Shown: positions 1-64,000 of the stretch, in pieces
Layout: each line of letters starts with the position of its first letter
How positions within the stretch are numbered: position 1 is the stretch's first letter
From: Nitrospiraceae bacterium
GTDB taxonomy: Bacteria > Nitrospirota > Thermodesulfovibrionia > UBA6902
NCBI GenBank assembly: GCA_003599425.1
Contig: QZKC01000083.1
Span: 10,372 to 74,371, forward strand
DNA: 64,000 bases
Direction: 5' to 3'
Notes under the pieces: model-generated
Told to the model about the DNA's origin: nothing
What the model saw: the letters and a program-made list of their open reading frames with translations, nothing else
Database searches by the model: none
Position numbers and translations under genes: made by a program

Positions 1-171
1 TGACGAAGGCATGCCGAATATCTGGTACATGGCTATACCTGCAAACAAAACTGAACCTGTAGCAGAAAGGATATAGGAGAGGCTTCTCACTTTCGGGAAA
101 GGCAGGAGGGAAATCACCGCGGACGAAAGGAAAAAGAGAACTCCACTGATAAAAATACTTTCGATATCCAT
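1..171 (-). CDS. N-terminal 57 codons of a polytopic membrane protein; the gene runs off the left edge of the window
   Basis: A minus-strand ATG at 169-171 opens a stop-free frame down to position 1 (MDIESIFISGVLFFLSSAVISLLPFPKVRSLSYILSATGSVLFAGIAMYQIFGMPSS). The peptide is strongly hydrophobic. It is below the 60-aa cutoff of the ORF track. There is no clear SD and the family cannot be assigned. Confidence 0.3.
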   Translation of the reverse strand, partial: MDIESIFISGVLFFLSSAVISLLPFPKVRSLSYILSATGSVLFAGIAMYQIFGMPSS

Positions 172-246
172 TTTTTAATTAAAACGGATTATTATATATC
201 GGAAGCTGATTTTAATAAAGAGACAGGAAATAATCGGGAGGTAATC

Positions 247-1635
247 ATGCAGCGGATCCGAATAAAGAAACTCCTTTCAGAGGGAATAGCTGGTCAGGAC
301 ATCTCTGTCTGCGGATGGGTGAGGACAAAGCGTGAATCAAAAGGGATCGCGTTTATTGCATTGAATGACGGTTCAACGCAGGATACTCTTCAACTCGTTA
401 TCCCGGAAACCTCCCCTGCATTTCAGAAACTCTCTCAATGCAACACCGGGGCCGCGATCAGGGCAGCAGGTGTTCTGAAAGAGTCTCCTGCCAAAGGACA
501 GAGATTTGAGGTGGAGGTCGTCTCTGAGATCGAGGTCTTTGGTGATGCTGACCCGGCAACATACCCGCTGCAGAAGAAGGGGCATACTCTGGAGTTTATG
601 CGCGAGATCGGACATCTCAGGCCCAGGACAAACACCTTCGGCGCTGTGTTGAGGGTGAGGAACATCCTTGCTGAGGCTGTACACGAATTCTTTCAGGACA
701 GAGGGTTCATCTGGGTGCACACGCCGATAATCACGGCAAGTGACTGCGAGGGTGCAGGTGATCTGTTTACAGTAACAACGCTCGATCTGGAGAAACTGCC
801 GAAAGGCAACGGGAGTGTGGATTTCTCCCAGGACTTTTTCGGCAGACGGGCATTTCTGACTGTCAGCGGGCAGCTTGAGGGAGAATTTCTTGCCATGGCG
901 CTCGGTGATGTCTATACCTTCGGCCCGACATTCCGTGCTGAAAATTCAAACACATCGCGCCACCTTTCAGAGTTCTGGATGATCGAGCCTGAGATCGCCT
1001 TTGCAAACCTCAGGGATGATATGGAGCTTGCAGGTGATTTCTTCCGCTTTCTGTGTGAGAGAGTTCTTGAAAAATGCGAAAGCGAGATAGCTTTTCTTGA
1101 GAAATTCTACAAGAACACATCCATTGCCGAACTTAAAACACTCTCTGAAAAATCTTTTGTCCATATCTCCTACTCTGACGCAATAAAAGAACTTGAACGG
1201 GCAAAAGAGAAATTTGAGTTCCCGGTTAAATGGGGGCTTGACCTGCAGTCCGAGCACGAACGCTACCTTACTGATAAGGTTTACAATGGGCCCGTGATCG
1301 TAACAGACTATCCGCAGGAAATAAAAGCCTTCTATATGAGGCTGAATGATGACGGAAAAACCGTGGCAGCAATGGACGTCCTCGTTCCGAAGATAGGAGA
1401 GATCATTGGAGGAAGCCAGCGTGAGGAGCGGCTTGATGTATTAACGGAGAGAATGCGTGAGTCAGGAATTCCTTTTGAGAACATGGCATGGTACCTCGAT
1501 CTCAGGAGATACGGCTCAGCGCCCCACGCGGGATTCGGACTGGGATTTGAGAGGCTTGTACAGTATATCACCGGCATGCAGAACATCCGCGACGTCATAC
1601 CGTGTCCCCGCGCCCCTCAGACGATAAAGTTTTGA
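247..1635 (+). CDS. asnS: asparaginyl-tRNA synthetase (class II aaRS)
   Basis: 462-aa ORF with SD GGGAGG upstream of the ATG. It has an N-terminal OB-fold region, the AsnRS-typical motif-2 string FRAENSNTSRHLSEFWMIEPE and the motif-3 string GSAPHAGFGLGFERL. Confidence 0.93.
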   Translation: MQRIRIKKLLSEGIAGQDISVCGWVRTKRESKGIAFIALNDGSTQDTLQLVIPETSPAFQKLSQCNTGAAIRAAGVLKESPAKGQRFEVEVVSEIEVFGDADPATYPLQKKGHTLEFMREIGHLRPRTNTFGAVLRVRNILAEAVHEFFQDRGFIWVHTPIITASDCEGAGDLFTVTTLDLEKLPKGNGSVDFSQDFFGRRAFLTVSGQLEGEFLAMALGDVYTFGPTFRAENSNTSRHLSEFWMIEPEIAFANLRDDMELAGDFFRFLCERVLEKCESEIAFLEKFYKNTSIAELKTLSEKSFVHISYSDAIKELERAKEKFEFPVKWGLDLQSEHERYLTDKVYNGPVIVTDYPQEIKAFYMRLNDDGKTVAAMDVLVPKIGEIIGGSQREERLDVLTERMRESGIPFENMAWYLDLRRYGSAPHAGFGLGFERLVQYITGMQNIRDVIPCPRAPQTIKF

Positions 1636-2004
1636 TCTGAATAACTCATAAATTTTCTCTGAAGCAAGCCATGACTCAAAAACATCTTGGACGCGATATG
1701 ATTTTAAAAGTATTTGTTATATCTATTTTTTTATAGATTACGTTATGCTGTCTTCGCTAAGGTATCGCACAATATGTTTTTTCGTCATACTTGCTTCAAG
1801 CTTCAGGTTTATGAACAATTCAGATGCAAGATTTTGAATCATAGCTGGGCAAGGCAGATGAAAAAATACATCCCGATTCCATAGTGAGCATACTGGAAGC
1901 AAAAAAATATTTCTTATGACTTAATATCAGATCGAGGTGAAAGAGTTTTGAAAATCTATCGGATTATGGATTTTTGAATCTGTTTTGCCCAGGCACGATT
2001 TGAA

Positions 2005-2673
2005 TCAGTTGTGTTCCTCTGATCTTTCAGACTCAGGAGAATGTACTTCGCCTTCCTCCGCCTCAGAAGACTGCGTCTCTGCTGTATGCCCCTCTTCAGA
2101 ATATTCCTGATATTCTGTTTCAGCAGGCGCCTGCTCAGGCGCTTCAGGCATATCAAATTCCTGGAACTCTTTCAGGGTAGGCATCTCCGAGAGGTCTTTC
2201 AACCCGAAGTACTGGAGGAACTCCTTTGTCGTGCCATACATGAGCGGCCTGCCCGGCACTTCCTTCCTGCCAAGTATTTTTACCAGCTTTCTGTCAAGGA
2301 GCGTCTTGACCACGCCATCTGAATTCACGCCCCTGATGGCCTCGATCTCAGCTTTTATGATCGGCTGCTTATAGGCAATAATGGCAAGGGTCTCAAGAGA
2401 CGGCTGTGACAGTTTGGCAGGCACCGCGGTGGAAAGGAGTTTTTTCACCCATGGGGCACACGCAGGGTTGGTCACCATCTGTACCCCTTCCGCAACTTCA
2501 GCAACAAGAAGCCCGGTATTATTCAGGGTGTAATCATTGACAAGCTCCCTGACAAGACGCTCGATCTCACCCCTGTCGATCTCCAGTATGTTCTTGAGCG
2601 CATCAAGAGATAATGGTTCCCCGGCAATGAAGAGCAGAGATTCAATGACTGATTTTGCTTCTTTGTCTTCCAT
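2005..2673 (-). CDS. scpB: segregation and condensation protein B (ScpB) with an acidic C-terminal tail
   Basis: 222 aa. The N-terminus SVIESLLFIAGEPLSLDAL and the second winged-helix segment (LETLAIIAYKQPIIKAEIEAIRGVNSDGVVKTLLDRKLV) are typical of ScpB. The E/S-rich tail is not conserved. Confidence 0.85.
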   Translation of the reverse strand: MEDKEAKSVIESLLFIAGEPLSLDALKNILEIDRGEIERLVRELVNDYTLNNTGLLVAEVAEGVQMVTNPACAPWVKKLLSTAVPAKLSQPSLETLAIIAYKQPIIKAEIEAIRGVNSDGVVKTLLDRKLVKILGRKEVPGRPLMYGTTKEFLQYFGLKDLSEMPTLKEFQEFDMPEAPEQAPAETEYQEYSEEGHTAETQSSEAEEGEVHSPESERSEEHN

Positions 2674-2775
2674 AATGAGCTAAAATCGTAACAAAAATGG
2701 TCCAAAAAAGACAACGTACTATGCTCGTCTTTGTCTTTTTTCTAAACTCTTAACTCAAAAACTCTTAACTCTTCG

Positions 2776-3567
2776 TTATCTGAGTATACTTGCTGTGGCT
2801 GTGAGCACTTTAATGATACGGCGGGAATAGGAGGTCTTCTTATGATACCTGCCGAGGGGATGCTCTTTCATGAATTTTGAATCTTTGCCGTTATTCAAGA
2901 GTTCAATCATTCTCATGAAAGACTCCTGCCTGAAATTGTATATGTCCCCAACAGGAATTTCGTAAGGGAAACGGTCATCTATGAACCGTGACAATGGGGC
3001 ATAATTCGGTATTCTCGAAAGGAAAAGGACGCCATTGAATATTTTCTTGTTGGTCTTGAAGGAAAACATCAGGCTTTCAAGCTTGTCCTCCATGAAGATA
3101 TCGTGTCTTTTCTGCATGACCTTATCAAGATCTTTCAGCGCCTTCCTGTATCTTTTGTCAACGATACTGTCTGATTTGACCTCGAGGATAGAATGACCGA
3201 AGGGCACCCTGCTTTTCTTAAGGTTATGCACTACCGCATCAGCACACAGATGCGTCAGGTATCCATAAGCGAATGCCTTCTGCCTGTCGGTTTTTGAGGC
3301 TTCCAGTAAACCCCATGCGATATGCCAGTCGTGGGTATTCTTCTCGTGACCCTGGAATCTCCTGCCGAACAGGATATCCGCGCTCACATTGCCATACAGG
3401 AAGTCATTCTTGTATTTTTTTAGGATACGGTAGATACCAATGGGGATAAGCGCAGCTCCCATCTCCAGTACCTGATACCCAAGGTATACATGAGTAAGCG
3501 GGCCCCACGCATGGGCAAGCGAAGGGATGAGAAAAATATATATAAAAACAGACGCTATAATCATCAT
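2776..3567 (-). CDS. secreted zinc-dependent phospholipase C-like protein (putative)
   Basis: 263 aa. The signal peptide ends AHA|W, so the mature N-terminus would be WGPLTH (N-terminal Trp plus His is the Zn-ligand pattern of the Zn-PLC fold). Further His/Asp clusters are present (THDWHIAWG, YLTHLCADAVVHN). Confidence 0.5.
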   Translation of the reverse strand: MMIIASVFIYIFLIPSLAHAWGPLTHVYLGYQVLEMGAALIPIGIYRILKKYKNDFLYGNVSADILFGRRFQGHEKNTHDWHIAWGLLEASKTDRQKAFAYGYLTHLCADAVVHNLKKSRVPFGHSILEVKSDSIVDKRYRKALKDLDKVMQKRHDIFMEDKLESLMFSFKTNKKIFNGVLFLSRIPNYAPLSRFIDDRFPYEIPVGDIYNFRQESFMRMIELLNNGKDSKFMKEHPLGRYHKKTSYSRRIIKVLTATASILR

Positions 3568-3653
3568 GACTTGTAATAGTTTAGGCTATTTACCAAATAA
3601 AATCCACGTTCAGTAAAATATCCCTGTTTATTCACAAGCTGCATAACTTTACT

Positions 3654-3686
3654 TGAAAAAAGGGCGGAGCATGAGCTCCGCCTCGC
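3654..3686 (-). terminator. intrinsic terminator downstream of the octaheme cytochrome gene
   Basis: The minus strand reads gaGGCGGAGCtcatGCTCCGCCcttttttc, a perfect 8-bp GC stem and 4-nt loop followed by a T-run. It lies 17 nt after the stop at 3703. Confidence 0.8.
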
Positions 3687-3702
3687 ACGTTAAATCCTAT
3701 CC

Positions 3703-5397
3703 CTATTTCGCTGCAGTCTTCATGGCAATAGCGTCATTGATGATCTTTATTCCTTTCTGAGATTCATCAACCGACCGTGTAAGGGATTCCCGCGCCATTT
3801 CCGGGTTGTGGAAGCCGTCCGAATTCTCAGCGGTCCAGAATTCCCAGAGGATATGCGCTTTGAGGTGCTGATCCTGAGCCTGCTTAATGATCTCGGCATC
3901 AAGACCGCTCTTTTTACCCTCGACTATTTTGTCGATCAGAGCAGCAAGATGAAATTCAGCCTTCCTCATTTTGCCCTTTATATGTGCCTTGATAGAGTCG
4001 ATGGAATACTTTGCCTGCTCCTCGGTCCATTTCGGGTGACACTTGATGCACGTCTCCTTGAGCTGAACCCGTGGCGTTACCGCAAAATGCGATGTATAGG
4101 TTTTCCCTGTCTTCTTGTCTTTCACTTTTGGTGTGTGACAACTATCGCATCCGGCCCCTGCTTTTGCGTGTTTTGAATTGTAATAGACCTCAGACTCTGG
4201 ATGCTGGGCCTTCCAGAGAAGCCCTCCGGTCAGCGCATGCTTAAAGTCAAGGAAATTCACCTTGTTGACGTAGTGATCATAGAGGTCGAATACATCCTTA
4301 TAAGGGAAATGGTTAGTCCTCCTGTCTGTCATCGTAACAGAGTATTTCGATGTATCCGGATTTCTGGGCTCATAGCCGGGATTGCAGTTGTATTCGACAT
4401 GGCACTGTCCGCACTGCAGCCTTGTGTCGTACTTGTCAAGCAGCGCGATCTTGCGTGTGAAGCCCCTCATTCCCATCTCAACGACTTTTATTCCGGTCTT
4501 CTTCGGGTCCTTGTGCCAGAGCGTGTCCGCATCCGGTCTCGTAAGCGCGTCTATCAAACCGTCCCTCACGATTCTCGGTTTTGCCGCGTGTGGATCATGG
4601 CAATAGAAACAGTTCAATCCATGCTGCAGGTCTTTCGCAACTTCAAAAACCTTTGAGGTCCTGGCCCATTTCACCCCTTCTACAGGATCTCCCATATATG
4701 ACCAGCCGAGGATGTGATCCTGTGATTTGCACTGCAGGCACACCGGGTTTGCTGCGGCAGCGCTTTGCGGTATGAATGCCTTGTGCTCGGTGGCATCAGG
4801 GTATTTGTCTTCCAGCACATCCCATGCTTTTCCTGTTTCAAAGATGTAATTCCATCCGTTTTTCCCCTGGAATCTCCCTCCATAGGCCCTGTCCACAACG
4901 TAATGGTCAATGAGCATCCAGTTGTGGCTTCTCGTGAGGTTATGCTCTTTGGTAAAGCCATGCCCTGCCATCAGTTTGTCCCAGAACGGATTTGGCGCTC
5001 TGTTAGTAAGCTGTGATTTCTCATCACGCGCAGGCCTGTGCCAGCTTACCTTCATGAAGGTTTCGTACTGTTCCTTATGACACTGGCCGCAGGCCTCCCA
5101 TGATGTATCCGTAACTGGCCGTGTTTCAGGTGTCTGGTTTTCAGCGGCCTTCAGGTGTTTGTCGAGTTCTTTGTGGCAGTTCGAGCAGTTGACTTTAGAA
5201 TGCTTGCCCATCTTGTGAAGCTCCTGGACCTGATCATGACAGTCATAGCATGATTCAACTTTTACATCTTTTTCTTTCTGAGGAGCTTTTTGAGCAGGTG
5301 CGCTTTCATACTGGGCATCAACACCCGAGTAGTAAATGCCGATGGTCAGCACTGTCACAAAAGCCGCTGCAAGCAATATATAGACTTTTTTCTTCAT
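3703..5397 (-). CDS. octaheme cytochrome c nitrite reductase, TvNiR/ONR type
   Basis: 564 aa with an N-terminal signal/anchor. It has seven CxxCH motifs (CYDCH, CSNCH, CGQCH, CFYCH, CGQCH, CDSCH, CIKCH) and one CxxCK (CLQCK) in fourth position, the Lys-ligated catalytic haem arrangement. CHVEYNC carries the Tyr-x-Cys pair described for TvNiR. Confidence 0.8.
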   Translation of the reverse strand: MKKKVYILLAAAFVTVLTIGIYYSGVDAQYESAPAQKAPQKEKDVKVESCYDCHDQVQELHKMGKHSKVNCSNCHKELDKHLKAAENQTPETRPVTDTSWEACGQCHKEQYETFMKVSWHRPARDEKSQLTNRAPNPFWDKLMAGHGFTKEHNLTRSHNWMLIDHYVVDRAYGGRFQGKNGWNYIFETGKAWDVLEDKYPDATEHKAFIPQSAAAANPVCLQCKSQDHILGWSYMGDPVEGVKWARTSKVFEVAKDLQHGLNCFYCHDPHAAKPRIVRDGLIDALTRPDADTLWHKDPKKTGIKVVEMGMRGFTRKIALLDKYDTRLQCGQCHVEYNCNPGYEPRNPDTSKYSVTMTDRRTNHFPYKDVFDLYDHYVNKVNFLDFKHALTGGLLWKAQHPESEVYYNSKHAKAGAGCDSCHTPKVKDKKTGKTYTSHFAVTPRVQLKETCIKCHPKWTEEQAKYSIDSIKAHIKGKMRKAEFHLAALIDKIVEGKKSGLDAEIIKQAQDQHLKAHILWEFWTAENSDGFHNPEMARESLTRSVDESQKGIKIINDAIAMKTAAK

Positions 5398-5533
5398 TGT
5401 AATGCCTCCTTTCTATTGAACGGTTATTATCACCTCGAAATGGTTGATCGGGATATCCATATATAACATCACCTCCTTCATTTTGAATTTCTTCAGGATC
5501 ACGTCTTTTTTTATGCATTCAACTGTTATATTC

Positions 5534-5571
5534 AGCAAATATGCTGTTAATCCCTGTAAAGAACTTGTAAA
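5534..5571 (-). promoter_or_regulatory. phased direct-repeat module S1 (candidate OmpR-type regulator binding array) upstream of the octaheme gene
   Basis: The minus strand reads TTTACA-agttc-TTTACA-ggg-ATTAACAGC-ata-TTTGCT. It lies 137-174 nt upstream of the ATG at 5397. The same module occurs at 5843-5880 and 8679-8716. Confidence 0.6.
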
Positions 5572-5578
5572 TCCGCGG

Positions 5579-5803
5579 TCATTCGATGCTGTAATATGTC
5601 AGGTGGACATTTCTGACATTTTCGATCCTCCTGAGAAATTCCACTTCTTCCTTCATTGCATCAATAGTTTCGCGCCTGAAAAGGAAGAACGCTTTGTCAG
5701 TTACGATATCGCTCACATCCATCGATCTCCTTTCCATTTCCTTCACAATGGCATCAATATTATTTTTCCCTGCTGCCTCTACAAATCCACTCGCAACAAC
5801 CAT
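5579..5803 (-). CDS. small hypothetical cytoplasmic protein (74 aa) between the regulator gene and the octaheme gene
   Basis: ORF-track entry 5579..5806. The ATG at 5803 is preceded by SD GAGGAGAGG. The gene is co-oriented with its flanking genes and has its own upstream copy of the repeat module. No family was recognised. Confidence 0.45.
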   Translation of the reverse strand: MVVASGFVEAAGKNNIDAIVKEMERRSMDVSDIVTDKAFFLFRRETIDAMKEEVEFLRRIENVRNVHLTYYSIE

Positions 5804-5842
5804 CACGCCTCTCCTCGATGGTTCTTATTTAACAGATTGCGC

Positions 5843-5880
5843 GGTAAAGGTGCTGTTAATCTGTGTAAAGGAGATGTAAA
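5843..5880 (-). promoter_or_regulatory. phased direct-repeat module S2
   Basis: The minus strand reads TTTACA-tctcc-TTTACA-cag-ATTAACAGC-acc-TTTACC, followed by gcgcAATCTGTT. It lies 40-77 nt upstream of the small ORF ATG at 5803. Confidence 0.6.
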
Positions 5881-6010
5881 TTTATGAAATTATGACGCAG
5901 GAGTGCTGCCAGAAATGCCCGATCCCTGAAAGGATGAAAATGAGGTTTTGAAGGTTTAATATTCGCATTTATTAATTGATGTTGCTGAGTTGGTGCAAAA
6001 CGTCGGCAGT

Positions 6011-6694
6011 TCAGTCCGCAAACCGGTATCCGGCTCCGGGGACCGTGATGATGTATTTGGGATTGGACGGGTCTTTCTCTATCTTCTGTCTCAGGTGCTG
6101 GATATGCACGTCTATAACCCTGCTCCATGAATAAATGGATGAGCGCTTCCATAAGTGCTTTCTTATTGATTCCCTGCTCACTGCTTCGCCGCGATGGCTG
6201 ATAAAAAAACGGAGCAGGTCGTATTCTTTCGGGGTAAGGTCAATGGTCTTGCCGGCTAATGTCACAAGACGTTTTTTGAAATCTACTTTCAGGTTCCCGA
6301 TGGCAACCTTCTCTTCTGCAGCAGGCGCGCTTGTCCTGCGCAGGCAGGCCTTTATCCTCGCGACCAGTTCAAGTGTTTCAAATGGCTTGACCACATAGTC
6401 ATCAGCGCCGCTCTCAAGGCCAAAGACCTTATCCGAGACCTTGTCCTTTGCGGTCAGCATGATAATGGGCATTCCCGGATACTCCTTCCTAAGATCACGG
6501 CAGATCTCAGTGCCATCCCTGTCCGGCAGCATCACATCAAGGATCACGAGATCAGGGTTGTGCTCCGATAAAATTTCCTGCGCCGCTGCCCAGTTGTCAG
6601 CCGTATCGACTTCATAACCATGCAGTTCAATGTTCGCTTTGAGGACTTTCAGGATATCCCTGTCATCATCAACTACGAGTATCCGGTTACTCAT
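6011..6694 (-). CDS. OmpR/PhoB-family response regulator
   Basis: The receiver domain has ILVVDDD, DLVILDVMLPDRDG and the LTAK lysine. The C-terminal winged helix has LTPKEYDLLRFF and YIITVPGAGYRF. The track start at 6784 is probably too long, because the ATG at 6694 (MSNRILVVDDD) is preceded by GGAAGGGAG. Confidence 0.9.
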   Translation of the reverse strand: MSNRILVVDDDRDILKVLKANIELHGYEVDTADNWAAAQEILSEHNPDLVILDVMLPDRDGTEICRDLRKEYPGMPIIMLTAKDKVSDKVFGLESGADDYVVKPFETLELVARIKACLRRTSAPAAEEKVAIGNLKVDFKKRLVTLAGKTIDLTPKEYDLLRFFISHRGEAVSRESIRKHLWKRSSIYSWSRVIDVHIQHLRQKIEKDPSNPKYIITVPGAGYRFAD

Positions 6695-6814
6695 GGTGAA
6701 CTCCCTTCCAATAGAAGGCACAAACGGTAGACTGTGCTTTTTGTCGATCATGGAAATATCGGCGCAGTGCTGCCCTTTGTGCATTAAAAGATACTAAATG
6801 AAAATCTCTGGGAA

Positions 6815-8476
6815 TTAATAACATGGCTTATCATTTCCCTTTCTCGGCAAGGTAAAACATATACCTGCGCCTTTTTCACCTGTGTCCGCCACCCTGATCT
6901 CTCCTTTGTGAGCCTCGATGATACCTTTACAGATAGCCAGTCCGAGACCTGTTCCGTACCGGTTGCCTACTGTATAGAACTTGTCAAAGATTTTCTCTCT
7001 GACCTCCTGAGGTATCCCCGGGCCCTGGTCCCTGATTGTCACGATAACACTTCTGTCAGTCTCAGTAACCGTTATCCGGATCTCTGAATTGTCAGGGCTG
7101 AAGTTGATCGCGTTTGAAACGAGGTTTATCAGTACCTGCCGTATCCTGTCCTGGTCCGCGGAGACTGCTGTCGCAGGGACTGACACTATCTGAAATGTAA
7201 TGCCCCTTGCGGCAGTTATGGTCTGAAAACTTATTATCACCTCTTTTATGAGGGAAAGCATTTTCACCTGGCTGTAGTGAAGATCGAACATCCCGGATTC
7301 AATGCGTTCGAGGTCGAGGGTGTCGTTTACCATCCGTATGAGCCTGTCTGAATTTTTTTTAACCACCTCAAGAAATTCCATAATCTCTTCTGTGTCCCCG
7401 CTGCTGCGCGAGATTGTCGGGATCCTCGCATGCAGGTAATCCATCGCTCCCTTGATGGACGTCATAGGCGTCCTCAGTTCATGCGATATCTTCGCGATGA
7501 AATCAGATTTCCTCTCGTTCAGTTCAGTAAGCCTCGCATTGGCTTCCTCAAGGCTTTTCGTTGCAGCCTGCACCTTTTTTTCAAGGCTTGTGTGATACCC
7601 GGTCAGGGCCTTTGACATGTCAATAAATGATTTGCTGAGTTCCTCGATCTCATCTCCTGTCCTGATCAGGGAAGTTTGATCGCCTTCTCCGCCGTAGAAC
7701 TCCTGCATTGATGCCTTCAATTGTTTGACGGGGCGAAGGACCAGCTCTTTCATCATGACATAAAGCACGATCATCAGGATGCTGATCGTTGCGATGCTTG
7801 CCAGCACCATATCCCTTCGTCCCGAACGTATCATGGAAAACGCATAATCCATCGGTACAGCTATGCTGATGGCTCCCCTCACGTCCCCCACTTTATAACC
7901 CTGATGTGCATGACACTGAAGGCAGGAATCCTCGATATACAGCGGGGCAATATACCGGTAATATCGGGCTGTGCCGGTTCTCTCTATCATGGAAGCTTCT
8001 GTCTTCAGACGGTCTTCAAATTCATGGAGCGCTTCGCTCTCAAACGGGTCCGGCGCGTTTTCCGGATTTACGAGTCTGAGACTCGTTATGTGAAACCAGT
8101 AGAGCCCTTTTTCAAGGGCATATTTTGAAAGTTCCTTTGTGACCATGGCAGGACTTTCTTTTGTGTATCTCCTGCCTTGAACATCCACTATTTCCGGCTC
8201 TGCAAGATAAGGGCTCGCTCCTTTCCAGGGGACTTTTTCAACAAAAACGCCGCCATGATCAGCGACCCACTCACGCGTAAGGATGATCTGGCGGAACAGC
8301 GTTTTCGCCTGCTGGTCCACCTGTTTCAGGATAAGCTGTTCATGGTTCCTCGATATGAAGTAAAGAGATACCCCCATTGCAACGGACAGTACGGCGGCCA
8401 CTCCAATGATAAATTTCAGGCTGAGGCTGATCTTTAAGGCCCTGAACTCCGCGAGCAATTCTTTCAGTGTCAACAT
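6815..8476 (-). CDS. sensor histidine kinase with an extracytoplasmic DUF3365 (Tll0287-like) haem-c sensor domain
   Basis: 553 aa. Order: TM1, sensor region with a single CLQCH motif in the DUF3365-typical context (YYRYIAPLYIEDSCLQCHAHQGYKVGDVRGAISI), TM2, HAMP-like linker, H-box SHELRTPMTSI, then ATPase boxes (NLVSNAINFS, DQGPGI, GTGLGL). Confidence 0.85.
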   Translation of the reverse strand: MLTLKELLAEFRALKISLSLKFIIGVAAVLSVAMGVSLYFISRNHEQLILKQVDQQAKTLFRQIILTREWVADHGGVFVEKVPWKGASPYLAEPEIVDVQGRRYTKESPAMVTKELSKYALEKGLYWFHITSLRLVNPENAPDPFESEALHEFEDRLKTEASMIERTGTARYYRYIAPLYIEDSCLQCHAHQGYKVGDVRGAISIAVPMDYAFSMIRSGRRDMVLASIATISILMIVLYVMMKELVLRPVKQLKASMQEFYGGEGDQTSLIRTGDEIEELSKSFIDMSKALTGYHTSLEKKVQAATKSLEEANARLTELNERKSDFIAKISHELRTPMTSIKGAMDYLHARIPTISRSSGDTEEIMEFLEVVKKNSDRLIRMVNDTLDLERIESGMFDLHYSQVKMLSLIKEVIISFQTITAARGITFQIVSVPATAVSADQDRIRQVLINLVSNAINFSPDNSEIRITVTETDRSVIVTIRDQGPGIPQEVREKIFDKFYTVGNRYGTGLGLAICKGIIEAHKGEIRVADTGEKGAGICFTLPRKGNDKPCY

Positions 8477-8678
8477 TACCCCGTCCCGGCGTGTGATTTC
8501 AGTTTCTTATGCTTCAACAACAATTGTAAGTAGCTTGCAGCGACGTGTCAATCAGAAAAAGGGATCAATTCGTGAAGGATTATCGTGCTATTAAAAATTC
8601 TTAATTGCAAGCCATCGGCAATTATGATATTTGAAGAGTTAAGTAGTGCAATGTGTATTATAAATGCTAATGAAGAAC

Positions 8679-8716
8679 TTTACCTGTTCTTTACATACAT
8701 TAACTGAACATTTACA
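8679..8716 (+). promoter_or_regulatory. phased direct-repeat module S3 upstream of napA
   Basis: The plus strand reads TTTACC-tgttc-TTTACA-tac-ATTAACTGA-aca-TTTACA, followed by ggggAATCTGTT. It lies 151-188 nt upstream of the napA ATG and has the same orientation relative to its gene as S1 and S2. Confidence 0.6.
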
Positions 8717-8866
8717 GGGGAATCTGTTATGTTTTCTGCTAAGGAACGTGTCAGTGATTAGTGACAGCTTCAGTAAAGAAACAACTGACACATATAACCT
8801 TTCGTATGAATTCGAATATAACGTAATTTAAACAAGATCATTTATGAAAGCGTAAAGGAGGCCACC

Positions 8867-11638
8867 ATGTTAGTGTCGAGAAGACAATTTCTCAAGACAA
8901 GCGCCGCAGTGAGCGCCGCAACCGCGATAGGCATGACCGTTCCTGATGAATTAATGGCAATAGCTGAAGAGACACAGGCAGGATGGCGATGGGACAAGTC
9001 AGTCTGCAGGTTTTGCGGTACAGGATGCGGGATCATGGTCGCCACAAAAAACGACATGATCGTCGCTGTAAAGGGAGACCCCCTTGCCCCGGTAAACATG
9101 GGACTGAACTGCATCAAGGGTTATTTCAATGCAAAGATCATGTATGGGGCTGACAGGCTTACAGACCCTCTGATGAGATTGAATGATAAAGGCGAATTCG
9201 ACAAGAAAGGCAAATTCAAACTGGTCACCTGGAAAAAGGCCTTTGAAGAAATGGCAAAACAGTTCAGGAAATACTACGGCGAACTCGGGCCCACAGGTGT
9301 CGCTCTCTTCGGTTCAGGCCAATACACGATCATGGAAGGGATAGCTGCCGTAAAACTGATGAAAGCGGGTTTCAGGAGCAACAATATCGATCCGAATGCC
9401 AGGCACTGCATGGCAAGCGCAGTCGCAGCATTCATTCAGACCTTCGGCATTGACGAGCCTGCGGGAAACTACGATGATATGCACTATGCTGATTCGATTG
9501 TCCTCTGGGGAGCAAATATGTCCGAGATGCACCCGGTCCTTTGGTCCAAGATAACTGACAGGAAGCTGAGCAAATCCGACTGGGTGAAGATCGTGAACAT
9601 ATCTACTTTCGCAAACAGGTGCTCAAGCCTTTCAGATCTCGAAATAATCATAAAACCCAACACAGACCTTGCGCTCCTGAATTACATTGCACGGGAGATC
9701 GTCTTCAATCGCCCTGAAGCGATAGACTGGGATTTTGTAAACGCCAATTGTGTTTTTGCGACCGGCCCTGTTGATATCGGGTACGGATTACGTTCAGAAA
9801 CCAGCCATTCCAGATACAAATTGAGCGAACTCGATACCGCCACCAGGGAGATATCAAAGATCATCACCAAAGAAGAAGCTCATGCAATGAGTTCCCTCGG
9901 CATACAGGAAGGCCAGAAAATGGAGATGAAAAATGCCGCAGCCGCAGGCAAACACTGGCTTATAAATTTTGAAGATTTTAAAAAGGGACTCGAACCATAC
10001 ACTCTGAATTTTGTTGCGGAGCTCGCAAAGGGAGATCCGGACGAATCTCTGGACGAGTTCAAAAAGAAACTGCTGACGCTCGTGGATTTCTATGCTGACA
10101 AGAAAAGAAGGGTCACCAGTTTCTGGACCATGGGATTTAACCAGCATGTGCGCGGCACATGGGTCAATGAACAAATATATACGGTCCACCTCCTGATCGG
10201 GAAGCAGTCGCAGCCCGGCAATAGCGCCTTCAGCCTTACAGGGCAGCCGAGCGCGTGCGGGACTGCCAGAGAAGTCGGCACCTTCTCTCACAGGCTTCCT
10301 GCTGACATGGTCGTTGACAATCCCGGCCACAGGTCGGTCACGGAAAAGTTATGGAAGCTCCCCGAAGGAACACTGAATCCTGTAATTGGTTCACACTATG
10401 TAAAGATTATGAGAGATATGGAAGACGGAAAGATCAGGTGGGTCTGGGTTCAGGTAAACAATCCCTGGCAGAATACAGCCAATTTAAATCACTGGATAAC
10501 TGCCGCCAGAGAAATGGACAATTTCATCGTTGTGTCAGAGTCATATCCCGGAATTTCAGCCAAAGTAGCTGACCTGATCCTTCCCAGCGCTATGATATTT
10601 GAAAAGTGGGGGGCCTACGGCAATGCTGAAAGACGGACGCAGCACTGGAAACAGCAGGTGACCCCGGTTGGCAATGCAATGTCCGATACCTGGCAGCTTG
10701 TGGAGTTCTCAAAAATGATCACGCTCTCAGAAGTGTGGAAAGAACACAATATAACAAAAGATGTAACTATTCCCGGCGTTCTCGACAAGGCAATGGCGAT
10801 GGGCTATAAGGAGACCGATACCCTTTATGACGTCCTCTTTGCAAACAGCGAGGCGAAGTCATATAAATGGCCTGACCCTGTCGGGCAAGGTTTTATTAAT
10901 TCCGAGGCAGCCGGCGACACGAGAAAAATAGAGGGCTTTAAAGGATGCGGTTTCTTTATTCAGAAATATCTCTGGGAAGAGTACAGGAAATTCGGTATGG
11001 GGAACGGACATGATCTTGCAGACTTCGATACCTACCACAAGGTAAGAGGACTGAGATGGCCTGTTGTCGACGGTAAAGAAACTCTCTGGAGATTCAATGC
11101 CGAGTATGACCCCTATGCCAAGGCCGCCAATCACGGCGCATTCGCCTTTTACGGAAAGGCAATGAAAGAGCTGCCTTCAGGCGACCTCTCCGGCCCTAAA
11201 GGGGAAGAGAAGTTCAAATTGCCGAACAAGGCAAAGATATTCCTGCGGCATTATATTGAACCTGCGGAAATACCGAGCAAGGAATATCCGCTATGGCTCT
11301 GCACAGGCAGGGTTCTTGAGCACTGGCACACCGGTACAATGACCATGCGCGTGCCTGAACTTTACCGCGCAGTCCCCGAAGCGGTCTGTTTCATGAGCCC
11401 AAAAGATGCAAAGGGGTATGACTTCAAGGACGGAGACCTCATCTGGATCGAGTCAAGAAGAGGAAAAGTGAAGGCACATGTGGAAACACGGGGACGGAAC
11501 AATCCTCCGCGCGGGCTGATCTTTGTCCCGTGGTTCGATGAACACGTCCTGATAAACAAGGTAACGCTGGACGCAACCTGTCCGATCTCTAAAGAGACGG
11601 ACTTCAAGAAATGCGCGGTGAAGGTGTATAAGGCTTAA
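8867..11638 (+). CDS. napA: periplasmic nitrate reductase catalytic subunit NapA (long form)
   Basis: 923 aa with SD AAGGAGG. Tat signal [19 protein letters not shown] and [4Fe-4S] motif CRFCGTGCG. Collinear NapA strings are present: [58 protein letters not shown] and [13 protein letters not shown]. Confidence 0.95.
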
Positions 11639-11659
11639 GAAGTAGAGAGTAGAGAGAAT

Positions 11660-12448
11660 ATGATGCCGGAAAGAAGAGCGTTTTTAATCAACTCGATCAG
11701 GAATCTCGGCCTCGCAGCTTCAGGAGGCATGGTGTGGAGCGTCTTTGTTGAAGAAGGCAAATCTGCTCCGTTTATCCTGAGGCCCCCTGGCGCGCTGCCT
11801 GAAGCAAAGTTCATTGCCTCGTGCATAAAATGCGGGATGTGCGTTGAAGCATGCCCCTACGATGCGCTTACGCTTGCTGAACCTGGAGATAATAAACCTG
11901 TAGGAACCCCATATTTTATCCCAAGGACAAACCCGTGCTATATGTGCAAAGACATCCCATGCGTCCCGGTCTGTCCAAGCGGGGCGCTTGATGCATCACT
12001 CGTCAGCAAGAAAGACCTAAATGGAGAAACGAGACTGAACATTGATCTCGCAAAAATGGGGCTCGCCGTAATAGACAGGGAAACCTGTGTCGCGTATGCA
12101 GGTATCCAGTGTGATGCCTGCTACCGCGCATGCCCCCTGATCGATAAGGCGATCACAGTCGAATATACGCGGCTTGAAAGGACAGGTAAACACGCCATAC
12201 TGGCGCCTGTTGTTCACAGTAGCGCCTGTACAGGATGCGGGCTATGCGAGAAGGCGTGCGTAACGAAAAAGGCGTCCATTTTTATTCTTCCCCGTGAGAA
12301 AGTAATGGGCGAATCAGACATGAGCTATATAAAAGGCTGGGATGCCCAGGATGAAGAACGTCTGAGAGAAGCGCCAGAGGAAGTAACAACAAAGACCCCG
12401 AGAAGCAGTAAAAATCCTGTGGATTATTTGAATCAGGAGGAATTCTAA
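11660..12448 (+). CDS. napG: NapG, periplasmic 4x[4Fe-4S] ferredoxin subunit of the quinol dehydrogenase
   Basis: 262 aa. Tat-like N-terminus RRAFLINSIRNLGLAASGG. Four Cys clusters (CIKCGMCVEACP, CYMCKDIPCVPVCP, CDACYRACP, CTGCGLCEKAC). It lies immediately after napA. Confidence 0.85.
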   Translation: MMPERRAFLINSIRNLGLAASGGMVWSVFVEEGKSAPFILRPPGALPEAKFIASCIKCGMCVEACPYDALTLAEPGDNKPVGTPYFIPRTNPCYMCKDIPCVPVCPSGALDASLVSKKDLNGETRLNIDLAKMGLAVIDRETCVAYAGIQCDACYRACPLIDKAITVEYTRLERTGKHAILAPVVHSSACTGCGLCEKACVTKKASIFILPREKVMGESDMSYIKGWDAQDEERLREAPEEVTTKTPRSSKNPVDYLNQEEF

Positions 12449-13252
12449 TTGAAAAAATATAAATACCTCATAGCACGAAGATTGACGCAGTCGGCCATAC
12501 TGTTTCTCTTCTTTGCCGGCAACGCATCCGGCTGGCAGGTATTAAAAGGCAATCTGAGTTCAGCAAAGGCCTTCGATCTCATTCCGCTTTCTGACCCCTT
12601 TGCTGCCCTGCAGATCACTTCAACAGGGACCTTGCTGGCCTGGAACGCGGTAATCGGCGCTGTGATAATTTTTCTCATATATGCAATTGCAGGGGGAAGA
12701 CTGTTTTGCGGATGGGTCTGTCCTGTAAATATGGTGACTGACCTGGCTAACAGATTAAGGGATGTTTTCATCGGAGATGCTGCCTTGAGATCATGGGAGA
12801 TCAAGAGGGGAATACGATACTGGGTCACAGGATTGTCATTGATACTGTCCGCACTGCTTGGAGTCGCGGCATTTGAATGGATAAGTCCGATAGGAACCCT
12901 GCACAGAGGGATCATTTATGGGATAGGCCTTGGATGGGCCTTTGTAGCAGCCGTGTTCTTTTTTGATCTCTTTGCTGTGAAGAATGGTTTCTGCGGCCAT
13001 GTCTGCCCCCTCGGCGGCTTCTATGCGCTTACAGGCAGGTTCGGTTTTTTGCGCGTCGGCTATGATAAGGATAAGTGCACGTTGTGCATGAAGTGCCTTG
13101 ATATCTGCCCCGAAAAACAGGTCCTTTATATGGTGGGACAGCAGAGCGGAGCCGTTGTATCCGGGGAATGCATAAACTGCGGCAGGTGTATCGAGGTCTG
13201 CCGGGATAATGCCTTGCGGTTCAGCAATATATATTCAAAAAAATTCTCATGA
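12449..13252 (+). CDS. napH: NapH, membrane-bound Fe-S quinol dehydrogenase subunit
   Basis: The TTG start abuts the napG TAA. It has hydrophobic helices with CGWVCP and CGHVCP motifs. The C-terminus carries two ferredoxin motifs, CTLCMKCLDICP and CINCGRCIEVC. Confidence 0.85.
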   Translation: MKKYKYLIARRLTQSAILFLFFAGNASGWQVLKGNLSSAKAFDLIPLSDPFAALQITSTGTLLAWNAVIGAVIIFLIYAIAGGRLFCGWVCPVNMVTDLANRLRDVFIGDAALRSWEIKRGIRYWVTGLSLILSALLGVAAFEWISPIGTLHRGIIYGIGLGWAFVAAVFFFDLFAVKNGFCGHVCPLGGFYALTGRFGFLRVGYDKDKCTLCMKCLDICPEKQVLYMVGQQSGAVVSGECINCGRCIEVCRDNALRFSNIYSKKFS

Positions 13253-13272
13253 ACAAAAAGGAGGATCAAGTC

Positions 13273-13821
13273 ATGTCGAGAAAAAGCCGTACTGTGCTGA
13301 CAATTGTCATTGCCGGAATAATGTCCTTATGCGCAGTCCACACGTATGCGCAGCAGGAAAAAGGATTTTCATCAGAGGATCTCGGCATCAGAAAAGAGTC
13401 ATTATATGACGAGAGCTCTGAAACGCCCCTGCACGGAGAGCCTATCAGAAAAGAGCCCGGAGAGAGCAAGAGGTTTGAGAGGTCCTTTGAGAACAGCCCG
13501 CCGCTAATCCCCCATGACATAACCGGCATGCTGCCTATCGCTCAGACAGATAACCTGTGCATGGGATGTCACATGCCTGCTGAAGCAGGAGCCACAGGCG
13601 CTACACCTATACCCAAATCTCACTTTGTAGACCTCAATACAGGAATGGAACTTGGAGGGAATCTGGATGGAGACCGCTATAACTGCATGCAGTGCCATGT
13701 CATGCAGACCACCATTACTCCGCCAGTAAAGAATCTCTTTAAAGGCGAGTTCAGAGATAAGAAGGGTAACTACAGGTCAAACCTGCTGGATGTCCTGAAT
13801 GAAGGGGTAACGACAGAATAA
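13273..13821 (+). CDS. napB: NapB, dihaem cytochrome c small subunit
   Basis: Signal peptide (TVLTIVIAGIMSLCAVHTYA) and two CxxCH motifs (CMGCH, CMQCH). A strong SD AAGGAGG lies 7 nt before the ATG at 13273. The track start at 13249 overlaps the napH stop as ATGA and is the alternative start. Confidence 0.85.
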   Translation: MSRKSRTVLTIVIAGIMSLCAVHTYAQQEKGFSSEDLGIRKESLYDESSETPLHGEPIRKEPGESKRFERSFENSPPLIPHDITGMLPIAQTDNLCMGCHMPAEAGATGATPIPKSHFVDLNTGMELGGNLDGDRYNCMQCHVMQTTITPPVKNLFKGEFRDKKGNYRSNLLDVLNEGVTTE

Positions 13822-13840
13822 ATCTTAAGGAGGGAGCAAT

Positions 13841-14140
13841 ATGAACGTATCAAGCATAGTTGTAAAAACAGTCCCGGGACAGCTTGCTGAAGCTATTGAT
13901 GCACTTAATGCCCTTGACTTCTGTGAAGTCCATTTTTATGACTCTGAAGGAAGGATAGTCGTGACCATAGAAGGTAAACGTATAAACGACCAGATGGAGA
14001 TCATGAAACGCATCCAGAACATGCCTTTTGTGCAATGCGCAGACCTGGCATATTCCTATTGCGAAGGCGAGATGAGAGAGTCGCTCAGGGGAATAAATGA
14101 AATCCGGAAAAAAGACTCCTTGTGCCGGGATGAAGGATAG
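13841..14140 (+). CDS. napD: NapD, NapA Tat-signal-binding chaperone
   Basis: 99 aa with SD AAGGAGGGAG. The N-terminus MNVSSIVVKT...FCEVHFYDSEGRIVVTIEG matches the NapD pattern. It is the last gene of the nap cluster. Confidence 0.75.
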   Translation: MNVSSIVVKTVPGQLAEAIDALNALDFCEVHFYDSEGRIVVTIEGKRINDQMEIMKRIQNMPFVQCADLAYSYCEGEMRESLRGINEIRKKDSLCRDEG

Positions 14141-14181
14141 ATGTTTAGACTAAATCAGGATATCTATTTTCTATTCCGTCC

Positions 14182-14754
14182 CTATTCATCATTATCTTTA
14201 TTCCCCTTCTGTTTCCCTTTCTCCATCTTCCACCGGAATGCGACATCCTGAGCTTTTTTGTAGTACTTCTCCTTCATAGCTCCGGGGATTACGGTGCTTA
14301 GCACTTCTGCAGACCTTATCACATAGGGAAGGGTCTTTGACTCTTTCAGGAGCCTGCTGTCAGAAGGAAGAAATGTAACCAGTACCACGGTAACAGCGAT
14401 AACAATAAGTCCTCCTTTTACAAAGCCCAATACTCCTCCGGTTACTCTATTCATCCAGTCAAGGTCCGACTTCTTTAATAACCTTCCAAGCATCCATCCG
14501 GCCAGAGAAGCTATGATTAAGATGAAAATAAAAATGACGGTGAAACTCACGATCTTCTTCAAGTCCTGTCCGGCAACCGGTATGACATTTGAAAGCCCTT
14601 CGTAGTATTTCTTTGCGAAAATATAGCCGATGATCACACCGCCCAGAGAAAATACCTGCCTGATCAGCCCTTTCCAGAGCCCCAATATAAAGGCTGTACA
14701 AATAGTAATTATGATGCAGATATCAAGGGTATTCATAGAATCCGCTTTCTGCAA
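14182..14754 (-). CDS. cvpA: CvpA-family integral membrane protein
   Basis: 190 aa with four hydrophobic helices and a basic C-terminal tail. The layout and N-terminal segment (LDICIIITICTAFILGLWKGLIRQVFSLGGVIIGY) resemble the colicin V production protein family. Confidence 0.6.
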   Translation of the reverse strand: MQKADSMNTLDICIIITICTAFILGLWKGLIRQVFSLGGVIIGYIFAKKYYEGLSNVIPVAGQDLKKIVSFTVIFIFILIIASLAGWMLGRLLKKSDLDWMNRVTGGVLGFVKGGLIVIAVTVVLVTFLPSDSRLLKESKTLPYVIRSAEVLSTVIPGAMKEKYYKKAQDVAFRWKMEKGKQKGNKDNDE

Positions 14755-14991
14755 TAAGGATACACTTTTTCCAGGGAAGATAAAAGACCTATCAGATGTT
14801 GTCAGAATGACAGCATTTTGCCAAAACGACTGTAAATTTCATTTATCTGAAAATAGAAATATGGCAAACATAATTACATGAAGCTGCTCTTCGCTGGGGA
14901 AATGCTGCTCTATAAAATTATAAAAACATTTTATCAATGCAGGTATATTCTTTGCGAGTCTTTCATATATAAAGTTATTTAAAAATATTTG

Positions 14992-15019
14992 TTGACAACA
15001 ACATAAAATAGTATAAAAT
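14992..15019 (+). promoter_or_regulatory. sigma70-type promoter candidate
   Basis: TTGACA (14992-14997), a 16-nt spacer, then TAAAAT (15014-15019). It lies about 40 nt upstream of the small ORF at 15058. Confidence 0.45.
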
Positions 15020-15057
15020 TACTCCAAAAGGGCACAACAAAAAGAAGGGGGGCCCAA

Positions 15058-15183
15058 ATGATGCTGTTCTTGTTAGGATTGATTGCTGGGAGTATCCTTG
15101 GGATGTTCATCATGGGATTATGTGCAGCAGGAAAAATGAGGAACAGTCTTGAGGAGAGATCAAATCCATTGCTGAAAATATAG
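15058..15183 (+). CDS. 41-aa single-TM small protein (below the ORF-track cutoff)
   Basis: ATGATG is preceded by the SD-like GAAGGGGGG. Translation is MMLFLLGLIAGSILGMFIMGLCAAGKMRNSLEERSNPLLKI: one hydrophobic helix and a charged tail. A promoter-like hexamer pair lies upstream. Confidence 0.35.
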   Translation: MMLFLLGLIAGSILGMFIMGLCAAGKMRNSLEERSNPLLKI

Positions 15184-15309
15184 CATGGATTGAGCGTTCT
15201 GATATATCTCTCCGCAAAAGAGATGATCTGCCTACCGTAACGATCTCGTGATCGCTTTTATTTGTTTTATTCCTTTTGCCGCCTGATTCACGTGCACTTT
15301 TTTCTTCGG

Positions 15310-15338
15310 TTGCACACAGTCAAAAAAACGTCTATAAT
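15310..15338 (+). promoter_or_regulatory. sigma70-type promoter candidate for the EF-hand gene
   Basis: TTGCAC (15310-15315), a 17-nt spacer, then TATAAT (15333-15338). It lies 38 nt upstream of the ATG at 15377. Confidence 0.5.
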
Positions 15339-15376
15339 GAGCTTAAACAGGATACACATTTTAAAAAAGGGGCACC

Positions 15377-15814
15377 ATGAAGAGAACGATAATGAAATTT
15401 ATTACAGTGACATTCCTGGCGGTTTCATGGACCGGGTCAACATGGGCAATACACGACCTGTTCCGGGCCATGGACGCTGACAAGGACGGGAAGGTCTCAC
15501 AGGAGGAGTTTTCCCGGGATATGGAAAAAGCCGCCTTTGACAGACTGGACACAAATAAAGACGGGGTCCTTACCTCTGATGAGTGGAGGATGATGGACTT
15601 TCTCGATGAAAGCGATAAAAAGCAGGAGGTCTTCCGACATATCGATACAAATGCAGACACAGGGATCAGTTTCCCGGAATTTTCAAATTACGTGGAAAAA
15701 TATTCGAACATAGAAGAAGCATTTATGATAACTGACAAGAACAAAGACGGAAGCCTCTCTCCTGATGAGGTCACATTACGTCCTTTGTTCAGGCTTATTA
15801 CTATTCGCTACTGA
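15377..15814 (+). CDS. secreted EF-hand calcium-binding protein (four EF loops)
   Basis: Signal peptide FITVTFLAVSWTGSTWA. Four Dx[DN]xDG-type loops are present: DADKDGKVSQEEF, DTNKDGVLTSDEW, DTNADTGISFPEF and DKNKDGSLSPDEV. Confidence 0.8.
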   Translation: MKRTIMKFITVTFLAVSWTGSTWAIHDLFRAMDADKDGKVSQEEFSRDMEKAAFDRLDTNKDGVLTSDEWRMMDFLDESDKKQEVFRHIDTNADTGISFPEFSNYVEKYSNIEEAFMITDKNKDGSLSPDEVTLRPLFRLITIRY

Positions 15815-16062
15815 CCTGACTCCCTGTTTTCATCAAACTTCTTAAGGAGGTCTTGTTTTTTAATTCGTCCGTTCAGGGTTGAGCCGTCCCTGAATTCAAA
15901 TACCGGTATGTCGAACCTGTATAATTCGTACAGTTCATCATCAGAGTCAATCGCTACCCTGGCAACCCTGATATCGTACTTCTCCTTCAGGCCGTTCAGC
16001 ATTTCCTCAGCACTGTCACAGAGCCAGCAACCTTCCTTGTAATAAAAAGTTACCCTTACCAA
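15808..16062 (-). CDS. glutaredoxin-like small thioredoxin-fold protein (DUF836-like)
   Basis: The core VRVTFYYKEGCWLCDSAEEMLNGL...IPVFEF carries a CxxC at the expected position. The track ORF starts at 16137 and overlaps the upstream gene by 65 nt. A TTG at 16062 gives a typical protein of about 84 aa. Confidence 0.6.
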   Translation of the reverse strand: MVRVTFYYKEGCWLCDSAEEMLNGLKEKYDIRVARVAIDSDDELYELYRFDIPVFEFRDGSTLNGRIKKQDLLKKFDENRESGQ

Positions 16063-16072
16063 CCGTATCTTG

Positions 16073-16531
16073 CTACCCGCCTGATCTGCTGCTTCTCGGC
16101 GGGAAAGCTTTTTCTGTGCATTCCGGGCAGATACCATGAGTAAACTCTGTGTCAGTCTTCCGGTAAATATAATCCTCTATCCTCTCCCATCTCCCTTCGC
16201 CGTATTCCTTGCCGGTATCGTCCCTGATCCTTTTACAATATGAGCAGATGGGAAGCAGCCCTTCAAGAAGCTTTATGTGCTTCTGCTTCTGGGTGATCTT
16301 GTTTACGTAAAAGACATTGATAATCCCTACGATCATCCCAAAAAAACCGAAAAATGCTGCCATAGGCAGATGAGGCCTGTTGAATGCATGCAAAAAGCTT
16401 TTGAAATCTATCTTGATCATGGGGAGAAAAAGTCCCTGGAATACCAGTGAAAACGGGTGAATGACAGCGAAGCCGAAAAGAAAACCGATGAACATCCCTA
16501 TAAAATATTTTTTCAGAAATCCATTTTCCAT
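16073..16531 (-). CDS. membrane protein with a C-terminal CxxC...HGxCPxC zinc-ribbon-like module
   Basis: 152 aa. Three hydrophobic helices are followed by ICSYCKRIRDDTGKEYGEGRWERIEDYIYRKTDTEFTHGICPEC. Confidence 0.6.
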   Translation of the reverse strand: MENGFLKKYFIGMFIGFLFGFAVIHPFSLVFQGLFLPMIKIDFKSFLHAFNRPHLPMAAFFGFFGMIVGIINVFYVNKITQKQKHIKLLEGLLPICSYCKRIRDDTGKEYGEGRWERIEDYIYRKTDTEFTHGICPECTEKAFPPRSSRSGG

Positions 16532-16615
16532 TTAACCATTATAGCATTTCGATTATGTAAAAATTATGCATAACGTGAAGCATTCTAAGTTATTTCGTCC
16601 TGCTGTCTGTTCCGT

Positions 16616-17122
16616 TCACCCATTTCCCCTGGCAAGAGGAAAGTCAACAATGAACCGCATATAACGGATCAGAGATTCATCTATACATTTATTGTGGCGG
16701 GTCGCCAGAATCACAATTCCGTTATATTGCTCGATCTTCTGAAGCAGATATTTTAGCTCCATATTGGTATAACGTTCATGACTGTCACTTACTTCCGCAC
16801 GCTTTCCGAACAAAACATCAGCCTCATCAAAAAAAAGCATAGCTCCCGTGGAAGAGGCCTTGCTGAAGATGTCGGACAGGTTCTTTTCTGTCTCAGCGAT
16901 ATACTTACTCACGACTGAAGAAAGATCTATCCTGAAGAGTTCAAGGCCCAGCTCAGCAGCGATTATGTCAGAAGCAATGGTTTGGCCCTTCCCTGAAGGG
17001 TCCGCAAACAGCACGGGAAAACTCTTGCCGGTATACGTCCTGAAGCGGCGTATCAACTCCTCAAACCCCTCGCTTCCGTATATGACTATCCTGGGAATTT
17101 TTTTTACCTCTTCGCTTTCCAA
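16616..17122 (-). CDS. short AAA+ ATPase-family protein with a degenerate P-loop
   Basis: 168 aa. The Walker B/sensor context is intact (LFFDEADVLFGKR, VILATRHN, IVDFPL) and SKYIAETEKNL is conserved. The P-loop position reads DPSGKGQT instead of GPxGxGKT. Confidence 0.6.
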   Translation of the reverse strand: MESEEVKKIPRIVIYGSEGFEELIRRFRTYTGKSFPVLFADPSGKGQTIASDIIAAELGLELFRIDLSSVVSKYIAETEKNLSDIFSKASSTGAMLFFDEADVLFGKRAEVSDSHERYTNMELKYLLQKIEQYNGIVILATRHNKCIDESLIRYMRFIVDFPLARGNG

Positions 17123-17302
17123 CCATGTGTCCCCATACTGAAATTTTCTTTCATGACATATAATGGTTCCCCTGGAAAAAATTATATATGAAAGCCATTT
17201 GGTTAATCCAGTGTTTTATTTCCTGAGCCTGTCAAGGAACTGCGTAGCGATCCGGCAACTGACTCGTTGCAATAACCACACAATCTGATATGATTTTGAT
17301 AG

Positions 17303-19726
17303 ATGAACAGATACATCTGCATACACGGCCATTTTTATCAGCCCCCGAGAGAGAACGCCTGGCTTGAAGAAGTGGAGCTTCAGGACTCCTCATATCCGTA
17401 TCATGACTGGAATGAGCGTATAACAGCCGAATGCTATGCCCCCAACACTGCGTCACGCATCCTCGACAAAGACGGAAAGATAGTCGATATTGTAAACAAT
17501 TACGCAAAGATGAGCTTCAATTTCGGCCCCACCCTGCTCTCATGGCTGGAGCGTCATCGTCCTGAAATATACCAGGCCATCATCGACGCCGACAGGCAGA
17601 GCATGGAATATTTTTCAGGACACGGTTCCGCTATGGCCCAGGTCTACAACCACATGATTATGCCCCTCGCAAACAGGAGAGACAAGTATACTCAGGCCAT
17701 ATGGGGGATAAGGGACTTTGAGCACAGGTTCAAACGTTTTCCCGAGGGAATGTGGCTTCCGGAGACCGCGGCCGACCTGGCTACCCTTGAAATACTCGCC
17801 GACCTCGGCATATCATTCACAGTCTTCGCTCCGCAACAGGCAAACAGGGCGCGGGAAATAAGACGCGGTTCCCGATGGAAAAATGCATCGGGCGGAAAGA
17901 TCGACCCAACCACACCGTATTTATGCCGTCTTCCTTCCGGAAGGACAATTACCATTTTCTTTTATGATAGCCCGATTTCACAGGATATTGCCTTTGGAGG
18001 ACTATTAGGCAGCGGAGAGGAATTTGCCAAAAGACTCCTTAACGCATTTTCTGAAGATAGAACGCTGCCGCAGCTTGTACATATTGCAACAGACGGTGAA
18101 ACATACGGCCATCATCACCGCGGCGGGGAAATGGCCCTCGCTTACTGCATCCATTACATAGAGTCAAAAAAACTTGCAAAACTTACCAACTACGGGGAGT
18201 TCCTTTCAAAGCATCCTCCTGAATATGAAATAGACATATTCGAAAATTCCTCATGGAGCTGCATTCACGGCATAGAGAGGTGGAGAGGCCATTGCGGATG
18301 CAGCTCAGGCATGCATCCTGAGTGGACGCAGGAGTGGAGGAAACCCCTGCGGGAGGCGCTTGATGAACTGAGATTCTCGGCAATCGCCATCTATGAAAAG
18401 AACGCCGGGAAATATCTCAAATACCCCTGGAAAGCGCGCAATGATTATATCTCCGTTATACTCGGCCGGACTGAGGCTGCAATAAAAAAGTTCCTGTTGA
18501 AGCATGCTGTGCGGGAGCTTGAGCATGAGGAAACAGTGAGGGTGCTGAAGTTGCTTGAGCTGCAAAGGAACGCCATGCTTATGTACACAAGCTGCGGATG
18601 GTTTTTTGATGAGATATCAGGGATCGAAACCATGCAGATACTGCAATACGCTTCAAAGGCCATACAGCTTGCTGAGGAATTGCAGGCTGTTACTCTTGAA
18701 ACAGGATTTATGGAAGCGCTTGAAGGCGCGCCAAGCAATGTGTACAAAAACGGCAGGGAGCCGTATGAACTATTTGTGCGCCCCGCCAAAGTGAACCTCC
18801 TGCGGGCCGGAGCGCACTATGCTGTCTCATCTGTTTTCCAGGGTTATAAGGATCAGACAAAAATATTCTGCTACTCGGCAGGGATCGGGGAGTATTCCAT
18901 TCTCGATACAGGAATGATGAAACTCGTGATCGGGAAAGCGTCCATCACAAACGACATAACGCTGGACGCGGAGACGATATATTTTGCCGTACTGCATCGG
19001 GGCTATCACGATATCATCGCAGGCGTAAAGTCATTCACCAGTGAAAATGATTATTCACTCATAAGCGAAGAGATAAGGCCGGCGTTTGAAAAAGAGGATG
19101 CAGCGCTGGTCATCAGACTCATACATAAACACTTCGGGGAAAATATCTTCTCCCTCGCTCATCTTTTCAGGGACGAACAGAGGAAGATCGTGCAGCAGAT
19201 ACTGCAGATGACGTTTGAGGGGATCGAAACATCCTGCAGAAAGATCTACGACAGTTACCGTGAGACCATGGGTTTCTTTCGGTCGTTCGGTGTCAATATC
19301 CCCAAACCGTTCCGGGCCTCTGCAGAATATATTCTGAACAGTGACCTGAAACATATATTCGAAGGGAGAGAGGTCGATACAGAAAAACTTAAAAAGCTCA
19401 TTCAGGAGGTCTTGAATTGGTCCCTGGACGTCGACAGGACCACAATAGGTTTTGTTGCCGGCTCCAGGATAACCTCGCTTATGGAGGAACTTTCCCTGCA
19501 TCCCGATAACACAGAGCTTATCGACCGGGTAGAGAATATCCTTAAGATCATAAGCACGTTCCCGGTTGAACTGGACCTGTGGAAGGCGCAGAACATATAT
19601 TTTTCGCTCGGGAAAAAACTGTATAAACCCTTCAGGGACAAGACCCCGAAGGCTGAAAGCGGTCAGCAGAAATGGATGGAAGCCTTCCGGAAACTGGGCT
19701 ATTACCTCCATGTCAAGATCGCGTGA
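17303..19726 (+). CDS. glycoside hydrolase family 57 protein with a long C-terminal (DUF3536-like) extension
   Basis: 807 aa. The N-terminus ICIHGHFYQPPRENAWLEE and ATDGETYGHHH are GH57 hallmarks. Confidence 0.8.
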   Translation: MNRYICIHGHFYQPPRENAWLEEVELQDSSYPYHDWNERITAECYAPNTASRILDKDGKIVDIVNNYAKMSFNFGPTLLSWLERHRPEIYQAIIDADRQSMEYFSGHGSAMAQVYNHMIMPLANRRDKYTQAIWGIRDFEHRFKRFPEGMWLPETAADLATLEILADLGISFTVFAPQQANRAREIRRGSRWKNASGGKIDPTTPYLCRLPSGRTITIFFYDSPISQDIAFGGLLGSGEEFAKRLLNAFSEDRTLPQLVHIATDGETYGHHHRGGEMALAYCIHYIESKKLAKLTNYGEFLSKHPPEYEIDIFENSSWSCIHGIERWRGHCGCSSGMHPEWTQEWRKPLREALDELRFSAIAIYEKNAGKYLKYPWKARNDYISVILGRTEAAIKKFLLKHAVRELEHEETVRVLKLLELQRNAMLMYTSCGWFFDEISGIETMQILQYASKAIQLAEELQAVTLETGFMEALEGAPSNVYKNGREPYELFVRPAKVNLLRAGAHYAVSSVFQGYKDQTKIFCYSAGIGEYSILDTGMMKLVIGKASITNDITLDAETIYFAVLHRGYHDIIAGVKSFTSENDYSLISEEIRPAFEKEDAALVIRLIHKHFGENIFSLAHLFRDEQRKIVQQILQMTFEGIETSCRKIYDSYRETMGFFRSFGVNIPKPFRASAEYILNSDLKHIFEGREVDTEKLKKLIQEVLNWSLDVDRTTIGFVAGSRITSLMEELSLHPDNTELIDRVENILKIISTFPVELDLWKAQNIYFSLGKKLYKPFRDKTPKAESGQQKWMEAFRKLGYYLHVKIA

Positions 19727-19766
19727 TTTGAACCTGTGTCAGTTGTTTTCTTTACTGGCAAGGATG

Positions 19767-20327
19767 CTAATGCCCGATAACCTCAAAGGCTGGAACAAAA
19801 GAAAAATCCCCACTGTTAATATCATTATTACTGCACTCAAATGCTACAACGTTTTTCCCGGGTAAGAGCTCATGTACAAACCCGCTGATATCAAACGGTT
19901 CAGCTTTGGGGAATCCGGAGCCGCCGCGAATGACTTCTATGCCATTCAGATATGCAATGAACGGGCCGTCACAAATCACTGACAAAGTCATGCCTGAAAC
20001 ATTATGAATATCGGCAATAGTGAATTGCTTCCGCACATAAACAGTTAAATACTTGCCTTGCATATCTCCCATATAGGTCCTGTTATTCCCCTTGCCATAT
20101 CCAATACCAGACAGGCCGTTCAGCCAACTGCTGTCGTTAAAACCATTCTGTGCCCAGTTTGACGGAGGTTTCTGGGCCCCCTTGAAGTAGCGCCATTCAT
20201 CACCTTGACCAAAATGGACAAGCTGCGCTGCTTCAGCAGCGTATACGTGCATACAGATCAAACCCATGAACATGCAGAGACCGAGAAGAAGTTTTGACAA
20301 GGAACAGGGGACCAGAGCTTTCATCAT
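19767..20327 (-). CDS. secreted protein with a galactose-binding-domain-like fold (putative)
   Basis: 186 aa with a signal peptide. The pattern WRYFKG...PPSNW...FNDSSW...GYG...YVRKQF...YLNG recurs in carbohydrate-binding jelly-roll modules. No catalytic domain is present. Confidence 0.4.
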   Translation of the reverse strand: MMKALVPCSLSKLLLGLCMFMGLICMHVYAAEAAQLVHFGQGDEWRYFKGAQKPPSNWAQNGFNDSSWLNGLSGIGYGKGNNRTYMGDMQGKYLTVYVRKQFTIADIHNVSGMTLSVICDGPFIAYLNGIEVIRGGSGFPKAEPFDISGFVHELLPGKNVVAFECSNNDINSGDFSFVPAFEVIGH

Positions 20328-20490
20328 TGTAACCTCCTAATGCTATGCAAAATACCTGTCTATTGAAAGGCAAATAAGATCAAAGCTTATTAATGTCTAT
20401 ATCATATTATGGTCTCTATGTCAAAGACATAGTTCCTTGAGGATAGTTATTATTTGGGTTAATCTGCGGCCAGGCCAAATGTCCACTGCA

Positions 20491-21015
20491 TCATTTGACC
20501 AGTTTCCTCTTCTGTTCGAGTTCGATATCAAGGTGCTTGAGCTTCTCGAGCTTTTCCTTCATTTCGGCATTTTCTTTCTCGATCCGGACAATGTCTTTCT
20601 TCATTTGCTCCGCCTTTTCTTTCTGGTCCTGATTTGCACTACCCAAAATTGCGATCTCTCTAAGTATTGCAAGCCAGTTCTGTACGTAAACCTGCTTGCC
20701 GCCTTCCGGATCAAGTGACGCATACATGCGAAGATGCTCAAGCGCCCTGTAATAATCAGGGAGAGGATTCCTGTAATGAGAATAAAGAAAGGCAAGCTTA
20801 ATATGTGGTTGGGCTGCGTCCGGGGGAGCTTGCGTCTTTTGTGCAGAACCTTTCAGCCGCTCTATCTCCTTCTGAAATTCAGCGGGCTGAAGGCTTGCAT
20901 ATTCGTAATGAACGGTATTATAAACAAATTCATTTCTTAATGTTCTTTGGGCGCATTGGGCCAGCATTACCGTAAGTGCAAACAATATTATGATTTTCAG
21001 GGAACGACACATCAT
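20491..21015 (-). CDS. putative lipoprotein with a C-terminal coiled coil
   Basis: 174 aa. The N-terminus LFALTVMLAQC is lipobox-like. The C-terminus is K/E-rich with a heptad pattern (KEKAEQMKKDIVRIEKENAEMKEKLEKLKHLDIELEQKRK). Confidence 0.45.
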   Translation of the reverse strand: MMCRSLKIIILFALTVMLAQCAQRTLRNEFVYNTVHYEYASLQPAEFQKEIERLKGSAQKTQAPPDAAQPHIKLAFLYSHYRNPLPDYYRALEHLRMYASLDPEGGKQVYVQNWLAILREIAILGSANQDQKEKAEQMKKDIVRIEKENAEMKEKLEKLKHLDIELEQKRKLVK

Positions 21016-21235
21016 GTAACTAACCTGACTTTCCGGGAAACTATCTCACGTTCAGTTCTGGAGATACGGCGCCTGTTTTCTGTCCCATCGTCTGATTCCG
21101 TATCATCATTATAATCGTTTTTTATTTGAAAGCAATCGTTAACTTAATTGTTCGGCCCGACAGTACTTGCGGCCGCTATACGGCACGCGGGAAGATATCC
21201 GCAATGGATATAGTATGGTGATGAGTTTCGTAGTA

Positions 21236-21811
21236 TTACAATGTTTCAGTTCTTTTCATCTTGTGGAATGTATTCTGGGCCGAAGACAATCCCTTGCTCA
21301 TAATCAGGGTTATTGCTTCTGCAGCCTGCCCAATAGACTCGTCAATAACAGGCTTTTCCCGCTTGGTAAAATCCCTCAACACATATTCCTCGACAGGGAT
21401 CCTTTCTGAGCGGCCGATTCCGATCTTCAATCTGATAAAATCATTTGTTCCGAGAACTTCCATGATCGACTCAACCCCCCTGTGGCCGCCTGAGGAACCA
21501 GCCTTTCTGATCCTGATAACCCCGGGGGCCAGATCGATATCATCATGTACCACAAGAATATTCTCAATATTTTCGTGCTTCTTCACCACTTCCCTTACTG
21601 CTATCCCGCTTTTGTTCATAAATGTCAGAGGCTTTATCAGGAGTACGTCCTTTTCCCCGATAAAGCCTCTACCATATATATGCGTTTTTGTCCTGGTCTT
21701 TAAAGGGAAAGAATATGTCCCGGCCAGGGCGTCAATAACCATGAAACCAATGTTATGCCTTGTACCGGCATACATGTCTCCCGGGTTGCCAAGGCCCACA
21801 ACAAGCCACAT
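21236..21811 (-). CDS. pth: peptidyl-tRNA hydrolase
   Basis: 191 aa. The N-terminus LVVGLGNPGDMYAGTRHNIGF is the Pth signature. It lies in the conserved prs-ctc-pth order. Confidence 0.93.
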   Translation of the reverse strand: MWLVVGLGNPGDMYAGTRHNIGFMVIDALAGTYSFPLKTRTKTHIYGRGFIGEKDVLLIKPLTFMNKSGIAVREVVKKHENIENILVVHDDIDLAPGVIRIRKAGSSGGHRGVESIMEVLGTNDFIRLKIGIGRSERIPVEEYVLRDFTKREKPVIDESIGQAAEAITLIMSKGLSSAQNTFHKMKRTETL

Positions 21812-21820
21812 AGGTATAGG

Positions 21821-22504
21821 TTACTTTTCTTTCTTTTCTTTTTGTTCTTTCTGCGGTGCTTCTTCCTCTGCCTTGCCTTTTGCTTTTATCACTTCAGGCT
21901 CAGCAACCTCTCCTTCAGCAGGTGCCGCAACGACTTCTTCTTTCGGGGCGGTCACAGAGATTATAACTTCTGAAGGGTCGGTAATTATCTTAATGCCTTC
22001 CTGCGGTGGGATATCGCTCACGTGAAGAGAATGCCCCAGTTCAACGTGCCCGGCGTCTATCTCTATCTTGTCAGGTATCTGCGTCGGAAGACACTCTACC
22101 TCCACTTCCCTGACGCGGTGCTGCATGATCCCGCCCATCTTTATGCCGGCAGGTTCTTTAATGATCACGATAGGGACTGTAACCTTGATCTTCTTTTTTA
22201 GAGACACTTCAAGGAAATCTACATGCAGAAGTTCTTCCGTCAGCGGCTCTCTCTGATAATCTTTTATAAGCACCGGATGCTCTGATGTCCCTGAAGCTCC
22301 TTCATTCAGTTCAAGGGTGATAAGGGCATGCTCCCCTGCCCCGGCAAGCAGAAGTTTCTGGACTTCTTTGCTGTCCAGTTTCAGCATGCAGGACTTTCCT
22401 TCTCCATACATCACAGCAGGGAGGAGATTTTTCCGTCGCAGGCTTCTTGCAACCCCCTTGCCGGTCTCAGACCTTGTGTCTGCTTTTAACAATATCTTTT
22501 CCAT
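21821..22504 (-). CDS. rplY: 50S ribosomal protein L25 / general stress protein Ctc (long form)
   Basis: 227 aa. The N-terminal L25 domain (ARSLRRKNLLPAVMYG) is followed by the Ctc beta-domain and a K/E-rich tail. Confidence 0.88.
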   Translation of the reverse strand: MEKILLKADTRSETGKGVARSLRRKNLLPAVMYGEGKSCMLKLDSKEVQKLLLAGAGEHALITLELNEGASGTSEHPVLIKDYQREPLTEELLHVDFLEVSLKKKIKVTVPIVIIKEPAGIKMGGIMQHRVREVEVECLPTQIPDKIEIDAGHVELGHSLHVSDIPPQEGIKIITDPSEVIISVTAPKEEVVAAPAEGEVAEPEVIKAKGKAEEEAPQKEQKEKKEK

Positions 22505-22530
22505 GACATAACCTCCAAATGTTTACTGAA

Positions 22531-23472
22531 TTATATAAAAAGTGAACTGATCGATGTTTCTTCATGTATCCTTTTAATGGCCTCGCCAAGAAGCGGCGCA
22601 ACTGAAAGCACTGTGAGCTTGCTGCATTTTTCCTGCTTGCAATCCATCGGGATGGTATTGGTCACGATCACCTCTTCGAGGTCGGAACCGTTGATCCTGT
22701 CCAGTGCCGGGCCTGAGAGCACTGCATGCGCGCAGGCCGCAACAACACGGTTTGCACCGCCAGCTTTGATTGCTGATGCTGCCTGGGTGATCGTCCCTGC
22801 AGTGTCGATCATGTCGTCAAACAGGATCGCAACTTTGTCCTTTACATCTCCGATAACATGCATGACCTGAGACACATTTGCCTTTTCCCGGCGTTTGTCG
22901 ATTATGGCAAGCGAGGCATTCAACCGTTTCGCAAAAGCCCTGGCCCTCTCAACGCCGCCTGCGTCAGGAGAAACGACAACAATACCATTTAAATATTGCT
23001 TTCTGACATATTCAGCAAGTACGGGTGCTGAATACAAGTGATCGACCGGGATATCAAAAAAGCCCTGGATTTGTCCTGCATGCAGATCAATGGTAAGCAC
23101 CCTGTTCACGCCTGTTGCGCTTAGCAGGTCCGCGACCAGTCTTGCCGAGATCGGGACCCTCGGCTGCGCCTTCCGGTCCTGGCGGGCATAACCGTAATAA
23201 GGGACCACCGCAGTAATTCTCCCTGCTGAGGCGCGCCGCAAGGCGTCTATCATCAGAAGCAACTCCATTATATTATTATTAACTGGCATACAGGTAGACT
23301 GTACAACGAAAACGTCCGCTCCCCTTACGTTCTCATTCACCTGTACCATGATCTCTCCGTCACTGAATGTTGAAACCATTGCTTCACCGACCGGGATGTT
23401 CAGCACATCCGCTATCTCTTTTGCCAGTGTCCTGTTTGAATTCCCGGTAAATAACTTTATACCCGCGGGCAT
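22531..23472 (-). CDS. prs: ribose-phosphate pyrophosphokinase
   Basis: 313 aa. Contains [20 protein letters not shown] and the PRPP-binding loop [14 protein letters not shown]. Confidence 0.95.
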
Positions 23473-23696
23473 ATTACCCCCTTTTAGAGTCTTAAGTATG
23501 CTTTTTCCCTAAACAAAATTTGATGACCGGACGGGAGGATGTGAACCTCTCACCTCACAGTTTAATAGCTTGGTATTATATGCTTTTCAAAAAGTAAAAA
23601 TCTACTGATAGCAAAAGCCTGTCACAGATCGTTAATAACCCTGGACAAGTATGGCGGAAAAAAATACAGGCTGCATGAAAGGTTATACCGGGGCCT

Positions 23697-25175
23697 TTAA
23701 CATATCTCTTTTTCTCTTTTATTCAAAGATGTTAGAAGATCATCCCTGCAGCCATGCATTACTACTCCCACGCTTCCTTTATCAGTGAATTTTACCAACT
23801 CTATCTTCCCGTCTTTTCTCATTATATAAAAAGCACCTTTTTCTTCCAGTTTTGGGAAATACCTTCCTTCTATATCCTCATACAAATCAACACGTAACAG
23901 GTTTTCCCCGGATGCGACCGTATCTGCAGGAACAATACTGAGCACACCATTTTTTCCGATAACTGCATACTTCCCATGCGTGTTTATGTACCCGGAATAA
24001 TATTTGCCTTCTTCCTTATAATAAATGTCAGCATTCATCTGATATAGTTCTTCACCAACAACCTCGAAGTACCTGTCTTTTATTATTTTGAATATTTTCC
24101 CCGGGTAAGAAAGCACCCATTCGGACGTCATCTTATCCGGACTGTGGGTCAATATTGTCTTATTCTTTTTGAGAGCAGTTTTTTTCAGGCTATTATAATG
24201 AGTATGCACCGCACTGCCATTCGTGGAGACATCATGGATAACAATTGCATCATCAAAAGCTCTGGTCGCCTCCTCATACCTGTCCCTGCTCCACATCCGC
24301 TCTATATAATCATTGATATCACCTTTAATTACAGATGCCTCCTCAAATTCCCTTTGCGGCATCCCAAGCTTTTGCTCCCGCTTTTCTGTGCACAGACGAT
24401 TCCACAACTCTTCATCATGGACCGTATCCGAACTGAAAATCAGTTTCTCATTTTGTGTTGTAAATTTCACCCCTATGCATGGTATGCCATGCCATGTAGC
24501 AGACTTGACGGCTTCTATGGTATAGCCGTTTTGCGATTCGAATGCATTTTTATTGTTTTCATAGAACACATTCGACGAGAATGAATAAAAGCTCTCCGGT
24601 TCAACCCACTCCTTGTAATCAGGATCCCTGAAAAGCATGCGGCACCTTCCTGTCTTCAGGCTGATCACGATTTTTGCCCTGTCAGGCCCGACGACATTCC
24701 CATCTCTGTCCATTACAGTTAGTCTGGTTCTTCCGCTGCCTTCATCTGCCTGAACTATCCTGTATCGCGCAAAAGGTCCCATAACCCGGTAATCGACATA
24801 TTCACTGTAAGCAATATCTATTATGTTTTTTGATCCATAGTCAAGGCTTCTGTCAAGCGCAGGGCCTGACGTCTTCATGAGTTCATTATTGATCTCTTCT
24901 GATGTGAGGAGAAACAGCCTGTGCGGAACATCAGGCGCATATTTATGGAAAATGGAAAGATCATCAAACCAGCGCTTATGATCGTTATGACAGTGTGTGA
25001 TGATAAGTCCGGTTATTTCTTTAAGATCATGTCCGCCTATGATCTTGAATACAGGCGCTCCGCAATCGAGCAAAAAACTTTCCTGTCCCAAAACAACATG
25101 ATATCCAACTCCCCTTCCTGATCTTGAAAAAGGCCCCGAATCACCTAAAATTCTGACTGTTATCCCATTCGTCAT
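23697..25175 (-). CDS. metallo-beta-lactamase-fold hydrolase with a long uncharacterised C-terminal region
   Basis: 492 aa. The HxHxDH motif is ITHCHNDHKRW. Further His/Asp ligand positions lie downstream (SSDTVHD, ILTHS). Confidence 0.6.
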   Translation of the reverse strand: MTNGITVRILGDSGPFSRSGRGVGYHVVLGQESFLLDCGAPVFKIIGGHDLKEITGLIITHCHNDHKRWFDDLSIFHKYAPDVPHRLFLLTSEEINNELMKTSGPALDRSLDYGSKNIIDIAYSEYVDYRVMGPFARYRIVQADEGSGRTRLTVMDRDGNVVGPDRAKIVISLKTGRCRMLFRDPDYKEWVEPESFYSFSSNVFYENNKNAFESQNGYTIEAVKSATWHGIPCIGVKFTTQNEKLIFSSDTVHDEELWNRLCTEKREQKLGMPQREFEEASVIKGDINDYIERMWSRDRYEEATRAFDDAIVIHDVSTNGSAVHTHYNSLKKTALKKNKTILTHSPDKMTSEWVLSYPGKIFKIIKDRYFEVVGEELYQMNADIYYKEEGKYYSGYINTHGKYAVIGKNGVLSIVPADTVASGENLLRVDLYEDIEGRYFPKLEEKGAFYIMRKDGKIELVKFTDKGSVGVVMHGCRDDLLTSLNKREKEIC

Positions 25176-25240
25176 TCATTATCCCCAATTTAATTTTTAC
25201 TGTTATAATTATTTCAGCCTTGTCCCTTTAATTCAATACC

Positions 25241-27724
25241 TTAATATATTACTTCAAAAACCTCCAGTGTCCCTGACTTTCCTTTTATTTCAGCAGGTGG
25301 AAGTTCTTTACACTGGATGTCATGAGAATCAAGGGTTATAAATGAAGATTTTGTTAAAAGTATCTGTCGTTCCTTGGCAAGTCCGGAGAACCTGGAAGCA
25401 ACATTTACTGTATCACCGATAACTGTAAACTCCATGCGCTCAGGAGAACCGATATTGCCTAAAAAAACCTCTCCGGTATTAATACCTATCCCGATATCCA
25501 TAGAAAAACCAAACTCCTCTGTCCAATGCTTATTTAATAAGGGCATCTGTTTCATCATCTGGATCGCAGCCTTTATTGCATTCTGAGCCGGGTTTTTCAC
25601 ATGCACCAGGCTTCCGAAAACAGCTACAATGGCATCGCCTATATATTTATCCAGAGAGCCCTGATTATCAAAGATGATCTTTGCCATCGCGGAGAAATAC
25701 TCATTCAGGATATGTATTAACTGATCCGGCGGACGTGTCTCCGTTATTGTAGTGAAATTCCTGATGTCAGAAAAGAGTACTGTCACTATCTTCCTGTCCC
25801 CGCCGAGATTCAATTGAACATTGTTCTTAACAACCTGATCTACGATCTGGGGCGAGAGGTAGCGGGAAAGATTCGCGCGCACAGTTTCTTCCTTTTTCAT
25901 CTGCTCCGCGAGCCTGGCATTTTCAATCGCAATGGCGCCCTGATTGGTAAGTGTCTCAAGAAGGTATATGTCTTCCCGCGTATAAAAATGCCCTGATTTT
26001 TTGTGGCCCAGAGCAAGAATACCCGTGACCTCATTCCGGTATAGGAGTGGTACAGCAATGCTTGCGCCTATTTCATTAAATTTCATTATGCATGAATCTT
26101 TCACGTCCGCATACCTTGAATCTTCCGCGATGTCATATTCCGTAATAAGCTTCTTTTCTCTTGTTACCAGGGCAAGCAGTGGGTCATCACAGGGCAGGCA
26201 CCCGCCTATGATGTGTTCAGAATTTGCACCCGGATTGTCACTGATAAAGATCGTCTGACACTCACTCGCCTGTTTCTGCATAAGAATTATGCCGGCTTTA
26301 TCGATAAACATTTCTTTCCTTACAGTGCCTATGATCTTCTTTACTATTTCATCCATATTAAGCAACGACGTTAAAGCGTTGCTTACGGAGATTACCGTGT
26401 TTTTGTAATCATATTTCTTCCTGTAAAATAATAAGTCCACTATGTCCTGAATCTTTCGACTGACCGGGTTAAAGAAAAATACAACCAGCAAGGCAAAAAT
26501 TACAGGATAAACATTTTCTGCAGAGTCGCCAAGAAATGGACGCAATATGATAGTTTCCAGTATTACCTGTATCGCAAAATATGTGGTGCCGATAAGCGCC
26601 GTCATGATAACGTAACCAACGGCCCGCTTGATATAAACATCCACATCGAAGAGATTGTGCTTCGCAATGGCATAACTGAGAGAAACCGGAAGGAAGATAA
26701 AAAATAGCATATTTAAAGCAGGGAGCCTCACTAAGAACAAGTGAAAAAAGAGTATTGTTATTAAATTTACAACCGGCACAACAAGCGCCACTGCAGATCC
26801 CATGAGAATGATCCTGGATCGAATACGTGAAATAGCTGACAGAGGTTTTACATACGTATAGATAGTCGATACAAAAAACGAGATCAATGATGTGGCAATA
26901 TAAACAGTACATATTTTCTTCAAGTAAAGAGGCACATCCACAACCAGTGATGCCTCGGAACGCATTACTGCGAAAAGCACAAGGGACAAAATATAAGGAA
27001 CCATGACAGATGCCTTGCGATCCCGTGCCCATGTCCACTCGTAGGGAAATGTCTGCGCTATGTGCAGTATTGATGCAGGCAGAAAGGCAGAGGCGAAGAT
27101 ATATACACTGTCCAACCATTCAGGTGACAATTTACTGGTAAAAAGAAAGGACATATAAAGGCCTGCGTTAAACATCGTGATCAGGAAAGCCCATGACGGT
27201 CGACCCTCCGGTTTCATGAAGAATACAATTACTCCCAGTATAAAAAAGACCGTGCCCAAGAACCAGGTAAATCCAAAACGCATAAAGGCCCTCGAAAAAC
27301 CAAGAGGTACATTTGGGACTCTTATCGAAAAAATGTTTCCATTACGATCAACTTCGTAAATGTTAGCTCCCGGGACATCTCTGACCAGATGTTCTATCAA
27401 CTCTCCAAATGATCTAATCTTGAAATCGTTAATACCTGTAAATACATCGCCCTCTCTTAATCCTGACTTTTCAGCTTCTCCATTTACATCTATTACAACT
27501 ATCCTGTCGCTCACATCACTGACAGCCCATCCAAAATCTGCCTGACTTCCCCACGTTACAATATTCAGAAAGTATAGAGTGCCAATGAAGAAATAACTCA
27601 GGGTCAACAATAAGAACACTGATAAGAGAGGACGTCTGATCAGCAGGATTGACTTGATATTCAGTTGCCCCTTCCCGCTCAATACTGATTTTTGCTCCGG
27701 AGATGATTTAATATTGTCTTCCAT
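25241..27724 (-). CDS. membrane-bound class III adenylate/guanylate cyclase with PDZ, multi-TM, GAF and cyclase domains
   Basis: 827 aa. A PDZ-like segment (GEAEKSGLREGDVFTGINDFKI) is followed by about 8 hydrophobic helices. Then comes GAF (GILALGHKKSGHFYTREDIYLLETLTNQGAIAIENARL). The cyclase core has VTVLFSDIRNFTTITE, KYIGDAIVAVFG and VIGDTVNVASR. Confidence 0.85.
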   Translation of the reverse strand: MEDNIKSSPEQKSVLSGKGQLNIKSILLIRRPLLSVFLLLTLSYFFIGTLYFLNIVTWGSQADFGWAVSDVSDRIVVIDVNGEAEKSGLREGDVFTGINDFKIRSFGELIEHLVRDVPGANIYEVDRNGNIFSIRVPNVPLGFSRAFMRFGFTWFLGTVFFILGVIVFFMKPEGRPSWAFLITMFNAGLYMSFLFTSKLSPEWLDSVYIFASAFLPASILHIAQTFPYEWTWARDRKASVMVPYILSLVLFAVMRSEASLVVDVPLYLKKICTVYIATSLISFFVSTIYTYVKPLSAISRIRSRIILMGSAVALVVPVVNLITILFFHLFLVRLPALNMLFFIFLPVSLSYAIAKHNLFDVDVYIKRAVGYVIMTALIGTTYFAIQVILETIILRPFLGDSAENVYPVIFALLVVFFFNPVSRKIQDIVDLLFYRKKYDYKNTVISVSNALTSLLNMDEIVKKIIGTVRKEMFIDKAGIILMQKQASECQTIFISDNPGANSEHIIGGCLPCDDPLLALVTREKKLITEYDIAEDSRYADVKDSCIMKFNEIGASIAVPLLYRNEVTGILALGHKKSGHFYTREDIYLLETLTNQGAIAIENARLAEQMKKEETVRANLSRYLSPQIVDQVVKNNVQLNLGGDRKIVTVLFSDIRNFTTITETRPPDQLIHILNEYFSAMAKIIFDNQGSLDKYIGDAIVAVFGSLVHVKNPAQNAIKAAIQMMKQMPLLNKHWTEEFGFSMDIGIGINTGEVFLGNIGSPERMEFTVIGDTVNVASRFSGLAKERQILLTKSSFITLDSHDIQCKELPPAEIKGKSGTLEVFEVIY

Positions 27725-27767
27725 TCATAGTCTCTGTTCTTGGGGTTTCATTAAAAATGAACTATTC

Positions 27768-27873
27768 CGCAGCAGAGCTGCGAGTTATTTCCCCTCCTTC
27801 AACGGGAGGGGATGAAGGGGAGGGTGACTTTTTTTAATCACCCCTCCTAACCCTCCCCCGTCAAGGGGGAGGG
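27768..27873. repeat. cluster of G/C-rich stem-loops (REP-like) between lnt and the cyclase gene
   Basis: Four successive hairpins: cgcagc-aga-gctgcg; cccctcc-ttcaacg-ggagggg; ggagggtga-N-tcacccctcc; ccctccccc-gtcaa-gggggaggg (perfect 9-bp stem). Confidence 0.6.
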
Positions 27874-27885
27874 AACTTTTAGTGT

Positions 27886-29448
27886 TTATGGACTGATTCT
27901 CATTGTCATACGTAATCTGATAGGAAAAGCCGCCGTCAGGATCAGAAGTGCTGCTATCGCAGCAATAATACCAGCAAAGACGTCTCCATGTCTTGTATAA
28001 AATGTTTCTCCAAGAGGCGGTGGCACAGAAGCGGTCAGAATGCCCTGGATCATGACCTCATCCCCTTTCTCGTCTGTCAGAACGGCATAGATCCTCCCAA
28101 AGGGATCGATGATGCCGGATATTCCTGTATTAGTAGCCCGTACAACCGCAACCCCATTCTCAACAGCACGAAAAACAGACAGGGACAGAAATTGTCTTGA
28201 TGCAACAGTCTTTCCAAACCATGCCTCATTGCTGAGGTTGACAATAAACTGCGCTCCGGCAAGAACGGATCTTCGAACAAGTCCGGGAAATATGTTCTCC
28301 CAGCAGATAGTCACCCCAAAATTAGCTTCAGGCAGTTTGAATATCTGGGGTTTATCACCTGCCAGATATTTGCTGCCGGGATTGATCCATCCCAAAGGCC
28401 ATTGAATCTTCCCTTCATAGGGGACGTATTCAGCAAAGGGCAACAGTCTCATCTTTGCATATATCGCCTTAAGACGGGCATCCTGATCAAAAAGAAATAC
28501 ATTATTAGTAAGCTTTTCAATTAAGTTTCCATCCTTCTCGTACCTGATATCCGCATCTCCGCTCAACAGCAATGGTTTTTGTATCTTCTTCAATAAATCT
28601 TTCACCGTGCTAAAAATAACCATATCCCTTTCCACATACCCAGGAACTGATGATTCAGGCCATATAAAAAGGTCCGGGTGATTATGCGCGGCTTCTAACG
28701 TCATCTTTCTGTACAGTGTTAATATGTTGTCTCTGAATTCGGGGTTCCACTTTTCGTTCTGTTTGATATTGGGCTGGATCATGGAAACGGTAAGAATACT
28801 TTTATCATTCTCGTCAGACATATTCACTCTGAAGTATCCCCACAGGAATACAGCAAGAATGACAACTGCGATAGCTGGAGCCATCCAAACAGGCGAAGGA
28901 GATGCTGCAAGTTTTCTCTTCTTGCCGAAAAGCCGCAATATGATTTCAGAGACAGCAAAGTTAACAAGGACAATAAGGAAGGAAACCCCGTAAACTGACG
29001 TGTATGACGCAACCTGGATGAGAGGAATGTTAGTGTACTGGCTATGGCCAAGCAGGCCCCAGGGAACAGCAAGAAAAAAAAAGTTAGAACGCAGATACTC
29101 TACAGCTGTCCACAGAACAGGGGCAGCAAATATCATGGGGACGCTTGTCCTTCGGTTGACAAAAGAGAACAATAAACCAAACAGGCCGTAAAACAATGAA
29201 CAGTAAATGATAAAGACAGCATACCCGGCCACTGGAAACCCTTCAACAGCCTCAAGCCATGAAACATGAAGCGCACCGAAAACCCCTCCCATAAGCAAAG
29301 TTAATAAAAAAGCCCGCATATATCCCGCAGTCAACAACAGACTGAAAACCGGCACGAGAGCAATCCAAATAAGGAAATGAAACTCATACGGCGGAAAAGC
29401 AGCATACATTAAAACGCCTGATAAAAAAGATATCAGTATCGTAATCAA
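27886..29448 (-). CDS. lnt: apolipoprotein N-acyltransferase
   Basis: 520 aa. A polytopic N-terminal half is followed by a CN-hydrolase domain with LFIWPESSVP (Glu) and VTICWENIFP (catalytic Cys). Confidence 0.88.
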   Translation of the reverse strand: MITILISFLSGVLMYAAFPPYEFHFLIWIALVPVFSLLLTAGYMRAFLLTLLMGGVFGALHVSWLEAVEGFPVAGYAVFIIYCSLFYGLFGLLFSFVNRRTSVPMIFAAPVLWTAVEYLRSNFFFLAVPWGLLGHSQYTNIPLIQVASYTSVYGVSFLIVLVNFAVSEIILRLFGKKRKLAASPSPVWMAPAIAVVILAVFLWGYFRVNMSDENDKSILTVSMIQPNIKQNEKWNPEFRDNILTLYRKMTLEAAHNHPDLFIWPESSVPGYVERDMVIFSTVKDLLKKIQKPLLLSGDADIRYEKDGNLIEKLTNNVFLFDQDARLKAIYAKMRLLPFAEYVPYEGKIQWPLGWINPGSKYLAGDKPQIFKLPEANFGVTICWENIFPGLVRRSVLAGAQFIVNLSNEAWFGKTVASRQFLSLSVFRAVENGVAVVRATNTGISGIIDPFGRIYAVLTDEKGDEVMIQGILTASVPPPLGETFYTRHGDVFAGIIAAIAALLILTAAFPIRLRMTMRISP

Positions 29449-29567
29449 TTACTTAAAAAAATGATTTGGTTAACATTATTCATCCCAATGAAATCTTGCA
29501 GCAGTTGCAAAGAAAAGGCCTCTTCCACTGAACTGAGAGGCCTCCTGTTTTGCCGGCAATTCACGTC

Positions 29568-30050
29568 TTATTGAGCCTGCAATCTTCTGATAAAGGCATC
29601 AAACTTGATCGTATTGGCATCAGGACGGCTCAAGGTCCCTACGCCAACCAGTTCCAGGAATCCACTGTCAACACAAGGGAAAAAGGCTTCATAATTCTTT
29701 AAACATGCGCCTCTAATTGTAGCAGGAGTCTGGCCGTCCCACACCTGCTGCGTCATCTGCGTGAAAATGACATTTTGACTTTGCGGAACAATGCCGGTAC
29801 ATTCACAATTCTGCTGCTGGGCAACATTACCGGAGACATAGACATTGTTCGTGTCAGGATTGCGGGTCAGCGTTATCTGCCCCCTGTATGCGTTTTCCAC
29901 ATATTCATATTTGACTCCCGGCGTATTACAACCATCGCCAGGTTCACCCGATCTGCCTCCCGCTGCTCCCCAAGCAAGAGAGGCGGACACAGTTAAAAGC
30001 AGTGTAATTAATAGACACATCATGTTTGATCTTTTCTGAAATGTGATCAT
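29568..30050 (-). CDS. small secreted protein, last gene of the giant-protein cluster
   Basis: 160 aa. A signal peptide is present (LLITLLLTVSASLAWG). The mature part has 6 Cys. No family was recognised. Confidence 0.5.
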   Translation of the reverse strand: MITFQKRSNMMCLLITLLLTVSASLAWGAAGGRSGEPGDGCNTPGVKYEYVENAYRGQITLTRNPDTNNVYVSGNVAQQQNCECTGIVPQSQNVIFTQMTQQVWDGQTPATIRGACLKNYEAFFPCVDSGFLELVGVGTLSRPDANTIKFDAFIRRLQAQ

Positions 30051-30127
30051 TTTTTCTATCCTCCTTTTTTATATCATTAACAGCAATTCACTTTAACAAA
30101 TAAATTACTTTCCACCTCCTTCATCCA

Positions 30128-31468
30128 TCAGTTAAAAAAGACGCTAATGTTCGCAGAGACATACTCTGATTTAGTCGTATTATTCGTACCCGCAAAACGG
30201 TTCCTGTATGCCAGGCTCGCTGTAAAGGGGACCGGGAATTTCTTGTCCAGATACTTCTGGATCGTAGAGTAACCAAGTGTGATAATGTACATGTGAGAAG
30301 TCAGGTCAGTCTCCTCTTCCAGCGAAGAATACATCGCATTGCCGCTGCCGTCGACTTTGTCTCTCATTTTAGCAGTGTACACGTACTTAGCCCCTACCGA
30401 AATCTCCTTTGTGATCGAGTAATCACCAAAGACTTCAGCTTCAAAAATGTCCCCGAGGTCCCTGTCCACAGTCTCCTTCCGGTCTGTGAGCGGGAGATTT
30501 ATGTCCTGAGGGACCCTTTTTTCCTCTGAGTCAGGCAACTGGATGTCATATCGCAAGGTAGTATTAAGAAAAAGGTTCTTTATCCCGTTATAGTCCGCAA
30601 AAAGCCGCACAATGATATCTGTCTGCCCGTCACCCATGGGAAGAGCAACAAGACTGTCCGGGTCAGCAACTTCACCTGTAGGAAGGCGGACACCTCCTGT
30701 CGCAGCAAAGCGCCAGTCGTCCTTGTCATAAAACTTGTATTTTGCAAGAACTTCAATATCGCCAACACCTGAATCAGACCAGGTCTCAACTCGTTTGTAT
30801 CCGAAACCTGTTATATCAACTGTACCATTACTGTCAAGATCGAGCCCACTGCCTAAAAGGCCTTGCACATCCTCTGTTGTTAACCTGAAGTCTCCGGTAA
30901 TTCCAAATACTCCAAGCGTACTCTCAATGGAACGCGGGAGCAAGGCCGTAGTATTGGGAATGCTCGTTGCTCCGGCAAAAGCTGCGCATTCAGCCGAGGC
31001 ACTGTTAAAACAGGGGTTCTTGATGACATTGGCGTTCTCGTTATTTACTTTTGCCTTCACTTCATTTTTCGAATAATTATAGGGAATGAGAACTCCTATC
31101 GAAAGATTATCGGTAATGCCATAACTGAAGGCAAACTCCCACCATCTATAGACAAAATTAAAGTCAACTTCTGAATTGCCCAGAGTGGCGCCGCTTGCAG
31201 GAAAAGCAAAGGGCGTGGCAGCAAAGGCCGCTTCCAGCGTGCCCAGGTCGCCAAATACCGAGCTGTTCAAGTTAGTATTATAGTTGACGGCAATATCCTC
31301 CGGTTCACCATCAGGATCATAGCGTTCATCAATATCATTATAATGATAATATGTGGCATCAATATTATAGACTCCTCTGGGGAGAACCTGCGCCGTGTCA
31401 GCAAAACCCACCACAGGAACCAACAATACACATGCAAGCGCAGCAGCTACGGGTACAGTAATTTTCAT
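30128..31468 (-). CDS. outer-membrane beta-barrel protein (MetA-pathway/'transporter'-family-like)
   Basis: 446 aa. The signal peptide ends GFA|D. Amphipathic strands alternate throughout and the C-terminus is aromatic (NISVFFN). The start LPRGVYNIDATYYHY resembles that barrel family. Confidence 0.6.
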   Translation of the reverse strand: MKITVPVAAALACVLLVPVVGFADTAQVLPRGVYNIDATYYHYNDIDERYDPDGEPEDIAVNYNTNLNSSVFGDLGTLEAAFAATPFAFPASGATLGNSEVDFNFVYRWWEFAFSYGITDNLSIGVLIPYNYSKNEVKAKVNNENANVIKNPCFNSASAECAAFAGATSIPNTTALLPRSIESTLGVFGITGDFRLTTEDVQGLLGSGLDLDSNGTVDITGFGYKRVETWSDSGVGDIEVLAKYKFYDKDDWRFAATGGVRLPTGEVADPDSLVALPMGDGQTDIIVRLFADYNGIKNLFLNTTLRYDIQLPDSEEKRVPQDINLPLTDRKETVDRDLGDIFEAEVFGDYSITKEISVGAKYVYTAKMRDKVDGSGNAMYSSLEEETDLTSHMYIITLGYSTIQKYLDKKFPVPFTASLAYRNRFAGTNNTTKSEYVSANISVFFN

Positions 31469-31493
31469 CTTATGCCATCCCTCCTCTTAATGG

Positions 31494-32657
31494 TCATCGT
31501 TCTTTGTTCCTCATATCGCTGTCTTCATCATCTCTACCGCTTATATATTCTTTTTCCTTCTTTAATTTTTTCCACTTCTTCTGTTCTTCTTCCCACTTAT
31601 CGCGATCTTTTTCTTTCTTTTTACACTGCTTCTTCCACTTGTCTTCCCATGCTTTCTGCTGCTTCTTCCAGTTTTTTGGACTCCTGGCTTTCCAGTACTT
31701 TTCATCTTTTGGCTCCAAGGTGACTGTTATTGGTTTCTGCTTCTTCCAGTTTTTGTCTGATGCCTTTATGAAACCACCTAAATATCTGTACTCCTCTGAA
31801 TAGTTAACAAAAGCCATGATCAGATAATTGTCTTTCACAAAGTTCGTAAATAGGGCTGTCCCTGTTGTATCTGTAAAGCCCGAGGCAACTGGTACAAGAT
31901 TATTCCATATCAATGAATAAAGCTCGCCCTTGTCGCAGATTTCCGTATATGTTTCTTCATTAATAGCAACTGATATGTCTGATAATCTGTACAACCGGAC
32001 TGGAAGATTGTCCAGTGCCCCATCAATACCACGCACTTTTACAGTAATTAATGATGCAGGCGCTGGTTTTTCAGGTAAGATCTCAAAGGCCACTTTGATC
32101 GATGTTAGGGGATTAAAAACCCTTATTCCCGGATCATCCATACACCCAAGAGTATTTCCGTCCTGATCTATTTCCAGCTTAAAATATGTGACAAGAGGCA
32201 CCTCTATCTCTGCCTTGCAAAAACCGCACTTTGTCAGATCATAAAAAATACGTGCATCATCTATTACTTTATAGCTGCCCCATCCCTGTGGGATGATCTC
32301 AACGGGCGCGCATTCTCGCCCCTGAAACCAGCGTGGAGGGCCAGGCTCTGCATCTCCTCCTATAAAACTGTTACGTATTATGGTCCCGTCAGGTGCTGTA
32401 TATTTTATGAGCAAATAGAATTCCTGCTGCATAAACCCCTGAGGGACTATGAGATCATGCCCGCTGTTATTAACAACATTCACCTGCATCTTTACCGGTT
32501 CTCCCGGCTGATATTCAGCTTTTGACGATACAAGATTGATCGTTATCGGGGAGTCCTGGGCGCTAACCGCCGCGATCAGCATGAATGACAATACTGTACA
32601 ACCCGCGATCTTTCCAAATAATAGTTTCAGTATCTTCATGTATTCCTCTCGCCTCAT
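31494..32657 (-). CDS. secreted protein with Ig/carboxypeptidase-regulatory-like beta-sandwich regions and a Lys/Trp-rich C-terminal tail
   Basis: 387 aa. Its ATG overlaps the stop of the giant gene (ccATGAgg at 32654-32657). A signal peptide follows the second Met. The last 86 aa carry repeated WKKQ-type units. Confidence 0.65.
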   Translation of the reverse strand: MRREEYMKILKLLFGKIAGCTVLSFMLIAAVSAQDSPITINLVSSKAEYQPGEPVKMQVNVVNNSGHDLIVPQGFMQQEFYLLIKYTAPDGTIIRNSFIGGDAEPGPPRWFQGRECAPVEIIPQGWGSYKVIDDARIFYDLTKCGFCKAEIEVPLVTYFKLEIDQDGNTLGCMDDPGIRVFNPLTSIKVAFEILPEKPAPASLITVKVRGIDGALDNLPVRLYRLSDISVAINEETYTEICDKGELYSLIWNNLVPVASGFTDTTGTALFTNFVKDNYLIMAFVNYSEEYRYLGGFIKASDKNWKKQKPITVTLEPKDEKYWKARSPKNWKKQQKAWEDKWKKQCKKKEKDRDKWEEEQKKWKKLKKEKEYISGRDDEDSDMRNKER

Positions 32658-35600
32658 GGCTCGGATTTATTGTTGATCATGATCTGTCCAAGTGCAAAGT
32701 CACTCAGGAAACCAGCCCTGTCCCAGTTGTTGCTGTATGTATACATCAGACATTTGGGATCGCTCGTATGTCCATTAATACCCAGCGCATGACCTATCTC
32801 ATGGAGTATGGTAAAGGTCTGAAGCTCAAGCGGCGTATACTCTTTGGATATAAGAAGAGCATCATCAACGGGTGGGTTTTCCACATGTCCGTCTCCGTCT
32901 GCATCAAAAACGCTGAAATCATAACCAACTGAGTAATCATTACAAACAGATGTGCATGCCGGCTTCCACCCTGTCATCATGTGATCGCCGTCAAGGACGT
33001 CATTTACGATCAGGCTGTCTTCAGATAGAGTTGTTACAGCACCGGTATACGGATTCATATATGGAAGTATCTCAGGACCTTTTCCGTTCTCTCTTCTTTT
33101 ATCTTCAACAAGATCGATGGGATCAAGAAGCCCAACATATGATGGATTTAAGGGGTTTAAAGATTCATCCCTGTAAGGCCTGTTATATACGTAATGCATA
33201 AGGTTCAAATGGTATGTATAAGCACTCTCTGATTTTCCAGAGTAGGGGTTAAAATGGTAGTGCATTCCATTCCCAATATAACTTGCGCCCTTTGTAGACC
33301 AGGCCCATAATCTCGAGGCAAGATGCACGATATATCCGTTACTGTAACCCATGAGTGTGCTCGTGTCTGTTGTGTTATTGGTAACGATCAGGATGTCGAT
33401 GTTAGGCGGTTCAACTATATTCCCCTGACTGTCTAAAAGCTTCCCAAAGGATGGCATGCGTGTTACATCATGCATGTCGATCCCCGCCTTTTCATATGCA
33501 TTGCCTCCTGTTATATCAGTCCTGAACTCCAGGACATCAGGCGCTGTATTGGGTGGACATGAATTGGCGTAATTATCACCACGAACAAAGAGGTCCTTAT
33601 GCTCTGGATTGAGCCTCTGATGATACGTGCCTGTAACATTGCAATTGCTGTCTGTATTTTCAAAGATGATCCCGCGATACTCTTTGAAGTTGCTCAGTCC
33701 GTCACCGATTAACGTATTGGACTGCGTTGTATCGATATCCTTCAGCCCGTCATCAAGGCCAGAGCCGAATGAGAATGGATTATCAAATTGAAATCCGTCA
33801 GCAGAGTGCTGTTTTTCCCATGCATCCGGCAGAGAGTCCCTGTCTGAATCCAGCGGCAATGTCAAGTCACCCTGTACCGATGTACCGTCAGGCGCAGCAG
33901 ATGTGATCCTGACAACAGCCTGGCCTCCGTAATCAAAGGAATACAGATTCACCGATGCCGTGGAAAGGGGGCTTCCGCCTGCATAGACTGTCGCCGCAGT
34001 TACGCTTCTGTTTATTGCGTTAAAGCTGTAATCATTTGTCGATGGCAGACCAGGGTCGTCTGTATCATTCGTCGCAATACCCGGCAGGCTCGTAGTTATC
34101 AGGGCAAATAACACGTTACCTGAAAAGTTAATGTAACTGTTCGTCCTGATATCTTTTAGCCGGACTTCAACCGTGACCGAATTTCCATCTTCAGGCAGCC
34201 ATGTGCCAGTAACATCAGCGCCCGTGCTGTCTTTAGCAGTAAATTCAACTTTATAAAACGACCCGAGAGGAGTAGGGTCGGGGCCGGCAACAATAGGGCC
34301 TGTGCCGTCCGGGTCACGAGGGCCGTCACTTACAAAATCGTTATCAGTGTCAGGGTCTGCTGGAAGAGTACCATAGGTCAACTCATATGAATTTAAATAT
34401 CCATCGCCGTCAATGTCATCATCACAGGCGTTACCAATACCATCACTGTCTATATCACTTTGATCATTAGCGATCAAAGGACAATTATCTGATACGTCCG
34501 GTGTGCTGTCATTATCATCGTCAGGATCACAAACATCTCCATATTTGTCGCTGTCATTGTTGCTCTGAGAACTGTTTGCATTCACTTTACAGTTGTCCTC
34601 GCCGTCCTTGATCCCGTCACCGTCCGTATCAGCTTTATTGGGATCGGTCTCACCCGCATCTACTATACCGTTACCGTTAGCATCTTCTGCCCGGTTTGAA
34701 AGTCCATCACCATCACTGTCAAGGGTTGCAGGGTCTTGGGTTGAACAGTTGTTCCCGGCACAGCTCGCAGTTGTAGTCCCCTGAGAAGGGGCCTGCTGAC
34801 ACGCATCCCCGATCCCGTTATTGTCGGAATCAGCCTGGCTGGCATTTGCAACATTCGGGCAATTGTCCCGTGCGCCTGTCTTGGGACTGTTAAAGTAAAG
34901 ATTGGCACATATCCCGTCTCCATCCGTATCATTATTGGGGTCTTTGGGACATGGATCAGTGCTGTCAAACTGTCCATCATAGTCGCTGTCATCACAGACA
35001 TCCCCGATACCATCCTTGTCCATATCTTTCTGGGCTGCATTGGAGACGTTCGGACAATTGTCCACACGATCATCAATGCCGTCGCCATCGCTGTCCTGTA
35101 TCGCATCAGGCTGACCATCATGGTTGGAATCAAGGAAGTCCAAACCGTCACAGTTTTCATCAATGCCATTAAAATCCATCTCAACTCCCTGAGGATTGAC
35201 GCTGGCAGCAAGATCATCGCAGTCAGTTTTTGTCATAACGAACCCCGGACGTGGTTTTGCGCACGTAGCATACATCCCGCCAAAGCCGTCCCTGTCGAAA
35301 TCGAAATAATATTTGGCAGATGGATTGGGATCATACAATACTGTCATGCACCCTTTCAACGACTCTATCATCGGCAGGTAGGTACAATACGCTTCTTCGT
35401 TCAAGGGGTTGCCTGAAAGATCCAGGCTTACCAAATTCTTCGCATACTCAAGCCCCATCAGGTCTGTGATTCCGCTGTTTCTCAGATCAAGCGCGGTAAA
35501 CGTCAGCATTTGCGCTTCTGTCGGTTCACCATATATACCCAGTTTGGTTTTAATTGCTTCTTTCAGATTTGTATCAGCAATGAATATTGCTGTACCCTCA

Positions 35601-38600
35601 TCCACCTGTCCATTGCAGTTATTATCTACTCCATCACACATTCCATCAGGTTCGCCGGGGTTAATAGTCGGATCTGAGTCGTTGCAATCTACCGTAGAGT
35701 CATATCCGTCTCCATCAAGGTCAATAGTATCAACCATACAGTCACAGTTGTCATCTTTTCCATTGCCCGGTATCTCTGTTATCTCCGGATTGATTGTCGC
35801 ATCAGCGTCATCACAGTCCGTTCCCTCTGTAACATACCCTGCCCGCTGCTCTGCGCACATTGTGTCCACATCTCCGTATCCATCTCCGTCAAAGTCGTAG
35901 TAGTACATTGTCCCTGCAGGCTTCTCATACATTAGTGCTGTACATGCACTGTTTGACTGAATCTGAGGCAAATAGGTGCAGAAGGCCTCATTGTCCAGAG
36001 GGTTGCCGGTGAGGTCCAGGCTCTTCAGGTTCTTTGCATACTCAAGTCCCATCAACTGCTCTATTCCAAGATAGCTCGCATCCAATGCTGTAAGCTGAAG
36101 CATCAGCGCCTCAGTAGGATCTCCATGTATGCCGAGCTTCTTCTTGATCGCATTTCTCAGATTCGTATCCGCTATGAATACCGCTATCTCTTCGTCTGTC
36201 TCACCGTTGCAGTTATTGTCCACTCCATTACATACACCGTCAGGCTCTCCGGGATTGATCGTCGGGTCCAGATCATTACAGTCATTACCTTTGGCTGCGG
36301 CTACAAAACCGGCACGCGAATACGCGCACGTTGCCAGCATTCCTCCATATCCATCTGCATCGTAATCAGCCTTGTAGTTTGGCGCAGGGTTGGGATCATA
36401 GATGATATTTGCGCACCCGTTTTCGGACTCTATCATCGGCAGATATGTGCAATAGGCCTCGGCATCCAGCGGGTTGCCGGAAAGGTTCAGGCTCACGAGG
36501 TTCTTTGCATACTCAAGGCCCATCAGATCAGTGATTCCTCTGTTGCTCAAATCCAGTACCGTAAGCGTCAGTATCTCTTCTTCTGTCGGGTCACCTGTTA
36601 TTCCCAGAACTTCTTTAATAGCGTTCTTCAGATTTGTGTCCGCTATGAATACCGACATCTCCTCATCCACCTGTCCATTGCAGTTGTTATCTATTCCATT
36701 ACATACTCCATCCGATGCTCCGGGATGAATAGTCGGATCCAGATCATTACAGTCATTGCCTTTGGCTGCGGCTACAAAACCGGCACGCGAATACGCGCAT
36801 GTTGCCAGCATTCCTCCGTATCCGTCCGCATCATAATCAGCCTTGTAGTTTGGTGCAGGGTTTGGGTCATAACTTATATTCGCGCACCCATTCACAAATT
36901 CGATCATAGGCAGGTATTTGCAATAAGCCTCGCTGTCAAGCGGGTTGCCCGTGAGATTAAGGCTCTTCAGGTTCTTCGCATACTCAAGTCCCATAAGATC
37001 AGTGATCCCTCTGTTGCTCAGATCAAGTACCGTGAGCGTCAGCATCTGCTCCTCTGTGGGATCACCCGTTATCCCCAGTGCCTCTTTTATGGCATTCTTC
37101 AGATTTGTGTCAGCAATGAATACTGTAATCTCGTCATCAATCTGTCCATTGCAGTTGTCGTCTATTCCATTGCAATCTCCATCCGATGCTCCGGGATGAA
37201 TGGTCGGGTCCAGATCATTACAGTCCGTTCCGCCTGATGCAATTGAATCATATCCGTCATTGTCAGCATCTGGATCACATGTATCGCCAATCTCATCGCC
37301 GTCAAAATCTGACTGGTCAGTGTTGGCTATATTCGGACAATTATCTTTGCAGTCGGCAACTCCGTCACCATCAGTATCTGTATCTGGAATTCCGCAACCG
37401 CATATGCCAGGCTCTGTCTTTAACGGATCATCAGGACACTGGTCAATGCAATTTTCAGTATCGCCAAAATCGATCATTCCGTCACAGTCATTGTCTAATC
37501 CATCAGAGCAACTCTGCTCAGGAGTCTCTGTGGGGTTGCTTGGCACACAGGTATCTGTTTGAATTCCGACCGTACAGGTCAATTGTCCGACTGATGCGCA
37601 TACTCCAACTCCACACGTTATCGGCAAACCGTACCAGTCTTCACCGGAACCGTCAATCGTTGTATCATTGCAATCGTTATTCTTTCCATCACAAATTTCA
37701 AGTGCTCCGGGATATATCTTATTGTCGCTGTCATTGCAGTCATCACCCGGATATGTCTGGCACCCGGCAGGGACACAAGCAGTTCCCGTACAGGAGTCAG
37801 ATACTGATGAACTGACAAGTCCGTCATTGTCGCTGTCGCAATAGTAGGAAATTGAATAGCCGGTCAATTTATACAGGGATCCAGTAGTCCCACTTTGTGC
37901 ATCTACATCTAAAGCAGCAAGCTTTCCGACACCTACTTGGTACCACTCAAGATCAGTAACAGCATAGTCTGGCAATGATACACACAGGTTGGATTCAACG
38001 ATATTGTTTTGCGCATTTGACTGATACTTACTGTCATACGTTGCCCATAGAATAACACCGGTCAATGACGGATCAATTCCGTATACACTCTTAAGATCAG
38101 GATCAAGTTTATCCCATTCGCGAATCAGAACAAAATTCGTTGGTTCAAATGCATTAAAAAACTGTCCGTCAGTAAAAGTGTCAAACGTCATTGGTGTGAG
38201 ATTGGATGAAACACCGTCTTCGACGTAATCGTATATGGTTACAGAGCTTCCATCGTTATAACTAACCAAATAATTATTCGCGGTTCCTTTGCTGCATGCT
38301 GGATTACCTGAAAATTCAGAACATTCAAATATAGTTTCTGTATATGTATCAAATGGATCAACAGCATTCGTATAGGTCCAGAAACTCCCTAACCCAAGAG
38401 GGAAGTAGGGTGCAAAGCTTATCGGGTTACTTAAAACACCTTCATCTATCTGCCCGTCACAGTCGTTATCCAGACCGTCGCAGATCTCAGCCTGCGGCTG
38501 GTTATTCTGTACGCACGTCTGAGTTCCAGATGCACAGGTTAATGTTCCTGCTGAACATATTCCCGGCACTCCAGTATCACATACTCCATTTGTTGCGCCG

Positions 38601-41600
38601 TTACAGTCAGAGTCTGCACAGTCAGTAGATCCATCCCCGTCATTGTCAATATTGTCAAAACAGTTTGTCTCAGTTGACGTCTGGCAGTTAGTATCTGCCA
38701 AATCTATCAATCCATCACAATCATTATCCACTGCATCACTGCATGTAGGATCATCTGCCGGCCCTTCTGTCTGAGGCGTTCCCGGCGTGCAAGTGTCTGT
38801 TTGAATCCCTCCTGTACAGGTGAACTGCCCAGTTGACGCACATATTCCTACTCCGCATGTTGTCGGGACCCCGTACCAGTTCTCACCTGAACCGTCAGCA
38901 GCAGTGAGATTATCGCAGTCATTGATCTTGCCGTCGCATAACTCTGGAGCACCTGGATAAATAGTATTATCGTTATCATTGCAATCACCCTGATTTTCCG
39001 TGAATCCGTCGCCATCGTTATCTATATCATTAGAATTACAAACGTCATTTATTCCTCCAGTTCCGGACAGAGGTACATATACATTTGGATTATTCGGAGC
39101 ATTCGAAGGGATATTCAATATTCCTGTGTATCTGATAGAGGTTGAAGGCTGAAATCTTACCCTGATCGTGCAGGATGCCGAGGGAACTAAAGTGCTATCT
39201 GAACAATTATCAGTACCTGCCACAATGCTGAATGTATCTGAAGGAGATGAAATTGTGCCGATCGTCAGATTCTGTATCCCGGTGTTACTTACTGTGATCG
39301 TGTTGTCCCAGAACTCTCCCGTATTCACACATCCAAACTCTATGTTTGTTGGAGTTACCGTAATAGCCGGTTCAATCAAAGCGAGATCATTTACAGTTAT
39401 CACTTCACCAGATTCAACAACGTCATTTCCATCAGGAGTACATGTGACTATCATTGTATCTGAATATAAGTTGTCCTCATCTGCCTGCACTGTCCACGTT
39501 CCTCCCATGATAGGCAGACGGTAGTATCCATCAAAGTCAGTATCAGTTCGGGTATTGATCCAGCCAACAGATGTCTGACTGGGACCATTCAGTGCATTAT
39601 CAGTCCAAGCACTGATCCCTACATCCGATGCAGGGGTTCCGTCACCCCTGTATACCCTGCCTTCTATTGCGCAGTCAGCATAATATGCATAAAGCGTTAC
39701 CGGCTTGTGCTCTCCATCAGTGAGTCCTGTGACATCTACATCCTGAGATGGGACCATCTCTTTAGGTTCGTTATTGATCTTCACGGGGTAGTCGTGACAG
39801 TTCAGGCACGTGCCGACCCTCCAGTCACCTGCATTAAGTCCTACCACTGCATGTCCCGTCGCATTGGTGTAATCAGCATTGCCCAGACTCTGGAGCACAG
39901 GGTCTGAAGTATTGATCCTTCTGGCATAGCAGAGAGCACCTTCAACAGGCAATGCCCCATATTCATCCATGACATTACATTCAAGCCATGCTGTTTCCTT
40001 ATGCAATACAAAATGAACAGTTGCGGGAGGAATGACATTTACAGAATCATAATAATTATTGGCAGGAATCTGGGGGCCAAAATATCCGGGAGCAATATCA
40101 TCATCAATTGCGATATTCCATGTCACTCCGGACAGAACTGGTATTGTATAGTTCCCGTTGGCATCAGTAAGTACACCAACCCCGTTGCCGCCAGGGACGT
40201 CTGCATCAACTTCTGTCCCCCAAATGGGCTTGCCCGTTCCGTATTCTGTTACCGTCCCCGTGATCTGTGAATCTGAAGGTGCTAAATAAAGGTTAAATCC
40301 TGTTATGTCAGAATTGAAAATTATTGCAGTAACAGACCGTTCAAGGTATCCAGTTTTCTGGGCACCAATTTCATATCTTCCTGAGCGCGGGATATGCAGG
40401 GTGTAAGCGCCATTGCTGTCAGTTAGCGCGGCTGATACCCCTTGTCCTGTTGTTACATCTTCTGCAACAACAATGGCCTCGGGCACAGGTGTTGTAGTTC
40501 CTTCCTCATAAACGACCCCCTGGATCTTATACGGAGCCGGGACTATCGGATCGGTCATCGTAAAGTCTACTGAAGCTGTATTGCCGCAGGAATTTTTTAC
40601 TGTCATGGTTAACGTCGTACCAGGCAGGAGATAGCCATCTGCATTTCCAAAGGGATTAAAGACTGTCGTAATATTTATGTCTGCCGGGTCTGCATCTTGA
40701 GTCAACGAATCGTGATCATTCGCTGCATTGTCATATATAACTGCCATAATTTCATCGTTGCCGAGTTTAAACTCGACCGCGCCGCCATCTTCCGCAGCCT
40801 GTGTGTATAATGTGAAGCCGGTCCTTGTATCAGCAGGGGCTGAAGAAGGGCCGACGGATAAGGTGATGGGAGGACATGCCTGATATACAAAGCTTTCTGT
40901 GCTTACTGAATAATTGCTTCCGCTGTCCAGTGCGAAAACCTTAAATGTATAAGTATTCCCCGGTATGAGAGGTGGGCCATCGTATAACAACCCTGAGTTA
41001 GTCAAGTTACCTGCATCCCATAAATACTCAGAAGATTCATTCAGCAGCATAACTGTATAGGCATATCCCGCGCCAATACCTGACCATGAAAAATAAGGCG
41101 AACCCATAACTGTCTGTCCGTTGGAAGGTGAGAGATTTGCCGGGACATTATTTACAAAACGTTTAATACTGTCTGTCTTGACCGTGGTATTAAAAGGGTC
41201 GGTTATGGTTATTGTGTAGACAATTGGGAATGGATAAGGCGGCAGACTGCCTGTGCTGAGAGTGATAACCTTTTCCCATGACTTCCTAAAGGTATTGTAA
41301 TCAAGAGTGATTAAACCATTTATGCCGGGGCCTTCAACGGTAACAGATGTTGCGAGACGACCGGGGTCCTCAACGAATATTCTCGCTCCGTATTCATCCT
41401 GCCCCCCCGGATTTTTCCAGTGGCCTGATACGGCTTCCGCATGATAATCATACCATGGGTTCGGATTTACTATTGTGCCGTCAACGAGGGTTATGTCCAC
41501 TCCGTGGACAGCAGTCCCCCCGCTTATGACAACCGGAGTAATATTGCCGCATCCGCTGTAAATGCCCCACGGGTCTGTGGGCTGAAGATCAGTACCCGTC

Positions 41601-44600
41601 TGGATCACCGAAACCACATAGTAGGTACCGTCGGGAAGGCCAGAAAGTGTATAAGCGCCAAGAGAAGGAATTTCAGTGGCGACAGCCGGATTACCCGGGT
41701 TTTGTGGAGAACAGTTGATAGGCGATGTGAATGCCGCAACATAAATATTTCCGCTCTGCGTTCCGCTGTATGAGATAGCGCCGGTGATGGAACCAGCACT
41801 TACAGCAGGCTCAACGAACCTTCGGAAGTTGCTACCGTCAAGATCTGCGAAGTAAAGTTCCCTCGCAGAATCAAAACCGTAGATAGACTGATCAATGGGC
41901 GGGACAATGGACTGCAGGTCTGCTATCTGTGCTCCTGAACTGTTGTAGAGGGCGCGATGCGTCAGGCTGACCAGATTGCCTGATTGGGTGTAGAAAAGGA
42001 TGTTCTCATCCTGACACAGGTCAGAAGGACAGAGATTCGTCTCAGTACCATTGGCCAATACAACATATAATGGTGTTGACTGAAATCCGGGATCAGACTC
42101 GGGCAGACCGTTAAATACGTGATAGTAGAAGAGGAAACCATTAGAATCGTTTCTGGGAGAGAGCATATTCCATTCACCCAGATATTCGCTCTTTATGATT
42201 GTCCTGCCCGTGCCGTCGGCATTCATCATTATCAGCCTTTCATAGTGGCTTGTGAAATAGCCTGCATCCTGCCTGTATTCAATCGCAATGATCTTTGATC
42301 TGTCCGGTGATAGCCAGAACATTGCTAATCTGTACGGCGCTACAGGGGACGCGATGGTAACAATGTCAGTGCCGTCGGCATTCATGCTCTTGACCTCGCC
42401 GTTATCATTGAAAATCACCTTGTCATTGTTGTCAAAGTAGGCAGCAGTATCATTGTTTTCTGCATGAACAGCTACGGGAGTTTTGGTGCCGGAAGGAATA
42501 TCATAAATATAAATGGTCGATGAGACATCATCGAATTCCCTGAAGACGACCTTGGTCTTCAGTGAGTTCATGCTTCCGAATGTAAACAGGTTATTGCAAT
42601 TGTCTTTCAAAGTGCTCAGCCCTGCTACCCCGGGATCATAAAGATAAAGGTCCAACCTTGTGTCCTCCCCGCAGTTTACTGAATCAAATGCGATCATCGG
42701 GATCATTTCCAGCGCGAGATTTGCACAATTCGTGCATCTTGCGCCAACAAGAATCTCTCTGTGAGAGAGTTGATTTGAATCAAAGCTATGATTGATGATT
42801 ATCGTATTCCCGTTGTTCCCTATCGCTCCCGCATAGGAAGGCGCAAGATCACCAATTGATAAACCAAAACTGCCATCAGAAGAAACAGAGATATTTAAGC
42901 CAACACTCCCAAATTGAATATTTCCATCTCTTTGTCCTTTATATGATATTGTGCAGTTTCCACTACTGTCACAAGTCAAAGTGCTAAATGAAGCAAAAAA
43001 ACTGGTACTGCTATCATCTCCGAAGCCTGCTAAAGCCCATGTCCCTGCAAGGTCAGCGGTGGAGTAGGTCTTGTCACCTTTCTTCATAATGAAAGTAGCT
43101 TGCCAATCAGTAGCAATATCCAATGATGCAGTTAATGCAAGCGTGCCGTCTCCTGTCATTACCCCTTTGGCATTTCCACTGTTAAGCAAAATTGAGCCAT
43201 CAGGGTTTACAGAATATGTATCTGTATCGTTATCAGTCAAAATTATTCCATCGCTGTTAGCCGTATTGGCATATAGATAACTATCTACCCCATCAATCAA
43301 GGCGGTGCCTGACCATACAATATGATATCCGGGCCAGTTAGTTCCTGTGCTATCATGGTCATAGCCAATAGCATAATACTCCCCGCTCAAATCGGCACTG
43401 GTATAAGTCTTCGTCTCATCCATCCTTATCAAGACTCTTGCCCTCTGTCTGCTACTCTGGTCAGTGCCGTCCATGATCATCATATTTCCATTATCAGAAA
43501 TCGCATATCTTCTAATTCTTGTCACTGATGGATATGTAGATACAACCGTAATGCTTCCGTCTGCGTTTGCTGTGACAGTGTAGGAATAGTCCTCTATTGC
43601 AGAACTTAATATTCCATTATCATTGTCCTGGTGGGTATCGGTTCCCGTGCCATCCGCGTTAAAGGTAAGAGTTCCCCCTCGTACATGCCATTTTCCATCG
43701 TTATCATGCCGTAAACGCCCATATCCCCATTTGCCGATTATGGTAAATGTTGATGCTGATTCACATCCCGGATCATTTGCGTCTATCAAATCATCACAGT
43801 CATTGTCCAGTCCGTCATTACATGCAGGGGCTCCAGCAGGGCCTTCTGCCTGCGGCGTGCCGGGAGTGCAGGTATCATTCCAAGTTCCTGCAACGCAGGT
43901 CGCGACTCCTGTGCTCTCGCAAATTCCTTTTCCGCATACTGACGTATAACTAAGATTTTCATCTGTCTGACCGTTACAGTTGTTGTCTCTACCGTCGCAT
44001 ATCTCAGGAGCGCCGGGATAAACAGATGCATCATTATCGTCACAGTCCACTTCACCGCATGCACCGCCTTCAATGGCATAACCATCATGGTCCGAGTCTG
44101 TACAACTATTATCACATGCATCTCCTACACCATCCCCGTCAGCATCTGCCTGATCGGGATTGAAAACATCGGGACAGTTGTCATCAATATCTCTAACACC
44201 GTCATTATCCTGGTCGCTAATTTGTAGCACTTGAATTTCTCCAGATGACAAGGCACGGTTGTAAACCATAAGGTTGTCGACTTCACCATAAAATGTTCTG
44301 CCATTCGAGTAATCCGTTAATGTAACCGTCTTATCATTCCCGGTATTTAGAGCAAAATCTGCAGGCACGGATACATCTTCTAACCGAATGCCATCAAAAA
44401 ACGTGATAATATTTCTTCTCGTAAAGTCAACGGATACTACTACAGTGTGCCACTGATTAATATTCAGGATGGTTCCCGAATAAATATGTTCAAGATAGCC
44501 AGATTGAACACTCGGATCATTATTCAAAGTCAGCATAAGTTGATTAGTGTTAGTCCACTTTAGTCTGATCCACCTGTATGACTGACCGCCGATTACAATG

Positions 44601-45469
44601 GTTTTATAATTACCACCCAGATTATAGGGCATGAATTCTACACTGATGGTAAAGGCATCAAAATTAAAATCAGGGACTGTAGCTATTGCCGTATAACCGA
44701 AATATAGGCCATTAAGATACAGATTGTCGTTATTGAGAAACTGAGTATTTTCGAGATACATTGGATCATTGATTCCCGTGCTGTCATTGGCATTACCGTT
44801 AAACTTGTAAAATGCGATCAATCCATAATTCGTATCACACGCATCACCAATCCCATCGCCATCAGTATCAGCCTGGCCAGGGTTGTAAATATCTGGACAG
44901 TTATCGCATGTCTCGCCTACGCCATCCCCATCAGTATCGATGGCAGAAAGGCATTTATCCAGTTTTGAAACAAAGGCGTCAAAGTAATTGTATGATGTAT
45001 CATAAGCGCCAGCAGTTACTGGATAATCGGATGCAGAGGTTTGTCCTGTTATGAACACGTCGCCTGTTTGAGAATCCAGCGCAGCGGCTTTTGCAGAATC
45101 ATTCCCGCTTCCACCAATAAAAGTTGATGAGAGGAGGTCTGTCAGGCCATTGTTAAGCCTTGAGATAATGACATCATTGCCATAGCATATGCCGCCAGTT
45201 CCACAATAAGTATCATACGCTCCTGCAGTAACTGGATAATTGGATGAAGATGTCAGACCTGTTATGAAGACATCCCCTGTAAGGGAATCTATTGCGATGG
45301 CGTTTGCGGAATCAGCGTTGTTTCCACCGATAAATGTTGATGAGACAAGGCCTGCAAGTCCACTGCTAAGCCTTGAAACAAAAACGTCACTGCCTCCATT
45401 AAGAGATGCATCATAAACTCCGGCAGTAGTAGGATAATCAGATGAAGATGTTGCCCCACCAATAAACAT
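32654..45469 (-). CDS. giant secreted multidomain protein, main body (4,271 codons from the first ATG; the frame stays open upstream to the TGA at 45941-45943)
   Basis: SBBP-like beta-propeller repeats (IGG..D.A.AIAID..G..FITG.TSS.DYP.T.GAYD). TSP3 repeats (DTDGDGVGETCDNCPDIYNPGQADTDGDGIGDACD). A LamG-like block (LIAFYKFNGNANDS...LMVYNRALSSGEIQ). MopE-like motifs (DCDDNDASVYPGAPEICDGRDNNCNGQTDE). PD40/TolB-like and CarboxypepD_reg-like segments. Four tandem LRR-type modules. A C-terminal HEIGHALGINGH motif (32768-32803). Confidence 0.85.
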   Translation of the reverse strand: MFIGGATSSSDYPTTAGVYDASLNGGSDVFVSRLSSGLAGLVSSTFIGGNNADSANAIAIDSLTGDVFITGLTSSSNYPVTAGAYDTYCGTGGICYGNDVIISRLNNGLTDLLSSTFIGGSGNDSAKAAALDSQTGDVFITGQTSASDYPVTAGAYDTSYNYFDAFVSKLDKCLSAIDTDGDGVGETCDNCPDIYNPGQADTDGDGIGDACDTNYGLIAFYKFNGNANDSTGINDPMYLENTQFLNNDNLYLNGLYFGYTAIATVPDFNFDAFTISVEFMPYNLGGNYKTIVIGGQSYRWIRLKWTNTNQLMLTLNNDPSVQSGYLEHIYSGTILNINQWHTVVVSVDFTRRNIITFFDGIRLEDVSVPADFALNTGNDKTVTLTDYSNGRTFYGEVDNLMVYNRALSSGEIQVLQISDQDNDGVRDIDDNCPDVFNPDQADADGDGVGDACDNSCTDSDHDGYAIEGGACGEVDCDDNDASVYPGAPEICDGRDNNCNGQTDENLSYTSVCGKGICESTGVATCVAGTWNDTCTPGTPQAEGPAGAPACNDGLDNDCDDLIDANDPGCESASTFTIIGKWGYGRLRHDNDGKWHVRGGTLTFNADGTGTDTHQDNDNGILSSAIEDYSYTVTANADGSITVVSTYPSVTRIRRYAISDNGNMMIMDGTDQSSRQRARVLIRMDETKTYTSADLSGEYYAIGYDHDSTGTNWPGYHIVWSGTALIDGVDSYLYANTANSDGIILTDNDTDTYSVNPDGSILLNSGNAKGVMTGDGTLALTASLDIATDWQATFIMKKGDKTYSTADLAGTWALAGFGDDSSTSFFASFSTLTCDSSGNCTISYKGQRDGNIQFGSVGLNISVSSDGSFGLSIGDLAPSYAGAIGNNGNTIIINHSFDSNQLSHREILVGARCTNCANLALEMIPMIAFDSVNCGEDTRLDLYLYDPGVAGLSTLKDNCNNLFTFGSMNSLKTKVVFREFDDVSSTIYIYDIPSGTKTPVAVHAENNDTAAYFDNNDKVIFNDNGEVKSMNADGTDIVTIASPVAPYRLAMFWLSPDRSKIIAIEYRQDAGYFTSHYERLIMMNADGTGRTIIKSEYLGEWNMLSPRNDSNGFLFYYHVFNGLPESDPGFQSTPLYVVLANGTETNLCPSDLCQDENILFYTQSGNLVSLTHRALYNSSGAQIADLQSIVPPIDQSIYGFDSARELYFADLDGSNFRRFVEPAVSAGSITGAISYSGTQSGNIYVAAFTSPINCSPQNPGNPAVATEIPSLGAYTLSGLPDGTYYVVSVIQTGTDLQPTDPWGIYSGCGNITPVVISGGTAVHGVDITLVDGTIVNPNPWYDYHAEAVSGHWKNPGGQDEYGARIFVEDPGRLATSVTVEGPGINGLITLDYNTFRKSWEKVITLSTGSLPPYPFPIVYTITITDPFNTTVKTDSIKRFVNNVPANLSPSNGQTVMGSPYFSWSGIGAGYAYTVMLLNESSEYLWDAGNLTNSGLLYDGPPLIPGNTYTFKVFALDSGSNYSVSTESFVYQACPPITLSVGPSSAPADTRTGFTLYTQAAEDGGAVEFKLGNDEIMAVIYDNAANDHDSLTQDADPADINITTVFNPFGNADGYLLPGTTLTMTVKNSCGNTASVDFTMTDPIVPAPYKIQGVVYEEGTTTPVPEAIVVAEDVTTGQGVSAALTDSNGAYTLHIPRSGRYEIGAQKTGYLERSVTAIIFNSDITGFNLYLAPSDSQITGTVTEYGTGKPIWGTEVDADVPGGNGVGVLTDANGNYTIPVLSGVTWNIAIDDDIAPGYFGPQIPANNYYDSVNVIPPATVHFVLHKETAWLECNVMDEYGALPVEGALCYARRINTSDPVLQSLGNADYTNATGHAVVGLNAGDWRVGTCLNCHDYPVKINNEPKEMVPSQDVDVTGLTDGEHKPVTLYAYYADCAIEGRVYRGDGTPASDVGISAWTDNALNGPSQTSVGWINTRTDTDFDGYYRLPIMGGTWTVQADEDNLYSDTMIVTCTPDGNDVVESGEVITVNDLALIEPAITVTPTNIEFGCVNTGEFWDNTITVSNTGIQNLTIGTISSPSDTFSIVAGTDNCSDSTLVPSASCTIRVRFQPSTSIRYTGILNIPSNAPNNPNVYVPLSGTGGINDVCNSNDIDNDGDGFTENQGDCNDNDNTIYPGAPELCDGKINDCDNLTAADGSGENWYGVPTTCGVGICASTGQFTCTGGIQTDTCTPGTPQTEGPADDPTCSDAVDNDCDGLIDLADTNCQTSTETNCFDNIDNDGDGSTDCADSDCNGATNGVCDTGVPGICSAGTLTCASGTQTCVQNNQPQAEICDGLDNDCDGQIDEGVLSNPISFAPYFPLGLGSFWTYTNAVDPFDTYTETIFECSEFSGNPACSKGTANNYLVSYNDGSSVTIYDYVEDGVSSNLTPMTFDTFTDGQFFNAFEPTNFVLIREWDKLDPDLKSVYGIDPSLTGVILWATYDSKYQSNAQNNIVESNLCVSLPDYAVTDLEWYQVGVGKLAALDVDAQSGTTGSLYKLTGYSISYYCDSDNDGLVSSSVSDSCTGTACVPAGCQTYPGDDCNDSDNKIYPGALEICDGKNNDCNDTTIDGSGEDWYGLPITCGVGVCASVGQLTCTVGIQTDTCVPSNPTETPEQSCSDGLDNDCDGMIDFGDTENCIDQCPDDPLKTEPGICGCGIPDTDTDGDGVADCKDNCPNIANTDQSDFDGDEIGDTCDPDADNDGYDSIASGGTDCNDLDPTIHPGASDGDCNGIDDNCNGQIDDEITVFIADTNLKNAIKEALGITGDPTEEQMLTLTVLDLSNRGITDLMGLEYAKNLKSLNLTGNPLDSEAYCKYLPMIEFVNGCANISYDPNPAPNYKADYDADGYGGMLATCAYSRAGFVAAAKGNDCNDLDPTIHPGASDGVCNGIDNNCNGQVDEEMSVFIADTNLKNAIKEVLGITGDPTEEEILTLTVLDLSNRGITDLMGLEYAKNLVSLNLSGNPLDAEAYCTYLPMIESENGCANIIYDPNPAPNYKADYDADGYGGMLATCAYSRAGFVAAAKGNDCNDLDPTINPGEPDGVCNGVDNNCNGETDEEIAVFIADTNLRNAIKKKLGIHGDPTEALMLQLTALDASYLGIEQLMGLEYAKNLKSLDLTGNPLDNEAFCTYLPQIQSNSACTALMYEKPAGTMYYYDFDGDGYGDVDTMCAEQRAGYVTEGTDCDDADATINPEITEIPGNGKDDNCDCMVDTIDLDGDGYDSTVDCNDSDPTINPGEPDGMCDGVDNNCNGQVDEGTAIFIADTNLKEAIKTKLGIYGEPTEAQMLTFTALDLRNSGITDLMGLEYAKNLVSLDLSGNPLNEEAYCTYLPMIESLKGCMTVLYDPNPSAKYYFDFDRDGFGGMYATCAKPRPGFVMTKTDCDDLAASVNPQGVEMDFNGIDENCDGLDFLDSNHDGQPDAIQDSDGDGIDDRVDNCPNVSNAAQKDMDKDGIGDVCDDSDYDGQFDSTDPCPKDPNNDTDGDGICANLYFNSPKTGARDNCPNVANASQADSDNNGIGDACQQAPSQGTTTASCAGNNCSTQDPATLDSDGDGLSNRAEDANGNGIVDAGETDPNKADTDGDGIKDGEDNCKVNANSSQSNNDSDKYGDVCDPDDDNDSTPDVSDNCPLIANDQSDIDSDGIGNACDDDIDGDGYLNSYELTYGTLPADPDTDNDFVSDGPRDPDGTGPIVAGPDPTPLGSFYKVEFTAKDSTGADVTGTWLPEDGNSVTVEVRLKDIRTNSYINFSGNVLFALITTSLPGIATNDTDDPGLPSTNDYSFNAINRSVTAATVYAGGSPLSTASVNLYSFDYGGQAVVRITSAAPDGTSVQGDLTLPLDSDRDSLPDAWEKQHSADGFQFDNPFSFGSGLDDGLKDIDTTQSNTLIGDGLSNFKEYRGIIFENTDSNCNVTGTYHQRLNPEHKDLFVRGDNYANSCPPNTAPDVLEFRTDITGGNAYEKAGIDMHDVTRMPSFGKLLDSQGNIVEPPNIDILIVTNNTTDTSTLMGYSNGYIVHLASRLWAWSTKGASYIGNGMHYHFNPYSGKSESAYTYHLNLMHYVYNRPYRDESLNPLNPSYVGLLDPIDLVEDKRRENGKGPEILPYMNPYTGAVTTLSEDSLIVNDVLDGDHMMTGWKPACTSVCNDYSVGYDFSVFDADGDGHVENPPVDDALLISKEYTPLELQTFTILHEIGHALGINGHTSDPKCLMYTYSNNWDRAGFLSDFALGQIMINNKSEP
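35213..37222 (-). repeat. four tandem coding modules (471, 471, 594 and about 474 bp) inside the giant gene
   Basis: The anchor cagatcattaca recurs at 37211-37222, 36740-36751 and 36269-36280, an exact 471-bp period. Each unit encodes a MopE-like Cys motif, VFIADTNLKNAIKxxLGIxGDPTE...LDLSNRGITDLMGLEYAKNLxSLxLxGNPL (LRR-like) and a DADGYGG segment. Confidence 0.9.
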
Positions 45470-45940
45470 ATCGCCTGTCGTGGAGTCTATGGCAAGGGCA
45501 TTTGCGGAATCCGTGCTGCTTCCACCAATAAATGTAGATGCAAGGAGGCTTGTAAGATCACTATTGAGCCTTGATATAAAAGCATCACTTCCGCCATTAA
45601 AAGAGGTATCATAGCTCCCGGCAGTTGAAGGATAATTGGACGATAGCGTACTTCCCGAAATTATTGCATTTCCTGAGGAATCTATAGCGAGTGCATAAGT
45701 ATAATCAGAATTATTACCTCCAATGAATGTCGATGCGAGCAGATCAAGATTACTGTCAAACTTTGAAACAAAGGCATCTGAGGTTTCAATATCAGCGCCA
45801 TACAGATAACTGCATATTACGCCATTCCCGCAAACTCTGTCATATGCGCCCTGAGTAGTAGGGAAATCATCTGAATGTGTATACCCGGTGACATATACGC
45901 TATCCCCAGGGCCAAGTGCAAGGGCCCTGCCTACATCACT

Positions 45941-47140
45941 TCAGCCAAAACCACCGATCATCGTCGATGCTTCAAGAACGGAAAGATCATTGCTGAATTT
46001 TGATACAACAACATCAAAAGAGCTCTTGTACGCTACACCCGTTGTAACAGGATAATTAGCTGACCTTGTCCCTCCAGAGATATAAACTTTTCCTGAAGAA
46101 TCTATGGCCATGGCATTGCCTTCTTCTGTCTCGCTTCCGCCGATAACTGTTGAGGCAAGGAGGACAGAAAGATCGTTACTGAACTTCCTTATGAATATGT
46201 CCGCACCTGTGGTCCCTGCCACAAAAACATTACCATTTGCGTCGATGGCAATGGCGTTACCGATATCCGCAGCAGCTTCGCCTGCAAATGTTGAGGCCAG
46301 AAGCGGGTCAATGATGAGAGGTTTTGTTCTATCATAAGTCCCAACCTCAAAACCGTATGTGACCGAATCCTCGGGTACATTGTATGCAACGTTTATAAAT
46401 TTCTTCTTCCCCTGCTCTTCCTGATAGGCAACAGGCTTCGTCATTTTAAGGATTCCCAGTTCCGTCTCTATCTCAAGCTCCCCGTCTTTGTTTACACGTA
46501 ATCCTTTCACGCCTTCCAGGGATAGCTTAATGTCTTCAACCTCTGCTCCTCGGTTCACAGTAAAGACCTTCTCCACGGAGATTCCGTATGTCCTCAGATT
46601 AAGCTCTATGCCCTTATAGACCTCTCCCAGATTTACTTCCTGCCATGCGGGTATGTTTGACTTCCACTCTTCCCTGGCACCAATAAAGTAATGAACGCTG
46701 GTCTCTGGTTTTTTCAAACCCTTCATGGTGATAGGCTCAGGACATAACAAAGTCTCTTTGACAGCAACAGACTTCTCAACCCTATTATGATCTCCTGAGT
46801 CGCAGTTGCCTGAATTTGTTGTTGGTGGGAGATGTTCTTTCCTGATAAAGGTATAAACCATATCCCCTTTTTCATTTAAAACTACTGTGCCGTCAAATAA
46901 GGCGGCGTAAAATTTGACGGAGGGATCCTTAATCTGTCCCTGATTTTCTATAAAAGGAATCTGGCGGGATAATACGTGCTTCATCAGTAAGCTTTTATCA
47001 TTGCCTGACTGATTGTTCACAATATGACGGACGGAAGATTTCGCCTCAGAGTGATTTACATAAAGAAAAACTGCAACAGATGTAACAAACAAGAGTAAAA
47101 CTATTTTCCCAATGCCCTTCATAGTTAGCACCCGCACCAT
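45941..47140 (-). CDS. N-terminal part of the giant protein (signal peptide, N-terminal domain and first SBBP repeats), ended by an in-frame TGA
   Basis: 399 codons with signal peptide KGIGKIVLLLFVTSVAVFLYVNHSEA. The frame is the same as 32654..45469. The sequence stops mid-repeat (...STMIGGFG-TGA-SDVGRALALGPGDSVYVTGYTHSDDFPTTQGAYD...). Confidence 0.8.
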   Translation of the reverse strand: MVRVLTMKGIGKIVLLLFVTSVAVFLYVNHSEAKSSVRHIVNNQSGNDKSLLMKHVLSRQIPFIENQGQIKDPSVKFYAALFDGTVVLNEKGDMVYTFIRKEHLPPTTNSGNCDSGDHNRVEKSVAVKETLLCPEPITMKGLKKPETSVHYFIGAREEWKSNIPAWQEVNLGEVYKGIELNLRTYGISVEKVFTVNRGAEVEDIKLSLEGVKGLRVNKDGELEIETELGILKMTKPVAYQEEQGKKKFINVAYNVPEDSVTYGFEVGTYDRTKPLIIDPLLASTFAGEAAADIGNAIAIDANGNVFVAGTTGADIFIRKFSNDLSVLLASTVIGGSETEEGNAMAIDSSGKVYISGGTRSANYPVTTGVAYKSSFDVVVSKFSNDLSVLEASTMIGGFG

Positions 47141-47262
47141 TTTTTTATGTATTCAGTTTTACGATACTGCCATAGTTATTCTGAAATTATTTTTCACAGG
47201 CATAATGCAATGTCACGGTAATTTTCACCATGACTCATCATAACTACCGACTTCAGATTGTT

Positions 47263-47326
47263 GTCATTCCGGCTTGACCCGGAATCCAGAGGAAAAAGAC
47301 TGGATTCCCGCCTCGCTGGAATGACG
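47263..47326. repeat. dispersed palindromic repeat, copy A
   Basis: gtcattccggcttgacccggaatccagaggaaaaagactggattcccgcctcgctggaatgacg. The outer arms gtcattcc/ggaatgac and inner arms ggaatccag/ctggattcc are nested inverted repeats. Confidence 0.8.
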
Positions 47327-47520
47327 CTACTTCAAAAAATATTATTCAGCATCTACTAAAGACTACTGAAATATCAAACACCCTCTTTGATACAAAGAGG
47401 TGTCCACGTCAAACTATGATTTTTTTAGAAGCGGATTTTCGTAAAGAGTATTAACAAGATTATAAAGATTATTCTATTTTTCTTGTTAATAAAAGATTAA
47501 TTAGTTAATGGGGATGGGAA

Positions 47521-48426
47521 TTAACTATTTCTCATGGCGCCTAAATACGTGCTGAGATTGATATTCTTGTTCTTTATGGAAAGCTTTTTCCGTATGCTTT
47601 GCCTGTGGCAATTGACCGTTTCTACGGAAAGCTTCATGGTCTTTGCTATTTCTTTTGTCTGATAGCCTGAGACTATGAGGTTGGCTACCTTTATTTCTTT
47701 AGGGCTCAAACCAAAATATTTTGATGACAGGCTGTTTGAGAGAGGAGAGACGATCTCCTTCAGGTTTTTTTCAAGAATGGTTACACAATTTAATACATCC
47801 GGCTGTGTAAGCGTTCTTTTTATTTCTTCCAGATAAGGCATGACCAGATTTCTGACATTAACTAAAATACTTTCTTTGAGTTCTTCACTGTTTTTTTCAT
47901 ACATATTCAGGACCACCTTCAGTGCGGCGTTGAGATCCTCAAGTTCGGAGGTTTTTCTTTTTAATGTTTCCTGTGATGACTGTATCTCCTGTTCCGCTTT
48001 CCTGCGGCGCGAGATATCTCTTACAATGTGAATAAGTCCCTTAAGTTGTTTCTTTCCGTCAATGCGCGGGATGGCTCTTATTTCCATGTGCATATTTAAA
48101 TGAGGCTCAAAGATCTCGAAGGTCGCCGGTCTTTTCGTTTTGATGCACTGACAGCTCTGGCATCCTTTCAACGGTTCATTCGTACCGTGATAATACCTGT
48201 AACACTTTCCAAAGCTCCTTGCCGCCGATAAAATCCCCAATTTTTCTCTTGCAGCCCTGTTGGCGTTTATGATATTGAAATCCCTGTCATGAACAGTGAT
48301 CATATCTGTGATGGTATTAAATATTTCCTCCCACTCGGTCTGAGACTGTAGGACCATATCGACCTTTATTTTTTGTTTTGTGACATCAATCTGTTTTCCC
48401 ATAATAAAAGAGATTATTCTCTCCAC
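47521..48426 (-). CDS. PAS-domain / coiled-coil / LuxR-type (GerE) HTH transcriptional regulator
   Basis: 301 aa. The N-terminal PAS-like segment is EWEEIFNTITDMITVHDRDFNIINANRAA. The C-terminal HTH is LSPKEIKVANLIVSGYQTKEIAKTMKLSVETVNCHRQSIRKKL. Confidence 0.8.
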   Translation of the reverse strand: MERIISFIMGKQIDVTKQKIKVDMVLQSQTEWEEIFNTITDMITVHDRDFNIINANRAAREKLGILSAARSFGKCYRYYHGTNEPLKGCQSCQCIKTKRPATFEIFEPHLNMHMEIRAIPRIDGKKQLKGLIHIVRDISRRRKAEQEIQSSQETLKRKTSELEDLNAALKVVLNMYEKNSEELKESILVNVRNLVMPYLEEIKRTLTQPDVLNCVTILEKNLKEIVSPLSNSLSSKYFGLSPKEIKVANLIVSGYQTKEIAKTMKLSVETVNCHRQSIRKKLSIKNKNINLSTYLGAMRNS

Positions 48427-48452
48427 TTTAATTACAACAGCTATTCTAAAAT

Positions 48453-48528
48453 GTCATTCCCGCGGAAGCAGGAATCCAGAAAAAAGAACTGGATTCTCCG
48501 GTCAGGCCGGAGAATGACAGTATTGAAT
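48453..48528. repeat. dispersed palindromic repeat, copy B
   Basis: gtcattcccgcggaagcaggaatccagaaaaaagaactggattctccggtcaggccggagaatgac. Confidence 0.8.
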
Positions 48529-48608
48529 TTGATTTATACACCCTGTGCTGTCAGCGCAGTGCTCATAACAACCAAGCATGACAAGTCGGGCCACATCATC
48601 ACAATCAA

Positions 48609-49688
48609 TCAGCGTTCAGGATAGTGAACCCCCTTTTTCTTCCCATCCACCTCGCCCTCCCATGCGCTGAGTCCTCCCCTTAATCCTTTTACATCATATC
48701 CGAGGCTTTTCAGGATAAATGCCGCCGGCATTCCCCATGCTTCCACGCCGCAGTATGTGTAGTATTTTTTCTTTGGGTCCAGTTCTGTATATCGCCTGCG
48801 CAAATATTCGAGCGGGATATTGATAGCACCGGCTATATGCTCATCTTCAAATTGCGGCTCCAGTCTCGTATCAATGAAAATGACATCTTTTAACTCCTCA
48901 GGAGTGATATCTTCCGGATAGACTATTTCCAGAAAGGACGTCTTCATTATCTTTTCAAAATCGGATTGGGAAAGGGCAAGAACGGTGGTCTCTTCCAGTG
49001 CGCGGCAAGTCGCGCTGCGGCGTTTACCCGAGATCAATGCCTCTTCTCCAAATCCCTCCCCTTCACTGAGGACAGCCACCTGTTCAGGCTGTTCTCTGTT
49101 TTCCTTTTTCAGAACAGCAACACGCCCGGACTTGATTACGTAATACAAATCCCCCTTTTCTCCTTCACTAATGATATTTTCTCCAAAGGCATATTTCTTC
49201 TCGATGAATTTATCCGAAAGGGCAAACATCTTTTCGGGCTCGAGAAGAGCAAAAGGCTGAAGAGTTTTTATCTTGTTGTATTCGGAACAGGCATGCGCCT
49301 TTGAACCCAGCATGCAGGAAATAGCGGAATCCATGCCGACCACTTCCTCAAAATCTTTCTTGAAAAGCTTATAAAGCTCTACATCCGTTTTGGCTTTAAC
49401 GGTACAGAAACGGGGGGAACATGTCAGCAATGCCATCTCGCCAAACCCTTCACCGCACTTGATAACAGTAATTTTGGCGTCCTGCCCCCACCTGGTCTTT
49501 TTCTCTACTTCGACTTCTCCTTTCTTGACCAGATAAAATGCATCCGATGGCTCGCCTTCTTTGATAATCTCTTTCCCGGCTGGTAATTCTACTTGATCAA
49601 ATTTTTTGGCAAGCTCTTCCAAAGCACCGTCTGAAAGACGTGAAAAGAAAGAATATAATTTCAGCATGCTTGGCGACAAGATATTCAT
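48609..49688 (-). CDS. tandem cNMP-binding domains + rhodanese-like domain, paralog 1 (degenerate rhodanese loop)
   Basis: 359 aa. Two CAP_ED-type domains are present (GFGEMALLTCSPRFCTV; GFGEEALISGKRRSATCRA). The C-terminal rhodanese fold has IFIDTRLEPQFEDEHIAGAINIP and loop YCGVEAWG, which has the Cys but no Arg. Confidence 0.8.
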   Translation of the reverse strand: MNILSPSMLKLYSFFSRLSDGALEELAKKFDQVELPAGKEIIKEGEPSDAFYLVKKGEVEVEKKTRWGQDAKITVIKCGEGFGEMALLTCSPRFCTVKAKTDVELYKLFKKDFEEVVGMDSAISCMLGSKAHACSEYNKIKTLQPFALLEPEKMFALSDKFIEKKYAFGENIISEGEKGDLYYVIKSGRVAVLKKENREQPEQVAVLSEGEGFGEEALISGKRRSATCRALEETTVLALSQSDFEKIMKTSFLEIVYPEDITPEELKDVIFIDTRLEPQFEDEHIAGAINIPLEYLRRRYTELDPKKKYYTYCGVEAWGMPAAFILKSLGYDVKGLRGGLSAWEGEVDGKKKGVHYPER

Positions 49689-49750
49689 TGGACAACTCCT
49701 TTAAACAATTATTGATGCCAGTAACATTAATGTCCTATCCTCGGATTTTT

Positions 49751-49848
49751 GTCATTTCGGGCTTGACCCGGAATCCAGCGAGAAAAGACTGGATTTTCGA
49801 AGCGAGTCTCCGCGAAGAGTCGCTCCGACCCGCATTCGCGGGAATGAA
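49751..49848. repeat. dispersed palindromic repeat, copy C (extended)
   Basis: gtcatttcgggcttgacccggaatccagcgagaaaagactggattttcgaagcgagtctccgcgaagagtcgctccgacccgcattcgcgggaatgaaat. Confidence 0.75.
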
Positions 49849-49866
49849 ATTACATCGGACATTTCT

Positions 49867-49893
49867 CAAAAAGGGTCACGCCCCCTGTGAACC
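49867..49893 (-). terminator. intrinsic terminator candidate after paralog 2
   Basis: The minus strand reads GGTTCAC-agggggc-GTGACC-cttttt, starting 7 nt after the TGA at 49900-49902. The stem has one bulge. Confidence 0.45.
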
Positions 49894-49899
49894 GCATGA

Positions 49900-50973
49900 T
49901 CACGTAGGCGTAAACGCTGCGTGCACCCCTTCTGATTCACCTTCTACAGGCCCTGTCCAGTTAAGCAATCCTCCTTTTATGCTCATTGCTTCAAAACCAT
50001 GACCGTTCAGGACAAAAGCTGCTATTGCGCTCCTGGCTCCCATGAGGCAATAAACAAAATATTTCTTTAAGGGATCAAGCTCGGCATATCTCTGTCTCAA
50101 CTCATCCAGAGGAATGTGGAGGGCATGCGGGATGCGCTCCTCATTAAATTCCATCTTCATGCGGACATCAAGATAGGTTGGATCATCTTTCTTCAAAACC
50201 TCCTCTGCCGATATCTCTTTCAGAAAAGATGTTTTCAATGTTTTAGCGAAATCATCCTGAGAAAGCGTCCAGACGACAGTATCCTCCAACGCCTGCACCG
50301 TCGCACTCCGTGGAGATTCTGTCAGGAGCGCTTCCTCCCCGAAGCCCTGCCCTTCGTTCAGGATAGCAATATTCCCGGTCTGATCGTCAATATTTTTTTT
50401 AAGAACGGAAACGCTTCCTGACTTGATGATGTAGTAAATATCACCCTTATCACCCTGATTGATAATATTCTCACCTTTGGCAAATTTTTGTTCGCGGAGT
50501 TTTTCCAGGATCACTGCCATTTTTTCGGCTTCAAGCAAAGCAAATGGCTGAAGGGTTTTCATCCGATTATAGCTGGAGAAACTTCTTACATTTTTTTCCG
50601 CCTGCACTGAAAATGCGGAATCCAGACGAACGATCTCTTCAAAGTCCGCTTTCAACAGCGCAAGCAGCCTGACATCGCTTTTTGCGGCAACTGAGCAGCA
50701 TCGGGGAGAACATGTCAAAAGCGCCATCTCACCAAAACCTTTATTGTTGCCAAGAACAGATATTTTTGCTTTTTGTCCCCATTTTGTTTTTTTGAATACT
50801 TCGACTTCGCCTTCTTTTACGAGATAAAAAGCATTTGCCGGGGCATCTTCACTTATAATTTCAATTCCGGCTGGAAACTCTACGGCATGAAGTTTTTTTG
50901 AAATAGCCTCAAGGGCTGCATCAGACAGGTAGGAAAAATAGCAGTACTTTCTTAGTTCCCTGTAGTCAGACAT
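49900..50973 (-). CDS. tandem cNMP-binding domains + rhodanese domain, paralog 2
   Basis: 357 aa. Contains GFGEMALLTCSPRCCSV and GFGEEALLTESPRSATVQA. The rhodanese active-site loop is YCLMGARS (Cx4R). Confidence 0.8.
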   Translation of the reverse strand: MSDYRELRKYCYFSYLSDAALEAISKKLHAVEFPAGIEIISEDAPANAFYLVKEGEVEVFKKTKWGQKAKISVLGNNKGFGEMALLTCSPRCCSVAAKSDVRLLALLKADFEEIVRLDSAFSVQAEKNVRSFSSYNRMKTLQPFALLEAEKMAVILEKLREQKFAKGENIINQGDKGDIYYIIKSGSVSVLKKNIDDQTGNIAILNEGQGFGEEALLTESPRSATVQALEDTVVWTLSQDDFAKTLKTSFLKEISAEEVLKKDDPTYLDVRMKMEFNEERIPHALHIPLDELRQRYAELDPLKKYFVYCLMGARSAIAAFVLNGHGFEAMSIKGGLLNWTGPVEGESEGVHAAFTPT

Positions 50974-51072
50974 TTACCACCCCCACACATCTAACCAATA
51001 CAGCGGAAGATTAATCCCCCTTTAAAAAGAACTATAAAGGGAAATTTTGTAATTTTGTTTGTTGCGTTTATA

Positions 51073-51309
51073 TTATTTATTTAATAATTCGTCTATCTTC
51101 CCCTGATCAAACCCGGTTACGGCTTCATTATTGATCAATGTTACCGGAAGGGTCCTGATCCCCATTTTCCCTAGATCGTAAATGGCGGTGGGATCAGTTG
51201 CAAGATTGCGTTCAGTGTATGTTACGCCTTTTTGTGAAAGATACTCTTTCACTTTATTACAGTAAATTCAACCGACCTGACTGAAGACAATGATATTTTT
51301 TTCTGCCAT
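51073..51309 (-). CDS. glutaredoxin-like (YruB/NrdH-type) candidate selenoprotein with a U-x-x-C redox motif
   Basis: Not in the ORF track. ATG at 51309 with SD GAGGGG upstream. Translation: MAEKNIIVFSQVG-[TGA 51268-51270]-IYCNKVKEYLSQKGVTYTERNLATDPTAIYDLGKMGIRTLPVTLINNEAVTGFDQGKIDELLNK-TAA (51073-51075). It has thioredoxin-fold landmarks (beta1 IIVF, cis-Pro TLPV, GF). The TGA sits exactly at the first Cys of CxxC. Confidence 0.7.
51234..51252 (-). promoter_or_regulatory. candidate bacterial SECIS hairpin
   Basis: The mRNA reads UGA-auuuacuguaauaaa-GUGAAAG-AGUAU-CUUUCAC. This is a perfect 7-bp stem starting 15 nt after the UGA. The 5-nt apical loop has G at position 2 followed by U. Confidence 0.55.
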
Positions 51310-51375
51310 GGGCAAGCACCCCTCGTAATTTTAGTATTTTATTATAAAGTTACAACCTGTTAAATATCAATAAAA

Positions 51376-51990
51376 TTATTTTGTGCTGTACTCTAATTTA
51401 TTGTTCTGCTTAGTAACCGCACCGATCATGTTTGTGCTTACCTCGTCTAATCCTTCCTGGAGGGCGCTGCTTAACCCCTTTGCGAGGCTCGAAAAACTCC
51501 GGTCAGCGAGTTTCAGCTTTTTATGAATTGTGCCGCTGTATAAGCGCTGGTTGTCAGGTGAGTGGGGATCCGCATCAAAGACAAGAACGCCAAAAGAATC
51601 ATTCCCCTCATCGAGCCTTTCAAACTGTTTCAGATTTATCCTCAGCGAATAAAAACCTTCCGCTGCAATATAGTCTGCCCTTACCTCTTTGAAAATGCCT
51701 GCCCTGGAGAAGGTGTCTTTAAACTGATTCTTTACGATCCTGCTCGGCGACGCCTCCCACTTTGAATACTTTGATATCTCGACCTGATAAGGAGTACTCC
51801 TGTACGCAATGTACGACTGTTTGAGATACTGTTCCGAATTGATACTTATATTCACTGATCCATCTGTCCTTATTCTGACAGGGCCTTTTTCATCAGGCAT
51901 ATAAAGAGTATAAGTTCTTGTCTCAGGCATTGTGCATGCCGCGAAATAAAAAACACATAAAAATGCAATACACTTGCGCATGTCACTCAT
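51376..51990 (-). CDS. PqiC/YmbA-like (DUF330) ABC-transport auxiliary lipoprotein
   Basis: The lipobox is FYFAAC|T after MSDMRKCIAFLCV. The body (YTLYMP..., YQVEISKYSKWEASPSRIVKNQF, RLNLKQFE) fits the DUF330 pattern. The likely start is the ATG at 51990 (track start 52020). Confidence 0.6.
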   Translation of the reverse strand: MSDMRKCIAFLCVFYFAACTMPETRTYTLYMPDEKGPVRIRTDGSVNISINSEQYLKQSYIAYRSTPYQVEISKYSKWEASPSRIVKNQFKDTFSRAGIFKEVRADYIAAEGFYSLRINLKQFERLDEGNDSFGVLVFDADPHSPDNQRLYSGTIHKKLKLADRSFSSLAKGLSSALQEGLDEVSTNMIGAVTKQNNKLEYSTK

Positions 51991-52170
51991 CCGCTTTCTC
52001 CCCTTCCGGGTAAATAACACTCCCAGGGTTTATTTTTTATTTCCTGCAGAAGTTCCCAGAGATCTTCAGTGGTATCATTCAGGTTGGTGATGAGGACCGT
52101 TATATTCCTTGACTGAAAGTCAATCGCATTGCTCAGACTTTCTCCCGATAAAGCCGAAGAAGTTCTCAGC
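51987..52170 (-). pseudogene. 3'-terminal remnant of an MlaD/MCE-family gene
   Basis: A stop-free 60-codon stretch with no start codon ends ...NLNDTTEDLWELLQEIKNKPWE...G-TGA, an MlaD-like C-terminal L..IK.NPW pattern. Its TGA overlaps the PqiC-like ATG (ggATGAgt). The upstream part is replaced by the 3' end of the STAS gene. Confidence 0.3.
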
Positions 52171-52495
52171 TCTTGAGTGCATCGTCCATCTCCCCCACAA
52201 TCTCAAATATACTGTCCAGCTTTGAGAACCTGAATATTTCCATGATCCCCTCGTTCATGTGTACGAGTTTCAGGCGTCCGCCATATCTCTTCATGACCTT
52301 GAGTATCTCTACAAACGTTGCAATGCCTGAGCTGTCCATATAAGGGACCTCTATCAGGTTAACCAGCACTATTTGTGGCTTTCTGGATGTCAGGCGCATC
52401 AGTTCCTCCCTGAGTTCATGCGCGGAATACATGTCTATATCTCCGGAAACCGAGACAAGTTTATGGCCCTTATGTTCAGCAGTTTCAATCTTCAT
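52166..52495 (-). CDS. STAS-domain anti-sigma-factor antagonist (RsbV/SpoIIAA-like)
   Basis: 109 aa. The phosphorylatable serine context is VPYMDSSGIATFVEI. It overlaps the upstream kinase gene by 11 nt. Confidence 0.85.
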   Translation of the reverse strand: MKIETAEHKGHKLVSVSGDIDMYSAHELREELMRLTSRKPQIVLVNLIEVPYMDSSGIATFVEILKVMKRYGGRLKLVHMNEGIMEIFRFSKLDSIFEIVGEMDDALKS

Positions 52496-52910
52496 GCTTC
52501 TCCCTGTTTTTTGTGTATCTGGTCAGGATCAGTCTGTTGCCTTTCTTCTTTTTCTCATCAAAGGCAACGACATCAAAGGCCCTTCTTATCAGATGTACAC
52601 CAAGTCCGCCGGGCCTTACATCATCGAGGTTCCTGCCTGCAATATATTCAGGATGCATTTTCCCGCTGTCCTCTATTACAACCTCAAGCTTACTTTTCGT
52701 GAACCGAAACCTTACAACTATCCTTTTCCCTGTGTCACCCTCATAAGCATGCTTAATCACATTGGAACACGCTTCATCTACGGCAAGCTTTATATCTTCC
52801 GCCTCAGCGGCTGACAGACCATGCAGTTCCGTCATCTTCACAGATACAGCCCTGACAACGGACAGATACTTTGGATGAGAGGGGATAGTTATGATCGTTG
52901 AATCTTTCAT
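52485..52910 (-). CDS. anti-sigma regulatory factor, Ser/Thr protein kinase (RsbW/SpoIIAB-like)
   Basis: 141 aa with a HATPase_c_2 pattern: LAVDEACSNVIKHAY (N-box), EDSGK and RPGGLGVHLIRRAFD (G-box). Confidence 0.85.
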   Translation of the reverse strand: MKDSTIITIPSHPKYLSVVRAVSVKMTELHGLSAAEAEDIKLAVDEACSNVIKHAYEGDTGKRIVVRFRFTKSKLEVVIEDSGKMHPEYIAGRNLDDVRPGGLGVHLIRRAFDVVAFDEKKKKGNRLILTRYTKNREKHED

Positions 52911-52920
52911 CTTATCTGAG

Positions 52921-53094
52921 ATTATTCATAAACCTGGAGCAAGTATGGTGAGAAGAACATATTGAGCAATACCTTAGCATCTAAAATTCTAATATATTCT
53001 GTTCGCACGTGCATTGTTCAGGTATTTTAATAATCCATTGCGTTCAAGATGTTTCTCGAACCATGGCTTGCTCCAAACCAGGTTTATGAATAAT
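52921..53094. repeat. long-range inverted repeat (arms of about 28-34 nt) bracketing about 120 bp; a MITE-like element or large RNA structure
   Basis: The left arm is attattcataaacctggagcaagtatgg (52921-52948). The reverse complement of the right arm (53061-53094) is attattcataaacctggtttggagcaagccatgg. The first 17 nt are identical, then a 5-nt insertion, then agcaag is shared. Confidence 0.6.
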
Positions 53095-53099
53095 CAAGA

Positions 53100-53765
53100 C
53101 TATACCCTTCTGATCTCTACAAGGGTCAGATCATCCACCCTTTCTGCGCCCTTTGAAAAATCATTTACATGATCGACCACTCTGTGAATGATCTGCCTGT
53201 CCTTCATATGCTTTTTTATGAACCTGGTTATCCTGTCAAACCCTATTCTCTTACCGCGTCTGTCTTTCGCATCAAAAATCCCGTCAGTTAATAATATCAG
53301 CCTGTCGCCTTTTTTTAGCGACAGGGCTGTAACAGGATAGTCTGCCGGCAATATTCCGAGAGGCGGCCCTGCCGGTACGCTCATCACCTTTGCCTTTCCC
53401 TCGGAAAGTTGTCTGCTGCCGCGTCCTCAATGATGAGCGGTTTCAGGTTTTCCGCAACCCAGCCCGCGATACCTTTCCCCATATCAAGGACGACCTTCTC
53501 TTTTAATGTTTTCGACATTGCTCTTTGACCGCACAGCGACCTCAAATTCGAGCTTATTCGTTCCCCTGTTATAAAGAAGGATCGAACACGCTTCCGCATT
53601 CATTACCTTTTCCGCCTTCTCCATGACAAGGGTGAGGAGTTTGTTAAAATCAAGCGTTGATGATATGATCGCAGAGTCCTCTATAAGGGTGCTGAGATCT
53701 TGCACCTTTTTTTCGAGAGCTGCAAGATAGTCCCTCGGGACAGCCACCACAGCTTTTTTGGGCAT
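53100..53765 (-). pseudogene. decayed GAF-PP2C (RsbU/SpoIIE-type) phosphatase gene: one frameshift plus an internal deletion
   Basis: Three consecutive ORF fragments cover it. The first is 53484-53765, the GAF N-terminal part ...KLEFEVAV. The second is 53384-53599, where a +1 shift near 53533 continues as ...KVVLDMGKGIAGWVAENLKPLIIEDAAADNF. The third is 53100-53387, which holds only the last ~95 aa of a PP2C domain (PLGILPADYPVTALSLKKGDRLILLTDGIFDA...DDLTLVEIR). The rest of GAF and most of PP2C are absent. Confidence 0.65.
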
Positions 53766-53833
53766 GCATATGGGATAACAGGTTTCAATAAAGATTTCAA
53801 GACAAATGATCGTTTAAGCAGGCAATAATTTTT

Positions 53834-54400
53834 TTGGGCAATAAGATTTCTATTGTCATAAGCTGCCGGGAGAATGTAAAATGCTATAGCTTAATGGACG
53901 GGAGATATTCATTGCTGGACAGGTTACTTAAATGGCACTTTGATCCGGGTAAGGAACACGAGCTCAAAATCTTAAACGAGGTTTCGCTGTTCAGAGGGCT
54001 GAAGAAGCACCTCCTGAGAAAGTTGCTGACAGACCTGTTTGAGAAGGAGTATACGGCAGGAGAAACTGTTTTTTCAGCAGGTGACACCGGAAAGGCGCTG
54101 TATGTTGTCATGTCGGGCTCTGTGAAAATCATCAAACAGGCGAATCCGGAGGAACGCCTCCTCACAACACTGGGGCCCGGTTCATATTTTGGGGAACTGG
54201 CGCTTATCAGGGAGTCTCCACGTTACGCATCAGCAATCGTTGAGGAAAATGCAAGACTGCTGATCATGTATAAATCCTATTTTGACAGTCTTATGAAAGG
54301 CAACAACACGATCTCATCCCTTATCCTTATGAATCTTGCTGAATCTCTTTCAACTTACATAAGCAGCAACCGTTGTTTTGACGACAACGGCAAAAGATGA
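53834..54400 (+). CDS. stand-alone cNMP-binding domain protein
   Basis: 188 aa from a TTG start; the ATG at 53894 is the alternative. The CAP_ED pattern is LFRGL...GETVFSAGDTGKALYVVMSGSVKI...FGELALIRESPRYASAIV. Confidence 0.75.
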   Translation: MGNKISIVISCRENVKCYSLMDGRYSLLDRLLKWHFDPGKEHELKILNEVSLFRGLKKHLLRKLLTDLFEKEYTAGETVFSAGDTGKALYVVMSGSVKIIKQANPEERLLTTLGPGSYFGELALIRESPRYASAIVEENARLLIMYKSYFDSLMKGNNTISSLILMNLAESLSTYISSNRCFDDNGKR

Positions 54401-54438
54401 CAAGCATGGTCCTTTGTAATTATTAATGTGGCGGTAAA

Positions 54439-55563
54439 TTGGAAATGCCTGAACATGACAAAGAGCCAATAATAAATGAGATAAACAGGATCTACCATCA
54501 AATGCCACGGTGGGTGATCCAGCTCCTTCTTGCTGGAATTTTTATTTTCTTTGCATATCATACTGTCAGCCTTCTGATCACTCTTCTCCTTTCATTCATC
54601 CTTGCATATATAGTGAACAATCTCATTAATATAGCCGAGTCCATGGGGATTAAAAGATATCATGCTGTCGTAATGTTCTATGTTCTTATGCTGGTACTGC
54701 TCATAGTGGCAGAGATGATCCTGGCGCCTTACCTGCAGAAGGAAGTGGAACATTACTATGCCAGGCTTCCTGAATTTTCTGCCAGAATTGAAAATATCCT
54801 GACAAATGCAGCCGGCGGCAGGATAAGCAATTATCCGCTTTCAGATGAGATCATTCGAAAGATGCTGAATACTGTCATGAGGCCCGGCATTATGATCGAC
54901 AAAACACTCAATTTTTCTGACATCGTTAACAAAACCACATCACTTTTTTTCGGAGCGGTACTTGTTCCTTTCTTTGCATTCTTTCTGCTCAGGGATTGGC
55001 CCGTGATACTGAAAAAAGTCATGTCATGGGTTCCTCCGCAATATGTCGAAACAACGGTATCGCTTCTTTCCGAGATAAACATTCTGGTCGGGAAGTATCT
55101 GAGGGGACTGACGCTGGATTGCATTCTGGTAGGTATCACGGCAACGGTTGGATTATCACTGTTCGGCATTAACTATCCGATCTCTCTGGGGATACTTACC
55201 GGTGTTGCAAATGTTATACCGTATTTCGGCCCTGTAATGGCCTGCGCTGCCGCCAGCCTGATCGCGTTCACGCAATTTAACAGTACAATCGCGGTACTGA
55301 ATATGATCATCCTGTATATAGCTATCAGGCTGATCGACGATCTTGCAATTCAGCATGTTACACTTGGCAAGATCATTAAACTCCATCCCATGCTGCTTGT
55401 CATAACCATCATGTCCGGCTATATGCTCTTTGGTGTTATTGGTATGGTAGTCGCTGTGCCTGCTGTATCGGTCATTCAAAAGGTTCTGAGTATTATCATT
55501 GAGAACCGGAAGCACCTTGCCGGGGAAAATGATTCGATCCGTCCAGTTAATTTTCCAGTATGA
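54439..55563 (+). CDS. AI-2E family (PerM/UPF0118) transporter
   Basis: 374 aa with about 8 hydrophobic helices. Family-typical segments are YLRGLTLDCILVGITATVGLSLFGINYPISLGILTGVANVIPYFGP. Confidence 0.75.
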   Translation: MEMPEHDKEPIINEINRIYHQMPRWVIQLLLAGIFIFFAYHTVSLLITLLLSFILAYIVNNLINIAESMGIKRYHAVVMFYVLMLVLLIVAEMILAPYLQKEVEHYYARLPEFSARIENILTNAAGGRISNYPLSDEIIRKMLNTVMRPGIMIDKTLNFSDIVNKTTSLFFGAVLVPFFAFFLLRDWPVILKKVMSWVPPQYVETTVSLLSEINILVGKYLRGLTLDCILVGITATVGLSLFGINYPISLGILTGVANVIPYFGPVMACAAASLIAFTQFNSTIAVLNMIILYIAIRLIDDLAIQHVTLGKIIKLHPMLLVITIMSGYMLFGVIGMVVAVPAVSVIQKVLSIIIENRKHLAGENDSIRPVNFPV

Positions 55564-55837
55564 GGGTTGTCCAGCACCACCATCAGGCTTTTCAATGACT
55601 GAAGAGAACCTCACACGGCAGGATAAAAGTGGCTGGGGCGGGAGGAAACCTGCAGGACAACGAGGATATCTTATAACTCATGCAGGAACAGGCACTGCCC
55701 CAAATGCCTTTTTCCTCAGAAAGGAGCAATGGCTTGAAGCGAGGAACAAATATCTGCTGCCCATACAATTGTTTATCGCTCGCCAAAAGTATTCTGATAG
55801 ATCCTTTCAGGGGTCACGCCCCTTCAGCGCCGCACGA

Positions 55838-56923
55838 TCACGTAGGTTTAAAGGGAGTATGAATGCCGTCACTTCCTTTCTCCAACGGACCGGGCCAGTT
55901 CAGTATCCCGCCTTTGATGCTCCTGGCATTAAATCCCTGACTGTTCAGCAGAAACGCGGCCGTTGCGCTTCTGGCGCCCAAAAGACAATATGCATAATAT
56001 TCCCTTGAATTATCCAGTTCAGCATATCTTTTTCTGATCTCATCAAGAGGAATATTGATCGCTTCGGGAATATGCTCTTCGTCGAATTCCATCTTCATCC
56101 TCACGTCAAGGAAGGTGATGTTCCCCTTTGCTCCATTGAGCACTGCAAGTGGATCAACCTCCTTGAGGAAAGAGGATTTGACAACAGAGTCAAAGTCAGA
56201 TTTTGCAAGCACCCACAATACAGTCTCGTCAATTGTCCGAACTGTAGCGCTGCGCGGCGAATCAGTTAAAAGCGCCTCTTCGCCAAAAGCCTGTCCCTCT
56301 TCAAGTATAGCTACATGTTCAGGCTCTTCGCCCAGCATCTTTTTCAGCACCTCAACTTTTCCGGACTTTACTATGAAATACTCATCGCCCCTTTCCCCCT
56401 GTGCTATTATTGTCTGTCCAAGTGTAAATCTCTTTTCCTTTAATTTGCCTGTCAACGCGGACATCTTCTCAGGCTCCAAAAGGGCAAAGGGCTGCAACAT
56501 TTTCAGTTCATTGAACAGGTAGAAGCGCTGGTGACGGTCTACCATCGCTCCTGCAAAAGCAGAATCTGCCCTGATTATTTCTTCAAATTCGGGCTTCGGG
56601 AGTTTCAAAAGTGTAACGTCTGTCCTGGCAGTAACCGAGCAGAAACGGGGTAAGCATGTAAGCAATGCCATCTCACCAAAACTCTCTCCCCGCCCTGAAA
56701 CTGCTATCGTAGCAGCCTGCCCTGTATCTGTCTTTTTTGTTACTTCTACTTCGCCTTTGGATATCAGATAGAAAGCATCCGCAGGTGCTCCTTCTTTTAT
56801 GATATGCGTACCCGCGGATAAGTTAACGTGTTCAAGTTTTTGCGATAACGCTTCCAACGCTCCATCAGAGAGGCACGAAAAGTAACAGTATTGCCTCAGG
56901 TCTTTATAGGATGTCTGTTCCAT
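55838..56923 (-). CDS. tandem cNMP-binding domains + rhodanese domain, paralog 3
   Basis: 361 aa. Contains SFGEMALLTCLPRFCSV and AFGEEALLTDSPRSATVRT. The rhodanese loop is YCLLGARS. The C-terminus and 3' flank are shared with paralog 2. Confidence 0.8.
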   Translation of the reverse strand: MEQTSYKDLRQYCYFSCLSDGALEALSQKLEHVNLSAGTHIIKEGAPADAFYLISKGEVEVTKKTDTGQAATIAVSGRGESFGEMALLTCLPRFCSVTARTDVTLLKLPKPEFEEIIRADSAFAGAMVDRHQRFYLFNELKMLQPFALLEPEKMSALTGKLKEKRFTLGQTIIAQGERGDEYFIVKSGKVEVLKKMLGEEPEHVAILEEGQAFGEEALLTDSPRSATVRTIDETVLWVLAKSDFDSVVKSSFLKEVDPLAVLNGAKGNITFLDVRMKMEFDEEHIPEAINIPLDEIRKRYAELDNSREYYAYCLLGARSATAAFLLNSQGFNARSIKGGILNWPGPLEKGSDGIHTPFKPT

Positions 56924-56992
56924 AAGTCTGAACTCCTTTTATACGTCTTAAATTTCTCTTTTGCATTTCCGTTCTTTTGCACTGCATGCTTA

Positions 56993-58078
56993 TCAATTTA
57001 CTGTTGCAGGTTGGTGAATGCCGTCACCTGTGCGTTCAGTCGGCCCGTCCCACGCGCTCAATCCTCCCCGGAGAGCGCTTGCGTTATATCCCATGCTTTT
57101 CATGAGGAATGCTGCTGTCATTCCCCTGGAGTCATTTGTGCAGTACGTGTAATATGTCTTTGCCTTATCGAGTTCTCCGAATTTCTGCCGTAAAATTTCA
57201 ATTGGGATATTTATAGCCCCTGCGATATGCTCTTCCTCATATTCAGGGGTTATCCTTGCATCAATAAAAACCACTTTGCTCCTTTCCTCTTCCGGTATCT
57301 CTTCAGGAAAGGCATTTTCCACAAATGATTTTCTCAATATGCCATCAAAGGTTGCTTTATCCAGAACCAGCACGGTTGTCTCGTCAATCGCCTGTACTGT
57401 TGCGTTTCTCGGCATTTCCCTTATTATTGCCTCTTCACCAAATCCCAGTCCGCTGCCCAATTCCGCCACCTGTTCAGGAGGGTTATCCCCCTTCTTCTGA
57501 ATAACCTCAACACGGCCTGATCTGATAATGTAATATTCACTGCCCTTATCACCCTGCGTGATGATCACCTCACCGGGCGAGTATTTTTTTCCCTTCATTT
57601 TATCTATAAGGGTGAGCATCTTCTCGGGTTCAATGAGCGCAAACGGCTGAAGGGTTTTCAATGAAATAAATTCAGCATAATTCTGTGACTGTCTACCCAA
57701 TAAATTCGAAAAAGATGTGTCAAGGCTGATTATTTCTTCAAAATCCTCTCTGCTGATTTCAGAAAGCATGACGTCAGTCTTTGCCGTAACTGTACTGCTT
57801 CGGGGAAGATTGGTAATCAAAGCCATTTCGCCAAAGCTTTCCCCTGCGCCAGATGAAGAGAGTTTCGCGTCTTGTCCGAATTCGGTCTTCTTGGTAACAT
57901 CCACCTCCCCTTTGCACACAAAATATAAAGATTTCCCCTGCTCTCCCTCTTTGATAATTTTTGTCCCTACTGGGAACTCAACCTGTTTGATTTTACGGGA
58001 GAGCACCTCCAGGGCACCATCCGACAATGAGGAAAAATAGCTGTAATTTTTCAGGTCATTAACAGATAGTTTTTTCAT
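56993..58078 (-). CDS. tandem cNMP-binding domains + rhodanese domain, paralog 4
   Basis: 361 aa. Contains SFGEMALITNLPRSSTV (canonical, without the Cys pair) and GFGEEAIIREMPRNATVQA. The rhodanese loop is YCTNDSRG. Confidence 0.8.
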   Translation of the reverse strand: MKKLSVNDLKNYSYFSSLSDGALEVLSRKIKQVEFPVGTKIIKEGEQGKSLYFVCKGEVDVTKKTEFGQDAKLSSSGAGESFGEMALITNLPRSSTVTAKTDVMLSEISREDFEEIISLDTSFSNLLGRQSQNYAEFISLKTLQPFALIEPEKMLTLIDKMKGKKYSPGEVIITQGDKGSEYYIIRSGRVEVIQKKGDNPPEQVAELGSGLGFGEEAIIREMPRNATVQAIDETTVLVLDKATFDGILRKSFVENAFPEEIPEEERSKVVFIDARITPEYEEEHIAGAINIPIEILRQKFGELDKAKTYYTYCTNDSRGMTAAFLMKSMGYNASALRGGLSAWDGPTERTGDGIHQPATVN

Positions 58079-58635
58079 CGCTCTTTACCTCTCCATAAAA
58101 GAAATTTATTATCGATACGTCAAGAAGCTCTCGTACCGTTTCAGTATATCATTGTACTTTCATACCTTCAATAATTACTTTCCCATTATTGATAGTCATA
58201 TTCCCGCTTACTGTTGTCTTGCCTCATAAATCCACCCCACATGACTTGTTAATACATCATAAAGACAAGAGGTTGAAGTTATTGTCTGCTTAACTCCAGA
58301 TTATGATCTCTAACCTAATAGAGCAGGGCTTCAACAACTTGCCATTAAGACTGCTAAAGATTCTTCCTGCCATCGTTCCTCCCCCCTTTATAGAGACAGT
58401 TATTTGAAATGTTCTTTTATAGATTCATGCACAGCATAAATGCAAAGGCGCATTCGATCTATCAATCGTTACGTTTATTGCTGTCGTTATTGTTAAGCAG
58501 AGCCGCTTTTAAGTCGATCTATAGTTTAAAGATTACTGCAGGGATTGTAAATACTTTTTTGGGGCCACTTTTTTGGAGAATCTTACCAGAAAGCGGCCTT
58601 ACAGCTTTCCAGAGATATATGGTACAACGATTATG

Positions 58636-58878
58636 TTATGCTTGCACAGAACAGCTCCAGAGCGTATCGGGAGCAATATCGATATTGCCCGGCCAAACCA
58701 CAGTGCCGTATTGAACGGACGCTTTGAAGAATAGCGGAGAGTTGAAGAGTTTGATAAAAGGTTTTCTGTCAAAGTACGGTTTCATGTCAAAAATACGTCT
58801 TTCGCCATTTTCAAAAACAAGCTCCAGGGTATAATCGTCATGAGTTTTTACGCTGATGACATCAAGCAACGCTTCCAT
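58636..58878 (-). CDS. DUF2442-family small protein
   Basis: 80 aa. VKTHDDYTLELVFENGERRIFDMKPY...G.VVWPGNIDIAPDTLW matches the DUF2442 pattern. It is paired with the upstream DUF4160 gene across a 12-nt gap. Confidence 0.7.
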   Translation of the reverse strand: MEALLDVISVKTHDDYTLELVFENGERRIFDMKPYFDRKPFIKLFNSPLFFKASVQYGTVVWPGNIDIAPDTLWSCSVQA

Positions 58879-58890
58879 AAATAGTCTCCT

Positions 58891-59163
58891 TTATTGAAGT
58901 GGGGCGATGCGAAATGGTTCATCGCCATTAACGGCAAGTTCCCAGTCTGCCATTAGCTCATCCCTATGAATATCGATCCAGACCTGCACCATCCGAAGTT
59001 GGCGGGCTGGAAAGTCGCCAGCAAGAACACTGCCATCGTCAATCGCAATTGACGCCTTCCTGCCTTGGTATCGAACATGAATATGCGGTGTATGATGCTG
59101 CTCGTTATCACCATAAAACATTGATACGAGAATTCCGAAGAACATTGAGATTGTCGGCATCAA
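58891..59163 (-). CDS. DUF4160-family small protein
   Basis: 90 aa. PTISMFFGILVSMFYGDNEQHHTPHIHVRYQG is the DUF4160 signature. Confidence 0.75.
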   Translation of the reverse strand: MMPTISMFFGILVSMFYGDNEQHHTPHIHVRYQGRKASIAIDDGSVLAGDFPARQLRMVQVWIDIHRDELMADWELAVNGDEPFRIAPLQ

Positions 59164-59389
59164 TACTCCTTTATATCGACATTATACAATATGTATAGCG
59201 ATTTTTGCCGTATGCTTGTAGTGCATTGCCATAGCCCTACTAACGCCGCAAGAGCGATGCCATGGAAGCAGTGTCTCCGATGTGCTCGAAGAAATATGAC
59301 TAATCGTGGGTTAACCTGCTGCCGGCAAAATCCCTGATCGTTGCCTTTTCATTGGAAATTTCACAGCAGGGCTTCGGGTGTTTACCCGA

Positions 59390-60790
59390 TTAAAAATAAA
59401 AGATCGCAGATGTCATTAACGTGTGCTGATTAACATCGGGATCGCTGTCCGTAGCAGCAAGGAAATCCGTTGTGATATTCCTTCCGAATCTGTATTGATA
59501 AGACATATCCAGCGCAATCCGGTCGCTGGCAAAGCCGGTTCCGAAGGAGATGCCGTAGAAATCATCGAGATGCCCTGTCGCGGGTTCCGGATCATAGAAC
59601 AGTCCGAATCTTAGGGGGACAGTATACTTTGCTTTTATAAAGAGATATTCCATTCCAAGACGCGCCTGGGTTGTATCTTTTAAACGGCCTTTGCTGATGG
59701 GAACGCTGTTCAGTGGATTTGTTTCATTACCTTCCGAGTTTCTAAGTACGAACCTTGACCATTCAGTAATGTACATATCAGCCGCAATTGTGAGACTGTC
59801 GGAATGTCTGTAAGAAATGCCCACTCCGTATGACGCCGGCATCCTCATCGTAAATTTCTCCCTGGTAGCTGTAGTTTCGGGTCCATTAATTGTTTCTGAT
59901 GGGGGGAGCATTGAAACATATTCAAGCCTGTTTATGTCATAATTGGTTACCTTTCTTGCTTTTTCAAGGTCCGCGTCAAATGCCGTTTTATAGACCCCGC
60001 CGATGATCAATGAGTCCGTGATTGACCACAATACCCCAAAGTGCCAGTTGTCCCCCTCAAACCTGTTTTCTTCTTCAATGGTTGTACTTGATTCCGTATA
60101 AACCGTCACTCCATTTATGGGCGCAGGGAGCGGCATCAGCGTTGTCTTGGACTCCCTTCGAATATTCCTGCTGTCCCATCCGTTTGCTCCGAAAAAGTTG
60201 TCCCATATATTATAGGTCGCTCCTAAAGTCAGCCCCGGTAGTAACTGAACAGCAAATGCAGGTGACAGGGTATATAGAAAGCCATCCTGCTGAAATTCAT
60301 GACTGCCGCTTTCAGTCAGCACAGACACAGAACTGCCGGGATCCACGGAAGACGAGCCTATAAAATCAAATTTATAATCTTTATTCATTTCGAAAAGCCT
60401 TTGGTAATTAAGGGAGATTATCATGTTCCTGTTCAGGAAAACGAAGGGATATGCAATGCTGGCATAATTAAGACCGTCCGCGTCCATTTTCTGGACACTG
60501 TCTATTTCTGGATGCTGATCGGAAGAATACTTTTGCCTTCTATGAAAATATGAGTACACAGCCGACATCTCGGGCTTTTCAAGTTGTATGAGGCCGGCCG
60601 GGTTCCATGAAGCAGCGGTTGCGTCATCAGCAACGCCGATAAAGGCGCCGCCCATTCCAGTCGCACGCGCTCCGGAACCCACAGGATTCAAGGTAGATGA
60701 AAATTCTGTCTGCTGGGCATTCGCGCTCTTAATGAAAATCAGACTTGCAAAAAGAAAAAGAATAATAAGGAATATTCTTGATCCGGACAT
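59390..60790 (-). CDS. FadL/TodX/PorV-like outer-membrane beta-barrel protein
   Basis: The likely start is the ATG at 60790 (MSGSRIFLIILFLFASLIFIKSANA|QQ), preceded by AAAGGA. The N-terminal signature is GSGARATGMGGAFIGVADDATAASWNPAGL and the C-terminus is aromatic (SAIFYF). The track start at 60952 runs into a dispersed repeat. Confidence 0.7.
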   Translation of the reverse strand: MSGSRIFLIILFLFASLIFIKSANAQQTEFSSTLNPVGSGARATGMGGAFIGVADDATAASWNPAGLIQLEKPEMSAVYSYFHRRQKYSSDQHPEIDSVQKMDADGLNYASIAYPFVFLNRNMIISLNYQRLFEMNKDYKFDFIGSSSVDPGSSVSVLTESGSHEFQQDGFLYTLSPAFAVQLLPGLTLGATYNIWDNFFGANGWDSRNIRRESKTTLMPLPAPINGVTVYTESSTTIEEENRFEGDNWHFGVLWSITDSLIIGGVYKTAFDADLEKARKVTNYDINRLEYVSMLPPSETINGPETTATREKFTMRMPASYGVGISYRHSDSLTIAADMYITEWSRFVLRNSEGNETNPLNSVPISKGRLKDTTQARLGMEYLFIKAKYTVPLRFGLFYDPEPATGHLDDFYGISFGTGFASDRIALDMSYQYRFGRNITTDFLAATDSDPDVNQHTLMTSAIFYF

Positions 60791-60910
60791 TTTGTAATTT
60801 CCTTTCGTTGTTGTTACTAATATTGTCCTTTGTAAAGCCTCATAATACATTATCCTCATGCCCGAAGTTCTTTCTCCTCGGCGAATCGCCTGGGGCGATA
60901 AGCGGGCATC

Positions 60911-60947
60911 CAGCCTGGATTCCCGCTTACTGACTGCGGGAATGACA
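60911..60947. repeat. dispersed palindromic repeat, partial copy D
   Basis: ccagcctggattcccgcttactgactgcgggaatgac, which is the right half of the repeat family. Confidence 0.6.
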
Positions 60948-61021
60948 AACAATGTGGCTTTATTAATGAAGTTCTTAATAACTCCCCTGCACCCTTTTAA
61001 ATAACTCCCCCTAAACCCCTT

Positions 61022-64000
61022 CTACTGCACCTGAACATTCTCAAGCGTCGCTGTCCCGTTGCTTATCGTCATGTTGCCCTCTATCGTTGTCGTTCCCATT
61101 GATGTCGAATAGCTGCAGTCATATCCTCCCCTGATCGTCACCGCCTTATCAAGATCAATGTACATGTCACCGCTGAATATCAGGTCCTGACACTGTATCG
61201 TCGTCCCGTTTCCCGCATTGTCATAGGCCTCCTGCATGGTATTGTAATATGCTCCTCCAACCTTTGACGGTTTTGTCAACGGACAGTTGTCGCTCCCGTC
61301 AGACATTCCATCATTGTCGTCATCCGAATCCACACAGTCTGCCACTCCGTCACTGTCCGTGTCAGTATATCCCTCATCTATTACACTACTGCAGTTGTTG
61401 TCTGCACCGTCACACACTTCCATTGCTATGGGGTTGATCGCTGCATTACTGTCATTGCAGTCCGGCGCACTGCCGCCGGAGCACGTTGCACTGCCCGGAC
61501 TTCCATAGCCGTCACCGTCATTGTCATGATTGATTGTTATATAAATGGGGTAGTACCATACCCCTGATGTGAACGCCCTGCTGCTTCCATTCGGACAGTA
61601 AAGACTCTTCGATGCATTCGTCGTATGGTTCTCTGCCTGCGCGCTCATCGTCACCTTGTTGTAGTAATACCCTGATGCATCGCTCGTATAGGAATACCCA
61701 TTTGTCACCACCGTTACTCCTGATACCAAGTTCCCTGATGTATCCTTTATAAATCCCCATATGTGCGCATCGGCTGTTGTCCCGCTTTCTTCATAAATAG
61801 ACAGATCATACCCCGTATCATTTCCGTATACACCGCTCACATTGGTCACCCTCAGGTAATAATGTCCGGTATTGGGAATCGGATAGTAATGCAATTCTGA
61901 TGCGCCGTTGCCCCCGTTGTTCCATGTGGCCAGCGGGATTGGCGGGTTGGCTGTCACTCCCTCTTCATCAAACAGCTCAAATTTCACATTACTGTTTAAT
62001 CCAACATTCTTTGCTTCAAATGTGAACTCCTCATCCGTCACCGCATAGAACTTCACCCAGTCTTCATCATTGTTATTGAAAAAGTTGTGCTGCTGGGCAT
62101 ACCCGTCATCCAGAATGATCGGCTTTGCCTGTTCATAAGAATTATCAGGTTCATACAGGTCATCAAGTCCCTGCTGATACACCTTCGTCTCTGAAACAGC
62201 CGACACATTCCCCTCATTGTCTTTTGCGTATACTGTAACTGAGTACCAGCAACACCTTGTGAATATATCCGGTGTCACAGCCGTATAATCATTGGTTTCG
62301 CCCCCGATAGGCGACAATACAACAGTCGTTTGTGTCGGGATCGAGTCATATGGCCCTTTTGGATGGGTCACCACCGCCCACACCGGATCGTCCGTTGCGA
62401 GTATCCCCACCGTTGTTACGTCCTCCGCTGTTAACGTTGTACTAAGCTGCCCTGTTAATGGGTTGGGATCAGCAGATACCGAGCCTATCAGCGGGTCCTT
62501 GCCGGCAAACCGTATCCCCATACCTATGGTGTATTTCGACGCCGGCGCTCCGTCGTAACTCTCATTGCCGATCCCGTTGCCATTGTCATCAATCCATGTC
62601 ATCTGTTCCTGATTCGTTGAAAATTCCATGGCGCTTGCTGCATACAGATATGCGTCACGCACATTCCAGCCGTTCAGGACTTTTGACCATAAGTAGTGCG
62701 AAAATGATATATCTCCCCCTGATTGAAAGTATGCCGTGTTGCCGGAGCTTCCGATCAATATCCGGTCTTCACCGGATGTTGCCAGGGCAGAGCTGTATGC
62801 TCCTGAATAAGGGGCGTCGTAAATCACTGTAATCTTATTCCCCCCGATGCCCGTCTGCAGATTGTCAAGCCACACCTTGAGCGTATCAGCGGCAACCGTT
62901 TCCGTTGCATTGATAAAATATTGTCCGGTGTCCCCGTTCCCTATCATATAGAGCACGACGTCATGAGTATCTGCTGCTGCCCACGACTCGACTGCGCTCT
63001 GGAGATTCCCTGGGGTCGGGACTGAATCCTTAGGCTTCACCCCAGTTAAATCAAGAGGACTCAAGATGTACATGTCATCATCGGCATACCCCTGTTCTTT
63101 TAGCGCCTTGTAGGCCAGCGTGACATTATTCTCAACCGCAGGCCACAGTTCGTCGCCCGTAGGGTCAGGAAGGGTACCGGCTGCCACGAGGATGGCCCGT
63201 CTTCTCAGGGGATTTGCGCCTACGGTTGCGGAAGCATAAGCAGGAGCTGCAGAGTTGCCGTCCCTGTCGGAGGCGAAGACAAATATGTCATAGAGGCCTT
63301 CACTGGTAAATCCGTCATAGGTGCCCCTGTATTCCCCCGCAACGCCCGTCGGCATCAGGTCGATGTGAGGGAAGTCTTGTATCGCATTGTCAGAGGCCCC
63401 GGAAAGCAGGTCGTCCGGCAGTATGATCGCCCACACGCGCGAGATACCGTTATCGGCGTCTGTAACCCCTGATGCGGTTATATCCGCCCATGATTGCCCA
63501 TTGATCAAACTCGGACTTACCGTTACCCCTCCGATTACGGGCGTATCTCCCGGGACGACTGTTCCATTTCCTATGTAGGCGCTCCGGGCCAGATACCCGT
63601 CGTCACCCTGTTCAATCACTCCGGCCTGTCCATAGTCCTCATTCCCCAGTCCGTTCCCGGTATCATCCAGAAGCGGTCTTTGCCGGAAGCTTGGCGTAAT
63701 CGCAAGCGCATCCGTTGCAGCATCAAAGGCCGTCTTCACATCAGCGCCTTTAAATATCCAGGTCCAGAAAGACTCTGAAAAAGATAAAGTACCCTGAAGG
63801 GCAAATATCGCCTTTTCTTCAACGTCGGCGCTTGATATTACAATACGCTTCCTGTCGGGAGGGGAAGGCAAAGCTTGCAGGAAACTGCCCGACTCGCAGG
63901 CGTCATAGATAAGGGTCACGGTGTGACACTGGTTAAGAGTACCCGTCACCTTTACATCATCAACCTGCCACCAGAAGTCGTAATTGGCATTATAATAGCG
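61022..64000 (-). CDS. large secreted multidomain protein, 5'-partial: tandem legumain-like (C13) domains (one intact Cys motif, one degenerate), PPC-like, CarboxypepD_reg-like, MopE-like and TSP3 motifs
   Basis: The frame is open to the window edge (...RYYNANYDFWWQVDDVK before the track start). The first domain has LIYDACESGSF (legumain catalytic Cys context). The paralogous second domain reads VIYDAPYSGAY with MIGNGD where a GHG would be expected. The PPC-like block is DLYEPDNSYEQAKPI...DEDWVKFY...HYYLRVTN. The C-terminal part has DNDGDGYGSPGS...CNDSNAAINPIAMEVCDGADNNC and DTDSDGVADCVDSDDDNDGMSDGSDNCP. Confidence 0.75.
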   Translation of the reverse strand, partial: RYYNANYDFWWQVDDVKVTGTLNQCHTVTLIYDACESGSFLQALPSPPDRKRIVISSADVEEKAIFALQGTLSFSESFWTWIFKGADVKTAFDAATDALAITPSFRQRPLLDDTGNGLGNEDYGQAGVIEQGDDGYLARSAYIGNGTVVPGDTPVIGGVTVSPSLINGQSWADITASGVTDADNGISRVWAIILPDDLLSGASDNAIQDFPHIDLMPTGVAGEYRGTYDGFTSEGLYDIFVFASDRDGNSAAPAYASATVGANPLRRRAILVAAGTLPDPTGDELWPAVENNVTLAYKALKEQGYADDDMYILSPLDLTGVKPKDSVPTPGNLQSAVESWAAADTHDVVLYMIGNGDTGQYFINATETVAADTLKVWLDNLQTGIGGNKITVIYDAPYSGAYSSALATSGEDRILIGSSGNTAYFQSGGDISFSHYLWSKVLNGWNVRDAYLYAASAMEFSTNQEQMTWIDDNGNGIGNESYDGAPASKYTIGMGIRFAGKDPLIGSVSADPNPLTGQLSTTLTAEDVTTVGILATDDPVWAVVTHPKGPYDSIPTQTTVVLSPIGGETNDYTAVTPDIFTRCCWYSVTVYAKDNEGNVSAVSETKVYQQGLDDLYEPDNSYEQAKPIILDDGYAQQHNFFNNNDEDWVKFYAVTDEEFTFEAKNVGLNSNVKFELFDEEGVTANPPIPLATWNNGGNGASELHYYPIPNTGHYYLRVTNVSGVYGNDTGYDLSIYEESGTTADAHIWGFIKDTSGNLVSGVTVVTNGYSYTSDASGYYYNKVTMSAQAENHTTNASKSLYCPNGSSRAFTSGVWYYPIYITINHDNDGDGYGSPGSATCSGGSAPDCNDSNAAINPIAMEVCDGADNNCSSVIDEGYTDTDSDGVADCVDSDDDNDGMSDGSDNCPLTKPSKVGGAYYNTMQEAYDNAGNGTTIQCQDLIFSGDMYIDLDKAVTIRGGYDCSYSTSMGTTTIEGNMTISNGTATLENVQVQ

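Follow-up and report, generated by a model that had tools for sequence, protein, structure and literature searches.

An in-frame UGA conserved with a downstream hairpin in three lineages is a candidate recoding site in a giant surface-protein gene

Does a single in-frame UGA divide a giant bacterial gene into two proteins, or is it translated as part of one? The question is raised by the minus strand of the window, the 64,000-nucleotide stretch of DNA analysed here, where a 399-codon ORF (45941..47140) and a far longer ORF (32654..45469) lie in the same frame and are joined across a TGA at 45941..45943. When read through, 32654..47140 (-) is one 4,828-codon frame in which this UGA is the single internal stop and another TGA is the terminal stop. 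The codon stands in the context ...ATC GGT GGT TTT GGC TGA AGT GAT GTA GGC AGG GCC CTT GCA CTT GGC CCT GGG..., and the tryptic peptide spanning the junction would be FSNDLSVLEASTMIGGFG-X-SDVGR, with X as the UGA codon. The first ATG, GTG or TTG past the TGA is an ATG at 45469, 157 codons on, and public annotations divide the gene into products of 399 or 393 aa and 4271 aa, or give only a 607-aa tail. On the minus strand the TGA and the hairpin that follows it after 11 nt are exactly as the original prediction had described them, as is the lack of further stops between the TGA and the downstream ATG. The source genome is a 106-contig MAG, 89.6% complete, and the window contig is known from one assembly only, deposited twice. 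A GAF-PP2C pseudogene with several lesions lies 7 kb from the giant gene.

The protein encoded by the continuous frame begins with a signal-peptide-like N terminus (47042..47140, minus strand; MVRVLTMKGIGKIVLLLFVTSVAVFLYVNHSEA), judged by eye from the translation, and continues with a DUF7948 domain (residues 63-280, 46301..46954; Pfam PF25778, E = 4e-47) and a seven-bladed SBBP β-propeller (residues 271-760, 44861..46330) seen in an AlphaFold2 model. Its further modules comprise TSP3/MopE-type metal-binding repeats, LamG, CarboxypepD_reg, Ig-like and LRR domains, with a HExxH (matrixin-like) motif at the C terminus. The scores for PF25778 and PF06739 both exceed their cut-offs, as befits a DUF7948/SBBP surface protein, and other giants with these two domains share the same order of signal peptide, DUF7948, seven-bladed propeller and adhesin-like modules. 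This N-terminal architecture occurs in hundreds of uninterrupted proteins, whereas a UGA in blade 3 is found only in the clade of three lineages described below. The propeller model, built on a 46-sequence alignment, has 28 strands, a pLDDT of 88.8 and a pTM of 0.89, and its best match in the PDB is the similarly folded SBBP-type propeller of CylK (7fh6, 7ron; E = 2e-23, TM 0.71).

The UGA corresponds to residue 130 of the propeller segment and lies in an inter-strand loop at the start of blade 3, in an extracellular context and without a redox motif. The original prediction had correctly placed the stop inside an SBBP repeat, but had assigned it to a column holding N, T, E, S or A; a repeat-profile alignment of 626 SBBP units, drawn from 91 homologous loci, assigns it instead to the second Gly in the GGSGxD consensus. 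The residues found at this column are mainly Gly (194), Ser (123), Asp (83), Asn (68), Ala (39) and Tyr (35), and neither Cys nor Trp occurs there in any of the 626 aligned units. Of 2,744 repeats, 7 have a Cys in the GG...D loop, a share that matches its background frequency. The TGA-bearing repeat is one residue longer than its sister repeats. Codons +1 and +2 after the UGA are likely translated, since the Asp at +2 fits the GGxxxD repeat consensus.

The original prediction had pointed to orthologs as a means of learning which codon belongs at this column, and two further lineages, represented by the metagenome contigs L112 and L113, hold TGA there rather than a sense codon. Both read ...EASTxxGGFG-TGA-xDxxRALAxG... 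and share 45-57% amino-acid identity with the protein in the window. Past the TGA the frame stays open, with no other stop, over at least 2,000 codons in P0077/L112 and at least 2,145 in P0091/L113, and a second lesion is equally absent from the 4,428 downstream codons of the giant gene in the window. For L113, the identical form came out of the assemblies of four separate samples. At the protein level the clade is marked by the signature DVVVSKFSNDLSxLEASTxxGGFG-UGA-xD together with the one-residue-longer loop, and a nucleotide pattern for the UGA-hairpin site would be GGNTTYGGNTGANNNGAYNNNNGCAGGGCCCTTGC. The known carriers of the UGA are these three lineages only. A search with the 44 bases surrounding the codon, its own three positions set to NNN, gave 0 matches among metagenome contigs and genome contigs, and the junction protein found no TGA-bearing ortholog in 41 relatives and then in 400 genomes of the phylum, where all matches were uninterrupted, paralog-like genes of at most 57% identity. 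Locus searches of metagenomes and genomes, an HMM run against 1.84 billion representatives and a homology search likewise yielded no further clade members, the broad profile searches being dominated by multi-repeat SBBP proteins.

Synonymous sites are saturated between the lineages (dS > 1), and the protein has nevertheless been held in place. In comparisons with L112 and L113, dN/dS is 0.16-0.17 upstream of the TGA and 0.05-0.18 in codons +1 to +157, so that the 157 codons past the UGA (45470..45940, minus strand), which contain no ATG, GTG or TTG, evolve as coding sequence. The ratio of synonymous to non-synonymous changes in the lineage of the window is 26:2 upstream, 9:3 in codons +1 to +157 and 12:1 beyond. 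Judged by these substitution patterns, the protein sequence is under equally strong purifying selection on either side of the UGA.

The hairpin downstream of the codon (45907..45929, minus strand) consists of a 7-bp stem, CAGGGCC/GGCCCUG, with arms at 45929-45923 and 45913-45907, and the 9-nt loop cuugcacuu (45922-45914). It begins 11 nt past the TGA, places its apical loop 18 nt past it and has a dG of -11.9 kcal/mol. Its stability alone is not beyond chance for the local composition: the 46 nt past the TGA do not fold more stably than their dinucleotide shuffles (z = +0.36), windows of 40 nt that are equally stable follow 1.7% of codons in the giant gene, and 5 of 45 homologs without the TGA fold at the corresponding position with equal or greater stability. 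What sets the hairpin above chance is its conservation beside the conserved TGA in the other lineages. The stem is identical in L112 and differs in L113 by one C-to-U change that yields a G·U pair, and the loop starts with a conserved CUUGC. The 5' arm and the 5' half of the loop belong to a 13-nt block, GCAGGGCCCUUGC (45918..45930), which is invariant in the three lineages; across the 3,528-nt three-way codon alignment no invariant run is longer, and the runs next in length measure 8 nt. The codons AGG, GCC, CTT and GGC are the same in all three lineages, against a background of 30%, and for third-position invariance the hairpin codons stand among the highest 0.6% of 8-codon windows.

A possible 4-bp lower stem (45933-45936 with 45897-45900) would enclose the upper stem-loop within 45897..45936; RNAalifold places it in its consensus, supported by a single compensatory change from A-U to G-C, which is weak with 3 sequences only. 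Covariation in the three lineages is confined to this pair and the one G·U change. No other copy of the 13-mer exists in the genome, Rfam returned no family at the site at E values up to 10, and inspection by eye of the downstream parts of the three sequences revealed no GCAAG that could act as a pseudoknot partner for the loop CUUGC. Within the invariant block a 5-bp stem closing a GCC triloop could form instead, but at -2.8 kcal/mol it cannot compete with the 7-bp stem at -11.9 kcal/mol. A second weak alternative fold adds a U-A pair within the loop, and both alternatives place a G early in the loop.

These comparisons of sequence indicate that the giant gene is one continuous gene for an exported giant surface protein, in which a recoded UGA is maintained and translated, since the UGA and hairpin are conserved, both flanks are selected and the site lies inside one propeller. 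Recoding or stimulated readthrough was one of the options in the original prediction, and the retention of TGA and hairpin in three lineages, along with purifying selection downstream, supports it. Two other options, a recent nonsense mutation that makes the gene a pseudogene in the making and a consensus or assembly error of the MAG, could draw on the fragmented genome, the single assembly deposited twice, the neighbouring multi-lesion pseudogene and the fact that TGA is one base from the Gly (GGA) and Ser (TCA) codons that are the consensus at this column. We regard both as very improbable. The same stop and hairpin occur at the same position in two other lineages, one of them in four independent assemblies, and L112 and L113 are not artefacts of the same template because dS exceeds 1; that one codon should have suffered the same error or mutation three times independently is not credible. 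Both options are refuted by the sharing of TGA and hairpin with two lineages of saturated dS, by the fourfold assembly of L113 and by the continued purifying selection (dN/dS about 0.05-0.2 downstream). The stop is not lineage-specific, and neither relaxed selection nor additional lesions follow it.

A deliberate split had also been suggested, and in its most explicit form it would involve programmed termination followed by reinitiation two codons on, which would yield a secreted product of ~400 aa together with a giant one that has no signal peptide. L112 and L113 do carry an in-frame ATG at codon +3 (UGA NNN GAU AUG), where gene callers start, and a Shine-Dalgarno-like GG(N)GG string precedes the UGA. 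The string, however, represents the Gly-Gly codons of every repeat and lies ~16 nt from the ATG, and the conserved motif Asp is codon +2, upstream of that ATG. The window has GTA at +3 and no start for 157 codons, yet the segment is under purifying selection, and a start with a ribosome-binding site beside the stop is thus not a feature of all members. Splitting would moreover divide one compact propeller between two chains and leave extracellular domains without an export signal. We therefore consider this arrangement improbable, if less so than an error. An alternative genetic code, with UGA read as Trp or Gly throughout, was rejected: among the 1,237 open frames that span 300 codons or more, 456 terminate in TGA, as does the giant gene itself, and the gene has one in-frame TGA in 4,828 codons.

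The genome is well equipped for selenocysteine. It encodes SelA (626 bits), SelB (349 bits), SelD and a tRNA-Sec (C85), and its Sec-containing proteins include SelD itself, FdhA, Prx, a rhodanese and a GCAxxG protein; a UCA anticodon was found in no other tRNA. At least six ordinary selenoprotein genes were found. Five selenoprotein genes, picked by eye from a genome-wide interrupted-ORF scan (ORF geometry and a codon-usage score), served as SECIS yardsticks; the scan is too noisy for pseudogene counts. A Sec-glutaredoxin is also encoded within the window.

In E. coli fdhF an 11-nt spacer separates the UGA from the upper stem of the SECIS. The giant gene resembles such bacterial selenoprotein genes in its conserved in-frame UGA, in the conserved protein flanking it and in a host with SelA, SelB, SelD, tRNA-Sec and other selenoproteins, and its hairpin resembles fdhF-type elements in being a stem-loop directly downstream with the same spacer, its loop at 18 nt and 7 bp. 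The rules for bacterial SECIS elements ask for a loop of 3-9 nt, a stem of 4-16 bp, a distance of 16-37 nt between the UGA and the apical loop and an MFE of at most -7.5 kcal/mol (PMC13188914), and the hairpin, with 9 nt, 7 bp, 18 nt and -11.9, agrees with this geometry. It follows three of the four rules and departs from the one on loop sequence: across the three lineages the loop reads CUUGCACUU, CUUGCUAUU or CUUGCAAUC, beginning with CU; neither of its first two positions is a G, and nowhere in it does a G precede G or U. By contrast, the loops of the six bona fide SECIS elements in the genome are GGC (three times), AGUUCG, UGGAGU and GUA, all with G then G or U within the first three positions. 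Nearly all known selenoproteins have Cys homologs (PMC13188914), and here too the giant protein differs, with no Cys in the 626 units, no redox motif and its codon in a β-propeller loop of a giant, exported, multidomain surface protein. The original prediction had objected to selenocysteine that the loop lacks the G-U feature, and against the genome's own six elements this objection stands; its ranking of selenocysteine as the least likely option does not, given the conserved UGA and the full machinery.

Because a conserved UGA is found in a genome with full Sec machinery, decoding as selenocysteine is our leading candidate, to which we assign slightly less than an even chance. We tentatively propose the following mechanism. 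Once a ribosome has arrived at the UGA, the hairpin would sit at the mRNA channel entrance and act as a bacterial SECIS, to which SelB·GTP·Sec-tRNA(Sec) would bind and so deliver selenocysteine, giving ...GGFG-Sec-SD... in the loop that connects propeller blades. Where delivery fails, RF2 would terminate and free the 399-residue fragment, which is probably unable to fold. The family would then be a selenoprotein family without a Cys counterpart. Selenocysteine would explain why a UGA rather than a sense codon has been retained for so long, and among the readings considered it alone accounts for this retention.

It is also conceivable, although we judge it unlikely, that the UGA undergoes programmed or leaky readthrough independent of Sec, with a near-cognate tRNA, most likely tRNA-Trp, sometimes decoding it. 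The hairpin at the mRNA channel entrance would possibly help, and the cell would make mostly the 399-residue product and little of the costly full-length protein. A conserved, translated-through UGA fits this equally well, and the loop without a SelB-type G and the missing Cys homologs are accounted for. Known viral stimulators of readthrough are structures placed at the mRNA channel entrance, a geometry that the hairpin shares. UGA is the leakiest stop in E. coli, where it is read mainly as Trp, and more so with G-rich sequence downstream (PMC11126739). The locus is also comparable to phage Qβ A1 and to viral UGA readthrough by tRNA-Trp in its in-frame UGA, its long, selected extension and the downstream RNA structure at about the mRNA entrance. 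Those cases are viral, however, and that of Qβ is not known to need a hairpin; here 92% of the protein belongs to the extension, and the short form stops within a folded domain. We know of no established case of hairpin-stimulated, Sec-independent UGA readthrough in bacterial chromosomal genes, and a literature search returned none. Trp occurs in 0 of 626 units at the column, and the short product, stopping inside a propeller blade, is unlikely to fold. Nor would a pure roadblock require an invariant CUUGC and 5' arm at synonymous sites, and reduced expression needs no stop codon kept across dS > 1.

Whichever way the codon is decoded, gene callers have split the giant gene and its two relatives into a ~400-aa 'hypothetical' protein and a giant protein without a signal, and the correct product would be a single exported protein of ~4,800 residues. 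Should decoding be independent of Sec, the locus would exemplify structure-associated programmed UGA readthrough in bacteria, a phenomenon so far mainly viral and eukaryotic. In its specific form, which we likewise hold to be a minority prospect, the hairpin with its sequence-specific 5' arm and loop (GCAGGGCCCUUGC) would programme near-cognate decoding of the UGA in a bacterial chromosomal gene and set the ratio of short secreted fragment to giant surface protein; if true, a stop-codon readthrough signal that depends on structure and not on Sec would thereby be seen for the first time in a cellular gene of a bacterium. The selenocysteine alternative would also be novel: a family of selenoproteins built on an SBBP propeller, without a Cys form, whose SECIS departs from the loop-G rule. 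The selenoproteome would gain an exported, non-thioredoxin β-propeller protein without a redox motif. Such a family would be invisible to Cys/Sec-pair searches because it has no Cys counterpart, and its SECIS would fail the standard loop-G filter; families of this kind may for both reasons have been systematically missed.

The giant gene on the minus strand (32654-47140) contains one in-frame TGA (45941-45943), within the minus-strand sequence ATC GGT GGT TTT GGC TGA AGT GAT GTA GGC AGG GCC CTT GCA CTT GGC CCT GGG, which joins a 399-codon ORF in frame to a downstream ORF in which no ATG, GTG or TTG appears until 157 codons later. Read through the TGA, the frame spans 4,828 codons without another internal stop, and a hairpin, CAGGGCC-cuugcacuu-GGCCCUG (45929-45907, minus strand), begins 11 nt past it; sequence and translation thus bear out the arrangement described in the original prediction. 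That the TGA falls inside an SBBP repeat also holds, but not at the column first assigned to it: in a profile alignment built from 91 homologous loci (626 SBBP repeat units) it coincides with the second Gly in the GGSGxD consensus, where G (194), S (123), D (83) and N (68) are found and neither Cys nor Trp occurs in any unit. Compared with its sisters, the repeat that holds the TGA has one extra residue. An altered genetic code is excluded, as the genome routinely uses TGA to terminate: it closes 456 of the 1,237 open frames that reach 300 codons or more, as well as the giant gene itself.

From a signal-peptide-like N-terminus the protein proceeds through DUF7948, SBBP repeats, MopE/TSP3-type repeats, LamG, CarboxypepD_reg, and Ig-like and LRR modules to a C-terminal HExxH motif, and its DUF7948 and SBBP head is common to hundreds of giant proteins without interruption. 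Public annotations of 32654-47140 conflict, giving either 393 aa plus 4,271 aa or 399 aa plus a 607-aa C-terminal piece (P0075) with a non-ATG start, and none joins the two gene parts. No NCBIfam model covers the UGA junction; the sole selenoprotein-named match, NF045500, falls on the TSP3 repeats under its cut-off. A literature search found no paper tying SBBP proteins to selenocysteine.

No close ortholog was found in 41 related genomes, in 400 genomes of the phylum or by a long-protein search, nor by exact-pattern scans or metagenome and genome locus searches. A nonsense allele or error then looked likeliest, given this absence, the unremarkable hairpin, a nearby pseudogene and a contig (C2 of a 2.9 Mb, 106-contig MAG, 89.6% complete) known from one assembly deposited twice. 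It was dropped after a search with the 399-aa product returned two proteins stopping at the same residues, P0077 (437 aa, 57% identical, ending ...SNDLSTLEASTIIGGFG) and P0091 (440 aa, 45% identical, ending ...SNDLSTLEASTMLGGFG). Their metagenome contigs, L112 (49 kb) and L113 (10 kb), carry TGA at the same column, after which the frame continues for another 4,740 codons in L112 and at least 2,143 in L113; the TGA is the one in-frame stop in the sequence available for each. Three more samples, assembled independently, yielded contigs (L117-L119) with the L113 form, unchanged around the site. The pseudogene, a GAF-PP2C/SpoIIE-type phosphatase gene (53100-53813, minus strand) 7 kb from the giant gene, is a genuine multi-lesion one, spread over three frames with most of its phosphatase domain gone. 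Immediately upstream of the giant gene, both other lineages carry a Glucodextran_B plus CsgG-like-domain gene (L112 3744-5711; L117 226-1257), with a PEP-CTERM protein also present in L113 and L117, whereas the window has a PAS-LuxR regulator.

Selection on the coding sequence bears on whether the region past the UGA is translated. In pairwise comparisons of the three lineages, for which dS exceeds 1 and is saturated, dN/dS is 0.16-0.17 upstream of the UGA and 0.05-0.18 over codons +1 to +157, the stretch that lacks a start codon in the window. Counting the single-base changes unique to the window lineage, and only at codons where L112 and L113 agree, gives synonymous to non-synonymous ratios of 26:2 upstream, 9:3 at +1 to +157 and 12:1 at +158 to +399; it follows that the region after the UGA is translated in this lineage too. 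With the same UGA in three lineages, one form of it in several independent assemblies, and purifying selection on both sides, the fresh nonsense mutation, pseudogene and sequencing or assembly error offered in the original prediction are ruled out, their residual probability being very small. In each of the three lineages codon +2 encodes the repeat motif's conserved Asp, which argues for translation through the UGA and not for a restart downstream. The UGA is very probably a maintained, translated recoding site within one gene.

Hairpin stability taken alone is unremarkable. The 46 nt past the TGA are no more stable than dinucleotide shuffles (z = +0.36; z = +0.44 in a 67-nt context), an equally stable window follows 1.7% of the gene's codons, and at the equivalent position 5 of 45 TGA-less homologs form a fold of equal or greater stability. 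Aligned, the three elements read UGA AGUGAUGUAGG CAGGGCC CUUGCACUU GGCCCUG in the window, UGA AGCGAUAUGGG CAGGGCC CUUGCUAUU GGCCCUG in L112 and UGA AACGAUAUGAG CAGGGCC CUUGCAAUC GGCUCUG in L113. Invariant positions make up 31% of nucleotides, and 14.5% of third positions, in the 3,528-nt three-way codon alignment. Its longest unbroken stretch of them is the 13-mer GCAGGGCCCUUGC, comprising the hairpin 5' arm and the initial five loop bases; the runner-up runs are 8 nt. The 8-codon windows at the hairpin hold six invariant third positions, a value attained by 7 of 1,169 windows, and the element's invariant residues R, A, L and G each use the same codon across the three lineages, compared with a background of 30%. 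RNAalifold retains the 7-bp stem, the sole change being C to U in L113, giving G·U, and predicts, in addition, a lower stem of 4 bp that includes one compensatory change from A-U to G-C. These three sequences are suggestive of constraint at the RNA level, and the invariance by itself does not decide between the 7-bp stem (-11.9 to -13.9 kcal/mol) and a weak alternative, a hairpin of 5 bp closed by a GCC triloop (-2.8 kcal/mol) and lying exactly within the invariant block. A second patch of conserved third positions, GATGCCTTTGTTTCAAAGTTTGAC (DAFVSKFD; ~45760-45783, codons +55 to +67), is present in the three lineages and could stem from codon preference where a strand is strongly conserved, or from another RNA element.

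The genome encodes a complete selenocysteine machinery, with tRNA-Sec (C85, 14888-14985), SelB, SelA and a Sec-containing SelD (C40:5887, minus strand). Its other selenoprotein genes are FdhA (C12:32487, ARI-U-HS), a peroxiredoxin (C1:13895, FV-U-ATE), a rhodanese fused to a rubrerythrin-like domain (C24:5861, minus strand, Y-U-KKGVRS), a GCAxxG_C_C protein (C61:10265) and, in the window, a small glutaredoxin-like gene (51073-51309, minus strand) whose UGA (51268-51270) is the first of the active-site pair (VG-U-IYC). The glutaredoxin SECIS, which served as a yardstick, combines a stem of 8 bp with a GUA loop beginning 23 nt past the UGA; across the genome's true SECIS elements the apical loops (GGC three times, AGUUCG, UGGAGU and GUA) start 17-23 nt past it, and those of FdhA and the peroxiredoxin share a CUCU-GGC-AGAG core. 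Contig C85 also carries, at ~9916-13441 (plus strand), a 63-codon stretch with a Walker-A motif (GDPGMGKTT), a single in-frame TAG and then a 1,110-codon frame without a start codon for 68 codons; no Pfam domain spans the TAG, and the locus is possibly a large NTPase gene interrupted by a nonsense codon.

The bacterial SECIS model sets rules on loop and stem size, spacing, energy and a G at loop position 1 or 2, and some SECIS elements fall outside it (PMC13188914). The candidate hairpin agrees in size, spacing (18 nt) and energy but lacks the loop G, and the UGA site has no redox motif and no Cys-containing homologs. The original prediction had noted the missing loop feature and redox motif, correctly, and on that basis ranked selenocysteine last, a ranking we do not retain: decoding as selenocysteine via an atypical SECIS is the leading, though tentative, candidate. 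It alone accounts for the need to keep the UGA itself, and the invariant loop and 5' arm look like a protein-binding site, not a mere roadblock. To our knowledge, no other bacterial mechanism couples a UGA and a hairpin at such spacing.

Selenocysteine-independent readthrough would account for both the absent loop G and the absent Cys homologs, but we know of no hairpin-dependent case in a bacterial cellular gene, and the short product appears non-functional. UGA leaks more than the other stops in E. coli, chiefly through near-cognate decoding as Trp, and G-rich sequence further along promotes such leakage (PMC11126739), yet Trp is absent from the UGA column; we regard such readthrough as the second candidate, less likely than selenocysteine. 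Termination followed by reinitiation, the deliberate split also entertained earlier, draws on L112 and L113 having ATG as codon +3. In the window, however, that codon is GTA and no start appears within the 157 codons after the UGA, one domain would be cut in two and an extracellular protein would be left without a signal peptide, which makes it improbable.

The interrupted domain was modelled with AlphaFold2 (residues 271-760, window 44861-46330; 46-sequence alignment), with the TGA set to Gly for modelling only. The result is a confident 7-bladed propeller (pLDDT 88.8, pTM 0.89, 28 strands) in which the recoded position lies in an inter-strand loop at the start of blade 3; a chain stopped at the UGA would, on this model, have two blades and leave the propeller unclosed. 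The closest PDB structure is the propeller of CylK, a Friedel-Crafts alkylating enzyme (E = 2e-23, TM 0.71, 21% identity), a match indicating that SBBP-type propellers can be catalytic and not just adhesive.

Follow-up and report, generated by a model that had tools for sequence, protein, structure and literature searches.

[quoted passage not shown] In the mycobacterial cAMP-regulated protein acetyltransferase Pat/KATmt (PDB 4OLL, 4ONU, 4ORF), an N-terminal CNB and a C-terminal catalytic domain share one chain; it offers the best precedent for a bacterial enzyme whose autoinhibition is relieved by a cNMP. The rhodanese domains of GlpE, PspE, CoADR-RHD (Npsr) and BpPRF carry a C-x-x-G-x-R-[ST] persulfide loop, and a bacterial link between a CNB and sulfur-mobilising proteins (cysteine desulfurase, rhodanese) is also known from Family 2B encapsulin shells, which have a cNMP-binding insertion, and from desulfurase encapsulin operons with rhodanese. 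Fusion of a CNB to a rhodanese has been listed since 2007, when class 23 'Other_bacterial' CNBs, with the cassette consensus GEMALLDGEPRSATVVA, were recorded as fused to a 'Rhodanese homology domain' (Kannan et al., 2007). That entry is a catalogue entry only; it covers neither the tandem and its A/B pairing nor a Cys-rich cassette in CNB-A, and it names no function. Here, we report four proteins that fit this class and have the same fusion, from the window, by which we mean the whole analysed stretch of 64,000 nucleotides from a Nitrospiraceae bacterium (contig QZKC01000083.1; Table 1).

The four genes, P1 to P4, are minus-strand ORFs of 357-361 aa in the ORF list, each with two Pfam cNMP_binding domains (whole-protein E 1e-43 to 8e-46) and one Pfam Rhodanese domain (E 8e-14 to 7e-16). 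Their products align collinearly over the full length at 44-58% pairwise identity, a likeness that, to judge from the alignment, is far beyond chance and that upholds the earlier note's description of four collinear paralogs. P3 is identical in sequence to NCBI MAG protein C4538_10480, and its AlphaFold2 model has a pLDDT of 85.4 and a pTM of 0.71. The best PDB matches of residues 1-250 are the tandem CNBs of PKA-R and PKG (phmmer E about 1e-31 to 1e-33; Foldseek E 5e-25; 25-30% identity), and no solved structure spanning all three domains was found in PDB sequence and Foldseek searches. The family comprises soluble bacterial proteins of ~360 aa with a PKA-R-like CNB-A/CNB-B tandem, a single catalytic-type rhodanese and a short C-terminal tail, ...[DE]-G-[IV]-H-x-P, that is conserved in the family and disordered.

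Table 1. Family genes and other features of the window (positions counted from its first nucleotide)
Feature	Position	Strand	Details
PDZ-GAF class III adenylate/guanylate cyclase	25241..27724	-	Pfam Guanylate_cyc E 8e-28
PAS-LuxR (GerE) regulator	47521..48426	-	Pfam; directly downstream of P1
P1, type A' CNB-CNB-rhodanese	48609..49688	-	359 aa; downstream gene, pair 1; ORF and Pfam
P2, type B (B1) CNB-CNB-rhodanese	49900..50973	-	357 aa; upstream gene, pair 1; ORF and Pfam
Glutaredoxin-like candidate selenoprotein	51073..51309	-	78 codons, UxxC motif; 100 nt upstream of P2
ABC_trans_aux lipoprotein, Mla-type ABC accessory component	51376..52020	-	Pfam
STAS anti-sigma antagonist, DSSG motif	52166-52495	-	Pfam and NCBIfam
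RsbW-like anti-sigma kinase	52485-52910	-	Pfam and NCBIfam
GAF-PP2C (RsbU/SpoIIE-type) phosphatase gene remnant	53100..53765	-	ORF fragments
Single-domain cNMP-binding protein	53834-54400	+	Pfam
AI-2E family transporter	54439-55563	+	Pfam; starts 39 nt after cNMP gene
P3, type B (B2) CNB-CNB-rhodanese	55838..56923	-	361 aa; downstream gene, pair 2; ORF and Pfam
P4, type A CNB-CNB-rhodanese	56993..58078	-	361 aa; upstream gene, pair 2; ORF and Pfam

Compared with PKA-R and PKG, the window proteins are bacterial, have neither a dimerisation/docking domain nor an inhibitor sequence, and carry a Cys-rich CNB-A with Ala for Gly169; where PKA-R acts on a separate kinase subunit, they have their output, the rhodanese, in the same chain. 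Pat/KATmt matches CNB-B (E 1.6e-9; NCBIfam matches partial) but has one CNB, a GNAT fold and chemistry, and experimental characterisation. The top partial NCBIfam match of the CNB domains is encap_f2b, which scores 82-108 bits where the cut-off is 400 and covers the CNB part only; the capsid fold is absent here, and the neighbourhoods examined showed no encapsulin genes. Members are annotated by JGI as 'CRP-like cAMP-binding protein/rhodanese-related sulfurtransferase', and no experimental characterisation of any CNB-CNB-rhodanese member was found in the searchable literature. The architecture that the earlier note had proposed to profile across genomes is real, with ligand-contact and catalytic residues conserved across the family, and it is already catalogued.

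Clustering at 90% identity gives at least 269 family clusters, most of them from Nitrospirota MAGs. The rhodanese loop separates type B, with C-L-x-G-A-R-S, from type A/A', with C-T-N-D-S-R-G or C-G-x-E-A-W-G. A further 8 loci (L001, L002, L003, L008, L080/081, L082/083, L086 and L167) hold adjacent B->A pairs with intergenic gaps of 60-142 nt; the B and A subclades are congruent, and pair partners co-diverge. About half of the loci hold a single A or single B gene, so a heteromer is not obligatory. Orthologs of P1 and P2 are present in L001, L002, L086 and L167 (75-80% and 70-76% identity, respectively), and the window proteins reach 69-84% identity to orthologs in other MAGs against 44-58% to one another. 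Because orthologs are closer than paralogs, the four genes are not a local expansion, and what had been taken for a four-fold amplification is better described as two old hetero-pair lineages, B1/A' and A/B2, that lie 4.9 kb apart and diverged anciently. The order of pair 2 is the reverse of that of the orthologous B->A pairs at L008 and L080. Natural fusions join the CNB-rhodanese module to SulP sulfate-permease/STAS, REC-HD_5 and hemerythrin.

By its residues, CNB-B is fully canonical (FGEEAL...R-[SN]-A-T-V): cassette residues G214, E215 and R224 are invariant family-wide, and G179, equivalent to Gly169, is kept in 43/44 clade A and 76/76 clade B sequences (119/120 overall), these G/E/R residues and Gly169 being the criteria for cAMP-type CNBs (Kannan et al., 2007). 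CNB-A retains G83, E84 and R93, has Ala at the Gly169 position and a non-canonical residue following the cassette Arg, and thus departs from the canonical cAMP signature; it may not bind nucleotide. Its phosphate-binding cassette is Cys-rich, with Cys at R-3, R+1 and R+2 in 77%, 25% and 61% of the family as compared with 1%, 0.5% and 3.4% of 379 background cassettes, a family-specific enrichment; in P2 the cassette reads T-C-S-P-R-C-C-S-V. Type B proteins have three or four clustered Cys, namely C13, which lies in the N-terminal 3-10 region and is found in 93% of sequences, C90, and C94 and/or C95.

Almost every sequence keeps the rhodanese Cys (44/44 of type A, 75/76 of type B). Type B domains match 3ICR, 8A56, 3NTA, 5VE3 and 2JTQ in the PDB (E 1e-8 to 1e-5) and share the persulfide loop given above, in which G, R and S are invariant. 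The same residues mark the rhodanese domains of GlpE/PspE-like and CoADR-RHD/PRF type, which differ in that they are not fused to nucleotide sensors. The loop of P2 (C-L-M-G-A-R-S) is the canonical sulfurtransferase loop, and that of P3 is C-L-L-G-A-R-S. Type A loops contain an acidic residue, Asp or Glu, and the A' loops have no Arg: P4 reads C-T-N-D-S-R-G, and P1 reads C-G-V-E-A-W-G, with an acidic residue and with Trp in place of Arg. Such acidic loops seem unusual for persulfide stabilisation and could mean a non-catalytic role; no characterised counterpart was identified for the paired A/A' loops (CTNDSRG / CGxEAWG).

Gene neighbourhoods of the family vary between loci. CRP-type regulators lie directly downstream at L167, L169 and L170, the pair at L167 is followed after 3.8 kb by a CHASE2 cyclase, together with FecR, a class II phosphodiesterase is found at L082, CNB-only and CNB-GAF proteins are encoded nearby at L168 and L171, and MlaEFDC adjoins family genes at L082, L168 and L171. 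At L082 the arrangement is as in the window, a B->A pair followed by a PAS-GerE gene (44-45% identical to the window PAS-LuxR) and a giant surface protein. Sulfur genes adjoin the family in 3-4 of ~22 loci, two of which represent one arrangement in related MAGs; L168 and L171 have a type III-like SQR, TauE and DsrE/DsrH or a small rhodanese, and L170 has thioredoxin reductase (TrxR) and a Sec-glutaredoxin. On the neighbourhood conservation that the earlier note had proposed to analyse, CRP-type or CNB-only genes, cyclase/FecR and Mla-like ABC genes recur, whereas STAS/RsbW and the AI-2E permease each stand beside the family at 0 of 22 other loci.

The genes that the earlier note had placed between or beside the pairs (candidate seleno-glutaredoxin, STAS/RsbW, cNMP protein, AI-2E permease and PAS-LuxR) are borne out by Pfam/NCBIfam matches and by the TGA-encoded UxxC. 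In the glutaredoxin-like ORF an in-frame TGA (51270-51268) is the first position of UxxC, and with U read as C the product matches Pfam Glutaredoxin (E 6.4e-12); a hairpin follows the TGA (51252-51234; z-score -2.6), and the L002 ortholog shares both the position of the TGA codon and, unchanged, the hairpin. The GAF-PP2C gene is a frameshifted, internally deleted pseudogene remnant: the GAF N-terminus is spread over two frames, PP2C is reduced to its C-terminal half, and the SpoIIE profile is matched at positions 99-191 of 192 only. This remnant, the ABC_trans_aux lipoprotein and the A/B make-up of the pairs had been missed before. With this dead phosphatase and the 0/22 count, the partner-switching module and the permease no longer count as associated context; STAS, RsbW, PP2C, CNB-only and AI-2E genes between the pairs are a local arrangement outside the system.

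We read P1-P4 as cNMP-gated persulfide carriers or sulfurtransferases, with a rough probability of 0.45. A somewhat unlikely alternative is signal flow in the reverse direction: the Cys-rich CNB-A and the Cys of the rhodanese would sense sulfane sulfur or thiol redox with no net sulfur-transfer output, and the proteins would serve as cNMP buffers or, like PKA-R, as regulatory subunits, persulfidation shifting their nucleotide affinity or tail-mediated partner binding. The family-specific Cys of CNB-A and C13, the disordered yet conserved tail, kinase regulatory subunits as closest structures, mostly signalling neighbours (CRP-type regulators, cyclase, FecR, PAS-LuxR) and C-terminal fusion of the module to sensory/signalling domains (hemerythrin, REC-HD_5) all point that way, but the type B loop, with its invariant G, R and S, is that of a textbook catalytic sulfurtransferase, and no one partner protein is conserved across loci. 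The two directions are not mutually exclusive. It is improbable that the CNBs bind no cAMP or cGMP and take another ligand, a metal or Fe-S through the CNB-A Cys, or nothing, as a mere rhodanese scaffold: CNB-B is canonical on every count, even CNB-A has the contact residues, Gly-Glu and Arg, that FNR, CooA and NtcA are without (Kannan et al., 2007), and cyclase, phosphodiesterase and CRP genes occur in the neighbourhoods. FNR, CooA, NtcA and CprK nevertheless provide precedent, the type B Cys cluster is consistent with it, and CNB deviations such as the missing Gly169 equivalent and the residue after the cassette Arg go with other ligands (Kannan et al., 2007).

P1-P4 physically bracket the STAS/RsbW module and STAS domains are present in the SulP-STAS-CNB-Rhd fusions, yet a role as its inputs or outputs, passing cNMP and sulfur status to an anti-sigma cascade, is very improbable given that neither STAS nor RsbW stands beside the family at any of 22 other loci, the module's PP2C is frameshifted and truncated, no sigma factor gene is adjacent, and no similarity could be detected between the window STAS and the fusion protein's STAS, which is of transporter type. 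The region also looks rearranged, with pair 2 in inverted order and no MlaEFD partners for ABC_trans_aux. We give hardly any credence to a cNMP-controlled role as Cdc25/Acr2-like phosphatase or arsenate reductase, or in selenium trafficking. As in Cdc25, the loops of type A end in R-G, both P2 and its L002 ortholog have a Sec-glutaredoxin upstream, and there are weak sub-threshold NCBIfam matches to the SelU/MnmH N-terminal rhodanese and a 'rhodanese-related (seleno)protein' model. Those matches, however, fall 5- to 20-fold below the cut-offs, and L001 and L167 have no Sec-glutaredoxin despite the same pair type. With the form C-x4-[RW], every loop falls one residue short of the C-x5-R that a loop-length rule, reportedly from Bordo and Bork (2002), reserves for phosphatases and arsenate reductases, and the Cdc25 motif CE[F/Y]SxxR is in none of the four, which contradicts the phosphatase-like output once suggested. 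Of the proposed thiol, persulfide or selenium trafficking, the sulfur/thiol part has some support in the genes at L168, L171 and L170, while the selenium part is thin, with Sec-glutaredoxin adjoining the family in the window and L002/L170 only.

For cNMP-gated sulfur transfer we infer which ligand is bound, in which direction allosteric control runs, the transfer itself and A/B cooperation. A class III cyclase, for which the PDZ-GAF enzyme encoded 21 kb from pair 1 is a candidate, would make a cyclic nucleotide that is bound at least by the canonical CNB-B. Movement of the CNB-B C-helix, continuous into the rhodanese domain, would then alter access to or reactivity of the rhodanese Cys, which would take up a persulfide and hand sulfane sulfur to an acceptor. 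Since adjacent, co-diverging B->A pairs occur in many Nitrospirota, the B and A proteins of a pair would cooperate, for instance by forming a heteromer or by one donating sulfur to the other. As a second input, the Cys-rich CNB-A cassette and the N-terminal Cys of type B could tune nucleotide binding to thiol redox or persulfidation. Sulfane-sulfur transfer would thereby come under second-messenger control.

Four minus-strand genes, P1 to P4, on a contig of a Nitrospiraceae metagenome-assembled genome had been described in an earlier note as collinear paralogs of 357-361 aa, each encoding two cyclic-nucleotide-binding domains (CNB-A and CNB-B) followed by a rhodanese domain, and all four were found exactly where they had been placed (NCBI names C4538_10425, C4538_10430, C4538_10480 and C4538_10485; coordinates in the table). 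Their starts are well constrained, since the stop-to-stop frames reach at most 15 nt past the ATG. Each protein carries two Pfam cNMP_binding domains (PF00027), with both stretches covering profile positions 2-88/89 and whole-protein scores of 147-154 bits (cut-off 27.5), and one Pfam Rhodanese domain (50-59 bits, E 8e-14 to 7e-16). The alignment of the four is collinear, with 44-58% pairwise identity. A database search with P3 at E<=1e-10 yielded at least 269 clusters (90% identity). Both Pfam domains are present in all of the best 120, which are nearly all about 360 aa long and come mostly from Nitrospirae/Nitrospirota metagenome-assembled genomes (MAGs), with a few from Planctomycetota, Leptospirales and Spirochaetia. 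Most members are unnamed, and the names given are generic, including "hypothetical protein", "cyclic nucleotide-binding domain-containing protein" and [quoted passage not shown]. A profile search of 1.84 billion representatives (4218 matches at E<=1e-30) returned mainly multi-CNB proteins and no clean family count, and a profile scan of metagenome contigs with the four-paralog alignment returned only loci L086 and L087 as close, the others being unrelated tandem-CNB proteins. Related proteins fuse a CNB-rhodanese module to a SulP sulfate permease and STAS (P0221), STAS alone (P0241), REC and an HD-GYP-type HD_5 (P0161), hemerythrin (P0054) or an 800-aa region without a Pfam match (P0265).

Coordinates of features in the window and at other loci (L numbers) of the family
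Feature	Source	Coordinates	Strand	Details
P1	window	48609-49688	minus	359 aa; type A'; loop CGVEAWG
P2	window	49900-50973	minus	357 aa; type B (B1)
P3	window	55838-56923	minus	361 aa; type B (B2)
P4	window	56993-58078	minus	361 aa; type A; loop CTNDSRG
Pair 2 (P4+P3)	window	55838-58078	minus	order A->B
Pair 2 orthologs	L008	2971-5201		order B->A
Pair 2 orthologs	L080	2975-5215		order B->A
Glutaredoxin-like candidate selenoprotein	window	51073-51309	minus	Pfam Glutaredoxin, E 6e-12
In-frame TGA of glutaredoxin-like gene	window	51270-51268	minus	
Hairpin of glutaredoxin-like gene	window	51252-51234	minus	
Glutaredoxin-like ortholog	L002	8425-8658		
ABC_trans_aux lipoprotein	window	51376-52020	minus	Pfam
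GAF-PP2C (RsbU/SpoIIE-like) phosphatase remnant	window	53100-53765	minus	ORF fragments and SpoIIE match
STAS	window		minus	TIGR00377, 81 bits; DSSG motif
RsbW-like kinase	window		minus	HATPase_c_2, E 1.7e-25
Inverted repeat arms	window	52920-52937, 53078-53095		GATTATTCATAAACCTGG / CCAGGTTTATGAATAATC
Third repeat copy	window	53209-53229		81%
DUF4160/DUF2442 small-gene pair	window	58636-59163	minus	
FadL/TodX-type outer-membrane protein	window	59390-60952		
DUF7948/SBBP beta-propeller protein	window	45941-47140	minus	
4271-aa ORF	window	32654-45469	minus	
PDZ-GAF class III adenylate/guanylate cyclase	window	25241-27724	minus	
492-aa protein	window	23697-25175	minus	
492-aa protein homolog	L001	~12273		
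492-aa protein homolog	L002	~20395		
NapA/NapG/NapH/NapB-like cluster	window	8867-13821	plus	
Multihaem cytochrome c552 (NrfA-like)	window	3703-5397	minus	
Sulfide-oxidation-like cluster	L168	3769-7862		Nitrospirota MAG
Sulfide-oxidation-like cluster	L171	3768-7800		Nitrospirota MAG
No-Pfam/FecR module	L167	11371-15112		
No-Pfam/FecR module	L168	12459-13793, 16231-17013		
No-Pfam/FecR module	L169	11731-13984		
No-Pfam/FecR module	L170	12048-14180		
444-aa no-Pfam protein	L171	12488-13822		

Over its N-terminal 250 residues the family matches the CNB tandems of PKA regulatory subunits (PKA-R) and of PKG, both by sequence (E ~1e-31 to 1e-33) and by Foldseek (E 5e-25). These are the closest structures, although PKA-R and PKG have no fused enzyme, and Foldseek against the PDB gave no three-domain structural analogue, returning tandem-CNB proteins only (TM 0.3 over the whole query). 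The nearest functional precedent is mycobacterial Pat, a bacterial enzyme under CNB control, but Pat combines a single CNB with a GNAT domain. AlphaFold2 produced a whole model with pLDDT 85.4 and pTM 0.71, and predicts disorder for the conserved tail that follows the rhodanese domain (W343-x-G345-P ... [DE]-G353-[IV]-H355-x-P). A bacterial CNB attached to a rhodanese homology domain is already listed in a census (Kannan et al., 2007). Full-text literature searches for a functional characterisation of such a fusion found none (encapsulin, phosphatome and unrelated papers only), and a "cAMP" lead in a 2026 ISME J paper on sulfur disproportionation was discarded, the matches being to "Campylobacterota". 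The suggestion that cyclic nucleotide (cNMP)-rhodanese coupling is an uncharacterised route stands, with the fusion itself already catalogued: a cNMP sensor joined to a rhodanese is a real, conserved and uncharacterised architecture. Its A/B gene pairs, acidic type A loop and Cys-rich CNB-A cassette appear to be undescribed so far as family-level features.

Clustering and a neighbour-joining tree divide the family into three types told apart by the rhodanese loop: B (C-L-x-G-A-R-S, with G, R and S in 76/76), A (C-T-N-D-S-R-G) and A' (C-G-x-E-A-W-G). Neighbourhoods were compared at about 22 loci, drawn from genome contigs and contigs encoding family members. B->A pairs that are adjacent, co-directional and separated by 60-142 nt are found at L001, L002, L003, L008, L080/081, L082/083, L086 and L167; about half of the loci hold a single A or B gene (L004-L007, L010, L084, L087, L166, L168, L169, L171, L172), so pairing is common but not obligatory. 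The partner of B1 is always A' (window pair 1, formed by P2 and P1, and L001, L002, L086 and L167) and that of B2 is A (window pair 2, L008, L080), and these congruent subclades indicate that the pair evolves as a unit. What had been taken for a four-fold amplification is instead two old pair lineages side by side, because identity to orthologs in other MAGs is 69-84% for each window protein, against 44-58% among the window paralogs, and similarity at the DNA level is short. Recent duplication or gene conversion was rejected on the same ground, as paralog DNA repeats are merely 60-82% identical over 25-56 nt, which fits old divergence. Two pairs together at one locus were seen in 0/22 other loci. 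Pair 2 has the reverse gene order to its orthologs, all of them same-strand; one possible history is that the pair was duplicated in tandem and its outer copies were then lost.

The canonical cAMP-type cassette reads FGE[LIV]AL...R[ANQV], its Glu contacting the ribose 2'-OH and its Arg the phosphate, and is accompanied by a co-conserved Gly169 in the beta2-beta3 loop (Kannan et al., 2007). In CNB-B, residues F213, G214, E215, E216 and R224 do not vary in an alignment of 111 family sequences, and G179, which corresponds to Gly169, is conserved in 119/120 members (43/44 type A, 76/76 type B); CNB-B is therefore predicted to be of the cAMP/cGMP type by every canonical criterion of Kannan et al. 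(2007). In CNB-A, G83 and R93 never vary, 116/120 sequences have E84, the Gly169 equivalent is Ala in 92/120, and the cassette Arg is followed by F, C, S or Y. Cysteine occupies CNB-A positions R-3, R+1 and R+2 in 77%, 25% and 61% of the family, compared to 1%, 0.5% and 3.4% of 379 background cassettes; that of P2 reads T-C-S-P-R-C-C-S-V. A further cysteine, Cys13, is present in 93% of type B members.

In the rhodanese domain, Cys313 opens a six-residue active-site loop in all four window proteins and is conserved in 119/120 family members. The type B loop of P2 and P3 (CL[LVM]GARS) is of the persulfide-stabilising C-x-x-G-x-R-[ST] type, and the domain resembles GlpE/PspE-type proteins in the PDB as well as the rhodanese domains of CoA-persulfide reductases and of a persulfide dioxygenase fusion, with which it shares a C-x-x-G-x-R-S loop. 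Type A and A' loops are not of this basic or small-residue kind, P4 having an invariant acidic residue and P1 a Trp in place of Arg. The acidic type A loop is extremely conserved from Nitrospirota to spirochaetes, which argues for a specific function over decay, and the type A/A' loops are probably functional though not classical.

Between the pairs, the glutaredoxin-like gene with its in-frame TGA, the STAS and RsbW-like kinase genes, a CNB-only gene and an AI-2E gene were present as described, and a PAS-LuxR gene was found just beyond P1; the ABC_trans_aux lipoprotein and the GAF-PP2C remnant had been overlooked. In the remnant, a frameshift splits the GAF N-terminus over two frames, about 160 codons are lost, and only SpoIIE positions 99-191/192, the C-terminal half of PP2C, are kept. 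With this gene broken, the STAS/RsbW pair would be without its usual phosphatase, unless the break is an assembly error. A perfect 18-nt inverted repeat with arms 140 nt apart sits between the remnant and RsbW, a third copy lying inside the remnant; the repeat could belong to a small element, mobile or regulatory, that is tied to the PP2C disruption. The DUF4160/DUF2442 genes are directly upstream of P4, with the FadL/TodX-type gene beyond them; small-gene pairs of this kind often mark mobile or rearranged regions. The region looks rearranged, given an ABC_trans_aux gene without MlaEFD (compare L082), the dead PP2C, the inverted pair 2 and the DUF4160/DUF2442 pair beside P4. A search of the window for the CRP box TGTGA-N6-TCACA with at most one mismatch gave 2 sites (2.6 expected), neither upstream of either pair, and hence no evidence for CRP-box control.

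The in-frame TGA of the glutaredoxin-like gene would create a UxxC redox motif. In the ortholog of L002/L170 (one contig) a TGA occupies the matching codon and the 8-bp stem-loop is unchanged; automatic gene calls there begin after the TGA, giving 64 aa. The gene is a candidate selenoprotein. A thioredoxin reductase gene (TIGR01292, E 1e-92) is directly beside it in L170, and both precede the B1/A' pair.

Sulfur and thiol genes occur near the family in some lineages. L168 and L171 each have a lone type B gene oriented divergently to genes for TauE and an SQR type III-like flavoprotein (E 1e-81), to which L168 adds two DsrE genes, DsrH and an ArsR-type regulator, and L171 a small rhodanese and a GRDB-like fragment. 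Further downstream at both loci are MlaEFDC, a CNB-only protein, the 444-aa no-Pfam protein and a CNB-GAF protein. MoaA and MoaC precede the lone type A gene of L166, DsrC is 7 kb from the family genes of L080, and L082 has MlaEFDC and a class II phosphodiesterase nearby. A CRP-type regulator (cNMP_binding and HTH_Crp_2) is directly downstream in L167, L169 and L170, its position being taken by CNB-like ORFs in L001, L006 and L009. At four loci (L167-L170), the CRP-type or CNB-only gene is followed by a no-Pfam protein of 430-478 aa, a FecR-domain protein and TPR/BBP2_2 proteins; L171 has its 444-aa protein at the equivalent position, with no FecR in the stretch examined, and L167 also carries a CHASE2 class III cyclase. 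This set looks like a cyclase-associated envelope module.

The window has a cyclase of its own, 21 kb from pair 1. Adjoining it, 23 kb from the pair, is the 492-aa protein, which has a weak metallo-beta-lactamase match only. The B1/A' pairs of L001 and L002 are each followed, after a few kb, by a homolog 59-60% identical to it, a long-range synteny. Downstream of the pair, L082 and the window both have PAS-LuxR and a giant surface protein. In the window this is the 4271-aa ORF, preceded by the beta-propeller protein gene and having internal repeats and, by eye, a terminal metalloprotease-like HExxH; its positional counterpart in L082, a giant CarboxypepD_reg protein, is 47% identical over 661 aa. 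Genes for a Tll0287-like/HAMP histidine kinase and an OmpR-type regulator lie between the c552 gene and the periplasmic nitrate reductase (Nap) cluster; respiration of nitrate or nitrite is probable in this organism.

Our tentative reading, to which we assign a probability of about 0.45, is that these proteins are cNMP sensors that gate sulfur transfer, every functional step of which we infer. At least CNB-B would bind cNMP. As in PKA-R and mycobacterial Pat, binding would reposition the C-helix, which here runs straight into the rhodanese domain, and so gate the formation of a persulfide on Cys313 or its transfer. Type B would form persulfide in the classical way, with type A/A' as its specialised partner or acceptor, and thiol redox state or persulfide may act as a further input through the Cys-rich pocket of CNB-A. 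The flow could also be the reverse, with a sulfane-sulfur or redox sensor modulating cNMP signalling or a partner via the conserved tail; the CNB-A cysteines suit such a sensor, and we consider it possible though rather unlikely. That the CNB domains bind non-nucleotide ligands is improbable; the Ala at the Gly169 position of CNB-A would agree with it, and the canonical residues of CNB-B point to a nucleotide.

Two other roles are very unlikely. The STAS and RsbW genes between the pairs suggested that the four proteins work with partner switching, but only the frameshifted C-terminal half of the PP2C is left, no sigma factor gene adjoins, and tblastn and Pfam-annotated gene lists place STAS, RsbW or AI-2E beside the family in 0/22 other loci, so this flank is specific to the genome at hand. 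A Rosetta-stone link through the P0241 fusion was also rejected, its STAS having no similarity to that of the window (E 5.3). A phosphatase or selenium role had likewise been raised for the rhodanese domains. The Cdc25/Acr2-type loop is reportedly the seven-residue C-x5-R, under a six- versus seven-residue rule said to come from Bordo and Bork in 2002. The loops of P1-P4 are all C-x4-[RW] and lack the Cdc25 motif CE[F/Y]SxxR (PMC2887360) of the phosphatase or arsenate-reductase type, so that a phosphatase-type function is unlikely, and the selenium idea holds up for P1-P4 weakly or not at all. A bolder form of the cNMP-gated reading, itself unlikely, makes the A/B pairs a two-way switch between cNMP signalling and sulfane-sulfur chemistry: cNMP on CNB-B would gate the type B Cys persulfide, whose sulfur would then pass to the acidic-loop type A protein, and persulfidation or a disulfide on C90/C94/C95 of CNB-A and C13 would block or tune nucleotide binding. 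If true, this would be the first persulfide relay controlled by a second messenger, and CNB-A would be the first domain of its kind to sense thiol redox state with the ligand pocket itself.

CNB domains are known regulators of kinases, channels, transcription factors, exchange factors and an acetyltransferase, and a literature search turned up no case in which one controls sulfur transfer; a rhodanese is usually regarded as an unregulated sulfane-sulfur carrier. The family is tractable: its proteins are small and soluble, with a single invariant catalytic Cys and two nucleotide pockets, of which one is canonical and the other decorated with Cys, and nature supplies A/B pairs as well as SulP, hemerythrin and REC-HD-GYP-type fusions. 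Even if its function proves ordinary, the reading of the locus is corrected to two old pairs with no conserved partner-switching link. The carriers are anaerobic Nitrospirota with an energy metabolism centred on sulfur and nitrogen compounds, and a cNMP-gated rhodanese, if real, would join second-messenger signalling to persulfide trafficking.
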